From Alphaproteobacteria bacterium (GTDB lineage: Bacteria > Pseudomonadota > Alphaproteobacteria > UBA828), in NCBI GenBank assembly GCA_963667785.2, contig CAXXMU010000002.1:640001-704000 (forward strand): a stretch of 64,000 nucleotides of DNA. Reading direction: 5' to 3'. Positions 1-64,000 of this stretch are shown here, in pieces. The notes under the pieces are model-generated. The model was not told where the DNA came from and searched no databases. It saw only the letters and a program-made list of their open reading frames with translations. A program made the position numbers and the translations under genes. The stretch's first letter is position 1. Each line of letters begins with the position of its first letter.

Positions 1-993
1 GACTCCACCGCTCTCATGGGCGACGGCCCGGCGCTCGCCGCGCGGCTCCGGCGCGACGGCTATCTCTTCCTGCGCGGGCTGCTGCCGGGCGCGGCCGTGC
101 TGGAGGTGCGCCGGCGCCTGCTGGAGAAGGCGGCGGCCGGCGGCTGGCTCGACCCGGCGCATCCGCCGGAGGCGGGCATCGCCAACCCCGCCGCCGCCTG
201 CAAGGACCCCGAGGAACGCTACATGGCGGTGTTCCGCGGCATCTGGGCCGACGAGGCGCTGCACCGGCTGAGGACGCACCCGGCCGTGCTGGCGCTCTTC
301 GAGCGGATGTTCGGCGAGCCCGCGCTGGCGCATCCGATGTTCGTCCAGCGCAACATCTTCCCCCAGAGCGAGAGCTTCGACTTCACCACCGGCGCGCATC
401 AGGACAAGGTCCATATCGGCGGCGCGACCAGCCACGCGCTGTGGGTGCCGCTCGGCGACTGCCCGAGGGAGAAGGGGGCGCTGGCGGTGGCGGCCGGCTC
501 GCACCACGCGGGCGTGCTGGAGACCAGGGTCGGCGGCGGCGCCGGCGGCATGGACATCAGCGTGCCGATCCCCGGCGAATGGGTGAGCGGCGCCTTCGCG
601 GCGGGCGATGCGCTGATCTTCTCGGACACCACGGTGCATCGCGCGCTGCCCAACCGCTCGCCCGAGATCAGGCTCTCTTTCGATGCCCGCTACCAGCCGG
701 CGAGCCAGCCCGTCGCCGAGACCAACATGCGCCCCTATTCAGGCTGCGGCACCTGGGAGGAGGTCTATGCCGGCTGGTCCTCGGACGACCAGCAGTATTA
801 CTGGAAGGCGCTGTCGCCCGTCGTCGTGCCCCTCGACCGCAGCCACTACGAGCGCCGCGACCGGATGGCCTTCGCCATGGCCGAGAGCGGCGACGCCACG
901 GCGCGCGATGCGCTGCTGCGCATCGCACAACGCGACCCGGACGAGGCAAAACGCCGGCGCGCGGAAGGCCTGCTGCGCGGCCTCGGCGCCTGA
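1..993 (+). CDS. Phytanoyl-CoA dioxygenase (PhyH) family Fe(II)/2-oxoglutarate dioxygenase, probably 5'-truncated by the window edge
   Basis: Frame is open from base 1; 'DGYLFLRGLL' N-terminal motif, HQD iron motif, distal H in 'VHRALPN', 'RLSFDARY'. Confidence 0.85.
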   Translation, partial: DSTALMGDGPALAARLRRDGYLFLRGLLPGAAVLEVRRRLLEKAAAGGWLDPAHPPEAGIANPAAACKDPEERYMAVFRGIWADEALHRLRTHPAVLALFERMFGEPALAHPMFVQRNIFPQSESFDFTTGAHQDKVHIGGATSHALWVPLGDCPREKGALAVAAGSHHAGVLETRVGGGAGGMDISVPIPGEWVSGAFAAGDALIFSDTTVHRALPNRSPEIRLSFDARYQPASQPVAETNMRPYSGCGTWEEVYAGWSSDDQQYYWKALSPVVVPLDRSHYERRDRMAFAMAESGDATARDALLRIAQRDPDEAKRRRAEGLLRGLGA

Positions 994-1000
994 GCGAACG

Positions 1001-1108
1001 CCCCTCCTCACCCCGGCCCTCTCCGCCCCCAGGGGCGGAGAGGGAGAGCAGCCGGCGCCGCCTGCGTTCCCCCTCCGCCTTTGGGGGAGGGGGACAGGGG
1101 GAGGTGGG
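1001..1108. repeat. Palindromic interspersed repeat (CCCTCTCC..GGAGAGGG type), two-hairpin form
   Basis: Reverse complement aligns over ~108 bp with 43749-43858; lies between convergent genes; a half copy is at ~1441-1480. Confidence 0.8.
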
Positions 1109-1192
1109 AGTCGTTCAAGCCGTGGTGGTCTCGGTTGGTCGGATAATGCTCTAGCCATGACGCGACGGGGGCCGAACACCGCTCCCTCACGT

Positions 1193-1390
1193 GGCGACCG
1201 GAAGTGGGATTCGCCAGAGGGGGGCATGCGGGATTTCGCGGGATAGCGAGGGATTCCGGCGGGACAGGCGGCCTCCATATCCCACTTCGCCACCGCCCCC
1301 TGCCGTGCTCCGCCCCTTCCCGCTCGTCTGCGCTCTCGCCCGTCATGCCCCGACCCTCGCACGGCACGCGCACGAGCGGCACCGCACCAT
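1193..1390 (+). repeat. ~200-bp non-coding repeat, copy 1 (inverted copy at 38453-38664)
   Basis: Near-identical core to the reverse complement of 38453-38664; internal inverted repeat gaagtgggat (1201-1210)/atcccacttc (1279-1288). Confidence 0.85.
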
Positions 1391-1516
1391 GGTCCGGAGA
1401 CTCTCGCGCAGCGCAAGGCAGCGCGGCTCGGCGCTGCCGCCTCTTTCCCCCTCCTCCTGGGAGGAGGGGGCAGGGGTGGGAATGGTTCGGACCGCCGAAG
1501 GGGCGGCCCGGCGGGC

Positions 1517-3514
1517 CTACTCGGCGGCCTGGTCGAGCTCGGCGATGGCGTCGTTCCAGTGCGCGGCCGAGCGCTTCTTCATCATGGTGCGGAACTCGGC
1601 GGTGGTCTTGGGGAAGTACTCGCCGGTGCCCCAGTCCACGATGACGCCATAGCGGCGCACCATGTCGAACTCGTCGAGCTCGCCCTTGCGGTAGCGCTCG
1701 GCGACGGCGGCGCCGTCCTCCTCCAGCCAGCCGCGGCGAGCCTTGGCGATGGCCGCGCGCTCGGCGCGGGTCGCCTCGACGTCCACCTCGTAGCTCGCGA
1801 GGTCGGCGTCAATCACCGTGAGCACGACGCCATAGTCCTTGCGCGCGCGCGCTAGCGAGACGTAGTCGTCCTCGACGTCCCGCATCACCAGCGCCGGGTC
1901 GCGCTCGAGCGGATCGCCGAGCCCGCCGCCGCCGGCCGTCGGGCGCGAGAAGATGTCGCCGGATGCGATGGGCACGTCGGAGAAGATCGAGCCCAGCCAC
2001 TCGCGCTCGTTCTTGCCCTTGCGCTGGATGTAGAGCCCGTGGGGCATCGACGGCAGCCCGCCCTTGATGCCCCAGACGATGGCCCGCTCGCGGTCGCAGA
2101 TGTAGGAGATGACCGTGCTCTCGGCATCCTGAAGGGTGCTGGTCTTGACCACGCCCGCGCCGCCCCGCCACTTGCCGGGGCCGGGGGAATCGGTGTTGAT
2201 CTGGTACTCGTTGGCGATGATCGGGCAGAGCCGTTCCTGCCCCTCCACCGGCTGGGTCATCAGGCCAGTGCCGAAGCAGGCGGTGGTGACGTTGCAGCCG
2301 TCCTTGCCGTTGCGCCCGCCCCAGCCGCCGGGCAGCCAGTCGTAGAACATGAAGATGTTGCGGTCCTCGGTGCGGAGGTCGCGGCCGCCGGTGAGCAGGT
2401 ACTCGAGGTTGAAGGCGCATGCGATGGCGCGCTCGGGCATGATGTCGGACCAGATCTCGTAGATCGAGTTCATGATCTTCTCGAACGGCATCAGGAAGCC
2501 CGTCACCGCGACCGGCCACTGGGCGTCCACGATGGAGTTCTCGGGCGCGATCACGTTGATCGGCCGGTAGAAGCCCGAGTTCAGCGGCAGGTCGGGGAAG
2601 TAGGTCTTCATGCCCGCGACCACGGCCGAGAAGGTGCCGCCGAAGGCGGAGTTGTAGAGGGTGCTGATGGTGTCGTGGCTGCCGGTGAAGTCGTAGGTGA
2701 CCTCGTCGCCCTCGATGGTGAGCTTCACCTTGATCGGGATCAGCCCCTCGCCGAGCGCGGGGTCGCGGTCGATGTAGTCGACGTTCTCCCAGGTGCCGTC
2801 AGGCAGCTCGGCGATGCGCTGGCGCGTCGCCAGCTCGACATAGTCCTGCACCTCCTGGGTGCCGGTGACGACGGTGTCCTTACCGTACTTGTCGACCAGC
2901 CTGAGGATCTCGCGCTCGGCGACGCGGGTGGCCTCGGCCTGGGCGTTCATGTCACCGATGATGGATTCCGGATCGCGCGTGTTGGCGGCGATCATGTCGG
3001 CGAAGTCCTTGCGCCACTTGCCCTCGTCGATCAGCCGCGTCGGCGTGATGCGGATGCCCTCGCGGAACATCTCCTTGGCGAGCACGTCGAAGGAGCCGGG
3101 CGTGCTGCCGCCCACGTCCGACCAGTGGCCGTTGGACTGGGCGAAGGCGATGATCTCGTCGCCCACGAACACCGGCCGGATGATGCGCACGTCGTTGAAG
3201 TGCGTGCCGCCGGCGTAGGGGTCGTTGGTCATGAACACGTCGCCCGGCCGCATGTCGTCCTTGAAGGTCTCGATGACCGCCTTGCAGGTGTAGTGGAGCG
3301 TGCCGACGTGGACGGCGATGTCCATGTTGCCCTGGGCGATGGAATCGCCGTTGGCGTCGTTGAGCGCGGACGAGAAGTCGCGGTTGTAGATGACGAAGGA
3401 ATAGCAGGTCCTGAGGATCTGCTCCGCCATCTGGTCGACGGTCGTGATGAACGAGTTCTTCAGAACCTCGAAGGTTACCGGATCGAGCGTGATGCCAGCG
3501 CCTTGCTTGCTCAT
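1517..3514 (-). CDS. Hydantoinase B/5-oxoprolinase family subunit
   Basis: 'LDPVTFEVL', 'RDFSSAL', 'NDPYAGGTHFND', 'GKWRGG', 'GGGGLGDPLERD'; ATGA overlap with the A subunit stop places the start at 3514. Confidence 0.92.
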   Translation of the reverse strand: MSKQGAGITLDPVTFEVLKNSFITTVDQMAEQILRTCYSFVIYNRDFSSALNDANGDSIAQGNMDIAVHVGTLHYTCKAVIETFKDDMRPGDVFMTNDPYAGGTHFNDVRIIRPVFVGDEIIAFAQSNGHWSDVGGSTPGSFDVLAKEMFREGIRITPTRLIDEGKWRKDFADMIAANTRDPESIIGDMNAQAEATRVAEREILRLVDKYGKDTVVTGTQEVQDYVELATRQRIAELPDGTWENVDYIDRDPALGEGLIPIKVKLTIEGDEVTYDFTGSHDTISTLYNSAFGGTFSAVVAGMKTYFPDLPLNSGFYRPINVIAPENSIVDAQWPVAVTGFLMPFEKIMNSIYEIWSDIMPERAIACAFNLEYLLTGGRDLRTEDRNIFMFYDWLPGGWGGRNGKDGCNVTTACFGTGLMTQPVEGQERLCPIIANEYQINTDSPGPGKWRGGAGVVKTSTLQDAESTVISYICDRERAIVWGIKGGLPSMPHGLYIQRKGKNEREWLGSIFSDVPIASGDIFSRPTAGGGGLGDPLERDPALVMRDVEDDYVSLARARKDYGVVLTVIDADLASYEVDVEATRAERAAIAKARRGWLEEDGAAVAERYRKGELDEFDMVRRYGVIVDWGTGEYFPKTTAEFRTMMKKRSAAHWNDAIAELDQAAE

Positions 3515-5553
3515 GAGCTTGCCTCCGCAACGTGGATCCGGACGTTGAGCCACTCGTCCACTTCCGCGCGTACGCCGGGCGGGATGACCGTGGTCGAATC
3601 GAGTTGCTCGATAATCGCCGGCCCCTCGATCACCGCGCCCGCAGGCAGCGCGTCGTGGGAGTATATCGGTGTCTCCACCGCCCCCTCAACCTCGTCGAAG
3701 TCGACCATGCGGGCGCCCTCGGCCTCGGCCTTGGCGCCGTTCGTGGCGTGGCGCATCAACTCGGCCTTCGCCACCGTGCCGATGGCGGTGAGGCTGAGCC
3801 GGAACAGCTCGACCGGCGTGTCGTCCCGGCGGAAGGCGTATTCCCGGTCATGGTCGGCGTGGAAGGCGTTGACGGCGTCGGGCACCGAGGTGAAGGGCGA
3901 GGCCACCGGCACCTGCAGCGAGCGCCACTGGCCCTGGTACATCATGTCGATGCTGCGCTGCAGCACCATGTCTGCCTCTGCCACGCCCTCCTTCACCAGG
4001 CGGCCGTGCGCCTCCGCCTCCATCTCGCCGAAGCGGGCCTCGATGTCGGCCGGGTCGGCCTCTGCCGCGAGCGCCAGGTAGGTCTGCGAGAGGTCGTGGC
4101 GGATATCGACGAGCAGGCAGCCGAGCGCCGACGTCACGCCCGGATTGGGCGGCACGATCACCGTCGGGATGGAGAGCTCCCTCGCCAGCGCCACACCGTG
4201 CAGCGCGCCCGCGCCGCCGAAGGCGACCAGCGCGAAGTCGCGCGGATCGTAGCCCCGGCTGATGGAGATCAGCCGCACCGCATCCGCCATGTTGGCGTTG
4301 GCGACGCTGACGATCGCCTTGGCGGCGGTCACCGGGTCCATCCCCAGCGGCTCGGCGACGCCGGTGCGGACGGCGGCCTCCGAGGCCGCCTTGTCGAGCT
4401 CGATCTGGCCGCCGGCGAGCGAGGTGCCGAGCCGGCCGAGCGCAAGGTTGGCGTCGGTGTTGGTGGGGGTCGTGTTGCCGCGGCCATAGCAGGCCGGCCC
4501 CGGGTCGGCACCCGCCGACTGCGGCCCGTTGTGGAGCGAGCCGGCGTCGTCGATCCAGGCGAGCGAGCCGCCACCCGCCCCGATGGTCAGCACCTCGATG
4601 CTGGGGAAGCGGATCGGGTAGCCGAACTCGATGTGCCAGTCCTTGGTGACGCGGGATTCGCCGCCGAACACCAGCGACACGTCGCAGCTCGTGCCTCCCA
4701 TGTCGAGGCCGATGGAGTTCTCGTAGCCGCAGAGCATGGCGATGTGGCGGCTGGCGATCGCGCCGGCGGCGATGCCGGAGCCGGCGAGGCGGCCGGCGAA
4801 CTGCCCGGCGGTCGCGGGCGTCATCACCCCGCCGCCGGAATGGAGCATCAGCAGGTCGCTGGCGTAGCCGCCCTTCTGCAGCGCCTCGTTCATGCGGCTG
4901 ACGTAGCCGCCCACGACGGGGCTCAGGATCGCGTTCACCACCGTCGTGGAGAAGCGCTCGTGCTCGAAGATCTCCGGCAGGGTCTCGGAGGAGGTGGTGA
5001 TCTCCACGCCCGGCAGCTCCTCCTGAAGGATCTCCTTCATGCGGGCCTCGTGGACCGGGTTGATGAAGGAGTTCATGAAGCAGACGGCGACGGCCTCGAC
5101 GCCCCGCTTGCGCAGGATGCGGGCCTTCTCGCGCGCGTCCGCCTCGTCGAGCGGGGTGGCGATACGGCCGCCGTGGTCGATGCGCTCGCGCACGGTGAGC
5201 CGGTCGCGGCGGCGGATGTAGGGCTGGGCCACGTCCTTGTAGGTGTCCCAGAGGTCCTCCTTGTTGGCGCGCCTGATCTCGATGACGTCGCGATAGCCTT
5301 CGCTGCAGACCATCGCCGACGACGGCAGCCGGCGGGTGATGAGCGCGTTGGTGGCGACCGTCGTGCCGTGGGAGAAGAGCGTCACGTCCCGCAGGTCGAT
5401 CTCCGCCTCCTCCAGCCCCCGCATGGCGCCGATCAGGGGGTCCTCGGGCGTCGAAGCGGTCTTCGCGACCCTGAGCGCGCCGGAGTCCTCGTCGAGCACG
5501 CAGATGTCGGTGAACGTGCCGCCGATATCGACGGCCACCCTGAGCTTCGTCAC
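3511..5553 (-). CDS. Hydantoinase A/5-oxoprolinase family ATP-binding subunit
   Basis: 'DIGGTFTD', 'HGTTVATNAL', 'DMGGTSCD', 'GAGGGS', 'SAGADPGPACYG', 'AFGGAGALH'. Confidence 0.93.
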   Translation of the reverse strand: MTKLRVAVDIGGTFTDICVLDEDSGALRVAKTASTPEDPLIGAMRGLEEAEIDLRDVTLFSHGTTVATNALITRRLPSSAMVCSEGYRDVIEIRRANKEDLWDTYKDVAQPYIRRRDRLTVRERIDHGGRIATPLDEADAREKARILRKRGVEAVAVCFMNSFINPVHEARMKEILQEELPGVEITTSSETLPEIFEHERFSTTVVNAILSPVVGGYVSRMNEALQKGGYASDLLMLHSGGGVMTPATAGQFAGRLAGSGIAAGAIASRHIAMLCGYENSIGLDMGGTSCDVSLVFGGESRVTKDWHIEFGYPIRFPSIEVLTIGAGGGSLAWIDDAGSLHNGPQSAGADPGPACYGRGNTTPTNTDANLALGRLGTSLAGGQIELDKAASEAAVRTGVAEPLGMDPVTAAKAIVSVANANMADAVRLISISRGYDPRDFALVAFGGAGALHGVALARELSIPTVIVPPNPGVTSALGCLLVDIRHDLSQTYLALAAEADPADIEARFGEMEAEAHGRLVKEGVAEADMVLQRSIDMMYQGQWRSLQVPVASPFTSVPDAVNAFHADHDREYAFRRDDTPVELFRLSLTAIGTVAKAELMRHATNGAKAEAEGARMVDFDEVEGAVETPIYSHDALPAGAVIEGPAIIEQLDSTTVIPPGVRAEVDEWLNVRIHVAEASS

Positions 5554-5635
5554 TGATTCCTCCCCCCGCTCTGATCCCTGTCGCCGCCGCCGCGACGGCG
5601 GCGCTGCAGTCTTCTCGTCTGCCCTTCCGCCGGCC

Positions 5636-6364
5636 TCATCCCGCGGCCGATGCCCTGCTGCGGCCGGCGTCGAGGTCCGGCGGCAGGATCGTCCTCTCGT
5701 CCACGGTCGCCTCGGAAAGCTGCGCCTGCGTCAGGTTTCGGACCTCGCCGAGGTCGGCGCCGGAGAGATCGGCGTCGGCGAGCGTCACGCCGCCGAAATA
5801 GGCGCTCCTGAGCGATGCGTCGCGAAAGCTCGTGCCGGGGAACTCGGCGCCCACCAGCATCGCGCCCTCCAGGTTCGCCCGCTCGAAGCTGGCGCGGCCG
5901 ACCCAGGCGCCGTGCAGGTCGGCGCGGGTGAGCGTCGCGTGCTCCAGGTGCGCGCGGCCGAGCCAGGCGCGCTGCAGGCTGGCCTCGACCAGCGAGGCGT
6001 GCTCCATGCGCGCATCGCCGAGCGCGGCGTCGGAAAGGTCGGCCCGGTCCAGCACTGCGCCCTGGAGCGTCGAGCCCGCGAGGTCGGCGCGGTTCAGGTT
6101 GGCGCCGCTGAGGTCGGCTTCCGAGAGATCGGCGCCGGCGAAGTCGGCGCGGAAGAGGGTGGCGTCGGCGAAGAGCGCGCGGCGCAGGTCGGCGCCGGGG
6201 AAGCGCACGTCAGACAGCGCCATCCCCGAGAAATTCGCCCGCGCGCCGTCCTCGCCGTCGCTCGCCAGCCAGCGCGCGTGATCGGCGCGCATCCGGGCGA
6301 TCGCGTCCGCATCGGGCGTCGGGTCCGTCGCCGCGCCTTCCGGCGGCATCAGCATATGGCGCAC
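5636..6364 (-). CDS. Pentapeptide repeat protein
   Basis: Tandem A(D/N)LxX repeats (ADLSE ADLSG ANLNR ADLAG); true start may be the ATG at 6355. Confidence 0.9.
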   Translation of the reverse strand: MRHMLMPPEGAATDPTPDADAIARMRADHARWLASDGEDGARANFSGMALSDVRFPGADLRRALFADATLFRADFAGADLSEADLSGANLNRADLAGSTLQGAVLDRADLSDAALGDARMEHASLVEASLQRAWLGRAHLEHATLTRADLHGAWVGRASFERANLEGAMLVGAEFPGTSFRDASLRSAYFGGVTLADADLSGADLGEVRNLTQAQLSEATVDERTILPPDLDAGRSRASAAG

Positions 6365-6557
6365 ACTCCCTCGCCCCGCGCAGCCGCCCCCGGCGCCGCG
6401 CAGGCCTCTCTCGCCGAATTGCGGCTATCCAATAGCGGCAGAGGGCGCTTCGATCAATGGTGGAGGGGGCGAGGACAGCCGCTCTCCGCCGGCATCGGGA
6501 CCGGAGGCCGGCGGCGGCGGCCGCATGTAGATGCGGACGTCGAAGCGACGTCGGCGC

Positions 6558-7043
6558 CTATTCCGGGAGCTCGGATTCGAGCCTGGTACCCAGGCGTTCG
6601 AACATCTGGTTGAGCAGGGGCCCGGCGTCGGCGGCGAAGGACTGCATGAGAAGATTCGATTTCAGCATGACGCTTGCCCCGAGTTCCGTGTTCAGGAAGT
6701 CGTTGAATGCCTGGATCTCTTCCAGCGTCAACGTCTCGCTCACGGCTGTCGTCAGGAGACCCTCGAGTTGCGGACGCATCCGCTGGAGTTCCTCCTGGAT
6801 GATCCGGGTCAGCGCTTCCGCCTGATCGTCCCGCAGTTGCGTGCCCTGCATCTGCAACTGCAATTCGATGAAAGACCGCAGCATGTCGACGGAAATTGCA
6901 TCGTCCACCACACGCTGCGTGACTGGGTGTCCGACATAGCTCTTTGCGGCGGCCTTGAGCGCCGCATCGTCATCGGCGAGGGCAGAGCTCGCGACAACCA
7001 CCAGAAGTGCTGAGCCGGCAATCGCAGCAATTATTCTGGTCAT
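6558..7043 (-). CDS. Exported DUF2059-like protein
   Basis: GGAGGAG RBS before ATG 7043; signal peptide ending SALA; 'LTLEEIQAFNDFLNTELG' resembles the DUF2059 core; visibly lower GC than neighbours. Confidence 0.65.
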   Translation of the reverse strand: MTRIIAAIAGSALLVVVASSALADDDAALKAAAKSYVGHPVTQRVVDDAISVDMLRSFIELQLQMQGTQLRDDQAEALTRIIQEELQRMRPQLEGLLTTAVSETLTLEEIQAFNDFLNTELGASVMLKSNLLMQSFAADAGPLLNQMFERLGTRLESELPE

Positions 7044-7121
7044 GGGACTCCTCCTTCGTGCTTCGCCGGCCCGAGCGGGTGAGTGTTCCAACCGGGCCGG
7101 TCCACGCCAAGGCAGGGCGCG

Positions 7122-8285
7122 TCAGTCTACATTGGACGCACAGGCGGAGCCCGATCTTGGAACCAGCACCCGCCCCTCCATCAGGCGACGTGCGGTGCGG
7201 GTGACGGTGAGGCGGGCGAGGCGGGGCGGATCGGCGGCGGCGAGTTCGACCCCGACCGCCGCCCGGCCCGAGGGATGGCCGAGGCGGACGGGGGCATCGG
7301 CCGCCGCGCCGGGGTCGGCCGGCCGGGCCGCCTCGACGGCGAGGGTTCCGGGGATGCGCGCGGCTGCCGCCAGCGCCAGCGCCGCGGTGAGAGGCAGCGC
7401 CCGGTGCGCGCGGCCCATGGAGATGACGCGGGCGGAGAGATCGACCGCATCCGCCGCAAGCCGCGCGCCGCTCAGCGTCTCCGCGTCGGCGGGCGGGGCG
7501 ACGAAGCCCACCTTGGGCACGCTCGCGGTCTCCGGCGCGAGGCCCATGGCCGCCGCGGCGGCGCGGCGGATCCCCTCCAGCCGCGCACCCAGCGCGGCGT
7601 CGCCCTCGATCGCCGCCGGCGGCTCGATACCCGCGAGGCCCAGGTCGGCCGCGCGGACGACGACCACGGCAGTCGCCGCGTCGATCAGCGTCGCCTCGAT
7701 GGCGCCCGTGCCCGGCACCTCGAGGGCGTCCCGGGCGCGGCCGGTCGGCAGCAGGCGGCCGGTGACGGCGCCGCCCGGCTCCAGGAAGGAGAGGGCGATG
7801 GGCGCGCCCCGGCCGGCGACGCCGTCGAGCACGGTCTCGCCCGCCACCGCCGCGCGGCCTCCCGCTACCGGGAAGCGCGCTTCGATGCGCTGGTCCAGGT
7901 TCTCGTTGTGGAGGGTGAGTACCGCCTCGCCGTCCGCCGCCTGCACCAGCCCCTCGTCCACCGCGAAGTGGCCCACGGCGGCGGTGAGGTTGCCGCAGTT
8001 GCTGCGGTAGTCCACCAGCGCCTGCCCGACCGCTACCTGGCCGAAGAGGTAGTCCACGTCCACGCCCGGCCGCGCGCTCGGGCTCACTACCACGACCTTG
8101 CTGAGCGACGAGATGCCGCCGCCCATGCCGTCGAGCTGGCGGCCGTGCGGGTCGGGGCTGCCGAGGGCGGCGAGGAAGAGCGCGTCCCATTCGGCGCGCT
8201 CGGCCGGGAGGTCGCGGCGGTGGAAGAAGAGGCCCTTGCTGGTGCCGCCCCGCATGAAGACGGCGGGCAGCGCGATCTGGCTCAC
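7122..8285 (-). CDS. prpF: PrpF family isomerase (methylaconitate/aconitate isomerase-like)
   Basis: 'FMRGGTSKG', 'QLDGMGGGISSLSK', 'NCGNL', 'GHPSG', 'RTARRLMEG'. Confidence 0.88.
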   Translation of the reverse strand: MSQIALPAVFMRGGTSKGLFFHRRDLPAERAEWDALFLAALGSPDPHGRQLDGMGGGISSLSKVVVVSPSARPGVDVDYLFGQVAVGQALVDYRSNCGNLTAAVGHFAVDEGLVQAADGEAVLTLHNENLDQRIEARFPVAGGRAAVAGETVLDGVAGRGAPIALSFLEPGGAVTGRLLPTGRARDALEVPGTGAIEATLIDAATAVVVVRAADLGLAGIEPPAAIEGDAALGARLEGIRRAAAAAMGLAPETASVPKVGFVAPPADAETLSGARLAADAVDLSARVISMGRAHRALPLTAALALAAAARIPGTLAVEAARPADPGAAADAPVRLGHPSGRAAVGVELAAADPPRLARLTVTRTARRLMEGRVLVPRSGSACASNVD

Positions 8286-8304
8286 CGCGATCCCGCCCGC
8301 CAGA

Positions 8305-8342
8305 GCGTATTCGTCTTTGACGGATACGCGACAGGCCGCGAC
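8305..8342. repeat. 38-bp hairpin repeat, copy 1
   Basis: gcgtattcgtc-ttt-gacggatacgc-gacaggccgcgac; one mismatch to 32442-32479. Confidence 0.75.
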
Positions 8343-8413
8343 CGCGGCCCGCCGCTCATGCGGCGCGCCCGCGCAGGTGCCGGCTGAAAGCCGGCTGCCG
8401 TGAGCGACGAGGA

Positions 8414-8450
8414 GCTAGAGTGCTTCCGTGTGACACGGATGCACTCTAGC
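8414..8450. repeat. CTAG-bounded palindrome (possible terminator or small insertion element)
   Basis: gctagagtgcttccgtgtgacacggatgcactctagc is a near-perfect inverted repeat and contains the TAG stop of the flavoprotein gene (8446-8448). Confidence 0.65.
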
Positions 8451-9918
8451 GCAGGTTCCTGCGCGCCGCCGCGTCGCGCCCGGCGATCCGGCCGAAGACC
8501 GCGCCCCGCATCACCGAGGTGGAGCCGGTATAGGTGCGGTAGTAGAGCCCGGCGGTCTCGCCGGCGGCGTAGAGGCCGGGAATCGCCTCGCCGTCAGAGT
8601 CGAGCACCCGGGCGGAGGGGTCGATCTTGAGCCCGCCGAAGGTGAAGCAGTTGGCGGCGATGATCGGCCAGGCGCGATAGGGGGGGCGGTCCACCGGCCT
8701 CGCCCAGTTCGACTTCCGGGGCTCGAGGCCGGCCGTCTCCAGGCCGTCCGGCGCGAGCGGGGCGAACCCGTCCTCGGCCGGGCAGGCGGCGTTGTAGGCG
8801 GTAAGCGTGCCAGCCAGCCCCGCGCCGTCGATGCCGAGCGCGTCCGCCAGCGCGGCCGGGGTCTCCGCCTCCACCGGCGGCTGGTCGGTCCGCACCGCCT
8901 TTCGCCAGTTGGGCACGTCGTCGAGCCGCGCGTCGGTGACGGCAAACGCGATGCCCTCGGTCTGCGCCATGATCCGCCGCGACGTGGCCTCGTAGGTCGC
9001 GTCCACCGTGGCCGGCGCCTCGTCGGTGAAGCGCCTGCCTTCGCGGTTCACCAGAATGCCGTAGGTGTAGTTGAGCACCACCGGCTCGTGCCGGCCCGAG
9101 CGCGGATCGACCGGCTGGGCGTGGAAGCTGCCGTAGTCGCCGCAGGGGGCGGCGCCGATCTCGAGCGCCATGCGGATGCCCTCGCCCCGGTTGTAGTAGC
9201 CGCCGCGCGCGACCGGGCGGATGAACTGGCTCTGTGGGCCGAGATAGCGGCTCAGCATCTCCGGGTTGCCCTCGAAGCCGCCCGACGCCAGCACCACTGC
9301 GCGTGCGTTCAGCCTGAGCCTGCGATTGCCGGCGCCGCTCGCCTCGATGCCATTCACCCGGCCCGCCTCGTCGAGGGAGAGGCGCCGCGCCGTCGTCTCG
9401 TAGCGGACGGCGATCCGCTCCGGCACCGATTCGGCATGGGCCGCCAGCGCCTCCACGAGCGCGAGGCCGCCGCCCGCCGGCGCCATGCGGGTGGTGCTCT
9501 CGGTGATAAAGTAGTTGGGGAGGAAGTCGAAGGCGACGCCGAAGCCGCTGAGCCAGCGGAGCGTCGGCCCGGCGTTCTCGGCGAGCGTCGAGACCAGCTC
9601 GGGATCGACGAAGCCGAGCCCGCGCAAGAGCCGGGGCCAGGCGTCGTAGGGCTTTGCGCTCTCTCCGATCACCGCCGGGTCGGGGTGGCCGCCGGCGTTC
9701 TCGGCGAATCGGTCCCAGAAATCCTCCGAGACCTCGTCGTGGCTCCGCATGCGCCAGAAGGATTCGGTGTAGCGGGTGTTGCCGCCGCGCTCCTCCCTCG
9801 GCGCCCGCTCCAGCAGGGCGACCCGCGCGCCCGCCTGCTGCGCGCTCACCGCGGCCGAAAGCCCGGCGATGCCGCAGCCCACCACGATCACGTCGTAGCC
9901 GTCGTCCCCGCTCGCCAC
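8446..9918 (-). CDS. FAD-dependent oxidoreductase, TcuA (tricarballylate dehydrogenase)/fumarate reductase flavoprotein family
   Basis: 'YDVIVVGCGIAG', 'ERGGNTRYT', 'ASGGFEGN', 'FTFGGLKID', 'IPGLYAAGE'. Confidence 0.8.
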   Translation of the reverse strand: MASGDDGYDVIVVGCGIAGLSAAVSAQQAGARVALLERAPREERGGNTRYTESFWRMRSHDEVSEDFWDRFAENAGGHPDPAVIGESAKPYDAWPRLLRGLGFVDPELVSTLAENAGPTLRWLSGFGVAFDFLPNYFITESTTRMAPAGGGLALVEALAAHAESVPERIAVRYETTARRLSLDEAGRVNGIEASGAGNRRLRLNARAVVLASGGFEGNPEMLSRYLGPQSQFIRPVARGGYYNRGEGIRMALEIGAAPCGDYGSFHAQPVDPRSGRHEPVVLNYTYGILVNREGRRFTDEAPATVDATYEATSRRIMAQTEGIAFAVTDARLDDVPNWRKAVRTDQPPVEAETPAALADALGIDGAGLAGTLTAYNAACPAEDGFAPLAPDGLETAGLEPRKSNWARPVDRPPYRAWPIIAANCFTFGGLKIDPSARVLDSDGEAIPGLYAAGETAGLYYRTYTGSTSVMRGAVFGRIAGRDAAARRNLR

Positions 9919-10001
9919 GCTGGCGCCCCCCGCCGTTTGCGGCCATCCATGCGTCGGGCTATCTACCCTGCGGGCGCACGGGCGGCAACGCGGGCGGCGG
10001 G

Positions 10002-12386
10002 ATGGCGAGGGGTATCGGCACGGCCGAGAGGCGGGTGGAGGACGAGCGCTTCCTCACCGGCCGCGGGCGCTATCTCGACGATATCGCGCTGCCCCGCCAG
10101 GCCTGGGGCCACGTGGTGCGCTCGCCCCATGCCCACGCGGACATCAGGGCGATAGCGACCGGCGCCGCGCTCGCCATGCCGGGCGTGCGTGCGGTCTTCA
10201 CCGCCGCGGAGCTCGCCGCCGCCGGCATCGGCGGGATCCCCTGCGTGATGGTGCCCACGGGGGCCGACGGCAGCGCGGCGGCGATCCCGCCCCGCCCGGT
10301 GCTCGCGCACACTCGCGTGCTGACGGTGGGCGACCCGGTCGCCTTCGTGGTGGCCGACAGCGCCGCCGAGGCCCGTGCAGGCGCCGAGGCCGTCGCCGTG
10401 GACTACGAACCGCTGCCGGCCGTCACCGATGCCGGGGCCGCGCTCGCGCCCGGCGCGCCGCTCCTGCACGAGGACGCGCCCGGCAATCTCTGCCTCGACT
10501 GGGAGCTGGGCGACCGCGCGGCGGTGGAGCAGGCGTTCGCCGCCGCCGCCCATCGCGTCAGCCTGGAGACGCGCAACCAGCGGCTCAGCGTCTGCCCCAT
10601 GGAGACGCGGGCCGCGCTCGGCGCCTTCGACGCCGGCACCGGGACCTACACGCTCACCGCCGGCACCCAGGGCGTCCACCTGGTGCGGAACGTCATTGCC
10701 AGGCACGTGCTGAAGGTGCCGGTCGCGAACGTGCGCGTGGTGACGCCGGACGTCGGCGGCGCCTTCGGGGTCAAGATCTGGGTCTATCCCGAGTACGCGC
10801 TCGTGCTCTTCGCCGCCCGCGCGCTCGGCCGTCCGGTCAAGTGGGTGGGGGACCGCAGCGAGTCCATGGCGATCGACCACCATGCCCGCGACCTCGACGC
10901 CCGCGTGACGCTCGCGCTCGACGCCGACGGGCGCTTCCTCGCGCTGAGCCTCGAGAACGTCGCCAATCTCGGCGCCTATCCCTCCAATTACGGGCCGTCC
11001 GTGCCGACCGTCGGCGGCAGCCGCGCGCTGATCGGCCCCTACACCACGCCGGCGCTCCACGTCCGCGTGCGCGCGGCCTACACCAACACCGCGCCGACCG
11101 ACGCCTACCGGGGCGCGGGCCGGCCGGAGTGCGTTCACCTGCTGGAGCGCGTGATCGACAAGGCGGCGCACGAGCTGGGCCTCTGCCCGGCCGCGCTGCG
11201 CCGCCGGAACCTGATCCCCGCCGCCGCCATGCCCTACCGCACGCCGCTCGGCCACACATACGATTCCGGCGACTTCCCGGCCATCCTCGAGGCGGCCTGC
11301 GCGGAGAGCGGCTGGCACGCGGCGCGCGAGCGGCGGGTGGCCGGGGCGGAAGGGGAGGGCGCGGAGGAGGGGACTCACCTGCGCGGCATCGGGCTCGCCC
11401 TCTACGTCGATCCCTGCGGCCGCAACCGCAACCAGTGGGCGGCGCTGCACTTCGATGCGGACGGCGGGGCGACGGTGCTGATCGGCAGCCAGTCGACCGG
11501 GCAGGGGCATGAGACCGCCTTCGCCCAGATCGTCGCCGACCACCTCGGCATCCCGCTCGCCAGCGTGCGCGTACGCCAGGGAGACACCGACCTCATCCCC
11601 CACGGCAGTGGCTCCAGCGGCTCGCGCTCGCTCGCCATGGGCGGCAACGCGCTGCGCCGGGCCGCGGCCGACGCGGCGGAGAAGGGGCGTGCCGTGGCCG
11701 CCGCCCTGCTGCAGGCGCCGGCGGACGACGTGCGCTTCGAGGACGCGCGCTACCGCGTCGCCGGCAGCGACAGGACCCTCGACTTCGCGGAGGTCGCGCG
11801 CGCCTCCTTCGACCCGGTGCTCCGGCCCGACGCCGAGACCCTCGGCCTCGACTGCCAGGTCAACCACGTGGCGCGCGCCGTGACCTTCGCGAATGGCTGC
11901 CACGTCTGCGAGGTGGAGATCGAGCGCGCCACCGGCCAAGTGCGCATCGTCGGCTACACCGCCGTCGACGACTTCGGGCGTATCCTCAATCCGCTGCTGG
12001 CGGAAGGCCAGAACCACGGCGCCATCGCGCAGGGAATCGGCCAGGCGCTCTCCGAGCGCACCGCCTACGACGAGGCCAGCGGGCAGCTTCTGACCGGCTC
12101 CTTCATGGACTACACGCTGCCGCGTGCCGACGAGCTGCCGCCCTTCGCCGGCCGCTTCGCCGTGATACCGTGCCTCACCAACGAGCTCGGCGTGAAGGGC
12201 ATGGGCGAGGCCGGCACCATCGTAGCGCCGGCGGCGGTGATGAACGCGGTGGCTGACGCGCTCCGCGACCACGGCGGCCACGAGGCGCTGGCCATGCCGG
12301 CCACGCCGGAGGCGGTCTGGCGGCTCCTGCGGCGGGAGCCCGGGGGCGGTCAACCGGACGAGACGGAAGGAAAAGGCGACTCATGA
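10002..12386 (+). CDS. Xanthine dehydrogenase family molybdopterin-binding subunit (form II CoxL-like)
   Basis: 'RVEDERFLTGRGRY', 'VRSPHAHA', 'VGGAFG', active-site loop AYRGAGR, 'GQGHET', 'GVKGMGE'; start taken at ATG 10002. Confidence 0.9.
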   Translation: MARGIGTAERRVEDERFLTGRGRYLDDIALPRQAWGHVVRSPHAHADIRAIATGAALAMPGVRAVFTAAELAAAGIGGIPCVMVPTGADGSAAAIPPRPVLAHTRVLTVGDPVAFVVADSAAEARAGAEAVAVDYEPLPAVTDAGAALAPGAPLLHEDAPGNLCLDWELGDRAAVEQAFAAAAHRVSLETRNQRLSVCPMETRAALGAFDAGTGTYTLTAGTQGVHLVRNVIARHVLKVPVANVRVVTPDVGGAFGVKIWVYPEYALVLFAARALGRPVKWVGDRSESMAIDHHARDLDARVTLALDADGRFLALSLENVANLGAYPSNYGPSVPTVGGSRALIGPYTTPALHVRVRAAYTNTAPTDAYRGAGRPECVHLLERVIDKAAHELGLCPAALRRRNLIPAAAMPYRTPLGHTYDSGDFPAILEAACAESGWHAARERRVAGAEGEGAEEGTHLRGIGLALYVDPCGRNRNQWAALHFDADGGATVLIGSQSTGQGHETAFAQIVADHLGIPLASVRVRQGDTDLIPHGSGSSGSRSLAMGGNALRRAAADAAEKGRAVAAALLQAPADDVRFEDARYRVAGSDRTLDFAEVARASFDPVLRPDAETLGLDCQVNHVARAVTFANGCHVCEVEIERATGQVRIVGYTAVDDFGRILNPLLAEGQNHGAIAQGIGQALSERTAYDEASGQLLTGSFMDYTLPRADELPPFAGRFAVIPCLTNELGVKGMGEAGTIVAPAAVMNAVADALRDHGGHEALAMPATPEAVWRLLRREPGGGQPDETEGKGDS

Positions 12387-13414
12387 CGAGCTGGCGCAAC
12401 CGCAAGACCCTGATCCTCAGCCGCACCGACATGATGGGCCTGCTCGAGCCCGGCGAGTATGTCGACTGCGTCGAGACCGCATTCCGCCGGCACGGCGAGG
12501 GACGCTGCTACCTGGAGCCCAAGGGCCACATCGTGCTCGACAAGTATCCCGGTGAGTGGGAGGTCATGCCGTCCTACATCGAGGAGCCGGCCGGTGCGGG
12601 CGTTACCGAGGCCGCCGCCTGCAAGTGGGTCTCGATCCGCGAGCACAACCGCGCCCGCTTCGACCTGCCGACGGTCTTCTCGATCCTGGTCTACACCGAG
12701 CCGGAGACCGGCTTTCCCCTGGCCATCGTCGACGGCAGCTACCACACCATGATGCGCACAGGCGCGTCCGCCGCCGTCTCGATCCGCTGGCTCGCGCGCG
12801 AGGACGCGAAGGTGCTGGCGCTGGTGGGCGCGGGCGACGTGGGCATCGGCTCGCTCCGCACCTGCGCCGGCGTGCGCGACTGGTCCGAGGTCAGGGTCTG
12901 GAGCCGCACCCAGGCCACCCTCGACGCCTTCATGGCGAGCGAGACGGCGCGCCATCCGGGACTCGCGCTGGTGCCCTCCACCGATCTCGAGGCCGTGGTG
13001 CGGGGCGCCGACGCCGTCGTCACCACCACCACCGGGGCCGCGCTCGTGGTGAGGAACGAGTGGATCGCCGACGGCACCCACATCGCGGCGCTCGGCTCCG
13101 ACCTCGCCGGCAACCAGGAGCTGGAGAGCGCGATCGCGGCCAGGGCGCGCATCTTCGTGGACGACATCAGGCAGTGCGTGCCGGACGGCGAGATCAACGT
13201 GCCGATCAAGGAAGGCGCGATCGCGCCGGGCGACGTGGCCGGCGAGATCGGCGCCGTCATCTGCGGCACCCTGGAGGGCCGGCGCGAGGACGCAGAGGTC
13301 ACGCTCTTCGATTCCACCGGCATCGCGATCCAGGATTCCGCGACCGTCCCGCTCGAATACCAGCGCGCGGTGGAGGCGGGCGTCGGCATCGAGAAGAAGA
13401 TGATCTCGACCTGA
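12383..13414 (+). CDS. Ornithine cyclodeaminase/mu-crystallin family protein (imine reductase/alanine dehydrogenase-like)
   Basis: 'MRTGASAAV', 'VGAG', 'GTHIAALG', 'LFDSTGIAIQD'; ATGA overlap with the upstream gene. Confidence 0.88.
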   Translation: MTSWRNRKTLILSRTDMMGLLEPGEYVDCVETAFRRHGEGRCYLEPKGHIVLDKYPGEWEVMPSYIEEPAGAGVTEAAACKWVSIREHNRARFDLPTVFSILVYTEPETGFPLAIVDGSYHTMMRTGASAAVSIRWLAREDAKVLALVGAGDVGIGSLRTCAGVRDWSEVRVWSRTQATLDAFMASETARHPGLALVPSTDLEAVVRGADAVVTTTTGAALVVRNEWIADGTHIAALGSDLAGNQELESAIAARARIFVDDIRQCVPDGEINVPIKEGAIAPGDVAGEIGAVICGTLEGRREDAEVTLFDSTGIAIQDSATVPLEYQRAVEAGVGIEKKMIST

Positions 13415-13529
13415 TCCCGCGGCCGGCGTTCGCTCTCGTGCCCTGCCCCTGGGTGCTTGCGGCCGCTGCGGCGGCGACATAGCTTCATCGCGGCACCGCT
13501 GCCGGCAGCGACAAGGAGAGAGGAGCACG

Positions 13530-14684
13530 ATGGCCAAGATCGTAGACGTGCGCGCGAGCGCGCATTCCTGCTCGCTCGATAACTACCGCGTGCGCCTGGG
13601 GCTCGGCACCAACACCAAGCGCGACATCGTGCTGGTGCGCATCACCGACGAGAGCGGCGCGGTGGGCTACGGCGAGGCCCATCACGGCCAGAACCCGACC
13701 GCCATGGCGACGGTGATCCAGGACGGGCTCGGCTCGCTCATCATCGGCGCCGACCCGCTGGACAGCGAGGGCATCTGGCACCGGCTCGAGCGTCAGCAGA
13801 TCGTCACGCACGGGCTGGGCGCCGGCAGCATCACCGCGCTCGCCGGCATCGACAACGCGCTCTGGGACCTCAAGGGCAAGCTGCTGGACCTGCCGGTCTA
13901 TCGCCTCCTCGGCGGGGCGAAGAGGCGCATCCGCGCCTATGCCGGCGGGCTCAGCCTCGGCTTCAAGCCGCCGGAGGAGCTGGAGGCCGAGGTCGAGGCC
14001 CTGGTCGCAGACGGCTACACCGCCATCAAGATGCGCGTCGGCGATCACCCGGCGCGGGATGCCGAGCGCGTCGGCCACATCCGCAGGACCTTCGGCGACG
14101 ATCTCGACATCGCCGTCGACGCCGCCACCCGCTACGACCTGCTCGATATCCCCGACGTGCTGCGCTATTGCGAGGAGAACCGCGTCTACTGGCTGGAGGA
14201 GCCGTTCACGCCTGACAACATTCCGGCCTATGCGGAGCTCAGGCAGCGCACGGCGATCCCCATCGCCGCCGGTGAGAACCACTACGGCAGGCCGGCGTTC
14301 CGCGCCCTCTTCGAGGCCCGCGCCATCTCCATCTGCCAGGCCGATTTCTGCAAGTCGGGCGGGATCAGCGAGCTCAAGAAGATCGCCGACATGGCCGCCG
14401 CCTGGCACATCCCGGTGGCGCCGCACACCAGCCACAGCATCCTGAGCGCCGCCGGCAACGCTCATCTGCTGTGCGCGATCCCGAACGGGCTGATCTACGA
14501 GGCCGACGTGGCCCGGGTAAACCCCTTCCGCACCGATCTCGCGAAGGGCTACACCGGCGTCGTCGACGGCCACATCGAGCCGCCGGACGGCCCCGGCTAC
14601 GGCATCGAGATCGACGAGACCGTGCTGGAGCGCTATCCCGCCATCCCCGGACCCTGCTACATCCCCGGCTGGGCGGACGGGTAG
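13530..14684 (+). CDS. Mandelate racemase/muconate lactonizing enzyme (enolase superfamily) protein
   Basis: 'GIDNALWDLKGK', 'PVYRLLGG', KxR motif, 'VDA', 'WLEEP', 'AGEN', 'PGYGIE'. Confidence 0.9.
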   Translation: MAKIVDVRASAHSCSLDNYRVRLGLGTNTKRDIVLVRITDESGAVGYGEAHHGQNPTAMATVIQDGLGSLIIGADPLDSEGIWHRLERQQIVTHGLGAGSITALAGIDNALWDLKGKLLDLPVYRLLGGAKRRIRAYAGGLSLGFKPPEELEAEVEALVADGYTAIKMRVGDHPARDAERVGHIRRTFGDDLDIAVDAATRYDLLDIPDVLRYCEENRVYWLEEPFTPDNIPAYAELRQRTAIPIAAGENHYGRPAFRALFEARAISICQADFCKSGGISELKKIADMAAAWHIPVAPHTSHSILSAAGNAHLLCAIPNGLIYEADVARVNPFRTDLAKGYTGVVDGHIEPPDGPGYGIEIDETVLERYPAIPGPCYIPGWADG

Positions 14685-14707
14685 GCGCGCGCCGGGGAGG
14701 GGGGGCC

Positions 14708-15577
14708 ATGGCGCTCGAGATCACGCCCATCGACGCCACTCTCGGCGCGACGGTGAGCGGCGTCCGCCTCGATGCGCTCGACGACGAGACCTTCGCGGCC
14801 ATCGAGGCGGCGTGGCACGCCCACGCCGTCCTGGTCTTCCCCGGCCAGCATCTCTCCGAAGAGGCGCAGGTCGCCTTCAGCGAACGCTTCGGCCCGCTGG
14901 AGCGCAGCCTGACCAAGACCCACACCCAGCACGACCCGGCCATCATCCACCTCTCCAACGTCAGGAAGGACGGCACGCTCTGGCCCGCCAACAGCGAGAC
15001 CGGGCTGCTGCTCAAGGGCAACAACTACTGGCACACCGACAGCTCCTTCAAGCGCATCCCGGCCAAGGGCTCGGCGCTGACCGCGAGGATCGTGCCCGAG
15101 ACCGGCGGCGACACTGCGTTCGCGGACATGCGCGCGGCCTACGACGCCCTGGAGCCCGCCATGCAGGACTGGCTCGCCGACAAGATCGCCGTGCACAGCT
15201 ACGCCTACAGCCAGGGCAGGGTCGGCGGCATGGCCGGGATCAGCGAGGACGAGTGGGAGGCGCTGCCGCCGGTGGAGCAGCCGCTGATCCGCACCCACCC
15301 GGCGACGGGCCGGCGCAACCTCTATATCGGCCGCCACGCGAGCCACATCGTGGGCGAGGACGAGCGGGAGAGCCGCCGCCTGCTGGAGCGTCTCTGCGAG
15401 GACGCCTGCCGGCCGCCCCGCGTCTTCGTCCACGACTGGGCGATCGGCGACCTGGTGATGTGGGACAACCGCTGCGTGCTGCACCGCGGCCTCGGCTATC
15501 CCGCCGACCAGCCGCGCCGCATGGTCCGCACCACCATCGCCGGCGACAGCGGCGACGCCAACGAGTGGGTCGCCTGA
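14708..15577 (+). CDS. TauD/TfdA family Fe(II)/2-oxoglutarate dioxygenase
   Basis: 'WHTDSS', 'GGDTAFADMRAAYDAL', 'HPATGR', 'WDNRCVLHR'. Confidence 0.92.
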   Translation: MALEITPIDATLGATVSGVRLDALDDETFAAIEAAWHAHAVLVFPGQHLSEEAQVAFSERFGPLERSLTKTHTQHDPAIIHLSNVRKDGTLWPANSETGLLLKGNNYWHTDSSFKRIPAKGSALTARIVPETGGDTAFADMRAAYDALEPAMQDWLADKIAVHSYAYSQGRVGGMAGISEDEWEALPPVEQPLIRTHPATGRRNLYIGRHASHIVGEDERESRRLLERLCEDACRPPRVFVHDWAIGDLVMWDNRCVLHRGLGYPADQPRRMVRTTIAGDSGDANEWVA

Positions 15578-15644
15578 GCCGGGCACCTCTGGCGACAAGA
15601 CCAAACTGCGAAGCGTGAAATGGTCCGGCGCCGGCTGAACCACT

Positions 15645-15694
15645 ATGGTGCGCCGCGAGGGCGGGACCGGATGGTGCGCCGCGAGGGCGGGACC
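15645..15694 (+). repeat. 24-bp perfect direct repeat upstream of the PPOX gene
   Basis: atggtgcgccgcgagggcgggacc at 15645-15668 and 15671-15694. Confidence 0.75.
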
Positions 15695-15713
15695 TGAGAG
15701 GGAGAGACGAGCG

Positions 15714-16109
15714 ATGGTTGAGCTGCCGGATCTGGCGCGGAGACTCCTGGAGGGCAAGAACTTCGCCACCGTGGCGACCCTGATGGCCGACGGCCAACCC
15801 CAGGCGTCGGTGGTGTGGATCGACACCGACGGCGCCCTCATCGTCTTCAACACCGCGGAAGGGCGCGTGAAGCCCCGCAACATGCGGCGCGACGCGCGGG
15901 TCGCGGTCGCCGTGTTCGATCAGGAGAACCCCTACCAGCAGGCCATGATCCAGGGCCGCGTGGTGGAGATGGTGCACGAGGGCGCAGAAGAGCACATCGA
16001 CGCGATGGCCAAGAAATACCTGGGCGTGGACAGCTATCCCTTCCGCAAGGAGGGCGAGCAGCGGGTGATCGTGAAGATCGCGCCGGAGAAGGTCGCGCTG
16101 ATGGAGTAG
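15714..16109 (+). CDS. PPOX-class split beta-barrel oxidoreductase, probably F420-dependent
   Basis: 'FATVATLMADGQPQASVVW', 'KPRNMRRDARVAV', 'AKKYLG', 'RVIVKIAP'. Confidence 0.8.
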   Translation: MVELPDLARRLLEGKNFATVATLMADGQPQASVVWIDTDGALIVFNTAEGRVKPRNMRRDARVAVAVFDQENPYQQAMIQGRVVEMVHEGAEEHIDAMAKKYLGVDSYPFRKEGEQRVIVKIAPEKVALME

Positions 16110-16146
16110 GCCGTCAGCGGACGACGGGACAAGGGAGGGACGCGCG

Positions 16147-16893
16147 ATGAGGCTGGCCGGCAAGCGGGCGCTGATCACGGGCGGGCTCGGCGGCATCGGC
16201 CGCAAGGTGGCCGAGCGTCTCGCCGCCGAAGGGGCCACGCTCGCGCTCGCCGATGCCGCCGCCGGCGAGAGCCCGGTCGCGGACGCGCGCTGCTACGTGG
16301 CGGACCTCGCCCGGGTCTCGGAGTGTCGCAGGCTGGCCGACGAGGTCCGGGCCGATCTCGGCGACATCGACCTGCTGGTCAACTGCGTCGGCGTCTTCGA
16401 GCAGTCGGAGTTCGACGAGACCACCGAGGAGAACTGGGACCGCACCGTCGACATCAACCTCAAGGGGGTGTTCTTCCTCATCCAGGCGGTGGCGCCGCAG
16501 ATGCGCCGGCAGGGAGGCGGGCGCATCGTCAACATCACCTCGATCGCGGCCAGCCAGGGCTTCGCCACGGCGCAGGCCTACTGCGCGGCGAAGGGCGGGC
16601 TGCTCAACCTCACCCGCGCGCTCGCGCTGGCGCTGGCGCCGGACGAGATCAACGTCAACGCGGTGGCGCCGGGCTTCATCCGCACGCAGATGACCGAGCA
16701 TCAGTGGACCGACGACGCCTTCATCGGCAGCCTCGGCCGCATGCTCGCGACGCGGAAGGGTTACATGGAGCCCGACGCGATAGCAGCCGCCGTGCTCTTC
16801 CTCTGCTCGGACGATGCCGCCCACGTTCACGGCGTCAATCTGGGCGTGGATGACGGCTGGCTCGCCGGCATCTCGGGGGCCGCCTTCACGTGA
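16147..16893 (+). CDS. Short-chain dehydrogenase/reductase
   Basis: TGGLGGIG, YCAAK catalytic motif, 'NAVAPG'. Confidence 0.92.
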   Translation: MRLAGKRALITGGLGGIGRKVAERLAAEGATLALADAAAGESPVADARCYVADLARVSECRRLADEVRADLGDIDLLVNCVGVFEQSEFDETTEENWDRTVDINLKGVFFLIQAVAPQMRRQGGGRIVNITSIAASQGFATAQAYCAAKGGLLNLTRALALALAPDEINVNAVAPGFIRTQMTEHQWTDDAFIGSLGRMLATRKGYMEPDAIAAAVLFLCSDDAAHVHGVNLGVDDGWLAGISGAAFT

Positions 16894-16941
16894 AGGCTTG
16901 CCGCCTGATTTCGCGTCAAATCAACCGATAAGGACAGAACG

Positions 16942-17973
16942 ATGAAGTTCGGTCTGATGTTCGCCCATCAGGTGCCGCCGGAGAGCGGCATCGCCAGCAG
17001 CGAGACCTACGGCGACATGCTGCGCTGCCTGCCGCGCGCCGAGGAGCTGGGCTACGTCTCGGCCTTCCAGTGCTCCCATCACGTGCAGCGGGACAGCTTC
17101 TGCCCCGGCCCTCTGGTGGCGATGGCGGGGGCTGCGGCCGTGACCGAGCGCATGCGGATCGGCACCGCGGTCCTGCTGGTGCCGCTCTATGCGCCGCTCA
17201 AGCTCGCAGAGGACGTCGCCGTGCTCGACAACCTCTCGGGCGGGCGCTTCGTGTTCGGCGTGGCGCCGGGCTACGTGAGCCAGGAGTTCGCCGCCCACGG
17301 CGTGCCGCGCGACGAGCGCGTCGGGCGCTTCGAGGAGGCGCTGGACCTGATGATCCTCGCCTGGAGCGGCGAGCCCTTCTCCTTCGAGGGGCGCTACTAC
17401 CGGGTGGCGGAAGGGCAGGTGACGCCGAAGCCGGTGCAGAGCCCCCATCCACCCATCTGGTACGGAGTCTCGGCGCCGGGCTCGCTGCGCCGGGCGGCGG
17501 CGCGGCGCTGCGTGCAGATCATGTCGCCGCGCCACGGGCTCGCCGAGCTCGAGGCCCACTTCCAGCCCTACGAAGCCGCCGCGGCGGAGGCCGGCTGGGA
17601 GATCCCCGAGCGGCCGATCATCCGCCAGGTGTTCGTGGCGCCGACCATGGCCGAGGCCGAGGAGAAGGCCGCGCCCGCCGTGAACTACCTCTACCGCGTG
17701 CTCTACGGCGCCGCGTCGGCCGCCGGCGACCGGGTGCTCAGGCGCGACGACGGCAGCGTCATCGACGACGTCGGCAAGGTCGCGTTCGAGACCTTCAAGG
17801 ACCGCTACATCATCGGCGACCCGGACTTCGCGCTGCGCCGCATCGAGGACTACCGCAAGGCGGTGAACCCGAGCGAGGTGATCTGCTGGATGCACATGCC
17901 GGGCATCCCCGGCGCCGACGCCATGGCCTCGGTCGAGCTCTTCGCCAGCGAGGTCATGCCCCACGTCCGCTGA
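16942..17973 (+). CDS. LLM-class (luciferase-like) flavin/F420-dependent oxidoreductase
   Basis: 'AEELGY', 'RMRIGTAVLL', 'LAEDVAVLDNLSGGR', 'PKPVQSPHPPIW'. Confidence 0.9.
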   Translation: MKFGLMFAHQVPPESGIASSETYGDMLRCLPRAEELGYVSAFQCSHHVQRDSFCPGPLVAMAGAAAVTERMRIGTAVLLVPLYAPLKLAEDVAVLDNLSGGRFVFGVAPGYVSQEFAAHGVPRDERVGRFEEALDLMILAWSGEPFSFEGRYYRVAEGQVTPKPVQSPHPPIWYGVSAPGSLRRAAARRCVQIMSPRHGLAELEAHFQPYEAAAAEAGWEIPERPIIRQVFVAPTMAEAEEKAAPAVNYLYRVLYGAASAAGDRVLRRDDGSVIDDVGKVAFETFKDRYIIGDPDFALRRIEDYRKAVNPSEVICWMHMPGIPGADAMASVELFASEVMPHVR

Positions 17974-18012
17974 CGCGACGGGCACGGCAAGCGGAACAGG
18001 GGGCGGCAGCGC

Positions 18013-19692
<1,680 letters not shown>

Positions 19693-19837
19693 CCCCCCGT
19701 TTCCGAGGTTCCCCCGCTCACACGCGGTTCCCCTTCACGTCGAGGCCGGGCCCCGGAACGAGTCCGGGGGGCGTTCCGGCCATCCACGTGTTTGCGTCTC
19801 GTCGCGCCGGGTCCGGCCGGGCGAGGTGGCGGCGGGC

Positions 19838-21196
19838 TCAGGCGAGCGAGATGCCGGGGCGCTGCTCCAGGCGGCCGGCGTCGGCGGGCGTGAGGCCGAC
19901 CCGGATGCACGCCTCGTCGCCGTCGTCGGCGCGGTCCAGCACCTCGCCGTGGCGGTAGAGCCAGGCGAGCGTGGCGCCGTCGGCGTAGGGCACCCGCACC
20001 TCGACGATGCGCCGCGCCGCAGCCAGCCGCGCGTCGATCATGCCGATGACGTCCTCCATCCCGGTGCCGGTGAGCGCGGACGCCGCCACCCAGGCGCCGT
20101 TCCCGTCGCCCGCGCCGCCGTTCTCCCCGTCGCCGCCGTGCGCGAGGAGCGCGGCCCGCTGCCTCGGGTCCAGCAGGTCGAGCTTGTTGAGGACCTCGAC
20201 GACCCCGCTCCGCAGGCGGTCCTCGATCCCGAGCTCGGCGAGCACCTTCAGCACGTCCGCGCGCTGCTCGGCGCTGTCGGCATGGGCGCAGTCGCGCACG
20301 TGCACGATGAGGTCGGCGGCCACGACCTCCTCCAGCGTTGCCCGGAAGGCCGCCACGAGGTCGTGCGGCAGGTCGGAGACGAAGCCCACCGTGTCCGACA
20401 GGATCACGCGCAGGCCCGACGGCAGGACGAGCCCGCGCATGGTCGGATCGAGGGTGGCGAAGAGCTGGTCCTTGGCGTCGGTGGCCGCGCCCGTGAGGCG
20501 GTTGAAGAGCGTGGATTTGCCGGCGTTGGTGTAGCCCACCAGCGCGACCACGGGATAGGGAACCCGGCGCCGCGCCGCGCGGTGCAGGCCGCGGGTCCGC
20601 CTGACGCCGTCGAGCGCGCGCTCGAGGCGGCCGATGCGGGTGCGGATCTGGCGCCGGTCGGCCTCGATCTGGGTCTCGCCCGGCCCGCCCACGAAGCCGA
20701 GCCCGCCGCGCTGGCGCTCGAGGTGGGTCCACGAGCGCACCAGCCGGCTGCGCTGGTAGCGGAGAGCGGCGAGCTCTACCTGGAGCCGGCCCTCGCGGGT
20801 GCGGGCGCGGGCCGCGAAGATCTCCAGGATGAGCGCGGTGCGGTCAATCACCTTGCAGCGCCACGCCCGCTCAAGGTTGCGCTGCTGCACCGGGCTGAGC
20901 GCCCCGTCCACGACCACCAGCCCGATGCCGTCGGCGGAGACCGCGTCCGCCACCGCCTCCACCCGGCCCGGCCCGAAGAGCGTCGCCGGCCGCGGCCTCT
21001 GCACGGGCACGACGTCGGCCGCCACGATCTCGAGGTCGATGGCGCGGGCGAGGCTCACCGCCTCGACGAGACGGCCCTCGGGCTCGCGCGCAGGCTCGTT
21101 CGCGCGCACGCTGGCCGGCGCACGGGTCAGCGCCGGATGCAGGACCCAGGCGCGCGGCAGCGGCTTGCCGTTGCGAAGCGCGCGCGAGTCCGCCAC
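19838..21196 (-). CDS. hflX: GTPase HflX
   Basis: 'QQRNLE', 'GPGETQIE', GYTNAGKS, 'LFATLDPT', DTVGF, NKLD. Confidence 0.96.
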   Translation of the reverse strand: MADSRALRNGKPLPRAWVLHPALTRAPASVRANEPAREPEGRLVEAVSLARAIDLEIVAADVVPVQRPRPATLFGPGRVEAVADAVSADGIGLVVVDGALSPVQQRNLERAWRCKVIDRTALILEIFAARARTREGRLQVELAALRYQRSRLVRSWTHLERQRGGLGFVGGPGETQIEADRRQIRTRIGRLERALDGVRRTRGLHRAARRRVPYPVVALVGYTNAGKSTLFNRLTGAATDAKDQLFATLDPTMRGLVLPSGLRVILSDTVGFVSDLPHDLVAAFRATLEEVVAADLIVHVRDCAHADSAEQRADVLKVLAELGIEDRLRSGVVEVLNKLDLLDPRQRAALLAHGGDGENGGAGDGNGAWVAASALTGTGMEDVIGMIDARLAAARRIVEVRVPYADGATLAWLYRHGEVLDRADDGDEACIRVGLTPADAGRLEQRPGISLA

Positions 21197-21457
21197 CTAG
21201 GTGTCGTCCTCCTCCGACGGCTCCGTGCCTGGATCGAACAACTGGATCGGCTGAACCGGCATCACCGTGGAGATTGCGTGCTTGTAGACGAGCTGCGAAT
21301 GGTCGTCGCGCCTGAGCAGCACGCAGAAGTTGTCGAACCAGGTAATGATCCCCTGGAGCTTGACCCCGTTCACGAGAAAGATCGTGACCGGCAGCTTTCC
21401 TTTGCGCACGTGATTGAGGAAGACGTCCTGGAGATTGTGGGATCGAGTGCCAGTCAT
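21197..21457 (-). CDS. hfq: RNA chaperone Hfq
   Basis: 'LQDVFLN', '[10 protein letters not shown]', 'YKHAIST'; directly upstream of hflX. Confidence 0.97.
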
Positions 21458-21539
21458 GTGTTCCTCTACCCCTTTCCCGCCCCGTCACTCCGGATGCGGG
21501 CGCCGGGCACCACCGCACTTGACGGCACGCCCTGCTTGA

Positions 21540-22196
21540 CTATACGGCGATCCTGTGGCGCCGCAACAAACACTGCAGCGCCGCGTGGTCCGCGACCTGG
21601 TGATCCGGCGTGCACGCAAGGTCGCCGTCGCGCGGCGGGTCGCTGCCGACGATGACCGCGACGCAGGCCGAATTGCGGGCGCAGGTCACGTCGATGCCCG
21701 TGTCGCCGACATACCACACGTCCGCGCCGGGGCCGGCGCCCGTGCCCTCGAGAGCCAGCGCCACGGCCTCCGGCGCCGGCTTGTCGCGTGCCGCATCTTC
21801 GGCGCCGACGATGCGGCCGAAATAGCCGCTCCAGCCCAGATGCTCGGCCTCCTCGCGCACCAGGTCGCCCAGCTTGCTGCTCACCACCCCGAGAGGGACG
21901 CGGTTGCGCCGGAGCGCCTCCAGCGTGCCTGCCGCGCCGGCGAGCGGGCTCAGCAGGTCGAGGTGATGCGCCCGGTAGTGCCGGTAGAACGCGCGCTCGG
22001 CGCGCTCCGCGTCCGCCCCGAAGAGATCGGGAAACGAATCCCGCATCGAGCGACGCACCCACGCCTTCGTCTGGGCGAAGCTCCACGGCTCGCGCCCGAG
22101 GTCCTCGAAGGTCCGCCGCAGGCTCTCGTGGATGATCTCCCAGCTCGCGACGAGGGTGTTGTCCCAGTCGAAGAGGACGGCACGGGGCGGCGTCAA
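21540..22196 (-). CDS. HAD family hydrolase (phosphoglycolate phosphatase-like)
   Basis: DWDNTL motif I, 'KPAP', 'YVGDT'. Confidence 0.88.
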   Translation of the reverse strand: MTPPRAVLFDWDNTLVASWEIIHESLRRTFEDLGREPWSFAQTKAWVRRSMRDSFPDLFGADAERAERAFYRHYRAHHLDLLSPLAGAAGTLEALRRNRVPLGVVSSKLGDLVREEAEHLGWSGYFGRIVGAEDAARDKPAPEAVALALEGTGAGPGADVWYVGDTGIDVTCARNSACVAVIVGSDPPRDGDLACTPDHQVADHAALQCLLRRHRIAV

Positions 22197-23056
22197 CGGT
22201 TGGCGCGCCCGTTGCGGCAGTAGTCCAGGTAGAGCGCGCGCAGCTTTACTGTCACCGGGCCCGGCGCGCCGCTGCCGACCGTGTGGCCGTCGATGCTGAC
22301 GATGCCGCGCACGAAGGAGGTCGTGCTGGTGAGGAAGGCCTCGGGCGCGGCCTGCGCCTCCGCCAGCGTGAACGCACGCTCCGCCACCTCCAGCCCGGCC
22401 TCGCGGGCCAGCCCGATCACCCTCTGGCGGGTGATGCCGCCGAGGATGTTCGATTCGAGATCGCGGGTGACGACGCGCCCGGCGTCGTCCACGATCCAGG
22501 CGTTGGTGGACGAGCCTTCGGTGACACGACCCTCGGCATCGACGAACCAGGCCTCGTAGGCGCCCTGCTCGCGCGCGGCCTGCTTGGCGAGCACGTTGGG
22601 AAGCAGGGAGACGGACTTGACGTCGCAGCGCCCCCAGCGCCCGTCCGACATCGAGACCACCGCGACGCCGCCGTCGTCTGCCGCCGCCTCGGGCCAGCGG
22701 ACCGGGCGCGCTGTGAGCACGACCGCACCAATGGCCTCCTCCGGGAAGGGATGATCCCGCGCCGCAGCGCCGCGCGTGACCTGGAGATAGACCATGCCGT
22801 CCCGCACCCGGTTGCGGCGCAGCACCTCGCGGGTCACGAGCCTGAGCGCGCTGCGCGGAAGCGGCAGGTCCATCCGGAGCTCGGCGAGCGAGCGCTCCAG
22901 CCGGTCCAGGTGCGGCTCCTCGTCGATGACGCGGCCGTCGCAGACGGCGGCGACCTCGTAGACGCCGTCGGAGAACTGGTATCCCCGGTCCTCGACGTGG
23001 ACCTGGGCGTCGTCGTGCCGCAGGTAGCGGCCGTTCACGTAGGCGATGCGGGACAT
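22193..23056 (-). CDS. dat: D-amino-acid transaminase (PLP fold type IV)
   Basis: 'EDRGYQFSDGVYE', 'QVTRG', 'KSVSLLPN', 'EGSSTN', 'ILGGITR'. Confidence 0.88.
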   Translation of the reverse strand: MSRIAYVNGRYLRHDDAQVHVEDRGYQFSDGVYEVAAVCDGRVIDEEPHLDRLERSLAELRMDLPLPRSALRLVTREVLRRNRVRDGMVYLQVTRGAAARDHPFPEEAIGAVVLTARPVRWPEAAADDGGVAVVSMSDGRWGRCDVKSVSLLPNVLAKQAAREQGAYEAWFVDAEGRVTEGSSTNAWIVDDAGRVVTRDLESNILGGITRQRVIGLAREAGLEVAERAFTLAEAQAAPEAFLTSTTSFVRGIVSIDGHTVGSGAPGPVTVKLRALYLDYCRNGRANR

Positions 23057-23068
23057 GCCGGCCTCCGG

Positions 23069-24445
23069 TCAGATGAACTCCAGGCTCACGGCGAAGAGCT
23101 GCTCGATCTTCTTCACCGCGCGCGCCGCCGCCAGGATCACGACCCGGTCATGCTCCTGGATCACCGTGCTCGGACGCGGAATGATGACCTCGTCGTTGCG
23201 CAGGATCGCGCCGACGATCATGCCGGCGGGCAGCTTGGCCTCGCCCAGCGCATGGCCGACCATGGGAGAGGTCCCCAGCGCCTCGGCCTCGATGATCTCG
23301 GCGGCACCGTCCCGGATCGAGTGGACCGCCAGGATGCGGCCGCGCCGGATGCGCTGCAGGATGGTGGAGACCGTCGATTCGCGCGGGCTCACCGCCACGT
23401 CGACGCCGAGGCTGCCCATCAGCGGCCCATAGCTCGAATTGTTGACCAGCGAGATCGCGGTCCGGCAGCCCGCGCGCTTGGCCAACAGCGCCGCCAGGAT
23501 GTTCACCTCGTCGTCGTTGGAGACGGCGATCACCGCCTCGGCGAGCCCGATGTTGATCTCGATGAAGATCTCCGCATCCAGCGCGTCGCCGCGGATGACG
23601 GTGGTGTGGCCGAGCTGCTCCGCCAGGAAGTGCGCGCGCTCCTCGCGCAGCTCGACGATCTTGAGGTCGAGTCCCGGATGGCCGGTCTCCAGCTCCCGCG
23701 TGAGGAAGTAGCCGATGTTGCCGCCGCCGATGATGACCACCCGGCGCGCCTCCGGCTCCTCGTGCCCGAAGACGGCCATGCCCCGCGAGACGTGCTCCGA
23801 ATCGACGGCGAAGTACACCTCGTCGCCGATCAGCATCTGGTCGTCGCCGCGCGGCACCATGAGGCGCGAATCCCGGCTGATGGCGAGGACCGTGATGTTG
23901 AGGTCGGGAAAGAGCTCGGTGAGCTGGCGCAGCGGCGTGTTGATGATGGGGCAGCCTTCCTCGCAGCGCACCGCGATCACCCGCACGCGGCCGCCGCCGA
24001 AAGGCAGCATGTCGAGGGCGCCCGGCACCTGCAGCCGGCGCTCGATGGCGCGGGCGACCTCGATCTCGGGCGAGATGATGAGGTCGATCGGCATATTGTC
24101 GGCGCTATAGAGGTCCGCCCAGGCGGGATTGAGGTAGCTCTGGTGGCGCACGCGCGCGATCTTCTCCGGCACGTCGAAGAGCGAATGGGCGACCTGGCAG
24201 GCCACCATGTTGACCTCGTCGGAGTGGGTGACGGCGACGATCATGTCGGCGGTCTTGGCGCCCGCCGCCTCGAGCACGTCGGGCAGCGACGCGTTGCCGA
24301 CGATCGCCCGCGCGTCCACCGAGTCCGAGAGCCGCTGCACGACCGTGCGGTCACTGTCGATCACGGTCACGTCGTTGGCCTCGTTCGCGAGCTGGCGGGC
24401 GATGCTCGAGCCGACCTGGCCGGCGCCGCAGACGATGATCTTCAT
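23069..24445 (-). CDS. trkA: Trk potassium uptake regulatory subunit TrkA
   Basis: 'MKIIVCGAGQVG', two RCK units with GxGxxG; ATGA overlap with ntrX. Confidence 0.94.
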   Translation of the reverse strand: MKIIVCGAGQVGSSIARQLANEANDVTVIDSDRTVVQRLSDSVDARAIVGNASLPDVLEAAGAKTADMIVAVTHSDEVNMVACQVAHSLFDVPEKIARVRHQSYLNPAWADLYSADNMPIDLIISPEIEVARAIERRLQVPGALDMLPFGGGRVRVIAVRCEEGCPIINTPLRQLTELFPDLNITVLAISRDSRLMVPRGDDQMLIGDEVYFAVDSEHVSRGMAVFGHEEPEARRVVIIGGGNIGYFLTRELETGHPGLDLKIVELREERAHFLAEQLGHTTVIRGDALDAEIFIEINIGLAEAVIAVSNDDEVNILAALLAKRAGCRTAISLVNNSSYGPLMGSLGVDVAVSPRESTVSTILQRIRRGRILAVHSIRDGAAEIIEAEALGTSPMVGHALGEAKLPAGMIVGAILRNDEVIIPRPSTVIQEHDRVVILAAARAVKKIEQLFAVSLEFI

Positions 24446-25893
24446 GGGCCGTCCGGCCGGCCGTTGCCGCCCGCAGCCCCCTTGCCGCGGCTCTCGCCCG
24501 CGCCCGGCTCGCGGTCGAGCACCCCGAGCGAGCGGAGCTTGCGGTGGAGCGCCGAGCGCTCCATGCCGACGAACTGGGCGGTGCGCGAGATGTTGCCGCC
24601 GAAGCGCGCGACCTGGGCGTTGAGGTAGTCCCGCTCGAACTGGCGGCGGGCGTCGCGCAGCGGCAGCATCATCATGTCGGCCTGGCCGGGCAGCGAATCC
24701 GCGTGGCCGGTCGCCGGCCCCAGCGCCGCCGGGATCATGTCGGCGCCGATCGACTGGCCGGGCGCGGCCTGCGCCATGATGAGCAGCCATTCGACGAAGT
24801 TGCGGAGCTGGCGCACGTTGCCCGGCCAGTCGAACGACTGCAGCATCGCCATCGCGTCGTCGCCGATCTCGCGCGGGGGGGAGCCGGCGCTTCCCGCCAC
24901 CTGGTCGATGAAGAAGCGCGCGAGCGCGGGGATGTCCTCGCGCCGGTCGCGCAGCGCGGGCACCTCGATGGGGCTGACCAGCAGCCGGTAGTAGAGGTCG
25001 CTGCGGAAGCGGCCCTGGGCGATCTCCGTCTCCATGTCGCGCGTGGTCGCCGCCATGACGCGGATGTCGACCTCGATCTGCTGCGAGCCGCCCTCGCGCT
25101 CGAAGGTGTGCGCCTGCAGGGCGCGGGCGATCTTGCCCTGGGTCTCCAGCGGCATGTCGGCGATCTCGTCGAAGAAGAGGGTGCCGCCGTGGGCGCGTTC
25201 GAAGGTCCCGATCTTGCGCGAGCGCGCGGCGCCGCGCCCTTCTCCCTCGCTGCCGAACAGCTCCATCTCGACGTGGTCGGGCCGCATCATCGCGGCGTTG
25301 GCCACCACGAAGGGGCCGGCGGAGCGGCGCGAAAGGCGGTGGACGAGGCGCGCGACCAGCTCCTTTCCCGAGCCGGCCGGACCGGAGATGAAGATGCGCC
25401 TGTCGGTCGGCGCCGCGCGCTCGGCCGCCATGCGGGTCTGCCTGATGGCCGCCGACGAGCCGATCAGCTCCGTCATCGTGTTGGTGCGCTGCTTCAGCTC
25501 GGCGACCTCGCGCCTGAGCTCCGCCGCCTCCAGCGCGCGCGCGACCGTGAGCAGCAGCCGGTCGCTGTCGAGCGGCTTCTCGATGAACTCGTAGGCCCCC
25601 TTCTTGATGGCCGTGACCGCGGTGTCGATGGTGCCGTGCCCGCTGATCATGATGATCGGCACCTCGGGGTGGCTATGGGTCACCGCCTCCAGCACGTCCA
25701 TGCCGTCGAGCTCGCTCCCCTCCAGCCAGACATCGAGGATGAGGAGCGCCGGCGGCGGCCCGGAATCGATCGCAGCCAGCGCGGCCGCGCCATCGGCCGC
25801 GTCGCGCGGCGCGTAGCCGCCGTCCTCGAGGATGCCGGCCACCGATTTGCGGATATAGGCCTCGTCGTCGACGATCAGGATGTCGCGGAGCAT
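24442..25893 (-). CDS. ntrX: Response regulator NtrX (REC-AAA+-HTH)
   Basis: REC domain; Walker A GPAGSGKE; no GAFTGA motif; HTH 'GNISRTAQFVGMERSALHRKL'. Confidence 0.93.
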   Translation of the reverse strand: MLRDILIVDDEAYIRKSVAGILEDGGYAPRDAADGAAALAAIDSGPPPALLILDVWLEGSELDGMDVLEAVTHSHPEVPIIMISGHGTIDTAVTAIKKGAYEFIEKPLDSDRLLLTVARALEAAELRREVAELKQRTNTMTELIGSSAAIRQTRMAAERAAPTDRRIFISGPAGSGKELVARLVHRLSRRSAGPFVVANAAMMRPDHVEMELFGSEGEGRGAARSRKIGTFERAHGGTLFFDEIADMPLETQGKIARALQAHTFEREGGSQQIEVDIRVMAATTRDMETEIAQGRFRSDLYYRLLVSPIEVPALRDRREDIPALARFFIDQVAGSAGSPPREIGDDAMAMLQSFDWPGNVRQLRNFVEWLLIMAQAAPGQSIGADMIPAALGPATGHADSLPGQADMMMLPLRDARRQFERDYLNAQVARFGGNISRTAQFVGMERSALHRKLRSLGVLDREPGAGESRGKGAAGGNGRPDGP

Positions 25894-28163
25894 CAGCTCT
25901 CACCGCCCGTGGAGGAGACACGATCCGTCACGCCGCCGGCGAAGACGAGCGTGACGAGGGCGCCGCCGCCGGCCCCGTTCTCCAGGACCAGCCTGCCGCC
26001 GTGATCCTCCATGATTCGCCGCACGATGGCGAGGCCGAGCCCGGTGCCGCCCTCGCGGTTGGTGACGTAGGGCTCGGTCAGCCTCTCCTTCGGCGTCGCC
26101 GGCAGGCCCGGCCCGTCGTCCTCGATCTCGACCCGCCAGTGCCCGTCCGCCTCGCGCAGGCGGATGACGATGTGCCCGGCCGGACTCGCGTCGGTTTCCC
26201 GGCTCTCGATGGCCTCGATCGCGTTCTTGAGCACGTTGGTGAGCGCCCGGCCGATCTGGCGGGGATCGCACTCGATCTCCACCGGGCCCTCGGGCCGCTC
26301 GATCTCGAAGACGACCTCGGGGCTCGCCACCCGGTGCAGGACCACGGCCCGCTCCACGGTATCGATCAGGTCGACCCGCTCCGGCACCGGCGCCGGCATC
26401 CGCGCGAAGGAAGAGAACGCGTCGATCATCTGGCGTATGTCGCCGACCTGGCGGACGATGGTATCGGTGCAGTCCTCGAACACGTCCGGCTGGGTGCGGA
26501 CCTCGCCGAGATAGCGGCGCTTGAGCCGCTGCGCCGAGAGCTGGATCGGCGTCAGCGGGTTCTTGATCTCGTGGGCGATGCGTTGCGCGACGTCGGCCCA
26601 GGCCGCCCGCCGCTGGGCCGAGACCAGCGCGGTGATGTCGTCGAAGGTGACGACGAAGCCGTCGATCTGCTGGTCTGCCCGCTCGGTCACGATGCGCACG
26701 AGCAGGGTGCGGCGATGCTCGCCCCGCACCAGCTCGACGTGGTCCTCCACCAGCGGCTGCTGCGGCTGCGCCCGCGCGCTGGCCAGCAGCTCGGCCATCT
26801 CGGGAATCGCCTCCTCGAGCGGATGGCCGGTGAGCGCGGCCGCATCGGCGCCCAGCAGGGCGAGCGCGGACGGGTTCGGCAGCGTGATCCGCCCGTCCGC
26901 GTCCAGCCCGATGACCCCGGCCGAGACGCCGGCGAGCACGGCCTCGGTGAACCGCCGCCGCTCGTCGAGCTCTAGGTTGGCGTCCTGCAGCGCCTGCTGC
27001 TGGCTGTGGATCTGGCCGGTCATCCGGTTGAAGGCGCGGCTGAGGGAGCCGAACTCGTCGTCCCGCCCGGGCTCGTCGACGCGTGCCGCAAGCTCGCCGG
27101 CGCGGACCCGGTCGGCGGCGGCGACGAGGCCGCTGATCGGATAGGCGATGCGGTTGGCGAAGATCAGCCCCAGCCACACCGCGGACAGCAGGACCAGGAG
27201 CGCCACCACGATGAAGATCATCACGAAGGTGATCTGGATGCCGTAGCGCTCCTCCTCGAGGCGCTGGTAGTCCCTCACCGCGGTGTGGATCTGCCGCGTG
27301 TGGGCGACCACCTCGCGCTCCAGCGAGCGCGTGACGTAGAGATAGGCGTCGACGAAGCTGGTGAGCCTGATGAGGGCGCGCACGCGGTCGTCGTCGGCCG
27401 GCAGGATCACCAGGCGCCCGTCGGACGCCGCATCCATGGCCCAGTCCGGCGCGGGCGTGAGGTCGAGGCTCAGGCTCTGGCTGTTGCGCGCCAGGATGTC
27501 TCCGTTGCGGCGCGTCACGATCGCCTCGGACAGCGTGAGCGCGTTCACTGTCTCGTCCAGGAGGCGGGGCATGAGCTGCGGATCCCGCGCCACGCGGACG
27601 ACCTCGCCGTTCAGCCTCAGCGCCGCCGCCAGGGTGCTGACGCGAATGCCGTCGTTCTGCTCCTGCACGTAGGTCTGGGCGACGATGAGCGAGCGGTCGA
27701 GCGCGCTCGACACCTTCTCGCTGAACCAGGACTGCATGCCGAAATGGAGGAAGAGCGCCGAGAACACGGCGACCACGATGGTGGGCGTCATGGCGACCAG
27801 GCTGAACAGCGTCGCCATGCGCGTGTGCAGGCGCGCGCCTGCCCTGCCGCGGCGACGCTCGATCCAGAGTCGCACCAGCCGCGAGGCGACCAGCGCGCCG
27901 AGGCCCAGCAGAAGCACGAGATCGACGTTGAGCAGGATCAGGATGTTCTGCGGGTCAGGGCCGAAGGGCGCCGATCCGCTCATGGCGACGTAGGTCAGCG
28001 CGCCGGAGATCACCGCGGCGGAGGTCAGCCCGATGGCGAGCATCCGAGGCAGGTCGCGGCGCCGCGACCACGCCAGGAAGCGTCGCCGCCAGGCGGCGTC
28101 CGCAAAGCTGCGGACCGCCCGCCGGCCGGACGCCTCCGTGCCGGGCAGCGCCTCGTCAGCCAT
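25893..28163 (-). CDS. ntrY: Sensor histidine kinase NtrY
   Basis: Transmembrane segments, HAMP, PAS, 'AWADVAQRIAHEIKNPLTPIQLSA', 'DDGPG', 'GTGLGL'; upstream of ntrX. Confidence 0.93.
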   Translation of the reverse strand: MADEALPGTEASGRRAVRSFADAAWRRRFLAWSRRRDLPRMLAIGLTSAAVISGALTYVAMSGSAPFGPDPQNILILLNVDLVLLLGLGALVASRLVRLWIERRRGRAGARLHTRMATLFSLVAMTPTIVVAVFSALFLHFGMQSWFSEKVSSALDRSLIVAQTYVQEQNDGIRVSTLAAALRLNGEVVRVARDPQLMPRLLDETVNALTLSEAIVTRRNGDILARNSQSLSLDLTPAPDWAMDAASDGRLVILPADDDRVRALIRLTSFVDAYLYVTRSLEREVVAHTRQIHTAVRDYQRLEEERYGIQITFVMIFIVVALLVLLSAVWLGLIFANRIAYPISGLVAAADRVRAGELAARVDEPGRDDEFGSLSRAFNRMTGQIHSQQQALQDANLELDERRRFTEAVLAGVSAGVIGLDADGRITLPNPSALALLGADAAALTGHPLEEAIPEMAELLASARAQPQQPLVEDHVELVRGEHRRTLLVRIVTERADQQIDGFVVTFDDITALVSAQRRAAWADVAQRIAHEIKNPLTPIQLSAQRLKRRYLGEVRTQPDVFEDCTDTIVRQVGDIRQMIDAFSSFARMPAPVPERVDLIDTVERAVVLHRVASPEVVFEIERPEGPVEIECDPRQIGRALTNVLKNAIEAIESRETDASPAGHIVIRLREADGHWRVEIEDDGPGLPATPKERLTEPYVTNREGGTGLGLAIVRRIMEDHGGRLVLENGAGGGALVTLVFAGGVTDRVSSTGGES

Positions 28164-28212
28164 CGTCAGTCACCGTCAGCCGCCGCGTCGCGCTTCGGCA
28201 CCCCGAGCGGCG

Positions 28213-28572
28213 TCAGGCGACCGTCTCGCCGCCGGGCGGGCCGTAGAACACCACCCAGACGTAGAGGTCGTCGCTGAAGTCCTCGAAGCGGTGCTCGGCC
28301 CCGGCGGGGACGAACAGCACGTCGCCGGGTTGGAAGGGATGGCGCGCCGGGCCGTTGCGGAAGGTTCCGCGGCCGCTCATCACCACGTAGACCTCGTCCT
28401 GGTCGTGGGGCTGCTGCGTGTCCTCCCCGCGCGGCGCGTAGAGGCCGACACGGAGGGTCCCGCGGGTCATCAGCTCGGCCCAGGGCCTGCTGCCCGGCGG
28501 CCCCTCCGCCAGCGCGGCGACGGCGCGGGCCAGCGTGACGTGGCCGGGCGCCTCCGTCGGCGTGTCGCTCAT
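28213..28572 (-). CDS. Cupin domain protein
   Basis: 'QQPHDQDEVYVV', 'GDVLFVPAGAEHRF', 'WVVFYGP'. Confidence 0.85.
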   Translation of the reverse strand: MSDTPTEAPGHVTLARAVAALAEGPPGSRPWAELMTRGTLRVGLYAPRGEDTQQPHDQDEVYVVMSGRGTFRNGPARHPFQPGDVLFVPAGAEHRFEDFSDDLYVWVVFYGPPGGETVA

Positions 28573-28614
28573 GCGCTCCTTCCTCTCCCGCGGCGGCAGA
28601 GCCGCGCCGGCCGC

Positions 28615-29022
28615 TCAGCCGGCGTCGTCCCAGACCCAGGCGATCTGCTCGGTGTCCTCGTACGCCTGCCAGTGGACGATGGCGCCGCCGACGATGCGGA
28701 AGTACCAGGCGGTCTCCTGATGCAGCAGCCGGCCGGTGTTCTTGGCGGCCGAGGTCTCGTCGATGAGCACCATGACGTGCTCGCCCTCGCCGAACATCAG
28801 CGTCACCGTATGGTCGCGGATGTCGAGCAGCGCGCCGATGGCGCTGAAGCACTGCTTGATCGGCTCCCGCCCCTGCCAGCGCCCGGCCCAGGCGACCCTG
28901 AACGAGCCGGGCAGGACCACGACAGCGTCCTCCGCCAGCAGGCTCATCATCGTCTGGCCGTCGCCGCCCTTGATCGCCGTCAGGAACTGCTGAACGACGC
29001 CCTTGGCTCCGTCGTCTGCCAT
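28615..29022 (-). CDS. NTF2/SnoaL-like family protein
   Basis: 'LLAEDAV', 'WAGRWQG', C-terminal 'YEDT'; ATG at 29022 follows a purine-rich RBS. Confidence 0.75.
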   Translation of the reverse strand: MADDGAKGVVQQFLTAIKGGDGQTMMSLLAEDAVVVLPGSFRVAWAGRWQGREPIKQCFSAIGALLDIRDHTVTLMFGEGEHVMVLIDETSAAKNTGRLLHQETAWYFRIVGGAIVHWQAYEDTEQIAWVWDDAG

Positions 29023-29171
29023 GGTCCTTGCCTCCCTGCCGTGGATGTTCCCCGGCGCTGGCTCGCGACTGCCCGTCGCCGCCTGCCGCCCATATTGCAC
29101 CCGCGCCCGAGTGCTGTATACAGGGCCGGCCGCCACGGCCAGCTCACCGGAGAGGCCCGCGCATGGCCCGC

Positions 29172-29372
29172 ATGGCCAGCATCACCCCCGATCTCATCGT
29201 CGCCCAGGCGACGGCAGCGGGCCGTACCCCGCCGGGCGCAGACCGCGCGGCGGCGCTCGCCGAGGCGGTGGGACTGCTGGTGCGGGCGGCCGACGAGGCG
29301 GCGGCGGAGCTGCGCTTCGAGGCCGAGCCCGCGCAGGTGCTCACGGCCATGGACGAGACGGCCTCGGGCTGA
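29172..29372 (+). CDS. Small protein preceding the amidase (possible AtzG/GatC-like partner)
   Basis: ~66 aa, helical, 'LRFEAEPA' near the C-terminus; stop lies 1 nt before the amidase ATG. Confidence 0.55.
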   Translation: MASITPDLIVAQATAAGRTPPGADRAAALAEAVGLLVRAADEAAAELRFEAEPAQVLTAMDETASG

Positions 29373-29373
29373 G

Positions 29374-30786
29374 ATGACGGGCGACATTCACCGCCTGAGC
29401 CTGGTCGAGCTCGCGGACGCCATCGCCCGGCGCGAGCTCTCCGCCACGGAGGTGATGGAAGCCACCGTGGCCCGCGCCGAGCGGCTGCAGCCGGAACTCA
29501 ACTGCTTCATCTCCCTGCAGCCGGAAGCGGCGTTAGACAGCGCGAAGGCGGCCGACGCGGCGCTCGCCAGGGGCGACGCGCCGGGGCCGCTCCACGGCGT
29601 GCCGCTCGCCCACAAGGACATGTTCTACCGCGCGGGGCACGTCACCACCTGCGGCTCGCGTATCCGCCGGGACTTCGTGCCGGACCACGACAGCACCGCG
29701 CTCTCCCGCCTCCACGGCGCCGGCGCCATCTATCTCGGTGGGCTCAACATGGCGGAGTTCGCCACCGGCCCCACCGGCCACAACGAGCACTGGGGCGACT
29801 GCCGCAACCCGTGGAACCGGGCGCACATCTCCGGCGGCTCGTCGAGCGGCTCCGGCGCCTCGGTCGCAGGCCGCGTGGTCTTCGGCGCGCTCGGCTCCGA
29901 TACCGGCGGCTCGGTGCGCCTGCCGTCCGCCTGCAACGGCGTGGTCGGGCTCAAGCCGACCATGGGGCTGGTCAGCCGCCGCGGGATCATGCCGCTCTCC
30001 CACACGCTCGACACGGTGGGACCGCTCGCCCGCACCGTGCGCGATGCTGCCCGGCTCACCGGCACGATCGCGGGCTTTGACCCGCTCGAACCGACCTCCA
30101 GCCGGCGCCCCGTGCCCGACTACGAGGCGGCGCTGGCGGCGGGCGCAGACGGCCTCACCGTCGGCGTGCCGACCGGCTACTTCTACGACATCGCCACCGA
30201 CGAGGTACGGGCGGCGATGGAGCATAGCCTCGACGTGCTCCGCTCTCTCGGCGCCCGGGTGGTCGAGGTGGCGGTGCCCGACATCGAGCGCATCAACCAC
30301 CTCTCCAACGTCGTCCTCTCCAGCGAAGCGGCGGCGATCCACGAGGCCTGGATCGCCGGCCGGCCCGACGACTACCAGGAGCAGGTGCGGAACCGCTACG
30401 AGCCGGGCCTGCACGTGCCGGCGGTGAAGTACATCCAGGCGCTGGCCGCCCGCGCCGGCTTGCTGCGGGAGTTCGTGGACACCGCGCTCGCGGGCGCCGA
30501 TGTCCTGCACACGCCGGCCATCCCCTTCCCCATCCCGACCCGGGAGGAGACCAATGTCGGCGGCGGCGAGCGCATGGCGGAGATGGTCGCCGGGCTGAGC
30601 TGGTGCACCCGCGCCGCCAACTACCTGGGCGTGCCGGCCCTGGTCGTGCCCTGCGGCTTCACCGCGAGCGGCCTGCCCAGCGCCTTCCAGCTCATGGGCC
30701 GCCCGTTCTCCGAGGCGACGCTCTTCCGCCTCGGCCATGCCTACCAGTCCGCCACCGACTGGCACACGCGCGCGCCCGACCTATAA
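29374..30786 (+). CDS. Amidase-signature family enzyme (GatA/AtzE-like)
   Basis: 'LHGVPLAHKD', 'GGSSSGSGAS', 'GSDTGGSVR' give the Lys-cisSer-Ser triad. Confidence 0.92.
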   Translation: MTGDIHRLSLVELADAIARRELSATEVMEATVARAERLQPELNCFISLQPEAALDSAKAADAALARGDAPGPLHGVPLAHKDMFYRAGHVTTCGSRIRRDFVPDHDSTALSRLHGAGAIYLGGLNMAEFATGPTGHNEHWGDCRNPWNRAHISGGSSSGSGASVAGRVVFGALGSDTGGSVRLPSACNGVVGLKPTMGLVSRRGIMPLSHTLDTVGPLARTVRDAARLTGTIAGFDPLEPTSSRRPVPDYEAALAAGADGLTVGVPTGYFYDIATDEVRAAMEHSLDVLRSLGARVVEVAVPDIERINHLSNVVLSSEAAAIHEAWIAGRPDDYQEQVRNRYEPGLHVPAVKYIQALAARAGLLREFVDTALAGADVLHTPAIPFPIPTREETNVGGGERMAEMVAGLSWCTRAANYLGVPALVVPCGFTASGLPSAFQLMGRPFSEATLFRLGHAYQSATDWHTRAPDL

Positions 30787-30858
30787 TCCCGCGATCCCGC
30801 CCGAGCCCTGTCGGGCGGGCACCCCGTTACCCCTGGAACGCGGAGGAGGACGCGAGAG

Positions 30859-31251
30859 ATGCCGACGACGGCGCACGGCACATTCTTCTGGAACGAGCTG
30901 AACACCTGGGACGTGGACAAGGCCAAGGCGTTCTACGGCGAGACCCTGGGCTGGCACTACGAATCGCACCCGATGGCGGACGGCGGCACCTACACGCTCT
31001 GCAAGACGGGCGAGGCGATGGCCGCCGGCATCTTCGAGATGAAGCCGGGGGCCAGCTTCGACGGCCTTCCCGACCACTGGTTCGCCTACATCGGCGTGGA
31101 CGACGTCGATGCCCGGATCGCCGGCGTCGAGGCGGCGGGCGGCACCATCTGCCGGCCGGCCTTCGACATACCCGGCGTGGGCCGCTTCGCCATCGTCAGG
31201 GACTCGGGCGGTGCCACCGTCGGCTGGGTCACGCCCGCCGTGGAGGACTGA
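30859..31251 (+). CDS. VOC/glyoxalase family protein
   Basis: 'FFWNELNT', 'AKAFYGETLGW', 'YIGVDDVD', 'PGVGRFA'; GGAGG RBS. Confidence 0.88.
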   Translation: MPTTAHGTFFWNELNTWDVDKAKAFYGETLGWHYESHPMADGGTYTLCKTGEAMAAGIFEMKPGASFDGLPDHWFAYIGVDDVDARIAGVEAAGGTICRPAFDIPGVGRFAIVRDSGGATVGWVTPAVED

Positions 31252-31252
31252 G

Positions 31253-32440
31253 ACGCCGGGGGACCGCGCGATCTACGACGCCATCGTCGTCGGCGCCCGC
31301 TGCGCCGGCGCGCCCGCGGCCATGCTGCTGGCCCGCAAGAGCCATCGCGTGCTGCTGCTCGACCGCGACCGCTTCCCCAGCGACATGGGGCAGTCGACCC
31401 ACCTGATCCACCCCTTGGGCGTCGCCCATCTCCGCGCCTGGGGCGTACTGTCGCAGATCGCCGCGCGCGCCGCCCCCTTCACCGACTGGCGCGTCGACCT
31501 GCACGGCACGGTGCTGGAGGGCGCGCCGCCGGCGGTAGACGGCCACGACATCTCGCACGGGCCCAGGCGCCGCCTGCTCGACGGCGTGCTTGCCGAGGCG
31601 GCCGTCGCGGCCGGCGTCGAGTTCCGCGACGGCGTGCGGGTCGTCGACCTGGCCCTGGAGGGCGGCCGCGTCGCCGGCGTCGTGACCGCTGGCCCGGACG
31701 GCGCGCGGCAGGTCGAGCGCGCGCGCCTCGTCATCGGCGCGGACGGGCCGGGCTCGGTCGTCGCCCGCGCGGCCGGCGCCAAGGAATCCCTCGTAGAACC
31801 GGTCGTCCAGAGCAACATCTGGAGCTACTGGGCGGGCATCGCGCTCGATCACGTGCGCCTTTATATCCGCGAGCGCAAGGGCGCCTTCGCCTTCCCCGCG
31901 AGCGACGGCACCGTGCTGGTCGCCGCCAACCTGATGCACGACGAGTTCGTGCGCGCGAGGCACGACCGCGAGGCGGCGTTCCACGCGAGGGTCGCAGACG
32001 TCGCGCCCGATCTCCACGCGATGCTGCCGGAGGCTACGCGGACGGAGGAGTTCCACGCCGGCTGCACCCGCGCCTTCGTGCGCGAGGCGGCCGGCCCCGG
32101 CTGGGCGCTGGTGGGCGATGCGGGGATGAAGAAGGATCCGGTGACCGCGCAAGGCATCTCGACCGCCTTCCGCTGCGCAGAGATGGTGGCCGAGGCGGCA
32201 GACGAGGGCCTGGGCGGCGTGCGCCCGCTCGACGAGGCGCTCGCGGCTTACGCCGAGGCGCGCGACGAATGGCTGCTGCCCTACTACCGTTTCACCGCCC
32301 AGCTCGCCCGCTTCGCGAGGCCCACCGAGCGGCTCGCGGCCTACTACCGCGCGATCCGGGACGATCCGGCCGAGACGGCGCGCCTCTTCGGCGCCGTCGC
32401 GCTCACCCATTCGCCCGAGGACGTGCTGCCTGCGGCCTAG
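31253..32440 (+). CDS. NAD(P)/FAD-dependent oxidoreductase (geranylgeranyl reductase/halogenase-like superfamily); start codon appears to be ACG
   Basis: 'YDAIVVGARCAG', 'VIGADG', 'WALVGDAG..KDPVTAQGI'; no ATG/GTG/TTG in frame between the VOC stop and the Rossmann motif. Confidence 0.78.
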   Translation, partial: TPGDRAIYDAIVVGARCAGAPAAMLLARKSHRVLLLDRDRFPSDMGQSTHLIHPLGVAHLRAWGVLSQIAARAAPFTDWRVDLHGTVLEGAPPAVDGHDISHGPRRRLLDGVLAEAAVAAGVEFRDGVRVVDLALEGGRVAGVVTAGPDGARQVERARLVIGADGPGSVVARAAGAKESLVEPVVQSNIWSYWAGIALDHVRLYIRERKGAFAFPASDGTVLVAANLMHDEFVRARHDREAAFHARVADVAPDLHAMLPEATRTEEFHAGCTRAFVREAAGPGWALVGDAGMKKDPVTAQGISTAFRCAEMVAEAADEGLGGVRPLDEALAAYAEARDEWLLPYYRFTAQLARFARPTERLAAYYRAIRDDPAETARLFGAVALTHSPEDVLPAA

Positions 32441-32441
32441 G

Positions 32442-32479
32442 GCGTATCCGTCTTTGACGGATACGCGACAGGCCGCGAC
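32442..32479. repeat. 38-bp hairpin repeat, copy 2
   Basis: Perfect stem gcgtatccgtc/gacggatacgc just after the stop codon; matches 8305-8342. Confidence 0.75.
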
Positions 32480-32512
32480 GAGCGCTCCGGGGTGGGGCGG
32501 GCCGCCCTGCGG

Positions 32513-32541
32513 TTGACACCGCCGCCCCACCTCCCTATTAA
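32513..32541 (+). promoter_or_regulatory. groESL promoter
   Basis: TTGACA-N17-TATTAA immediately before the CIRCE. Confidence 0.75.
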
Positions 32542-32542
32542 C

Positions 32543-32569
32543 TTAGCACTCACCTCGCCAGAGCGCTAA
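32543..32569 (+). promoter_or_regulatory. CIRCE operator (HrcA binding site)
   Basis: TTAGCACTC-N9-GAGCGCTAA, one mismatch to consensus, upstream of groES. Confidence 0.93.
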
Positions 32570-32624
32570 CAGGCGCCCGGGCGGCGTCAGACTCATCGGA
32601 CATGCTCACATCTCGGAGGGCGGC

Positions 32625-32912
32625 ATGAACATCAGGCCTTTGCACGACCGCGTGCTGGTGCGGCGGCTGGAGCAGGACCAGAAGACGGCAGGCGGCATCA
32701 TCATCCCCGACACCGCCCAGGAGAAGCCGCAGGAAGGCGAGGTCGTCGCGGCAGGGCCCGGCGCGCGCGGCGAGGACGGCAGGCTCACGCCTCTCGACGT
32801 CAAGGCGGGCGACCGCATCCTCTTCGGCAAGTGGTCGGGCTCCGAGGTCAAGGTCGACGGCGAGGAGCTGTTGATCATGAAGGAGTCCGACATCATGGGC
32901 GTGATCGAGTAA
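32625..32912 (+). CDS. groES: Co-chaperonin GroES
   Basis: '[10 protein letters not shown]', '[16 protein letters not shown]', 'IMKESDI'. Confidence 0.97.
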
Positions 32913-32957
32913 CCGGGCACCCGCCCCGCTGGAACATCGAAGCTGGAGCGATCGACG

Positions 32958-34637
32958 ATGGCCAAGAAGCGAATCCACCAGGCGGAGGACGCGCGCGAGC
33001 GCCTCCTGGAAGGCGTCGACATCCTCTCCGACGCCGTGTCCGTCACCCTCGGCCCGAAGGGCCGCACCGTGATCTATCAGACGGCCACCGGCGACAGTCG
33101 GATTACCAAGGACGGCGTGGCCGTCGCCAAGGAGATCGAGCTCGAGGATCCGCTCCAGAACGTCGGCGCCCGCCTCGTCCGCGAGGCCGCCACCCGGACC
33201 GAGCAGACGGCCGGCGACGGCACCACCACCGCCACCGTCATCGCGCGCGCGCTCGTGCGCGAGGGCGCCAAGGCGGTGGCCGCGGGCATGAACCCGATGG
33301 ACCTGCGCCGCGGGATCGATCTGGGCGTCGCCGCCGTGGTCGACGAGATCGGCAAGCGCGCCAAGCGGGTGAAGACCCAGGAGGAGATCAGCCAGGTGGC
33401 GACCGTCGCCGCCAACAACGACCCGCAGGTCGGCGCCATGATCTCGCGCGCCATGGAAGAGGTGGGCGAGAGGGGCGTCATCACCATCGAGGAGGCGGCC
33501 GGGATCGAGACCGAGCTCGACGTCGTCGAGGGCATGAACTTCGACAAGGGCTACATCTCGCCCTACTTCGTCACCAACGCCGAGCGCATGACGGTCGAGC
33601 TCGACGACGCCTACGTGCTGCTGCACCAGGAGAAGCTCACCAGCATGCAGGCGCTGCTGCCGGTGCTGGAGCAGGTGGGCCAGACCGGCAAGCCGCTCGT
33701 CATCGTCGCGGAAGACGTGGACGGCGAGGCGCTGGCGACGCTGGTGGTCAACCGGCTGCGCGGCGGCCTCAAGGCGACGGCGGCCAAGGCGCCCGCCTTC
33801 GGCGACCGGCGCAAGGACATGCTGCAGGACATCGCCGTGCTCACCGGCGGCGCGGTGATCAGCGGCGACCTCGGCGTCAAGCTGGAGAACGTCACGCTCG
33901 ACCTGCTGGGCACCGCCAAGCGGGTCGAGATGAGCAAGGACGAGACCGTGATCATCGGCGGTGGCGGCACCAAGAAGAGCATCGACGAGCGCTGCCAGCA
34001 GCTTCGCATGCAGATCGAGACGACCGAGTCCGAGTACGACCAGGAGCGCTTCGAGGAGCGCCTCGCCAAGCTGGTCGGCGGCGTGGCCGTGCTCAGGGTC
34101 GGCGGCGACACCGAGACCGAGGTCAAGGAGAAGAAGGAGCTGGTGGACGATGCCATGCGGGCGACGCGGGCGGCGGTGGAGGAGGGGATCGTCGCCGGCG
34201 GCGGCGTGGCCCTGCTCGCGGCCTCGCGCAAGCTCGACGGGCTGAAAGGCGCCAACTTCGATCAGGATCGCGGCATCGCCATCGTCCGCAAGGCGATCCG
34301 CGCGCCCGCCCGCCACATCGCGGACAACGCCGGCGCGGACGGCGCCCTCGTGGTCGGAACCCTCCTCGACAAGCGCGGCGCGAGCCAGGGCTACGACGCC
34401 CAGGAGGGCCGCTACTGCGACATGATCGGCGCCGGCATCCTCGATCCGGCGAAGGTCGTCCGCACCGCCCTGCAGGACGCCGCCTCCATCGCCGGCCAGC
34501 TCATCTCGACCGAGGCGGGCATCGTCGAGATCCCCGAGAAGGCGCCTCCCATGCCTCCGGGCGGCGGCGGCATGCCCGGCGGAATGGGCGACATGGGGAT
34601 GGGCGGCATGGGTGGAATGGGCGGTATGGGCATGTAG
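32958..34637 (+). CDS. groEL: Chaperonin GroEL
   Basis: 'VTLGPKGR', 'ITKDG', GDGTTT, '[10 protein letters not shown]', GGM tail. Confidence 0.96.
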
Positions 34638-34703
34638 CCCGGCCCGCGCCCTCTCTAGTGTCCTGATCGAGACGTTCGCGAGAATCGCGGAGCATCCCAA
34701 CGC

Positions 34704-34792
34704 GTCATGGCCGGGCTTGTCCCGGCCATCCACGAGTCGTCCTTTCGGCAGCGACAAGGAACGTGGATGCCCGGATCAAGTCCGGGCATGAC
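34704..34792. repeat. REP-like palindrome pair (GTCATGGCCGGGCTTGTCCCGGCCATCCACG type)
   Basis: Two inverted hairpin units; the same element is at 46762-46845, with degenerate pieces at ~43695-43735 and ~19750-19790. Confidence 0.85.
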
Positions 34793-34827
34793 GATGAACT
34801 TGGTTGGTTCGCGCAGGGCAGACGAAT

Positions 34828-34888
34828 CCCACCTCTCCCTGTCCCTCTCCCCCCTGAAGGGCGGAGAGGGCCGGGGTGAGGTGGGGGG
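34828..34888. repeat. CCCTCTCC..GGAGAGGG palindromic repeat, short form
   Basis: First 43 bp identical to 43749-43791. Confidence 0.8.
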
Positions 34889-34905
34889 GGGTCGGCCGGC
34901 CCCGC

Positions 34906-35463
34906 TCAGCCGTTGAAGGGCACGCGGGCGACGCTCTCCTCGACCTCGATGCCGAGCACGGCGCAGAAGCTGCCGAGAAGCTGGTAGTAACCGATCATCA
35001 CCACGAGATCGACGAGGCCCGCATCGCCCAGGCTCTCGCGCAGGTCCGCCACCAGCGCGTCGTCCACGTCCTCGCCGGAGGCCACCAGGCGGCAGAGGCG
35101 GAGCGCCGGCCCCACCGGTGCGGGCTCGGCCTCGGCGGCGGGCGTGCCCACGATCCCGCGCAATCGCTCGGGCACCTTGTGGATGTGGTGGTCCCACTCG
35201 TAGACGTTGCCGACGGCCTGGGCGACGGTGCAGATGACCATCTCACGCAGGTCGTTATCCAGCGCCGAGTGCCAGCGCACGTGCTCGCCCACCGCGGCGA
35301 CCGCGCGGAGCGCCTCCGGACTCCGCCCCATGACCGCGAACATGTTGGGCATGAAGTCGAGCCTGCGGGTCTCGACCACGTGGTCCCAGATCTCCGTCTG
35401 CGCGGGCGCGAAGTCGCTGCGGTCGGCGCGCGGCAGGCGCTGGGCCGGGGCATAGCTGGTCAT
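34906..35463 (-). CDS. Carboxymuconolactone decarboxylase/AhpD-like family protein
   Basis: 'LREMVICTVA', 'YEWDHH', 'LVDLVVMIGYY'. Confidence 0.8.
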   Translation of the reverse strand: MTSYAPAQRLPRADRSDFAPAQTEIWDHVVETRRLDFMPNMFAVMGRSPEALRAVAAVGEHVRWHSALDNDLREMVICTVAQAVGNVYEWDHHIHKVPERLRGIVGTPAAEAEPAPVGPALRLCRLVASGEDVDDALVADLRESLGDAGLVDLVVMIGYYQLLGSFCAVLGIEVEESVARVPFNG

Positions 35464-35485
35464 CGAAGTCTCTCTTTCATATCCC

Positions 35486-36505
35486 TCAATCCGCGAAGGC
35501 CTCGATCATCGCCTCGTGGTTGGCGAGCGATTCCTCGCGGTCGATGAAGGGCATCGGGCAGTAGAGCAGCACGGTCTCGAACAGCCCCTCGAAGCTCTCG
35601 AGCTGGCGGCGCACGTCGTCGGGCGTGCCGGCCAGCACCAGCGCGTCGATCATGTCGTCGGTCACGAGCTCCAGCATGGCGGGCACGTCGGCCCGCGCCC
35701 AGGCCTCGCGGATCGCCATCTTCGGGCCGGTGAAGCCCGCCGGGTCCAGCACCTGGTCGAAGTAGGGCAGGCAGGAATAGAAGGCGATCGGCCCGCGCGC
35801 ACGCCGCCGGGCGGTCGCCCGGTCCCGGTCCACGGAACAGACCTTGAGCGAGCACATCTCGATGTCGGCGCGGGTCCGCCCGGCCTTCGCCAGCCCCTTG
35901 TCGACGTTGGGCAGCACGATATCGGTGAAGTAGCGCGGCGTGTTGAGCAGGTTCGCGAGCAGGCCGTCCGCCATCTCGCCGGCGAGCTGCAGCATCGCCG
36001 GCTGCACCGCGGCGAGGTAGATGGGCGGCGGCGCGCACGGCGGCGCCAGCACGCGGCGATAGTCGCGCACCTGGATGATCTCGCCCTCGTAGTCGATGGG
36101 CGCCTCCGGGCTCGCGGTCCACATCAGCCGGATCGCCTCGACGTATTCCCGCATGCGCCGCACCGGCCGGCGGTAGGGGAGGCCGTGCCAGTTCTCGTTC
36201 CACGCCGGCGGCGCGGTGCCGAGGCCGAGGACGAAGCGGCCGCCCGTCAGCTCCGCCATCGACATGGCGCTGATCTCGGTCAACGCCGGCGGCCGGGCGA
36301 AGATGGCGACGCCGGTGCCGAGCCGGGCGCGCCCGCAGGCCGCCGCCATGCCGGCGAGCGGCACGAAGGCGTCGCGGCCGAGCTCGGTGGTCCAGAGGCT
36401 GTCGGCGCCCGCATCCTCCGCCCTGGCCGCGAAGTCGATGGTCTCCTGCAGCGTCAGGTTGTCGCCGCTGAAGAGGACGGCCCACTTCCATCTCTTCCCT
36501 GCCAT
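35486..36505 (-). CDS. LLM-class flavin/F420-dependent oxidoreductase (Mer-like)
   Basis: 'AEDAGADSLW', 'LGTGV', 'TGGRFVLGLG', 'PIYLAAV.P.ML.LAGE.ADG'. Confidence 0.85.
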   Translation of the reverse strand: MAGKRWKWAVLFSGDNLTLQETIDFAARAEDAGADSLWTTELGRDAFVPLAGMAAACGRARLGTGVAIFARPPALTEISAMSMAELTGGRFVLGLGTAPPAWNENWHGLPYRRPVRRMREYVEAIRLMWTASPEAPIDYEGEIIQVRDYRRVLAPPCAPPPIYLAAVQPAMLQLAGEMADGLLANLLNTPRYFTDIVLPNVDKGLAKAGRTRADIEMCSLKVCSVDRDRATARRRARGPIAFYSCLPYFDQVLDPAGFTGPKMAIREAWARADVPAMLELVTDDMIDALVLAGTPDDVRRQLESFEGLFETVLLYCPMPFIDREESLANHEAMIEAFAD

Positions 36506-36522
36506 CGGTCTCCTTTCCCGTC

Positions 36523-38272
36523 TCAATCCGTCGCGGCGCGCCGCGCAGCGCGGCGGTGGCCGCTTCGTCAACCGCGCCGCCCTCGGCGATGACCACGCCG
36601 TACTCGCTCGTCGCCTGCGCGGCCGTCACGTAGCCGTCGGCCACGTCGGCCGCGACCGCCTCCGGCGTCGCGCGTGAAGGGGTCGCCGAAGCCGCCGCCG
36701 CCGCCGGTCACCACGGCCACGCGGTCGCCCTCGCCGAGCGGCCGGTAGGCGGTGCGCGCGAGGCGCTTGACGCTGCCGCCCGATTCGATCCGCATGTAGT
36801 TGTTGGAGCCCTGGCCGCCGCCCTCCAGCCCCCAGGGCCGCTCGATGGAGCGGCCGATGCTGCAGTGGGTGTGGGCGTCGGCGCCCGCCACCTCGAACTC
36901 GCGGACCACGCCGAAGCCGCCGCGATGGCGGCCCGCGCCGGCGCCGTCCGTCGACGTTCAGCGCATAGCGCCGGATGGCGAGCGGGAACTTCGCCTCGAA
37001 CAGCTCCACCGAGTAGTTGTAGGTGTCGCCGTCGGTGGTGGCGATGAGCGCGCTGGTGCCGTCGCCGGACGCGGTCGCGCCCCAGCCGCCGATGGCGGGC
37101 TCGATATGGACGTAGACCTCGCCGCTCTCCGGGTCGCGGCCGTAGAAGTAGGCGGCGGCGAGGCTCATGTAGGAGCCGGCGCTGAAGCGCTCGGGCGCGA
37201 CCTCGGCGAGCGCCTTCCAGGCGAGCTCGGAGGCGTGCGCCGAGCCCTCGTAGTACCAGCCGGTGGGCGCCGGCTTCTCGGCGGTGAACACCGTGCCCGG
37301 CGGGCAGACCAGGCTCACCGGGCGGAACCAGCCCTCGTTCGACGGCGCCTGCGGGTCCACCAGCGACTTGAACACCGTCTTGACCGCCGAATCCAGCGCC
37401 CCGAAGGCGCAGTTGATCGGCCCCTTGACCATGGGGCTGGTGCCGGTGAAGTCGAAGACGATGGAATCGCCGCGAATCCGCACCGTGACGGCGACGCGGA
37501 AGCGCTCGTCCGTGATGCCGTCGCCGTCGATCCAGTCCTCGGCCGCGTAGTCGCCATCGGGGAGGGCTGCCACGGCGGCGCGGCTCAGCCGCTCGCTCGC
37601 CTCCAGGATGTGGCGGAAGGTGGCCTGGACCTCGGCCGCACCGTAGCGCGCGATGGTCTCGCGCAGCCGGGTCTCGGCGATGCGGACCGCGGCCAGCCCT
37701 GCGTTGAAGTCGCCCAGCGACTGCACCGGGAGGCGCACGTTCTCGCGGATCAGCGCGATCACGTCGTCGATGGTCTCGTCGTCGCGGCAGACACGGATGC
37801 CGGGGAAGCGCACCCCCTCCTGATAGATCTCGGTAGCGGTCGGCGAGATGCTGCCCGGCACCGCGCCGCCCACCTCGCTCCAGTGCGCCACCGAGATGGC
37901 GAAGGCGAAGAGCCGGTCGTCTTCGAAGATCGGCTTGATCAGCGCGATGTCGCAGCTGTGGGTGCCGCCCTCGAAGGGGTCGTTGGTCATGAAGACGTCG
38001 CCCGGCCGCATGGTCTCGCCGTGGCGGCGCACGATGGAGCGCACCTGCGGCGCGAAGGTGCCGGTGAACAGCGTGATGCCGTTGGTCTGCACCACCAGCT
38101 CGCCGTCCGCGTCGCAGAGGCCGCAGGCGAAATCGAGCACCTCGTAGATCACCGGGCTCATGGAGGTCTTGGCGATGACGATGCCCATCTCGTCGGCGAG
38201 CGCCAGGAGCTTGCCGCGGATGATCTCGCGCGTGACCGGATCGGCGCCGGCCTCGGTCGTGCTCGACGTCAT
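36523..38272 (-). pseudogene. Hydantoinase B/oxoprolinase family subunit, frameshifted (probably assembly error)
   Basis: 'DPVTREII', 'NDPFEGGTH', 'IYQEG'; homology continues in other frames after ~36947 ('GRHRGGFG','GGGGFGDP') and ~36665 ('DVADGYVT'); a third shift near 36535 is probable. Confidence 0.8.
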
Positions 38273-38452
38273 GCTCTCTCCCGGGCATCTGCCCGCGCGG
38301 ATTGTTCCCGAGACGCCCGCGCGGGGCAAGGCGTGCGCCCCCGGCCGGCCTTCTTATACCGCGCTCGCGACCTGCGTCCGCGCTCGTGACCTTGCAGGCA
38401 CGAGCGACTCAGGCGCACGCTCCCCGTCCGCGCACGCCGGGTACCCCGCACA

Positions 38453-38664
38453 ATGGTGCGGTGCACGGCGCGGGGTGGGCGTGCGAGGGTCGCGGCATGA
38501 TGCGGGAGAGCGGCGACGAGCGGGAAGGAGCGGTGCGCGGCAGGGGAGCCGGTGGTGAAGTGGGATTCAAGTGGGATATGGAGGCCGTCTGTCCCGCCGG
38601 AATCCCTCGCTATCCCACGAAATCCCGCATGCCCCCCCTCCGGCGAATCCCACTTCCGGCCGCC
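38453..38664 (-). repeat. ~200-bp non-coding repeat, copy 2 (inverted relative to 1193-1390)
   Basis: Reverse complement aligns with 1193-1390; carries an extra tandem aagtgggat unit. Confidence 0.85.
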
Positions 38665-38724
38665 GCGTTGGGGCGCGACGGTCGGTCCGGGGCGCCCTCG
38701 GCCGCGCGCAGGGGGGGGAGAGGG

Positions 38725-39488
38725 CTAGGCGTTGTCCCAGATCACCTTCGGGTAGGGCACCACCCAGGAGGCCTTGAGGTACCAGGTCTCCAGGATCTCC
38801 ACCGGCGCGAGCCTGTGCAGGTGCGGGTAGAGGCCGGAGCGGCCGAGCTCGAGGTGGCCGGTGCCGGTCCAGATCTCGTGCAGCGCGAAGTCCTCGGGCC
38901 GGATCAGCAGGAGCTGCTTGATCGGCTTGCCGCCTCCTCGGGGTTGGGGATCTTGCGGATCTGCAGGAAGTCGGCGTCGACCAGCTCGGCGAAGCGATCC
39001 TCGATGGCGCTGTCAGCACGGCGGATCGGCGGCGGGCTGGTGACGTTCATGCTGAGCCGCATGAGGCACTCGCCGGCGCGGTCGCAGTGCGCGATCACCT
39101 GGCTGCCGTAGAACCTGAGCGGCGTGGTCTCGCACAGGTTGGCGGGCCAGCCGTAGATCTCGCGCTCGAAGGTGAGCGCCATGTCGTTGTCGACCCAGAT
39201 GTAGTTGATGTACCAGCCCGTCCACTCCTTGTAGCGGACCATGATGCCGGTCAGGCACTCGTGGTAGAGCTCGACCGAGTGGGTGGGCTGGCCCATGTCG
39301 CCGAGCCAGGCGAGCACCAGGTTGGGCTCAACCGGCTCCAGCGGCTCCGGCACCTCGAAGGCGACCGCGGCCGGGTCGGCGCGGTAGGCCATCATCAGGA
39401 TCTTGCTGTCGGGCGTCGCGTAGAACGGCGGCTTCGTGAAGGTCGGCGCCGCAAGCGGCATCGAATAGCCTTCCTCGTGCTCCTTCAT
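38725..39488 (-). pseudogene. Acetoacetate decarboxylase-like family protein with one frameshift near 38932
   Basis: 'SMPLAAP', 'VPEPLEP', 'YIWVDND', 'REIYGWP'; restoring one base gives an open C-terminus ending 'YPKVIWDNA*'. Confidence 0.72.
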
Positions 39489-39605
39489 GGTCTCCCTCTC
39501 GTGCGTGGCTGCGGCCGCGGCGGCTGGCTGCGGCGCGGCGAGTGTGGGGGCGGCGGCGGAGCCGGTCAACAAGTCGCGCGGCCGCGGAAAGCCTGGCGCG
39601 CGCGG

Positions 39606-40370
39606 TCAGTACGTCGCGCGGCCGCCGGAGAGATCGAACACCGCGCCGGTCGAGAACGAGCAGTCCCCGGAGCAGAGCCAGGCCACCAGGGCGGCGATCT
39701 CCGCGCGGCAGGCCGAAGCGGCCGAGCGGGATCTTCGACTTCATCATGTCGATGTGGGTCTGGGTCATCTGGTCGAAGATGCGTGTCTCCACCGCCGCCG
39801 GGGTGACGCAGTTCACCAGCACGCCCGAGCCCGCGAGCTCCTTGCCGAGGCTCTTGGTGAGGCCGATCAGGCCCGCCTTGGCGGCGCTGTAGGCGGGCGC
39901 GTTGGGGTTGCCCTCCTTGCCCGCCACCGAGGCGATGTTGACGATGCGCCCCCAGCCGGCCTGCGCGCATCGCCGGCACCACCGCGCGGCTGACGAGGAA
40001 GGGGCCGTTCAGGTCGATGTCGATCACCCGGCGCCAGTCGTCGACCGGGTATTCCCAGGTCGGCATGTTGGGGCCGGAGATGCCCGCATTGTTGACCAGG
40101 ATGTCGATGGCGCCTGCGCCGCCGGCGCCCGCGCGGGTCTCGTCGAGCGCGGCTGCGACCGCGTCCGGGTCCGAGACGTCGACCTCGATCCACCCGGCCG
40201 GGCCTGGCGGCGGGCCAGTCCGCCTGCGCGTCCGCCATGGCGGCGGGGTCGAGATCCCAGACGTGGACCGCGGCGCCGGAGGCCTGCAGCCGCTCAGCGA
40301 TCGCCCGCCCCAGCCCCTGGGCGCCGCCGGTGACGATGGCGCGCCGGCCCGTCAGGTCGATGCTGTTCAT
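39606..40370 (-). pseudogene. SDR family oxidoreductase with three frameshifts
   Basis: TGGAQGLG, 'ILVNNAGI', 'KEGNPNAPAYSAAK' and 'FDLSGGRATY' lie in successive frames, with shifts near 40200, 39960 and 39705. Confidence 0.8.
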
Positions 40371-40612
40371 TGGTCGGTTCCCTCCTCCGAACAGGCGAAG
40401 TCGTCCCACGACAGCGGGGCGTCGAAGTCGTCCGCCATCCAGACCTTTCCCTCCCAGCCGCCGGGCTTGCGCGGGCGCTCGGATGCCTCCAGCGCGACCA
40501 GGCGCGCCACAGGCCGGTTGTGCTTGGCGATGACGATCTCCTCTCCGCCGGCCGCCTCCTCGACGAGGCGCGACAGGTGGGTCTTGGCGTGGTGGATGTT
40601 CACTGTCCGCAT
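40367..40612 (-). CDS. Phd/YefM family type II antitoxin (no adjacent toxin)
   Basis: 'VNIHHAKTHLSRLVE', 'GEEIVIAK..RPVARLV', 'DDFDAPL'. Confidence 0.88.
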   Translation of the reverse strand: MRTVNIHHAKTHLSRLVEEAAGGEEIVIAKHNRPVARLVALEASERPRKPGGWEGKVWMADDFDAPLSWDDFACSEEGTDQ

Positions 40613-40697
40613 CCGGTTGACCCATGCCCCGCTCAGCTTCTATCGGCCTTGTACGCGCTCTGGCGCCTGCGGCCTTCCCGGGCCACCATAGGCCACC

Positions 40698-41584
40698 ATG
40701 GACCGGATCGTCGACGCCCACCACCACATCTGGCGCCAGCGCGACCTGCCGTGGCTCGAAGGGCCGATGCAGCCGCGCATCTTCGGCCCCTACGAGCCGA
40801 TCCGGCGCGACTACCCGATCGAGGAGTATCTCGGCGACATCGAGGGGAGCGGCGTCGCGCAGTCGGTCTACGTGCAGGCCAACTGGGCGCCCGCCCGCGC
40901 CGTCGACGAGGTGGCATGGGTGCAGGCCGAGGCCGACCGCACGGGCTTTCCGCATGCCATCGTCGGCTATGCCGACCTGCGCGATCCGGAGGTGGGCGCG
41001 GTGCTGAAGGCGCAGGCGCAGTACCCGCTGCTGCGCGGCATCCGCATGCAGCTCCACTGGCACGAGAACCCGCAGTACCGCTTCGCCGACGGGCCGGCGG
41101 TGATGAAGGACGCCGCGCTACGCCGCCATGTGGGGCTGCTGGCGGAGCTCGGCCTCCTCTTCGAGCTGCAGGTCTTCACCGCGCAGATGGAGGATGCCGC
41201 CGCCTTCGCCGCCTCGTTCCCCGACGTGCCGATGGTGCTCGCCCACTGCGGCATGCCCGAGGACCTCACGGCGGAGGGGTGGGAGGCCTGGCGCGCCGGC
41301 ATGGCGCGGCTCGCCGCGGTGCCGAGCGTCTCGGTCAAGCTCTCGGGCCTCGGCACCTTCGTCCACCGGCTGGACTCGGCCCACATCGAGCGCACGGTGC
41401 GCGAGACCGTGGCCCTCTTCGGGGCCGGGCGCTGCCTCTGGGGCAGCAACTTCCCCATCGAGAAGCTGTGGTGCGGCTATGCGGAGCCTGCTTCGGCGCC
41501 TACCGGCAGGCGCTCGCCCCCTTGAGCGAGGCGGATCGGGCGGCGATAGTCGCCGGCACCGCGCGGCGGCTCTACCGGCTCTGA
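40698..41584 (+). pseudogene. Amidohydrolase_2 family protein (sugar lactonase-like), frameshift near 41485
   Basis: 'DAHHHIW', 'VKLSG', 'WGSNFP'; the natural end 'GTARRLYRL*' is in another frame. Confidence 0.8.
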
Positions 41585-41630
41585 CCGGCCGGCCGCGGGT
41601 CGGGAGACGACGGGAAGGGGAGAAGCGACC

Positions 41631-42036
41631 ATGGCGATCGAACGCGTGCTGACGCCCCACGTGGCGGAGCCGTCTCCGGGCCTCTGGTCCAACTGCCTGC
41701 GCCACGGCGACAACGTCTACGTCGCAGGCCTCGTCGCCGTGGACGCCGACTTCAACGTGCTGGCGGTGGGCGATCCGGGCGAGCAGACGCGCATCATCTT
41801 CCGCAGCATCCGGCCACTATCTCGAGGCCGCCGGCGGCAGCCTCTCCGACGTGGTGCGGATGCGGGTCTACCTGCAGAACCTGGAGCGCGACCGGCCGGC
41901 GTTCCTCGCCGCGCGCCGGGAGTTCTTCACCGGAGACTTCCCGTGCTCGACGCTGGTGGAGGTCGCGGCGCTGGTCTCGCCCGAGATGCTGGTCGAGGTC
42001 GATGCCGACGCGATCATCGGCGCCGGCGCGGCATAG
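41631..42036 (+). pseudogene. RidA/YjgF family protein, frameshift near 41812
   Basis: 'VYVAGLV', 'EQTR'; continues in another frame as 'AGGSLSDVV', 'FPCSTLVEV.ALV..EMLVEVDA'. Confidence 0.78.
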
Positions 42037-42113
42037 CATCCGACCCGCGCCGTGATAGGATCGGCCCGCGCCCGGCGCGAGCGAGGCGCGGCGCCGCAGA
42101 GGGAGAGGAAGGG

Positions 42114-43011
42114 ATGATCGAGGTCAATTCACCGAGGCTGCTGGATCTCGTGGCCGAGGATGCCACCGTCGACCAGGTTTGCACGGGCTTCACGTTCACC
42201 GAGGGGCCGATCTGGCACCCCGGCGAGCAGTGCCTCTACTTCAGCGACATCCCGGAGGACACGCGCCGGCGCTGGAGCGCGGCCGACGGCGCGAGCGACG
42301 TGCGGCAGCCCAACAACAAGGGCAACGGCATGACGCTGGATGCCGACCTCAACCTCTACATCTGCGAGCACGTGACCAGCGCACTGGCCCGCGAGACGCC
42401 GGCGGGCGAGCGCCAGGTGCTGGCCTCGCACTACAACGGCAAGGAGCTCAACAGCCCCAACGACGTGGTGGTGAGGTCCGACGGCCAGGTCTACTTCTCC
42501 GATCCCTGGTACGGCCGCATGCCGGTCTTCGGCCTGGAGCGCGAGCGGGAGCTGGGCTTCCAGGGGCTCTTCCGCATTGCGACCGACGGCTCGCTGCACT
42601 GCGAGGCGGACGACTTCGACCAGCCGAACGGCCTCTGCTTCTCGCCGGACGAGAGCCTGCTCTACGTCAACGACACCACGCGGGCCCACATCCGCCTGTT
42701 CGACGTGGGCTCGGACGGCTCGCTCTCGAACGGGCGCATGTTCGCCGAGAACATCGGCGACGGCGTGCTGGAGAACGGCGTCGTCGACGGCATGAAGTGC
42801 GACGAGCAGGGCAACGTCTACGTCACCGGGCCGCGCGGCTTCTGGGTCTTCGGCCGCGGACGGCGAGCATCTCGGCGTCATCGGCATGCCGGAGCACTCG
42901 GCCAACCTCAACTGGGGCGGCACCGGCTGGAACGAGCTCTACTGCACCTGCTCGACCTCGGTCTACCGCATCGCGCTCAAGGTCGCCGGCAATCGCCTGG
43001 CCTACATGTAG
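42114..43011 (+). pseudogene. SMP-30/gluconolactonase family protein, frameshift near 42855
   Basis: 'GFTFTEGPIW', 'LNSPND', 'QPNGLCFS', 'DGMKCD'; C-terminus 'ANLNWGG...LAYM*' is in another frame. Confidence 0.82.
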
Positions 43012-43022
43012 GAGGCGGACTC

Positions 43023-43634
43023 ATGGCTCTCGAACTCGACCCCGCCCGCAGCGCCCTCATCATCCAGGACCTGCAGAACGACGTGATCGCGGAAGGCGGC
43101 GCCTTCGCCGATTCCGGCGCGCCGGCGCACGCCACCTCGCAGAACGTGGTGGAGAACGTGAAGGCGCTCGCCGCGGCCGCGCGCGGCGCCGGCATGGCGG
43201 TGATCCACGTCCACTACGTCGTCGAGGAAGGGGCGCCGGGGCTGAAGCTCAACGCGCCGCTCTTCCAGGGCGTCGCCGAGGCCAAGGCGCTCGTGCGCGG
43301 GACCTGGGGAGTCGCTGCGGTGGCGGGGCTGGAGCCGCAGGCGGGCGACCTGGTGGTCGAGAAGATGCGCATGAACGCCTTCCACGACACCCACCTCGAG
43401 ACCATCCTCAAGGGGCTCGGCGTGGACACCATCGTGATCTCGGGCGCGTGGACCAACTTCTCGGTCGAGCATACCGCGCGTCACGGCGCCGATGCGGGCT
43501 ACCGCGCCATCGTGCTCACCGACGGAACGTCGACCATCAACGACGAGTGGCACAACGCCGGCCTCAACTACGCGCTGGAGAACATCGCCGAGCGCGTGAC
43601 CTGCGCCGAAGTCCAGGCGGCGCTCGGGGGCTGA
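43023..43634 (+). CDS. Isochorismatase/cysteine hydrolase family protein
   Basis: 'ALIIQDLQND', 'VEKMRMNAF', 'GAWTNFSVEHTARHG'; GGAGG RBS. Confidence 0.86.
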   Translation: MALELDPARSALIIQDLQNDVIAEGGAFADSGAPAHATSQNVVENVKALAAAARGAGMAVIHVHYVVEEGAPGLKLNAPLFQGVAEAKALVRGTWGVAAVAGLEPQAGDLVVEKMRMNAFHDTHLETILKGLGVDTIVISGAWTNFSVEHTARHGADAGYRAIVLTDGTSTINDEWHNAGLNYALENIAERVTCAEVQAALGG

Positions 43635-43748
43635 GAGGCGCGCCGGCGGCCTGGATCGCAAGGTCCGGAAGCAGCGGCGTAGCAACCCCGACACGTCATG
43701 GCCGGACCCGTTCTGGGTATCCGGACATCCATGTCGCGCGGCAAGAGA

Positions 43749-43858
43749 CCCACCTCTCCCTGTCCCTCTCCCCCCTGAAGGGCGGAGAGGGGACGCAGGC
43801 GGCATCGGCTTTCTCTCCCTCTCCTCCCTGGGGAGGAGAGGGTCGGGGTGAGGAGGGG
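43749..43858. repeat. CCCTCTCC..GGAGAGGG palindromic repeat, two-hairpin form
   Basis: Homologous to 1001-1108 (inverted) and 34828-34888. Confidence 0.8.
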
Positions 43859-43887
43859 TCGCCGGCCCGGCGCGCCGGTTCGCCGCG

Positions 43888-44733
43888 TCAGTCCGGGAGC
43901 GGGGCGAGGAGGTCGTTGCGGCCGCCGAGGAAGTTCACCACCACCCGCATGTTCTCCTCGGTGTTGTCGAAGAGGGTCGAGTGGTTGGAGCCCCTGATCA
44001 CGTGCTTGACCGCGTTCGGGATGTTCTCGGCGAGCCAGGTCTGGCCGGCGCCGGTCTCGCCCACCTCCCAGGGCGTCATGATGTCCTCGTCGCCGCCGAT
44101 CACCAGCGTCGGCGCCTTGATCTCGGCGGCGTAGGGGCGCAGGTCCATCTCCATCATGGCGCGGCAGGCGCGCTGATAGACCTCGCGGCGGTTCGAGCGC
44201 TCGAGGATGTCCTGGATCATGTCGACGGCGCCGGGGCCGTTCGGCCCGTCGAGGAACTTCCGTGAGAGCGCCTGCACGGCGATCAGCTCGGCCAGCGTGC
44301 GGCTGCCGCAGCCGTAGGCCTCGGAGATGTCGATCCAGTTCTGGAAGGTGAGGCGCCCGGCGAGATCGAGCTTGGCGGCCGAGCAGTTGATGACCAGCCG
44401 GTCGGTGCGGTCTGCGTACTTGGCGCCGAAGACCTGCGCGATCATGCCGCCCATGGAGGTGCCGTGGATGTGGGCGCGCTCGACCTTGAGCGCGTCCATC
44501 AGGCCCGCCACGTCGTCGGCCCAGACCTCCATGTCGTAGGGCTGGATGGGCTTGTCGGACTGGCCGTAGCCGCGCATGTCGAAGTCGATGCAGCGGAAGT
44601 AGCGCGAGGCGATCGGCGTCGCCGTCGCGAAGTTGAAGTGGCCGAAGCCGGCGCCGTGGATGTGCACCACGGGGGCGCCTGTGCCCGTCTCTTCGTACCA
44701 GAGCCTCGCGCCGTTGACCTCCGTGAACGCCAT
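43888..44733 (-). CDS. Alpha/beta hydrolase (enol-lactonase-like)
   Basis: 'HIHGAG', 'DMRGYGQS', GTSMGG nucleophile elbow, 'TLVIGGDED', catalytic His. Confidence 0.88.
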   Translation of the reverse strand: MAFTEVNGARLWYEETGTGAPVVHIHGAGFGHFNFATATPIASRYFRCIDFDMRGYGQSDKPIQPYDMEVWADDVAGLMDALKVERAHIHGTSMGGMIAQVFGAKYADRTDRLVINCSAAKLDLAGRLTFQNWIDISEAYGCGSRTLAELIAVQALSRKFLDGPNGPGAVDMIQDILERSNRREVYQRACRAMMEMDLRPYAAEIKAPTLVIGGDEDIMTPWEVGETGAGQTWLAENIPNAVKHVIRGSNHSTLFDNTEENMRVVVNFLGGRNDLLAPLPD

Positions 44734-44862
44734 GTCCGCCTCCCTTCGCCAGCCTCGCCGCCCAGAGCGGCCGATCTTACACCCTCCGGCGCGAAACTGT
44801 TTGCCATACGCCGGCGTTGCGACCAAAGTCCCGCCGGCGCGGCGAACGGAGCGAGGGAGGCG

Positions 44863-46269
44863 ATGGCACGGCCCGACCTGCCGCCGGAGACGGGCGCCGC
44901 GGCCGAGCGGGGCGGGCGGGACGGCCTCTACGGCCTCACCACCGAGCTGGTAAGTGCCGTCCGCGCGGCGCTCGCCGCCTCCGACGGCGACCGCGTCCGC
45001 GCTCTCGTCGCCCCGCTGCACGAAGCCGACACCGCCGACCTGATCGAGCGCTTCCGCCCCGAGGAGCGCCGCCGCCTCGTCGCCGTCGCCCACGACGTGC
45101 TGGACGGCGACGTGCTCGCGGAGCTCGAGGACGAGATCCGCGAGGCGCTGATCGGCGAGATCGGGACGGAACGGGTCGCCGAGGCGATCGCGGACATGGA
45201 CACGGACGACGCCGTCGCCGTGCTCGAGGACCTCGACGACCCGCAGCGCAAGGAGATCCTCGACGCGATCTCCAGCGAGGAGCGCGCCGAGGTCGCCGAA
45301 GCGCTGACCTATCCGGAGGACAGCGCCGGCCGCCTGATGCAGCACGATCTGGTCGCGCTGCCGGCCTTCTGGACGGTGGGGCAGACCATCGACCACATGC
45401 GCGAGACCGGCGACGACCTGCCGGGGGATTTCTACGAGATCTACGTGATCGACCCGCGCCACCGGCCCATCGGCCGGATACCGCTGCACAGCCTGCTCCG
45501 CACCCGCCGGCCGGTGCTGCTGCGCGACATCATGGCGGAGGACCTCAAGGCGATCCCCGCCGAGACCGACCAGGAGGAGGTCGGCCACGTCTTCGAGCAG
45601 TACGACCTCGTGTCGGCGCCGGTGATCGGCGCGGGCGGGCGGCTCATCGGCGTGATCACCGTCGACGACGTGGTCGACGTCATCCAGGAGGAGGCGGAGG
45701 AGGACATCCTGCGCCTCAGCGGCGTCCGGGAGCCCGACATCTACCGCGCAGCACTGCGCACCGCCACCGGCCGCTTCACCTGGCTGCTGGTCAATCTCGG
45801 CACCGCGATCCTGGCGTCGCTGGTGATCTACCAGTTCGACGGGACCATCGACCAGATGGTGGCGCTCGCCGTCCTCATGCCCATCGTCGCCTCCATGGGG
45901 GGCAATGCCGGCACCCAGACCATGGCCGTCGCCGTGCGCGCCATCGCCACCAAGGACCTCACCACGGCCAACGTGCTCAGGGTGCTGTGGAAGGAGGTGC
46001 TGGTCGGCGGCTTCAACGGCGTCGTCTTCGCTCTCCTCATCGGCGTCGCCGCAGCCGCGTGGTACGATAACATCGCGCTCGGCATCGTCATCGGCGCCGC
46101 GATGATCATCAACATGGTGGTTGCCGGCCTCTTCGGCCTGGCGATCCCGGTGGCGCTGTGGCGCCTCAGGATCGACCCGGCGACGGCGGCCGGCGTGGTG
46201 CTGACCACGATCACGGACGTGGTGGGCTTCCTCGCCTTCCTCGGCCTCGCGGGGATGCTGCTGGTGTAG
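44863..46269 (+). CDS. mgtE: Magnesium transporter MgtE
   Basis: Acidic N-domain, 'YPEDSAGRLM', CBS pair, 'MGGNAGTQ', 'DPA', 'TTITDVVG'. Confidence 0.95.
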   Translation: MARPDLPPETGAAAERGGRDGLYGLTTELVSAVRAALAASDGDRVRALVAPLHEADTADLIERFRPEERRRLVAVAHDVLDGDVLAELEDEIREALIGEIGTERVAEAIADMDTDDAVAVLEDLDDPQRKEILDAISSEERAEVAEALTYPEDSAGRLMQHDLVALPAFWTVGQTIDHMRETGDDLPGDFYEIYVIDPRHRPIGRIPLHSLLRTRRPVLLRDIMAEDLKAIPAETDQEEVGHVFEQYDLVSAPVIGAGGRLIGVITVDDVVDVIQEEAEEDILRLSGVREPDIYRAALRTATGRFTWLLVNLGTAILASLVIYQFDGTIDQMVALAVLMPIVASMGGNAGTQTMAVAVRAIATKDLTTANVLRVLWKEVLVGGFNGVVFALLIGVAAAAWYDNIALGIVIGAAMIINMVVAGLFGLAIPVALWRLRIDPATAAGVVLTTITDVVGFLAFLGLAGMLLV

Positions 46270-46293
46270 GAGCGGCGGCAGGCGGGCCGCGCG

Positions 46294-46698
46294 CTATTCC
46301 TCCCGCAGCCAGCGCCGCGCCTCGGCCGGTTCGTGCTCGGGGTCGAACTCGAAGAGCTCCAGCAGCACGCCGTCGGGCGCCGCGCACATGATGTAGCGCC
46401 AGGTGCCGAACTCGCGGATTTCGCTGCGGAAGGCGACGCCCTGCTCCCTCATCCGCGCGACCAGGGCGCGCAGGTCGTCGCTGCGGATGCCGATATGGTG
46501 GACCGCGCCGCGGCCCTCGCCGCGCGGCGGCTGGTCGTAGAGGTGCAGGCCCCCGCTGCCGATGCGCATGAAGACGTTGCGGGCGCCGGCGAGCACGCCG
46601 TCATGGACCAGCTCGCCGCCCAGCATGTCGCGCCACCAGGCGATGGTGGCGTCGATGTCGCGGGCGAAGATGTGGACGTGGTGAAGGCTCTCGGCCAT
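46294..46698 (-). CDS. VOC family protein
   Basis: 'LHHVHI', 'VHHIGI', 'APDGVLLELFE'. Confidence 0.85.
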   Translation of the reverse strand: MAESLHHVHIFARDIDATIAWWRDMLGGELVHDGVLAGARNVFMRIGSGGLHLYDQPPRGEGRGAVHHIGIRSDDLRALVARMREQGVAFRSEIREFGTWRYIMCAAPDGVLLELFEFDPEHEPAEARRWLREE

Positions 46699-46761
46699 GG
46701 CGGGTAACGGCTAGCGTCCCGTTCGCGAGTCGTCCGCGCGCTCGCACATGAGTCCCTCTGC

Positions 46762-46845
46762 GTCATGGCCGGGCTTGTCCCGGCCATCCACGTCCCTCCG
46801 CAGCACGTGGGCCTCATGGATGCCCGGAACAAGTCCGGGCATGAC
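46762..46845. repeat. REP-like palindrome pair (GTCATGGCCGGGCTTGTCCCGGCCATCCACG type)
   Basis: Arms match 34704-34792; the spacer differs. Confidence 0.85.
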
Positions 46846-46916
46846 GAGTGAATGAATGGCTGATTGAGAGGGAGTTTCCACCGAACCAACGGCGCGCGAA
46901 GTCAAGGAACGCGACA

Positions 46917-47933
46917 CTAGGCGGCGCTTGCGACCAGCGGCGCCACCTCCTCGGCGAAGAGGGTCATGCTCTCGGTCACCTGGTCGTGCGGCATGCCGAG
47001 CCAGTCCATGCCGAGGATGAACGTGGTGATGCCGAGGCGGCGCCTGTAGCCGGCGATCTGCTCCGCGACCTCGGCAGGCGAGCCGAAGAGGAAGCGGTCG
47101 CGCATCAGCTCCTCGAAGTCGAGCGAGAGGTCGTCGTCGCCCGCCGGCATGGCCTTGTCCTGCCCCCACGCGTGGTAGGTCTTGTACTTCTCCTCGAGGT
47201 AGGGGCGGGCGAGCCGCTCGGCCTCTGCCCTGGTGCGGGCGACGAAGATCTCGCGCATGAGCGGAAGCTCTGCGGGGAACGGCTTTCCCGCCTCGTCGAG
47301 CGCGCGCCGGTAGATCGCGAGCTGGCGCTCGGTCGTCTCCATGCGCTGGTGGGGGTTGATGAACCAGGTGTCGCCGAGCCGGGCCGCGCGCTCGACCGCG
47401 GCGTCCGCATTGGCGCCGAGCCAGATCGGCGGATGCGGCGTCTGCACCGGCTTGAGCGAGAGCGTCGCGTCGTCGAGGGTGAAGTGGGAGCCCGCCATCG
47501 TCACCCCGTCCTCGCGCCAGAGGCGGACGACGGCTTCAAGGTTTTCCTCCAACCGCGCCACCCGCTCTGCCTGCGTGGTGCCGAAGCCCTTGAACTCCAC
47601 CTCGCGGTAGCCGAGACCCGCGCCGAAGATCATGCGCCCGCCCGACATCACGTCCAGCGTCGCGACCTGCTCGGCGATGTCGAGCGGCTTGTGCAGCGAG
47701 AGCAGAATGATCCCCGGCAGCAGCCGGCAGCGCGGCGCCTCCGCCATGAGCCGCGCCAGCAGCGGGAGCTGCTGGTACTGCTGCAGCGGGTAGGCGGCGT
47801 AGTGCATGCCGGTGGCGAGGATGTCGTAGCCCAGCGCGTCGGCGAGCCTGGCCTGGGCGCAGAGGTCCGCGAAGCGTGCGTTCATGTCCTCGCCGCGGCG
47901 GAACTGGCCGCGAATGAAGAAGCCGTATTTCAT
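46917..47933 (-). CDS. LLM-class flavin/F420-dependent oxidoreductase
   Basis: 'IAEQVATLDVMSGGR', 'GLGYREVEF', 'KPVQTPHPPIWLG'. Confidence 0.9.
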   Translation of the reverse strand: MKYGFFIRGQFRRGEDMNARFADLCAQARLADALGYDILATGMHYAAYPLQQYQQLPLLARLMAEAPRCRLLPGIILLSLHKPLDIAEQVATLDVMSGGRMIFGAGLGYREVEFKGFGTTQAERVARLEENLEAVVRLWREDGVTMAGSHFTLDDATLSLKPVQTPHPPIWLGANADAAVERAARLGDTWFINPHQRMETTERQLAIYRRALDEAGKPFPAELPLMREIFVARTRAEAERLARPYLEEKYKTYHAWGQDKAMPAGDDDLSLDFEELMRDRFLFGSPAEVAEQIAGYRRRLGITTFILGMDWLGMPHDQVTESMTLFAEEVAPLVASAA

Positions 47934-47940
47934 GGATCGT

Positions 47941-48744
47941 TCAGTGCGTCGTGGCGTCGTGCGAAAGCGTCAGCAGGCAGTCGTCGCCGAGAGGCTCGAT
48001 CGCCGACCAGTCGCGGGTGCAGTGATGCTCGGCGCGCTCGAAGCGGGTGGGCGGGTTATCGGTGGCTGCGACGTTGAGATAGAAGATGCGCCGGGGCCAG
48101 GGGGTGATGTTGCCCGCCGAGCCGTGGACCATGTTGGCATGGCTGATGAGAACCGAGCCGGCCGGGCCGGTGAAGGTCTCGATGCCGCCCGCGTCCACGA
48201 TATGGGCAAGGTGCTCCTCCGTGATGTGGAAGAGCGTGTAGCCGGGCGATTCGTGGTTGTCCACGGCCTCGGCGATCATCCCGTAGTGGTGCGAGCCCGG
48301 CACCAGCATGAGCGGCCCGTTGGCGGCGTTGGCCTCGTCGAGCAGGATCGCCACCATGAAGGCGCGCGGCTCCTTGAGCCCGTCGCGGTCCGACCAGGTC
48401 GCGTAGTCCTGATGCCAGGCCCACGGGCCCCCGTGGTGGGCGGCCTTGGGGTTGAGCCGCGACTGGTGGATGTAGACCGGGCCCCCCATCAGTTCCTCCG
48501 CCACCTGCAGCCAGCGTGGATGGCGCGAGAGCCGGTGGAACGCCTCGTTGAAGCGGTGGGCGCCGTAGACGAGCCGCACCGCCTCCGACTCCGGCTCGTG
48601 GACCACCTCGGGGCCTTCGCGGGCCGCGACCGCCTCCGACTCGCCCCGCACGGCCGCGATCTCGGCCTCGGAGAAGAGGGCGGGCAGCAGCAGGAACCCG
48701 TGGTCCTCGAACTCGCGCCGCTGGGCGTCGGTGATGGCGGCCAT
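47941..48744 (-). CDS. PhyH family dioxygenase (ectoine/proline hydroxylase-like)
   Basis: 'YIHQSRLNPK', 'WHQDY', 'NGPLMLVPGSH', 'VHGSAGNITPWPR'. Confidence 0.87.
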   Translation of the reverse strand: MAAITDAQRREFEDHGFLLLPALFSEAEIAAVRGESEAVAAREGPEVVHEPESEAVRLVYGAHRFNEAFHRLSRHPRWLQVAEELMGGPVYIHQSRLNPKAAHHGGPWAWHQDYATWSDRDGLKEPRAFMVAILLDEANAANGPLMLVPGSHHYGMIAEAVDNHESPGYTLFHITEEHLAHIVDAGGIETFTGPAGSVLISHANMVHGSAGNITPWPRRIFYLNVAATDNPPTRFERAEHHCTRDWSAIEPLGDDCLLTLSHDATTH

Positions 48745-48766
48745 GGCCGGGGTCCCCGCCCGGTTC

Positions 48767-49471
48767 CTAGCCGCCCATGCCGACGAACTCGGCGACCAGG
48801 TCGGGATCGGAAAGCTGCCCCGGCGCCACCTCGCTGGTGAACTGCCCGCGCTGGATGATGAGCACGCGCTGCGAGAGCTCCGCGATGAAGTCGAGGTTCT
48901 GTTCGACCAGCACGACGGTGAGCTTGCGTCGGGCCTGCAGGGTCTTGAGGATCTCGACGATCTCTTCGACGATCGAGGGCTGGATGCCTTCGGTCGGCTC
49001 GTCGAGGAGGACGAGGCGCGGGCGGGCGCAGAGGCAGCGCGCGAGAGCCAGGATCTGTTGCTCGCCGCCGGAGAGCACCCGGCCGGCGCGGTCCAGCAGC
49101 GGCTTGAGCCGGGGGAACTCCTCGAGCACCTCCTCGAGCACCTCCTGCTCGTCGACCTTCTGCACCGCCAGGCCGAGCCTGAGATTGTCGCGCACGCTGA
49201 CGTTGGGGAAGATCTCGCGTCCTTGCGGCACGTAGCCGATGCCGCGCCGGCTGCGCTTGTGCGGCGGCTCCCGGGTGATCGTCTCTCCCTCGAAGGTGAT
49301 CGAGCCGTCGGTGGTCTTGACCAGGCCGATCAGGGTCTTGAGCAGAGTCGTCTTGCCCATCCCGTTGTGGCCCAGGATGCCGACGAACTCGCCCTCGGCG
49401 ACCTCGAGGTCGATGCCGTGCAGGATGGGGATCCTGCCGTAGCTCGCGCGGATGCCTTCGGCGTTCAGCAT
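48767..49471 (-). CDS. ABC transporter ATP-binding protein (UrtE/LivF-like)
   Basis: GHNGMGKT, LSGGEQQ, 'LDEPTEGIQPSI'. Confidence 0.92.
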   Translation of the reverse strand: MLNAEGIRASYGRIPILHGIDLEVAEGEFVGILGHNGMGKTTLLKTLIGLVKTTDGSITFEGETITREPPHKRSRRGIGYVPQGREIFPNVSVRDNLRLGLAVQKVDEQEVLEEVLEEFPRLKPLLDRAGRVLSGGEQQILALARCLCARPRLVLLDEPTEGIQPSIVEEIVEILKTLQARRKLTVVLVEQNLDFIAELSQRVLIIQRGQFTSEVAPGQLSDPDLVAEFVGMGG

Positions 49472-49474
49472 CGC

Positions 49475-50247
<773 letters not shown>

Positions 50248-50251
<4 letters not shown>

Positions 50252-51303
50252 TGCGCCGCCTCCCGCCCTCTCCCGTCGCCTGCGCCGTCTGCGCGCAGCA
50301 TGGGCAGATAACGCTCGCCGAGCTGGCGCGCGGTCGGCAGCAGCCCGGCCGGCACCAGCAGGACGAACAGCATAATGATCCCGCCGAAGATGAGATAGGT
50401 GTTGGTGATCTGCTGCTGGCCGATCTCGAACTTCAGCATGAGCAGCCCGATGCAGCCGATCATCGGCCCGACCAGGGTGCCGAGCCCGCCGATCAGCGTC
50501 CACATGATGATCTCGGCCGCGAAGTTGAGAGCGAACACGTCGGGGTTGACGAAGGAGTTGAAGTTGACGCCGAGGCAGCCGGCGAGGCCGGCCATGGCGC
50601 CGCCGATGGTGAAGGTCTGCAGCTTGTGCAGGCGGACGTCGTAGCCGAGCAGCTCGGCGCGCAGCTCGTTCTCCCTGATCGCCACCGCGACCCGGCCGAA
50701 ATGCGAGCGGTTGAGGAGCTTGAGCCCGAAGTAGCACGCGATCAGGCAGAACATTGAGAGATGGAATATTTCGTCCGGCAAGAGCCAGGCGCTGCCGTCT
50801 CCCGGCCAGTTGATGGGCTGGATCGACGAGATGCCGTTGAAGCCCATGAGCCGCTGCGCGCCGATGACGTATTCCTCGCCGGCCGTCGAGCGCATGAAGT
50901 TGTAGAGGATGAGGGTGACGGCGAGCGTCACCACCGCGAGATAGACGTCGCTGAGGCGGCCGTAGAACATGAAGTAGCCGAGCAGCGCGGCGAAGGCGCC
51001 GGGCACGACAATCGCGAGCAGGAAAGGCGCGGTACTCTCGCCGATATTGCCCACCGCGATCGCATAGGTGTAGGCGCCGAGGCCGTAGAACGCCGACTGC
51101 CCGAAGCAGAGGATGCCGCCGTAGCCCCAGATGAAGCCCATGGAGAGCGCGAGGATCGCCATGGCGACGAAGAGCGTCACCTTGAAGAGCAGGAAGAGGT
51201 CGAAGATGTGCGGCCCGGCGAACAGCAGCACCACCATGGCGATCCCGACCAGGATGGTGCCCCAGGTCTCCCAGTTCCGCAGGTTGACGCCGAGCACCGT
51301 CAC
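50248..51303 (-). CDS. ABC transporter permease (UrtC/LivM-like)
   Basis: 'WGYGGILCFGQ', 'AIRENELRAELLGY', multiple transmembrane segments. Confidence 0.9.
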
Positions 51304-52169
51304 AGCGACCGCCTGAAGATCTTGCCGGTGATGCCCTGGGGCAGGAGCCTGAGCAGCACCACGGCGACGATGAGCAGCCCGACGCCGCCGAGCACCGGGG
51401 TGAACTCGTAGCTGAGAAGCTGGCGCACCGTGCCGAAGACGCCGGAGGCGACCAGCGTACCGGTCACCGCGCCGGTGCCGCCTGTGATGACGGTGATGAA
51501 GGTCTGGGCGACGTAGGCCGCGCCTGCCGTCGGGATGACCTGCGAGATCGGCGCCAGCAGGCCGCCCGCGAGCCCCGTCAGCGCGGCGCCGAGCGCGAAC
51601 GTCACCATGTAGACGCGCTGCGTGCTGATGCCGAGCACCGAGGCTTGCGCCGGGTTCTGCATGGTGCCGCGCGCGATCAGGCCGAGCTTGGTGCGGGTCA
51701 GCACCAGGAAGATGCCGATGAAGAGCAGGATCACGATGCCGATGAGCACCATGCGGTACTGGGCGACGTTGTAGATGCCGACCTCGAAGCTCCCCATCGG
51801 CGCGGACACGCCTTCGATGATGTTGCCGAAGATCGCTGTCACGATGCCGATCAGCAGCAGGCTCAGCCCCCAGGTGGCGATCAGCGTGTCGATCATCCGG
51901 CCGTAGAAGAAGCGGATGAAGGCGCGCTCCACGATGATGCCGATGATGCCGACGACGATCGGCGAGATGATCAGCATCGAGATCCAGATGTTGATGCCCA
52001 GCGTCTTGGTGCAGACGACCGTGGTGTAAGCGCCGAGCATCATGAACTCGCCGTGGGCGAAATTGATCACCCGCATCATGCCGAAGATGATCGCCAGCCC
52101 GGCGCAGGCGAGCGCCAGGCTGGCAATCCCGTTCAGCACTTCGATGATCAGGAGCGCGGCGGTATCCAC
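51300..52169 (-). CDS. ABC transporter permease (UrtB/LivH-like)
   Basis: 'GLAIIFGMMRVINFAHGEFMMLGAY'. Confidence 0.92.
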   Translation of the reverse strand: MDTAALLIIEVLNGIASLALACAGLAIIFGMMRVINFAHGEFMMLGAYTTVVCTKTLGINIWISMLIISPIVVGIIGIIVERAFIRFFYGRMIDTLIATWGLSLLLIGIVTAIFGNIIEGVSAPMGSFEVGIYNVAQYRMVLIGIVILLFIGIFLVLTRTKLGLIARGTMQNPAQASVLGISTQRVYMVTFALGAALTGLAGGLLAPISQVIPTAGAAYVAQTFITVITGGTGAVTGTLVASGVFGTVRQLLSYEFTPVLGGVGLLIVAVVLLRLLPQGITGKIFRRSL

Positions 52170-52226
52170 GGCGCGCCCGTCGTCAAGCGTGCAGTCGCTC
52201 TCGCTTCGCTGCGGTTCGCGTGACGC

Positions 52227-53474
52227 CTACAGGTTGGGGCCCAGGTGGGCGTTCATGTCCGGCGTCTTGGTGAGGTCGCAGCGGTCGATCACGTCGCTCG
52301 GGTACATCTGCGAGTAGCTCTCGAAGATGTTCCAGGTCTGGTTCTGGCACTCGGCCATGTGCATGTCCTGGATGACGTGGTTGGTGACCGGGTCGACCAC
52401 CATGTGGCCGGCCGGGCCGTCCCAGGCGATGTCGCCGCTGCGCAGCGCCGTCATCACCGCCTCGCGCTCGTGGCTTCCGGCCGCCTTGACGCCGAGCGAC
52501 CAGAGCATGGTGCCGAGGTAGCCGCCGATGCCCACCGAGTTGAGGTACTGGGCGTCGTCGCCGAAGCGCTCCTGGTAGCGCTTGACGAAATCGACGTTGG
52601 CGGGGAGCTGCAGCTCCTGGAAGTAGGGCTGGGCGCTGACGATGCCGTTGCCTTCCTCCGCACTGAGCTGCACGTGCTCGTTGCCGACGCCGAAGGTCAC
52701 CGAGACGATCGGAATCTCGTTCAGCATGCCGGCGGCGTACCACTGGCGGTAGAAGCCGGTGTGCGCCGCGCCGACCAGGCAGGTCGAGAGCCAGTCGGGC
52801 TTCGCTTCCTGGATCTTGGCGATGGCCGGGCCGAACTCGGCCACGTCGAGCGGGAAGAAGTCCTTGGTGACGACCTCGGCGCCGTGCTCGCGCGAGAAGA
52901 ACTCGGTCCACTGGCCGATGATCTGCGGCGCGTTGTAGTCGGCGCCGATGTAGTAGCAGCGCTTGCCGTGGGTCTTGAAGCCGTAGTCGGCCATCGGCTT
53001 CACCCACTGCACGGCGGTCACGCCGCTGACGAAGTTGTTGATGTCGCAGACGCCGCCCTCGTAGATCACGCTGTACCAGAGCAGCGTCTGGAAGCGCCTG
53101 AGGATCGGCCGGATCACCTCGCGGGACGCGCTGGTGATGCCGCCGTGCACCAGGTCGACGCGCTCCTTCAGCGCCGCCTCCTGGGCGTACTGCGCGTAGA
53201 GCTCCATGTTGGACTGCGGGTCGTACTTGATCAGCCGCACCTTCTTGCCGAGCAGGCCGCCGGCCGCGTTGATCTCCTCGACCGCCAGCTCGCAGGTCTG
53301 GGTCATCGGCGTGCCGTAGATGTCGAGCCCGCCGGACTGGTCGAAGATGCTGGCGATGACGATCTCGTCGTCATCGGCATAGGCCTTGGGCGATGCCGCG
53401 AGGCCCGCCGCCACCAGCGTTGCGGCGGTGCCCGCCGTGCCCTTGAGGAAACCTCTCCTGGTCGAATCGAACAT
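52227..53474 (-). CDS. Urea/short-chain amide-type ABC substrate-binding protein (UrtA/AmiC-like), Tat-exported
   Basis: Twin-arginine signal 'TRRGFLK'; 'EINAAGGLLG', 'GGITSASREVIRP', 'YEGGVCD'. Confidence 0.88.
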   Translation of the reverse strand: MFDSTRRGFLKGTAGTAATLVAAGLAASPKAYADDDEIVIASIFDQSGGLDIYGTPMTQTCELAVEEINAAGGLLGKKVRLIKYDPQSNMELYAQYAQEAALKERVDLVHGGITSASREVIRPILRRFQTLLWYSVIYEGGVCDINNFVSGVTAVQWVKPMADYGFKTHGKRCYYIGADYNAPQIIGQWTEFFSREHGAEVVTKDFFPLDVAEFGPAIAKIQEAKPDWLSTCLVGAAHTGFYRQWYAAGMLNEIPIVSVTFGVGNEHVQLSAEEGNGIVSAQPYFQELQLPANVDFVKRYQERFGDDAQYLNSVGIGGYLGTMLWSLGVKAAGSHEREAVMTALRSGDIAWDGPAGHMVVDPVTNHVIQDMHMAECQNQTWNIFESYSQMYPSDVIDRCDLTKTPDMNAHLGPNL

Positions 53475-53579
53475 GAGCTCAAGCTCCTTGGCTGTTCCGC
53501 GAACGCGCTCCCTCCGCGCCCCGGCGGAAGGTTAGGCGCAGCGCGTCGCCGGCGCAATGTCGGGGCGCACCTTCGGCAC

Positions 53580-54746
53580 CTAGCGGGCGAAGCCGAGGGT
53601 GCGCTCGACGAAGGCGTGCAGAATCAGCGCCGCATCCACCATCTCGGCGAGCGGCACGAACTCGTTGGCGGCATGGCTCACGGCGCCGTCGCCGGGACCG
53701 AAATTCACGATCTCGATGCCGTCGCGGGCGAAGAAGCGTCCGTCGCTCGCGGCGAGCGCGTTGAGCACCGCCGCCGGCCTGCCCTGGTGCTCCTCGATGG
53801 CCACCGCCAGCGCCGAGACGAAGGGGCCGTCCAGCGGCGCGGAGAAGCCGTCGGTGCCGACGGGGCGGCGCACGGTGTAAGAGCCTGCAGGCTCACCGGC
53901 ACCGGCCAGCACGGCCTCCATCTCGGCCGCTGCCGTCTCGACAGGCTCGTTCGGCAGCAGGCGCCGGTCGATCCGGGCGATGCAGCGGTCGGGCACCACG
54001 TTCGGGTTCTCGCCGCCGTGGATGGTGCCGATGTTCATGGTCGAGACCTTCTCGCCGCTGCGCCTCGCCGCGAGTCGCGGCCCGAGTTCGGTCCGGAGCC
54101 GTTCGAGCAGGCGCATCATGCGGAGAATGGCGTTGTCGCCGGCCGGCGGGTCGCCGCCGTGGGCGGCCCTGCCGGCAGTCTCGATCTCGAGCCAGAGGAT
54201 GCCGCGCTCCTCGACGATGAGCTGGTTCTCGGTCGGTGCGCCGAGCACCAGCGCGTCGGGCGCGATCAGCCCCTCCTCGCGGAGGTACGCGGTGCCCTCC
54301 GGGCCGAGGCGCTCCTCGTCGCCGGCCAGCACAAAGACGAGGCTCCCCCGCGCCGGCCCGCCGCGCCGCGCCGCCTCGCCCGCGAGCCAGAGATGCACCG
54401 CCGCCGAGCCCTTGCAGTTGTTGGCGCCGAGTCCGTAGACGCGTCCCCCCTCCATGGTCGCGGCGAAGGGATCGGTGCGCCAGGCGGCGCGGTCCCCGGT
54501 GGCGACCGTGTCGATGTGGGCGTTGAAGACGACGCAGGGCGAGCCCTCGCCGAGCCGCGCCACCAGGTTGGCGATCGGCGGCGTACGCATCGGCATCGAG
54601 ACTGCGCAGCCGGCCGCCTCCAGATGCCTCGCCGCAGCCGCGCAGACCGCCTGGGTGTCGCCCGGCGGCGTGACCGACGGGATCGCGATCAGCTCGGCGA
54701 GAAGGCCGTGCAGCGTCTCGGCGAGCGGGGCGGCCGGGTCCGTCAT
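53580..54746 (-). CDS. M20 family metallo-amidohydrolase (ArgE/DapE-like)
   Basis: 'NAHIDTV', 'YGLGA', 'DEE', 'GRAAHG', 'NVVPD', 'HAANE'. Confidence 0.88.
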   Translation of the reverse strand: MTDPAAPLAETLHGLLAELIAIPSVTPPGDTQAVCAAAARHLEAAGCAVSMPMRTPPIANLVARLGEGSPCVVFNAHIDTVATGDRAAWRTDPFAATMEGGRVYGLGANNCKGSAAVHLWLAGEAARRGGPARGSLVFVLAGDEERLGPEGTAYLREEGLIAPDALVLGAPTENQLIVEERGILWLEIETAGRAAHGGDPPAGDNAILRMMRLLERLRTELGPRLAARRSGEKVSTMNIGTIHGGENPNVVPDRCIARIDRRLLPNEPVETAAAEMEAVLAGAGEPAGSYTVRRPVGTDGFSAPLDGPFVSALAVAIEEHQGRPAAVLNALAASDGRFFARDGIEIVNFGPGDGAVSHAANEFVPLAEMVDAALILHAFVERTLGFAR

Positions 54747-55648
54747 GCTTCTGCCGCCGCGCCTGCGTCCGCGCGGGTGATCGTCGCGTCGGTCAGCGAG
54801 CGCGCATCGCGCGCTGGCCAGCGGCCGTTCTCAACCTGTGCGAAGAACGACGCGCAGGCCTGGTTGAACGCGTCCGGCTCCTCGAGATTGATGGTGTGGC
54901 CGGTTTTGGGGAGCACCAGCAGGCCCGCCGCGGGGATCGTGCGCTTGAGGTAGAGGTTGGCGTCGAGGCAGGGCTCGTCCTCGTCGCCGGTGATGAGCAG
55001 CGTCGGCACGGCGAGCGTGGCGAGGCCCTCTTCCAGGTCGTAGAGCGACGGGCGGCGGGCCTGCACGCCCCGCAGAGTGTTGGCGGTGCCTCTGGCGGAA
55101 TGCTCTGCCAGGCTGTCGCGGAAGGCGGCCCAGCCGCGCGGGTCCTTGGTCTCGAACTGCACGCGCGTCGGCCCCAGCGCGTAGTCGGCGCCGACCGGGG
55201 CCGCGCCCTCCCTGTCGAGACGGTCCGCGACCGCCTCCGTCTCGCGGCGGAACCCGTCCCGGGCTCCCTTCGGCGCGCCGTAGCCGCAGCCGGCCACGAC
55301 CAGCGCCGTCGCGCGCGCCGGATGCGCAAGGCCGAGATGGAGGGTAGCGAAGCCGCCCATGCTGAGCCCCACGACGTGGGCGCGCTCGATGGCGAGATGG
55401 TCGAGTACGGCGATCGCGTCCGCCACCGCGAGGGCCTGGCTGTAGGCGTCCGCGTCCGCCGGCACGTCCGATGGCGGATAGCCGCGGGCGTTGTAGGCGA
55501 CGCAGCGGTAGCGCCGCGTGAAGTGGCGGAGCTGCGGCTCCCAGCTCCGGTGATCGCCCGCGAATTCGTGGATGAAGAGCAGCGGATGGCCGCTGCCGGC
55601 CTCTTCGTAGTAGAGCCTGGTTCCGTCCGGGGACGGCGCATGGGGCAT
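54743..55648 (-). CDS. Alpha/beta hydrolase
   Basis: 'HEFAGDHRSWEPQ', 'ARGYPPS', GLSMGG, 'GDEDEPC', 'GHTINLEEP'; start may be 55648, 55657 or 55675. Confidence 0.87.
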   Translation of the reverse strand: MPHAPSPDGTRLYYEEAGSGHPLLFIHEFAGDHRSWEPQLRHFTRRYRCVAYNARGYPPSDVPADADAYSQALAVADAIAVLDHLAIERAHVVGLSMGGFATLHLGLAHPARATALVVAGCGYGAPKGARDGFRRETEAVADRLDREGAAPVGADYALGPTRVQFETKDPRGWAAFRDSLAEHSARGTANTLRGVQARRPSLYDLEEGLATLAVPTLLITGDEDEPCLDANLYLKRTIPAAGLLVLPKTGHTINLEEPDAFNQACASFFAQVENGRWPARDARSLTDATITRADAGAAAEA

Positions 55649-55710
55649 GGCTGACATTCCTCTGGCGCGGCCCATGATAGCGGACCGGCGGGGCGCGAGT
55701 CCCCGTTTCG

Positions 55711-55719
55711 TGGTATGAT
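55711..55719 (+). promoter_or_regulatory. Possible extended -10 promoter element for the glutamate-synthase-like operon
   Basis: TGgTATGAT about 40 nt upstream of ATG 55758; no clear -35 element. Confidence 0.35.
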
Positions 55720-55757
55720 CCTGGAGCTATTCGGGTCGACTGAACGGAGCGGCACGC

Positions 55758-56714
55758 ATGTGCGGGATAGCAGGCGTGATGTTTAAGCACGGAGAGACGG
55801 GCTTGTCGGCGGGTCGGGCGCTGATCGACATGCTGGACGGCTGTCAGCACCGTGGTCCGGATTCGACGGGCTTTGCGCTGTACGAAGAGGCGCGTCCTGG
55901 CGAGCTCAGGCTGCGCTTCCTGGTTGAGGAGGATGCGGACGGCGCGGGCAACGGGTCCGGCGGCGGCGTGGGCCACAACCGCGACGCAGAGGGCGCGATC
56001 GCGGACATCCGCTCGGAGCTCGAGGCGCACGGGGCGGAGATCGTCGACGACGAGCGGGTGGGCGACAGCTACCGCGTGGTGGTGCGCTTTGCCGGCGACG
56101 TGCAGAAGCTCACCTACGACATGGAGCACGCGGGCACGCTGATCTCGATCGGGGAGAGCCTCGACATCCGCAAGGACGTGGGCGGCGCGCACGACGTGGA
56201 CGAGCGCTTTCACGTGCGCGAGGTGCAGGGCACGCACGGGCTGGGCCACGTGCGACTCGCGACGGAATCGGAGGTGAAGCCGGAGGCGGCGCACCCGTTC
56301 TGGGCGACGGGGTTCACGGACATCGCGATCGTGCACAACGGCCAGATCACGAACTACTGGAAGATGCGTCGCCGTCTGGAGCGTCGCGGCTTCGAGTTCC
56401 ACACGGACAACGACAGCGAGCTGATCGCGGTCTATCTGGCGGACAAGCTCGCGAACGAGGTTCCGCTGGAGGAGGCGCTCAAGACTTCGATCGACGATCT
56501 CGACGGCACCTTCTCGTTCCTGGTGTCGACCAGGGACGAGATCGGCTACGCCAAGGATCATCTCGCGGCGAAGCCGATGATCATGTACGAGAACGACGAT
56601 CTGATCGCGATCGCCTCGGAGGAAGTCTCGCTGAACCGCCTCTTCCCGGGCCGCGCGCTGGATACCAGAGAACCGCCGCCCGGGAGCTACGGTACATGGT
56701 CCAGATCGACCTAG
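55758..56714 (+). CDS. Class II (Ntn) glutamine amidotransferase, GlxB/MgsA/GltB1-like
   Basis: N-terminal MCGIAG (catalytic Cys2), 'HRGPDSTG', 'HVRLATES', 'HPF', 'HNGQITN', 'TDNDSE'. Confidence 0.88.
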   Translation: MCGIAGVMFKHGETGLSAGRALIDMLDGCQHRGPDSTGFALYEEARPGELRLRFLVEEDADGAGNGSGGGVGHNRDAEGAIADIRSELEAHGAEIVDDERVGDSYRVVVRFAGDVQKLTYDMEHAGTLISIGESLDIRKDVGGAHDVDERFHVREVQGTHGLGHVRLATESEVKPEAAHPFWATGFTDIAIVHNGQITNYWKMRRRLERRGFEFHTDNDSELIAVYLADKLANEVPLEEALKTSIDDLDGTFSFLVSTRDEIGYAKDHLAAKPMIMYENDDLIAIASEEVSLNRLFPGRALDTREPPPGSYGTWSRST

Positions 56715-58654
56715 GACGGGTCTCCGTCCGCGACGCCAACGAGCAGATCCGCGAGTACGGTGCGAAGGGGGAGGACATCGAGGTCCTCAACCCCGACGCG
56801 CGCCATCATATCGGCGTCGGCCTGATCCACCCGGTTCGGGTGCACGTGAAGGGCTCCGCCGGCTACTTCTGCGCCGGCCTTGCGGACAAGGCGCGCTTCG
56901 AGATCGAGAACAACGTCGGCTGGGGCCTGGGCGACAACATGTACGCGGGCACGGTGACGGTGCGCGGCAACGCAGGCGCGATCGCGGGCGTGGCGATCCG
57001 GGGCGCGGAGATCGTGGTGCACGGCAATGTGGGCTCCCGCGCCGGCCAGGTGATGAAGGAGGGGACGCTCTGCTGCGCCGGCAACGCCAACTTCATGGCG
57101 GGCTACATGATGTATGGCGGGCGCATCATCATCCTGGGCGAATCGGGCGAGCGGGTCGGCGAGGACATGGCGGCGGGCAAGATCTACATCGGCGGCGCGG
57201 TGCGCTCGCTCGGCTCCGACGCCGAGCTCTCCGACATCGCCGAGGCCGAGCTCGACGACGTCCGCGCCTTCCTCGACCGCCACGAGATCGCCTTCAAGGG
57301 CTCTTTCAGCAAGGTGGTGAACGCGGGCAAGCGGCTGCGCTACGCGACCAGCGAGCGGCAGGTGCGCAGCATCCCCTTCTTCACCTTCTCGGGCGCGTCC
57401 GAGTACTGGAACCCGAAGGTGCAGGAGGACGTCTACATCAAGTCCCAGATCGGGCGCTACCGGGTGCGGGGCTACGGCGGGGCGCGGGCGCTGCCGCATC
57501 TCTCGGATCTGGCGTTCCGGCGTGATCTCTCTGCCGCGGGCACCGCCGGCGACCCGGTGGCGGCGGTGGAGATGCGGACCGAGATCGGGGGCCTGAACGG
57601 GGCGAAGCCGCTGAAGCTCTCGATGCCGGTGATGATCGCGCCGATGAGCTACGGCGCGCTCTCGCGCTCCACCAAGCAGGCGGTGGGAATGGCGTCGTCG
57701 ATGGCGGGCATCGCCGAGAACACGGGCGAAGGGGGGATGAGCGACGCCCAGCGGGGCGCGGCGGAGCAGCTCATCTTCCAGTGCCTCGGCGGCCGCCTGG
57801 GCTGGAACATCCACGACATGAACCGGGCGGACGGGCTCGAGATCTATATCAGCCAGGGAGCCAAGCCCGGCTTCGGCGGCCAGTTGATGGCGAAGAAGGT
57901 GACGAAGGAGCTGGCGACGATCCGGGGGATCCCGGAGGGGATCGACCTGCGCTCGCCCTCGCGCCATCCGGACATCCTCGGCGCCGACGACCTGGTGATC
58001 AAGGTGGAGGAGTTCCGGGAGGCCACGGGCTACCGCATTCCGGTGAGCGTGAAGCTGGGCGCGGGCCGCGTGCGGGACGACGTGAAGATCGCCTACAAGG
58101 ACGGCTTCGACTTCGTCGAGCTGGACGGGATGCAGGGCTCGACGGGCGCCGGCGGGGCCGAGGTGATGGAGCACGTGGGCGTGCCGACGCTGGCGGCGAT
58201 CACCCAGGCGATCGCGGCGCTGGAGGAGGTCGAGGGGCTCGGCAAGATGCAGCTCGTGCTGATGGGGGGCATCCGCGACGGGATCGACGCGGTGAAGGGC
58301 CTCTGCCTCGGCGCGGACGCGGTGGCGATGGGCACGGCCGTGATCATCGCCGGCGGCTGCATCGCCTGCATGCAGTGCCACGTGGGCCAATGCGTGACCG
58401 GGATCGCGACCCAGGATCCCGAGCACGAGCGGCGCTACAACCCGGTGGCGGAAGCCCGCAACATCCACCGCTACCTGGAGGGGGTGCGCTGGCAGATGGC
58501 GGCGCTGACCCAGGCGCTCGGCTACGGCAGCACCACCGAGCTCTGCCGCGACGACCTGGTGGCGCTGACCCGGGATGCGGCGGAGATGACGGGGCTTCCT
58601 TACGCGCCGGAGTATCGCGCCAGCGAGCAGGCGCTGCAGGGCAGGATGGGCTGA
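56696..58654 (+). CDS. Fusion of GXGXG beta-helix and FMN-binding glutamate synthase domain (GlxC-GlxD/MgsB-MgsC-like)
   Basis: N-terminal Gly-rich repeats ('GSAGYFCAG','GNVGSRAG'), then 'MSYGALS', 'NTGEGG', 'QGAKPGFGG', 'RHPD', 'GGIRDG', 'CIACMQCHVGQC'. Confidence 0.88.
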   Translation: MVQIDLGRVSVRDANEQIREYGAKGEDIEVLNPDARHHIGVGLIHPVRVHVKGSAGYFCAGLADKARFEIENNVGWGLGDNMYAGTVTVRGNAGAIAGVAIRGAEIVVHGNVGSRAGQVMKEGTLCCAGNANFMAGYMMYGGRIIILGESGERVGEDMAAGKIYIGGAVRSLGSDAELSDIAEAELDDVRAFLDRHEIAFKGSFSKVVNAGKRLRYATSERQVRSIPFFTFSGASEYWNPKVQEDVYIKSQIGRYRVRGYGGARALPHLSDLAFRRDLSAAGTAGDPVAAVEMRTEIGGLNGAKPLKLSMPVMIAPMSYGALSRSTKQAVGMASSMAGIAENTGEGGMSDAQRGAAEQLIFQCLGGRLGWNIHDMNRADGLEIYISQGAKPGFGGQLMAKKVTKELATIRGIPEGIDLRSPSRHPDILGADDLVIKVEEFREATGYRIPVSVKLGAGRVRDDVKIAYKDGFDFVELDGMQGSTGAGGAEVMEHVGVPTLAAITQAIAALEEVEGLGKMQLVLMGGIRDGIDAVKGLCLGADAVAMGTAVIIAGGCIACMQCHVGQCVTGIATQDPEHERRYNPVAEARNIHRYLEGVRWQMAALTQALGYGSTTELCRDDLVALTRDAAEMTGLPYAPEYRASEQALQGRMG

Positions 58655-58657
58655 GCG

Positions 58658-61177
58658 ATGGCGGTTCCGGGCGAGATGGAGGCGGGCGGGCGGCTGCTGG
58701 CGGAGCTTCCGGACGACACCGACGACGCGCACTTCGTGCCGGCGCCGTGCCAGATCGCCTGCCCGGTGGGAACGGACGCGCCCTCCTATATCGCCTACAT
58801 CTGGGAACGGAAGTTCGCCGAGGCCTTCGAGGCGATCACGGCGACGAACCCGTTCAGCTCGATCTGCGGGCGGGTGTGCGATGCGCCGTGCGAGCCGGCG
58901 TGCCGGCGCACCGATTCCGACGGGCCGGTGCAGATCCGCAACCTGAAGCGCTTCGTCATGGACGAGGTGGGCCATGCCTACGACCCGCCGGCGGTGCCGG
59001 TGCGGCACGAGCAGAGCGTGGCGGTGGTGGGCTCGGGCCCGGCGGGGCTGACGGCGGCGCACGACCTCTCGGTGGCGGGCTACGCGGTGCACGTCTACGA
59101 GATGACGGACCGCCTCGGCGGCATGATGATCTGGGGAATCCCGGCATTCCGCCTGCCGCCGGGGATCATCCAGGAGGATATCGACCGCATGGCCCGGCGC
59201 TGCCCGGGGATGGAGGTGCATCTGAACACCGCGCTGGGGCGCGATGTGACGCTGGACGATCTCAAGGCTCGGCACGACGCGGTGGTGCTCGCCATCGGCG
59301 CGTGGTGGGGCAAGAAGATGGGGATCGCGGGCGAGGACGACCCAAGGGTGATCGACGGCGTGCAGTTTCTGCGCGACGTGAACGAGGGCGCGCGCCCCGA
59401 GATGCCGGAGACGGTGGTGGTGATCGGCGGCGGCGACGTTTCGATGGATGCCTGCCGGGTGGCGAAGCGCCTACCCGGCTGCCGCCACGTGAAGGTGATC
59501 TACCGGCGGGGGCCGGCGGAGATTCCGGCCCGCAAGATCGAGCTCGAAGGCGCGATCGAGGAGGGGATCGAGTTCGTCTACCACACCCAGCAGACGGCGA
59601 TCGTGCCGCAGGGCAACGGGCTCGCGGTGCGGTGCGTGACGACGACGCTGGGGGACCCGGACGAATCGGGCCGGCGCGCGCCGGTGAACGTGCCGGGCAC
59701 GGAGCACGACATTGCCTGCGGCATGGTGATCGCGGCGGTGGGCCAGGAGGGTCTCTGCGAGGACCTGGAGCGGCGCGGCATGATGGAGCCGGACCGGGTG
59801 CGGACCGCGTGGGAAGGCATGCGCACCAGCGATCCGCAGGTGTTCGCGGCCGGCGACGGGGCCTTCGGAGGCTCCACCATCGTCATGGCGATGAACCACG
59901 GCCAGCGCGTGGCCTACTACGTGAAGGCCTATCTGGAGGGGCGCGCGGAGCCGCTGCCCTACCGCACGCCCTACCGCACGCGGCGGGTGCCGGTGGCGCA
60001 GGACCTGGAGTGGGAGCTGCTGCCGGTGCAGCACCCGGACTTCCTCGGCCTCGGCGCGGACCCGGTGTCGTTCCCGGAGATCGAGACCACCTATGGCTGG
60101 GAGGCGGCGCGCAAGGAGGCGGCGCGGTGCTACCGCTGCGACGCGGAGACGGGCTCTGCCGACTACGCGGTGGGGCACCGGGAGGACATCTTCGTGATGG
60201 CGCGCACCGGGCCGGACGACACGGTGCGCCAGAAGGCGATGCTGGACAAGCGCATGGGCGAGCGCGACGACCCCTTCCCGGACGCGCTTCCGGGGGTGCT
60301 GGACGATCTCGCCTTCCTGCCGGCCAACCTCTCGCGGCTGGTGATCGACCCCTACCGCGAGGCCTGCCGCATCGGTACCACCGTGGGCGCGGTTGACCTG
60401 GCACTGCCCTTCCTGGTGACGGGCTTCGACGATGCACCGGACGAGGTGCGGGCCGCGGTGGCGCGAGGGATCGCGGAGGCGGACGCGAGCTATCTTGGGG
60501 TCAGGCCCGTCGGCACCGGCACCCGCTGGCTCCAGCTCGTGCTGCCGGGGCAGCTTGCGCCGAGCGCGGACGCGGCCGGGCTGATCCATGCGCTGGGCCA
60601 CCGCTTCCAGCCGGTGGAGGCGGCGAGGGCGGCGCCGGGCCAGGTGCTGGGGCTTGCCGTCTCCTCGCCCACGCTGCTGGAGGACGCGATCCCCTACGCC
60701 CTCGATCAGGGCTTCAACATGCTGCTGCTGGACGGCAGCGCCAGCCTCGGCGCGCCCTGGGCGGAGCTCGGCGGCGCGCCGGACCTCACCATCCTGCGCG
60801 ATGCGGTGGCGATCCTGCGCCGGCTGGACCGCGAGGAGGAGATCGACCTCGTCTACTTTGGCGGCGTGCGCTCCGGCACCGATGCGGCGAAGGTGATCGC
60901 TTTGGGCGCGGTCGCCGTGGTCCTCGGCGTCGCCGTGGGACTGGCTGCCGGCGGCGCTATCACCGGCACCCGCGAGCTCGCCTTCGAGGCCGACCGCAGC
61001 GACGAGGACCGCGCGCTCGGCACCGTCAACATCCTCAAGGCTACAGCCTCCGAAGCCTCCATGATGGCGCGCTGCACCGGCAAGACGAACCTCCAGAACG
61101 TCGAGCCCGAAGACCTGCGCGCTCTTACCGTCGCAACCGCAACCGCAACCGGTATCCCCCTCGCAGGCACAAAGTAG
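58658..61177 (+). CDS. GltD-like Fe-S/FAD NAD(P)H oxidoreductase fused to a degenerate glutamate-synthase FMN-barrel domain
   Basis: 'PCQIACP', 'CGRVCDAPCEPAC', GSGPAG, 'GIPAFRLP', GGGDVSMD, 'AAGD', 'ARCYRC'; C-terminal third has 'LDDLAFLPANLSR..DPYREAC' and 'GGVRSGTDAAKVIALGA'. Confidence 0.85.
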   Translation: MAVPGEMEAGGRLLAELPDDTDDAHFVPAPCQIACPVGTDAPSYIAYIWERKFAEAFEAITATNPFSSICGRVCDAPCEPACRRTDSDGPVQIRNLKRFVMDEVGHAYDPPAVPVRHEQSVAVVGSGPAGLTAAHDLSVAGYAVHVYEMTDRLGGMMIWGIPAFRLPPGIIQEDIDRMARRCPGMEVHLNTALGRDVTLDDLKARHDAVVLAIGAWWGKKMGIAGEDDPRVIDGVQFLRDVNEGARPEMPETVVVIGGGDVSMDACRVAKRLPGCRHVKVIYRRGPAEIPARKIELEGAIEEGIEFVYHTQQTAIVPQGNGLAVRCVTTTLGDPDESGRRAPVNVPGTEHDIACGMVIAAVGQEGLCEDLERRGMMEPDRVRTAWEGMRTSDPQVFAAGDGAFGGSTIVMAMNHGQRVAYYVKAYLEGRAEPLPYRTPYRTRRVPVAQDLEWELLPVQHPDFLGLGADPVSFPEIETTYGWEAARKEAARCYRCDAETGSADYAVGHREDIFVMARTGPDDTVRQKAMLDKRMGERDDPFPDALPGVLDDLAFLPANLSRLVIDPYREACRIGTTVGAVDLALPFLVTGFDDAPDEVRAAVARGIAEADASYLGVRPVGTGTRWLQLVLPGQLAPSADAAGLIHALGHRFQPVEAARAAPGQVLGLAVSSPTLLEDAIPYALDQGFNMLLLDGSASLGAPWAELGGAPDLTILRDAVAILRRLDREEEIDLVYFGGVRSGTDAAKVIALGAVAVVLGVAVGLAAGGAITGTRELAFEADRSDEDRALGTVNILKATASEASMMARCTGKTNLQNVEPEDLRALTVATATATGIPLAGTK

Positions 61178-61199
61178 GGGGGCGGGGAGGCACGATCCG

Positions 61200-61589
61200 A
61201 TGGGACGCATCGTCGTCGAGACGCGGATCACCAACCTCTTCGACGAGGACAAGTCCATCCGCTGCGGAATGCTCGTCGATACCGGAGCCGGCGCGCTGAT
61301 CCTGCCGGCGGCGTGGAAGGAACGGCTCGGGGAATTCAAGCGATCCGAGGCGGTCTCGCTTCAGCTTGCCAACCAAGACGTTCTCGAAGGGGAAGCATGT
61401 TGGCCCGTCGAAATCGAGATCGACGGGTTCCGCCCGGTGTCCAACGAAGTGATCTTCGTGAAGATGGAGGGTGAGGACGACGACGGTTACGAGCCGCTGC
61501 TCGGCACTGTCATCCTGGAACAGGCGCAGGCTGCGGTTGACCTCGTGGCGCATCGCCCGGTGCCCGTCAGGTACATCGACATGAAGTAG
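61200..61589 (+). CDS. Small clan AA (retropepsin-like) aspartic protease
   Basis: 'LVDTGA' catalytic motif, 'LAN' flap, 'PLLG..ILE'; lower GC than neighbours. Confidence 0.72.
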   Translation: MGRIVVETRITNLFDEDKSIRCGMLVDTGAGALILPAAWKERLGEFKRSEAVSLQLANQDVLEGEACWPVEIEIDGFRPVSNEVIFVKMEGEDDDGYEPLLGTVILEQAQAAVDLVAHRPVPVRYIDMK

Positions 61590-61593
61590 AGCC

Positions 61594-62883
61594 ATGCGCG
61601 TCCACCTCAACTACGGCCGGGGCATGCGGGCGGTCGATCTGCCGGATACGCTGGACCTCACCCTGATCGAGAAGCAGGCGATGCCGCCGCTCGCCCAGCC
61701 TGCTCTGGCCATGGAGGATGCGCTTGCCCGGCCCGTAGGCTGCCCGCCGCTCGCCGACGAGGCAGCGCAGGCGCGGCGCGTCTGCATCCTCATCTGCGAC
61801 TTCACCCGGCCGGTGCCCAACGGCACGATCCTGCCGCCTCTCGTCCGCACCCTGCTCGCCGCCGGGGTCGAGCCGGCGCGGATCACGGTGCTGGTGGCGA
61901 CCGGGCTGCACCGCCCCAACGAGGGCGAGGAGCTCGCCGCCCTGGTGGGCGATCCCTGGGTGTTGGAGACGGTGGAGGTGGCGAACCACTTCGCCCGGAA
62001 CGACGAGGACCACGTGCTGCTCGGCACCACCCGGCGCGGCACGGTCGTGCAGCTCGACCGGCGTTTCGTGGACGCCGACCTGCGCATCGCGACGGGCCTG
62101 GTGGAGCCGCACTTCATGGCCGGCTGGTCCGGCGGGCGCAAGGTGATCGCGCCCGGCGTCGCCCACGCGGAGACCATCACCACCTTCCACAGCGCGCGCT
62201 TCATGGAGCATCCCAACTGCACCAACTGCGTGCTGGAGGGGAACCCGCTGCACGAGGAGCAGCTCGAGATCATGGCGATGCTCGGCGGCGCCCGGGCGGT
62301 GAACAGCGTCATCGACGACGAGCGCCGCGTCGCCTTCCTCAACTACGGCGAGGTCGTGGCGAGCCACGAGGCGGCGGTGCGCTTCGCCGCACGCTACGCC
62401 ACGGTGCCTGTCGCCGAGCGCTTCAGCACAGTGCTGACGAGCGCCGCCGGCTACCCCCTCGACGCCACCTACTACCAGACGGTCAAGGGCATGGTCGGGC
62501 CGCTGGAGATCCTGGAGCCGGGCGGCGACCTCATCGTCGCATCGGCCTGTTCAGAAGGGCTGGGCTCGGCTCACTACGCCGACGCCCAGCGCCGCCTGGT
62601 GGAGCAGGGACCCGAGCGCTTCCTCGACGAGATCAGCGGCAAGACCCATGCCGCGATCGACGAGTGGCAGACCGAGATGCAGCTCCGCCCGATGCGGGCC
62701 GGCACCGTCCACCTCTTCACCGAGGGCCTCGCGCCGGAGGAGCGCGCGCTCACCGGGGTCCGGATGACCGAGTCGCTCGCTGGGGCCGTGGCCGACAGCG
62801 TCGCCCGGCACCGCGACAACCGCATCGCCGTGATCCCCGAGGGGCCCTACCTGGTGCCCGTCCACCGCCCCGACGCCGCGTAG
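61594..62883 (+). CDS. larA: Nickel-pincer-dependent lactate racemase LarA family protein
   Basis: 'DFTRPVP', 'ATGLHRP', 'NH', 'EPHFMAGWSGGRK', 'GYPLDATYYQTVKG', 'CSEGLG'. Confidence 0.88.
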   Translation: MRVHLNYGRGMRAVDLPDTLDLTLIEKQAMPPLAQPALAMEDALARPVGCPPLADEAAQARRVCILICDFTRPVPNGTILPPLVRTLLAAGVEPARITVLVATGLHRPNEGEELAALVGDPWVLETVEVANHFARNDEDHVLLGTTRRGTVVQLDRRFVDADLRIATGLVEPHFMAGWSGGRKVIAPGVAHAETITTFHSARFMEHPNCTNCVLEGNPLHEEQLEIMAMLGGARAVNSVIDDERRVAFLNYGEVVASHEAAVRFAARYATVPVAERFSTVLTSAAGYPLDATYYQTVKGMVGPLEILEPGGDLIVASACSEGLGSAHYADAQRRLVEQGPERFLDEISGKTHAAIDEWQTEMQLRPMRAGTVHLFTEGLAPEERALTGVRMTESLAGAVADSVARHRDNRIAVIPEGPYLVPVHRPDAA

Positions 62884-62892
62884 TGGTACTCA

Positions 62893-62910
62893 CACCCCCT
62901 ACTGGGGGTG
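62893..62910. terminator. Hairpin between convergent genes (possible terminator)
   Basis: caccccc-tact-gggggtg, 7-bp stem 10 nt after the larA stop; no U-tract. Confidence 0.3.
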
Positions 62911-62986
62911 ATCGGCGCGCACAGTTAGCCCCACTGGGAGGCTCGGCGACGAGGCGGTCTGGTGTCCACCTGGGTTCACCCCCCAT

Positions 62987-64000
62987 TCACCATCGTGCCC
63001 TCAGGGTGAAACCGATCCGGTGCTCGGGCTCGCGGTCTTCGTTCGCGCTTTCGTGCAGCGTGCCTTCGAGGCCGAGATCGAGCGAGGCGCGGCCGTGACG
63101 CGCGAGTCCGAGGCCCCAGCCCAATCGGTACTCGCGGCCCACATCGGTGAGCCCGAGCCCGATCTCGGGTGTGCCGATGAACCGGCCACCCGGCACGGGC
63201 AGCCCGTAGCCCAGCGTCACCTCGAAGCGGCGAGCGGAATCCGCTCCGTTGTCGTTCGCGGCGAGGCCCGCAAGCGTCTCCCGGGAGAGCAGCGCATCCA
63301 TGCCGCCGCTCGGCGACGCCCCGATCGTCTGGCGCACGGTGAGCGACGGGCCGAGCCCGGAGGCCGGCGTCGGGTTCCAGACGAGCGAGCCGGCGAAGCC
63401 GCGCTCCCGAAGATGCCCGTCCGCGTGGGTCAGCAGCCCGCGCCCCCGGACCTCCGCCCTGAGGCCCCGCGCCGGCTCCTCCCAGACGATCGCGGCGCCG
63501 GTGTCGGCCCCCAGACCGGTCTCGGCATCGCCGCCGTCGAGGCGCAGCCCGATTTCGACGCTTGGCGTCAGCAGCGCGCCTCCCTTCAGCGGGAGCGGCC
63601 GCGATCCCTCGATGCCCAGACGCAGGCGGGTCACGTCCGCCGTCGAGGACGTCAGGCCCGCAATACTCTCGGAGCCGGTTCGCACGATCATCCCGTCGGC
63701 GGTCAACGCGACGGTGGCACCGCCGTCGCCGCCGTCGCGGACGACGCCTCTGACACCCGCGGCCGCCATCGCGAGATCGATATCGGCGTCGAGCGACGCG
63801 CTGCCCTCCGGCTTGAGCGCGAGCGTGCCGGCGCCGTAGCCCGAGACGCCCCACAGGGACACGCGCTCGTTCAGCGCGAGGCGGCCGTAGGGATAGACCC
63901 CGGTCAGGGTCGAGGAGACCTCGCCGCCGCCCGACTCCGCCTGGAAGCCGCCCTCGCCGCGGGAATGAGCGATCAAGACCCCCGCGGTCCCGGCCCCTTG
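62987..64000 (-). CDS. Autotransporter-type outer-membrane beta-barrel, C-terminal part of a larger surface protein (5'-truncated by the window)
   Basis: Amphipathic beta-strands ('LTGVYPYG','LWGVSGYGAG','LTPSVEIGLRLDGGDAETG'), terminal aromatic residue (LRARW); frame open to the window end. Confidence 0.78.
   Translation of the reverse strand, partial: QGAGTAGVLIAHSRGEGGFQAESGGGEVSSTLTGVYPYGRLALNERVSLWGVSGYGAGTLALKPEGSASLDADIDLAMAAAGVRGVVRDGGDGGATVALTADGMIVRTGSESIAGLTSSTADVTRLRLGIEGSRPLPLKGGALLTPSVEIGLRLDGGDAETGLGADTGAAIVWEEPARGLRAEVRGRGLLTHADGHLRERGFAGSLVWNPTPASGLGPSLTVRQTIGASPSGGMDALLSRETLAGLAANDNGADSARRFEVTLGYGLPVPGGRFIGTPEIGLGLTDVGREYRLGWGLGLARHGRASLDLGLEGTLHESANEDREPEHRIGFTLRARW

Follow-up and report, generated by a model that had tools for sequence, protein, structure and literature searches.

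The three genes examined here raise the question of what kind of enzyme results when the modules of a glutamate synthase are arranged in a different fusion pattern. They lie within the window, the stretch of 64,000 nt of bacterial DNA that was analyzed, where the list of open reading frames places them as coupled plus-strand genes at positions 55758-61177. A preliminary description of this DNA had called them tightly coupled, and the layout agrees: frames of 318, 652 and 839 aa all run in the same direction, the first two (g1 and g2) overlap by 19 nt, and 3 nt separate the second from the third (g3). All motifs quoted in that description are present in the translations. The features are as follows:

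55758..56714, + strand: g1, Ntn (class-II) glutamine amidotransferase of the GlxB type, 318 aa, starting Met-Cys
56696..58654, + strand: g2, GlxC-like GXGXG beta-helix fused to a GlxD-like catalytic FMN barrel, 652 aa
58358..58393, + strand: Fe-S loop of g2, Cys at aa 555, 558, 561 and 566 (C-x2-C-x2-C-x4-C)
58658..61177, + strand: g3, GltD-like Fe-S flavoprotein, linker and degenerate TIM barrel, 839 aa
58742..59902, + strand: reductase module of g3, Fe-S domain (aa 29-103) and FAD/NAD(P)H Rossmann domains (aa 120-415)
60116..60154, + strand: displaced 'AARCxxC' half-motif of g3, Cys 491 and 494, beyond the Rossmann domains
60302..60367, + strand: pre-barrel motif of g3, aa 549-570, DDLxFLPANLSRLVIDPYREAC, (nearly) invariant in 40 sequences
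60377..61057, + strand: TIM barrel core of g3, aa 574-800, keeping a phosphate-binding-type GGVRSGTDAAK
61052..61114, + strand: C-terminal motif of g3, aa 799-819, E.SMMARCTGKTN..N.EPED, invariant

A Pfam scan, which the preliminary description had proposed, found GATase_6 and GATase_7 in g1 (4.5e-20 and 7.9e-19), GXGXG and Glu_synthase in g2 (aa 32-166 and aa 303-610, the latter with 298 bits), and Fer4_20 and Pyr_redox_2 in g3 (29-103 and 120-415). These matches bear out the assignment of the first gene as an Ntn glutamine amidotransferase and, together with the catalytic motifs present in its translation, that of the second as a beta-helix placed N-terminally to an intact FMN barrel. The amidotransferase is 42% and 36% identical to those of two split GlxBCD clusters in the same genome, and g2 has a mean column identity of 80% across 30 orthologues. 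The four cysteines of the g2 loop are invariant in 30/30 sequences. The loop aligns with C-x2-C-x4-C in the split GlxD paralogues and with C-x5-C-x4-C in GltB of the same genome; in GltB this loop binds the 3Fe-4S cluster.

The reductase part of g3 can be aligned with GltD of the same genome at 35% identity (tblastn). It retains both Rossmann motifs with invariant GxGxxG glycines, and Cys 31, 35, 70, 74, 78 and 82 of the Fe-S domain are invariant. The NCBIfam models PRK12771 (392 bits) and PRK12814 (379 bits) match below their cut-offs; further downstream, at aa 703-767, Pfam reports only weak FMN_dh and sub-threshold Glu_synthase matches (17.9 bits for the latter, cut-off 20.4). At E <= 0.001 the protein has 2945 homologues, and the 120 listed among them are 803-869 aa long with a query coverage of 95-100% in all but one. 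A feature additional to the preliminary description is a pair of cysteines beyond the Rossmann domains. The N-terminus of GltD from the same genome has a first cluster motif that opens ARCxxC...CxxxC; g3 retains only the last two cysteines of this motif at its N-terminus, and AARCYRC stands at aa 487-494. Cys 491 and 494, invariant in 40/40 sequences, represent the first half of the GltD motif in a displaced position and would complete the first [4Fe-4S] site of g3.

The module shares its cofactor set with GltB/GltD: an Ntn amidotransferase, an FMN barrel with an Fe-S loop, a beta-helix and a GltD-type subunit with Fe-S, FAD and NAD(P)H sites. It differs from GltB in having neither GATase_2 nor Glu_syn_central, in its permuted order, with the beta-helix ahead of the barrel, and in its distribution over three genes. 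On the GltB model g2 reaches 144 bits against a cut-off of 1047, and on the GltD models g3 reaches 202-248 bits against cut-offs of 448-483. The earlier statement that the locus supplies all five modules in a different fusion pattern stands for the amidotransferase, beta-helix, catalytic barrel and reductase, whose fusion pattern is new, but not for the central domain. The same three chemical modules also occur in MgsABC (= GlxBCD, EC 2.1.1.21; names and reaction as given in excerpts of PMC6237917 and PMC3160333), which acts with GmaS/GlnT in the N-methylglutamate pathway of methylamine use. Four genomes other than this one provide the comparison: GlxB, GlxC and GlxD proteins that they encode ahead of a TIGR03105 GlnT are 32-37% identical to g1 and ~33-41% identical to g2. 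In contrast to MgsABC, GlxC and GlxD are fused in g2, and g3 contributes both a GltD-like reductase with NAD(P)H, FAD and Fe-S sites and a dead GlxD-like barrel.

Gene neighborhoods were compared in 80 related loci from several phyla, all of uncultured bacteria. A gene resembling glutamine synthetase directly follows g3 in 17/80 loci, and one such gene scored 675 bits on TIGR03105 (cut-off 470). The resulting order, g1-g2-g3-GlnT, parallels GlxB-GlxC-GlxD-GlnT, the order of classical mgsABC-gmaS operons. Among 301 genomes of the class, a TIGR03105 member is present in 14/15 carriers of the module and in 32/286 non-carriers, counts that include related genomes and so are not independent. The module goes with type III glutamine synthetase (GlnT/GmaS). 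Classical GlxB-GlxC-GlxD-GlnT operons are found in 4/5 of the non-carrier genomes examined and in none of the carrier genomes examined; in 11 carriers the 5 kb on either side of GlnT contain no further Glu_synthase barrel, and in two carriers GltB and g2 are the only such barrels. Gene context and co-occurrence thus favor the module as the partner of a GlnT/GmaS-type ligase. In carriers with a methylamine-type context, a split GS-GlxBCD set also occurs separately, at a distance of 10-20 kb, and the module thus cannot be viewed simply as the sole GlxBCD-type enzyme there.

The surroundings in the window are different. Unlike in MgsABC operons, no GlnT stands beside the module, and GlnT, Amt and Mgd genes are absent from the 64,000 nt, in agreement with the earlier remark that the window holds neither gmaS nor mgd; gmaS/mgd matches over cut-off sit on other contigs. 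Two neighbors flank the module instead:

48767..55675, - strand: divergent operon of an alpha/beta hydrolase, an M20 ArgE/DapE-type deacylase, a urea/amide-type binding protein, two permeases and ABC ATPases (Pfam, NCBIfam)
61594..62883, + strand: LarA-family (nickel-pincer) 2-hydroxyacid racemase homologue (Pfam Lar_N, LarA_C)

The binding protein, M20 deacylase and hydrolase all accompany the module in 7/80 loci (L012-L017, L029), and one or two of them do so in six more (L024, L031, L034, L048, L056, L088); L052 has the binding protein and the M20 deacylase. The divergent importer/hydrolase operon is a lineage-specific context outside the core module. The LarA homologue, whose best NCBIfam match is Ni_dep_LarA (333 bits, under the cut-off of 460), lies downstream of g3 in 18/80 loci. 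Since GlnT, Amt and Mgd genes give way here to an importer/hydrolase operon and LarA, the substrate may differ from that of the methylamine-type loci.

We lean, by a modest degree, towards reading g1-g2-g3 as an NAD(P)H-coupled enzyme of the GlxBCD/MgsABC type that would reductively (alkyl)aminate 2-oxoglutarate. On this reading, g1 would hydrolyze a gamma-glutamyl amide, either glutamine or an N-alkyl-glutamine supplied by a GlnT/GmaS-type ligase. The freed ammonia or amine would pass to the FMN barrel of g2 and condense with 2-oxoglutarate, and FMNH2 would reduce the imine to glutamate or an N-alkylglutamate. NAD(P)H would donate the electrons, and g3 would relay them by way of its FAD and two [4Fe-4S] clusters to g2, where they would reach the four-Cys cluster and the FMN. 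The non-catalytic C-terminal barrel of g3 may pair with the g2 barrel in the manner of a dimer partner, thereby tethering the reductase to the catalytic subunit. An excerpt of PMC6237917 states that the reductant of N-methylglutamate synthase is unknown. Either functional option of the preliminary description, a new glutamate synthase or an amine:2-oxoglutarate enzyme, may apply.

Another reading, simply a second glutamine-dependent NAD(P)H GOGAT that would form an alternative GS-GOGAT cycle with GlnT and have no role in alkylamine use, is a possibility that we consider unlikely, though it deserves weight. Every chemical module of a GOGAT is present, the module is linked to a ligase of the GS family, an ammonium-transporter gene accompanies it in 8/80 loci, and the SAR11 glnT genes are listed under nitrogen-metabolism genes in an excerpt of PMC3870248. 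However, since canonical GltB is also present, a simple function in making glutamate would be redundant: the suggested check for canonical gltB/gltD found them elsewhere in this genome, and gltB occurs in 4/5 carriers with a methylamine-type context and in 10/10 further carriers. Moreover, g1 and g2 fall in the branch of GlxB/GlxC/GlxD and not in that of GltB. In 5/17 GlnT loci FolD and sarcosine-oxidase-type (Mgd-like) genes come after the module, and in one more locus a formate-THF ligase gene does, which suggests that C1 units are released from a methylated amine.

Operation in the opposite direction is rather improbable. In such an oxidative complex the FMN of g2 would deaminate glutamate or N-alkylglutamate and g3 would pass the electrons to NAD(P)+, as in a catabolic dehydrogenase. 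The classical half-reaction of N-methylglutamate synthase reportedly oxidizes glutamate on FMN (Pollock and Hersh, cited in PMC6237917), GltD-type modules are in principle reversible, and the hydrolases and importer in the window look catabolic. Against this, g1, an intact Ntn amidotransferase with its N-terminal Cys, is kept in 54/54 loci, which suits amine delivery and not deamination, and the methylamine-type loci already have Mgd-like dehydrogenase genes.

The last ~290 residues of g3 form a degenerate TIM barrel, as the preliminary description had recognized. Profile-profile comparison (hhalign) matches this tail to g2 with 98.1% probability (E 1.2e-13, 158 columns), and tblastn links g3 to three further Glu_synthase barrels encoded in this genome at E 7e-14 to 1e-8. 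The AlphaFold model of aa 574-800 has a pLDDT mostly > 90, and its fold matches by VIA include flavocytochrome b2 and IPP isomerase II (Z 19.2), GltB of A. brasilense (Z 17.1) and the FMN domain of DPD (Z 15.3). Homology to the Glu_synthase barrel, whose absence would have spoken against the proposal, is thus present. The alignment also confirms the reported loss of MSxG, TGEGG, QGAKPG and the Cys cluster; the tail has no MSxG, GEGG, QGAKPG, RHPD or Fe-S loop, and ~100 residues in the first half of the barrel are replaced. The opening motif DDLxFxPAxLSR..YRExC is kept, as described, but its counterpart is found in the split GlxD paralogues and not in g2, which has no such motif in the alignment. 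Similarly, the C-terminal motif corresponds to MMARACGK...EPEDL at the end of these paralogues, where the sequence of g2 differs. A quick tree of barrels places the g3 tail among the split GlxD barrels, with an SH-aLRT of only 87-89, and g2, which has lost these end motifs, outside the split GlxD groups. Because of the shared end motifs and the quick tree, the tail is better read as descending from split GlxD-type barrels than from the central domain of GltB.

The GltB central domain (PF04898) is a non-catalytic alpha/beta domain packed against the FMN barrel, a position comparable to that predicted for the likewise non-catalytic g3 tail. We rejected the central domain as the source of the tail: the profile comparison with the central domain of GltB from the same genome gave a probability of 0.07%, and the Pfam scan found no PF04898 match in g3. 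The suggestion that the dead barrel is a central-domain equivalent is accordingly not upheld. The fold match to GltB chain 6s6s_A spans residues 485-1154 and cannot separate its central from its FMN domain.

The other suggestion, a docking role, fits a predicted complex of g2 with the g3 tail, the two parts that the model covers. Three runs gave ipSAE values of 0.83, 0.83 and 0.84, whereas the best of 3 controls reached 0.00; this mark is attained by 116/157 solved complexes and 2/215 mismatched pairs, a calibration that is only rough for the custom alignments used as input. At least 85% of contacts agree among the runs, and partner pLDDT is at least 87. The pre-barrel motif (pLDDT < 50 in both monomer models) and the C-terminal motif (low pLDDT) lie partly in the predicted interface, with aa 549 and 551-562 in its confident part and aa 802-808 partly included. 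The interface comprises 59/301 positions of the tail and holds 20/48 invariant ones (odds ratio 3.9); the other 28, including aa 563-570 and 807-819, lie beyond the confident interface. The model supports barrel-barrel docking, and the tail makes more sense as a degenerate copy of GlxD that would serve as pseudo-dimer partner of the g2 barrel.

It is very improbable that g3 is instead a self-contained enzyme resembling DPD, with its own catalytic barrel and merely co-transcribed with g1 and g2. DPD likewise combines an N-terminal Fer4_20, FAD/NADPH domains and a TIM barrel in one chain, and the tail profile matches FMN-dependent hydroxyacid dehydrogenases at E 1.6e-5. The GGVRSGTDAAK motif is invariant among g3 homologues, and the tail could still bind a ligand. 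However, the barrel of g3 is of the Glu_synthase/FMN_dh type and not DHO_dh, it has none of the other flavin and substrate motifs, and g3 does not have the C-terminal ferredoxin domain of DPD. The invariant residues of the phosphate motif are part of the interface predicted with g2, the quick tree shows matching groupings in its g2 and g3-tail subtrees, and g2 stands directly upstream of g3 in 67/67 testable loci.

The synteny survey, also proposed earlier, found g1-g2-g3 with both fusions wherever the DNA allowed a test. The full g3 fusion is present in 68/80 loci, with 10 ended by a contig edge; g2 reads through as a single open frame, starting no later than residue 5, in 55, and g1 lies upstream of g2 in 54/54 testable loci. 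Our literature search found no published description of the module, which agrees, as far as such searches reach, with its designation as an uncharacterized architecture. The module appears to be a widespread, unstudied relative of glutamate synthase with its own NAD(P)H electron-input subunit. Although the source is a draft genome of 14 contigs with an estimated contamination of 6.6%, the notion that assembly errors or gene decay produced the fusions, or the feature as a whole, is refuted: the frames are intact, with no stop or frameshift splitting the fusions and a GC3 of 0.88-0.95, the same fusions recur at 48-94% identity in 55-68 independent loci of several phyla, and the g3 junction is spanned, with no gap, by contigs from separate sequencing runs.

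The module consists of three ORFs in one orientation that fill positions 55758-61177 of the window on the forward strand, referred to here as g1, g2 and g3:

55758-56714, +: g1, 318 aa, GlxB-type amidotransferase; Pfam GATase_6/GATase_7
56696-58654, +: g2, 652 aa, overlapping g1 by 19 nt; Pfam GXGXG at aa 32-166, then Glu_synthase (PF01645) at aa 303-610, 298 bits
58658-61177, +: g3, 839 aa, starting 3 nt past g2; Pfam Fer4_20 at aa 29-103 and Pyr_redox_2 at aa 120-415

The domain description given in the preliminary description is correct at these coordinates, since the Pfam domains and all quoted motifs are present in the translations. None of the three proteins passes a curated NCBIfam equivalog model. 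The g1 protein begins with Met-Cys and shares 42% and 36% identity with amidotransferases encoded in two split GlxB-GlxC-GlxD clusters elsewhere in this genome. The g2 protein is a GlxC-GlxD fusion with a mean column identity of 80% across 30 orthologues. Its cysteines 555, 558, 561 and 566 are invariant in 30 of 30 sequences and, when aligned with the GltB and GlxD paralogues of the same genome, cover the cysteine patterns of GltB (C-x5-C-x4-C) and of GlxD (C-x2-C-x4-C) alike. The GltB loop that aligns with these four cysteines binds a 3Fe-4S cluster.

Over its first ~430 residues, g3 aligns with the GltD of the same genome (35% identity over 424 residues, tblastn), and both Rossmann glycine motifs are kept, together with the YRR stretch behind the second. 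The first cluster motif of this GltD opens ARCxxC...CxxxC. The N-terminus of g3 retains only the last two cysteines of the motif (31 and 35), while an invariant AARCYRC (aa 487-494, with Cys 491 and 494) lies behind the Rossmann domains; we infer from the alignment that it is a displaced half-motif completing the first [4Fe-4S] site. An extra Fe-S site in the C-terminal part of g3, formed by the invariant Cys 491, 494, 570 and 806, was dropped as a leading idea, because Cys 491 and 494 are accounted for as the displaced first half of the GltD motif, and because the motifs of Cys 570 and 806 are common to split GlxD paralogues that have no CxxC partner.

By its sequence, the C-terminal part of g3 (the last ~290 residues, or g3 tail) is a degenerate relative of the Glu_synthase FMN barrel rather than a working member of the family. 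The homology proposed earlier for this domain is upheld: a profile of 40 tail sequences pairs with a profile of 30 g2 proteins at an hhalign probability of 98.1% (E 1.2e-13), with g3 aa 674-837 opposite g2 459-637, and tblastn matches g3 to the barrels of three paralogues in the same genome (E 7e-14, 2e-11 and 1e-8). In the AlphaFold2 model, aa 574-800 form a domain of alternating strands and helices, most of it at pLDDT >90. In a representative-structure search, the fold matches flavocytochrome b2 (Z 19.2, rmsd 3.0, 230 aligned), IPP isomerase type II (Z 19.2), A. brasilense GltB (Z 17.1, 249 aligned) and the FMN domain of dihydropyrimidine dehydrogenase (Z 15.3); Foldseek returns the same FMN-barrel family, and the ESM Atlas again displays Glu_synthase/FMN_dh kinship. 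The Pfam matches at aa 703-767 stay below threshold, both for FMN_dh and for Glu_synthase (PF01645; 17.9 bits, gathering cut-off 20.4). The flavin and substrate motifs are missing: in the paralogue alignment, MSxGALS, GEGG, QGAKPG, RHPD and the entire Fe-S loop are absent from the tail, which retains the strand-6 DG and an invariant GGVRSGTDAAK...LG motif.

Two motifs common to the g3 tail and split GlxD proteins, DDLxFxPAxLSR...YRExC ahead of the barrel and MMARxCGK...EPEDL at the C-terminus, are lost in g2. A quick maximum-likelihood tree built from 28 barrels groups the g3 tails in one long-branched clade within the split GlxD group and puts the g2 barrels outside that group, with matching subgroupings in the g2 and tail clades; support is only moderate (SH-aLRT 87-89), and an effect of long branches is possible. 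Motifs and tree point to a derivation of the tail from split GlxD barrels. The central domain of GltB, of which the tail had been proposed to be the equivalent, is rejected as its origin: Pfam finds no PF04898 (GltB central domain) in the tail, and hhalign shows no similarity of the tail profile to the copy in the GltB of the same genome (probability 0.07%, E 0.69); because the target is one sequence, a very remote kinship is still conceivable.

Monomer models of the g3 tail and of full g3 both assign their lowest confidence (pLDDT <50) to the most conserved stretches of the tail (aa 495-517, 542-571 and 803-821), and the full g3 model has a pTM of 0.57; therefore, no arrangement of the g3 domains can be derived from them. 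Complex prediction of full-length g2 with g3 aa 539-839 was run three times and yields ipSAE values of 0.83, 0.83 and 0.84, against 0.00 for the best of three controls, with contact agreement of at least 85% between runs and partner pLDDT of at least 87. Among solved complexes, 116 of 157 attain the ipSAE mark, as do 2 of 215 mismatched pairs; this calibration is only rough here because custom alignments were used. The predicted interface comprises aa 549, 551-562 (the pre-barrel motif), 703-707, 736-741 and 745 (a phosphate-type motif), 787-808 and the last five residues on the g3 side, and aa 232-255, 385-393, 422-433, 454-466, 487-504 and 626-632 on the g2 side. It contains 20 of the 48 invariant modelled tail positions while occupying 59 of 301 positions (odds ratio 3.9). 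The other 28 lie outside the confident interface, especially at aa 563-570 and 807-819 (window 60344-60367 and 61076-61114); these segments are disordered in the monomer models and may face g1, the beta-helix or the reductase part. The complex model thus supports binding of the g3 tail to the g2 barrel, which fits the docking role first suggested for the dead barrel.

The module appears to combine a GOGAT-like working with parts of the GlxBCD/MgsABC type (MgsABC being N-methylglutamate synthase), and by their defining features it is none of GltB, GltD and three-subunit MgsABC. Like GltB, g2 has the catalytic motifs of the FMN barrel and an Fe-S cysteine loop. GltB, however, is a single chain of GATase_2, central domain, FMN barrel and C-terminal GXGXG, whereas the GXGXG domain of g2 comes before the barrel; g2 scores 144.3 bits against the NF008730 cut-off of 1047, and Pfam matches neither GATase_2 nor Glu_syn_central in g1-g3 at E <= 0.01. 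On TIGR01317 and TIGR01318, the GltD models, g3 reaches 202.1 and 248.4 bits (cut-offs 447.7 and 482.95); with its Rossmann motifs present and the first CxxC of the N-terminal motif moved to aa 491/494, it reads as a GltD-like protein and no GltD equivalog. Three-subunit MgsABC/GlxBCD, for which the split clusters of this and other genomes provide the contrast, has no reductase, whereas the module has GlxC and GlxD fused in g2 and a reductase added in g3. Dihydropyrimidine dehydrogenase is alike in fold alone: Pfam finds no DHO_dh or ferredoxin-domain match in g3 at E <= 0.01, and the protein lacks both a DHO_dh-type barrel and a C-terminal 2x[4Fe-4S] ferredoxin domain. The open literature within reach of our search, outside subscription journals and supplements, describes no GltD-fused or GlxC-GlxD-fused system, and PMC5023230 has no 'fused' or 'fusion' wording for the mgs genes; to the extent of that literature, the module matches no known enzyme and is uncharacterised, as had been suspected.

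The module is common, with thousands of metagenomic g3 homologues (2945 matches to the full-length protein at E <= 0.001). The 120 of these that are listed are 67-92% identical to g3 and 803-869 aa long, all but one covering 95-100% of the query, and, where a source names them, are called only 'FAD-dependent oxidoreductase', 'NADPH-dependent glutamate synthase beta subunit-like oxidoreductase' or 'glutamate synthase'. A scan of species-representative genomes with the g3 tail finds 232 relatives. The best 80 of these 232, with tails 48-88% identical, all come from metagenome-assembled genomes, labelled as Alpha- and Gammaproteobacteria (including Acidiferrobacterales), Planctomycetota, Acidimicrobiia, Thermoleophilia, Latescibacterota, Akkermansiaceae and others. 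Within this best 80, g3 aligns from residue 30 or earlier in 68 loci, is cut by a contig end in 10 and is partial in 2; locus L075 has a partial g3 near a contig end. The gene g2 lies directly upstream of g3 in all 67 loci with upstream DNA, at a gap of 139 nt or less in 66 of them, and is complete as a single frame in 55 loci; g1 is present in all 54 loci with further upstream DNA. At locus L058 (5768-7549), the sole such case among the 67, a 1781-nt insert with a 484-aa ORF separates g2 from g3. At locus L038 (8938-10014), the g3 tail stands alone from the AARCxxC motif on, behind unrelated in-frame sequence and with no g1, g2 or reductase part within 9 kb; this could stem from a rearrangement or a chimeric assembly, or the tail could be a gene of its own. 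Two copies of g1-g2-g3 with equal identities to the window occur ~1.6 Mb apart on one chromosome record (L017 and L018), where the importer/hydrolase and LarA neighbours accompany one copy only.

Of 301 genomes sampled evenly across the window's class, 15 (~5%, own genome included) have the tail at E <= 1e-30, in 14 of 254 genera. SAR11, hinted at as a carrier by the gene list in PMC3870248, was set aside. A 1.4-Mb genome of the class sample (G035) has no g3-tail match at E <= 1e-30, and its GlnT is surrounded by an Amt gene and a split set. Sponge-metagenome contigs are near-identical to pieces of the module (such as stretches of 275 and 484 nt without a difference and one of 497 nt with 2), and two ~1.2-kb contigs with 56-57 differences span the reductase-barrel junction of g3 without gaps, which speaks against an assembly artefact. 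One metatranscriptome run contains contigs 88-99% alike over the entire stretch, which we do not count as evidence of transcription because of possible DNA carry-over or relatives.

Three recurring contexts are apparent among the best 80 of the 232 loci. In the methylamine-type context A (17 of the 80), a glutamine-synthetase-family gene of ~435 aa stands directly behind g3; for the one such ligase that was scored, TIGR03105 (type III glutamate-ammonia ligase, GlnT/GmaS; cut-off 469.6) gives 674.7 bits. L038 is an 18th locus with a gene of this family, placed elsewhere. Context A also features an ammonium-transporter gene in 8 and a PuuR-like HTH-cupin regulator in 6 of the 80 loci, and in 5 the ligase is followed by FolD and sarcosine oxidase beta/delta/alpha family (Mgd-like) genes; a formate-THF ligase occurs in one context-A locus. 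Neighbours of the kind that MgsABC has in GmaS/GlnT and Mgd genes are thus found in related loci and are absent from the window, as first noted; in this genome, the TIGR03105 and Mgd-like genes are on contig C5. In context B, the order is g1-g2-g3-LarA homologue-DHA2 MFS-GlpD-like flavoprotein. Context C, that of the window and its closest relatives, has a divergent operon of an alpha/beta hydrolase, an M20 ArgE/DapE-type deacylase and a urea/amide-type ABC importer, with a LarA homologue downstream of the module. LarA lies behind g3 in 18 of the best 80 loci.

Class-sample genomes with a TIGR03105 member above cut-off number 46 of 301: 14 of 15 module carriers, compared with 32 of 286 non-carriers, counts that are descriptive and not a test because the genomes are mutually related. 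The sole carrier without a member is 79% complete, and in 6 carriers the gene adjoins g3. Among five non-carriers with GlnT, four have the classical GlxB-GlxC-GlxD-GlnT order, and in the fifth an Amt gene and a split GS-GlxBCD set adjoin GlnT. Across 11 carriers (this genome and ten others), no such classical operon is seen, and no Glu_synthase barrel except that of g2 lies within 5 kb of the TIGR03105 gene; in two carriers (G305 and G196), the only barrels are GltB and g2. These patterns indicate that the module holds the place of MgsABC beside, or in the same genome as, a GmaS-type ligase. Plain replacement of a sole GlxBCD-type enzyme in the methylamine-type loci was rejected: all five context-A genomes examined have a second, GlxD-sized barrel gene (four also have canonical GltB), and in the three with flanks fetched, this barrel is part of a split set, in the order GS-like (~490 aa)-GlxB-GlxC-GlxD, which lies 10-20 kb off on the same contig. 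The GlxD of these sets is 84-89% identical to that on contig C1 of the window's own genome.

The clustered partners of context A are all present in the window's own genome, yet dispersed, and canonical gltBD is present as well:

contig C8: canonical gltB/gltD
C1:836545-841587 (L009:6482-11587): GS-like gene (~490 aa, under the TIGR03105 cut-off) and split GlxB, GlxC and GlxD, then a ~130-aa protein with no Pfam match
C2:99693-102690 (L008:7693-10690): further split GlxB/GlxC/GlxD cluster
C5 (L010:8285-12084), -: Rieske [2Fe-2S]-Glu_synthase FMN barrel fusion, 584 aa
C5:289390-290694: single TIGR03105 GlnT, 72% identical to that of context A, flanked by SDR and GMC oxidoreductase genes
C5:397479-402119: Mgd-like SoxB/D/A genes, 55-73% identical to those of context A
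contig C6: Amt gene, 65% identical

The C1 set is very conserved, its GlxD sharing 79-89% identity with those of four unrelated genomes (G002, G004, G005 and G035), and it coexists with the reductase-coupled module. The C2 cluster has no GS-like gene beside it and is flanked by two amidases, a nitronate-monooxygenase-like gene, a DUF3830/cyclophilin-like gene and an asparaginase. The neighbours of the Rieske fusion are a ferric-reductase-like membrane protein, which itself contains a Rieske domain, and two homocysteine S-methyltransferase-family genes.

The scheme that we propose is modelled on the established mechanism of glutamate synthase and on the GS/GOGAT-like scheme put forward for GmaS/NMGS in PMC6237917. 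Starting from the observed modules, homology, conservation and genomic association, we infer an electron path, a reductive direction and a substrate by analogy with them. The g1 protein would free ammonia or an alkylamine from a gamma-glutamyl amide, and g2 would join it to 2-oxoglutarate on FMN; two electrons from NAD(P)H would pass through the FAD and Fe-S clusters of g3 to the cluster and FMN of g2, with the dead barrel anchoring g3 on g2. In the context-A loci, conversion of gamma-glutamylmethylamide to N-methylglutamate is the obvious candidate reaction. PMC6237917 states the electron donor of N-methylglutamate synthase as unknown. The module is a close relative of that enzyme with a dedicated NAD(P)H/FAD/Fe-S subunit, and the reductive reaction is therefore directly testable with three genes. 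The tail, if docked as predicted, would be a clean example of a pseudo-enzyme domain recruited to anchor a redox partner. Reconstructions of nitrogen and methylated-amine pathways in marine and sponge-associated bacteria probably misassign the module.

The most far-reaching reading, tentative and in our judgement rather unlikely, would make the module the missing reductant-coupled N-alkylglutamate/glutamate synthase, replacing classical MgsABC as the partner of GmaS in its carriers. Paired with a ligase of the GlnT/GmaS type, it would make up a second 'GS-GOGAT-like' cycle, widespread among uncultured bacteria of marine and sponge-associated origin, in which the nitrogen of ammonium or of small alkylamines would pass reductively to 2-oxoglutarate with no release of free ammonia. 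The dead paralogue barrel fused to the reductase would stand in for a homodimer partner and position the Fe-S wire, a new assembly principle.

Between g3 and the LarA homologue, the window encodes a 129-aa ORF (61200-61589, +) with weak matches to retropepsin-like aspartyl proteases (24.9 bits); it is probably a lineage-specific insertion, because it is present in just one of the best 80 of the 232 related loci (L014). A nitrogen regulation pair, an NtrY-like sensor kinase and an NtrX-like sigma-54 activator, lies ~28 kb upstream of the module (24442-28163, -), close to a GlnS-type tRNA synthetase and HflX.
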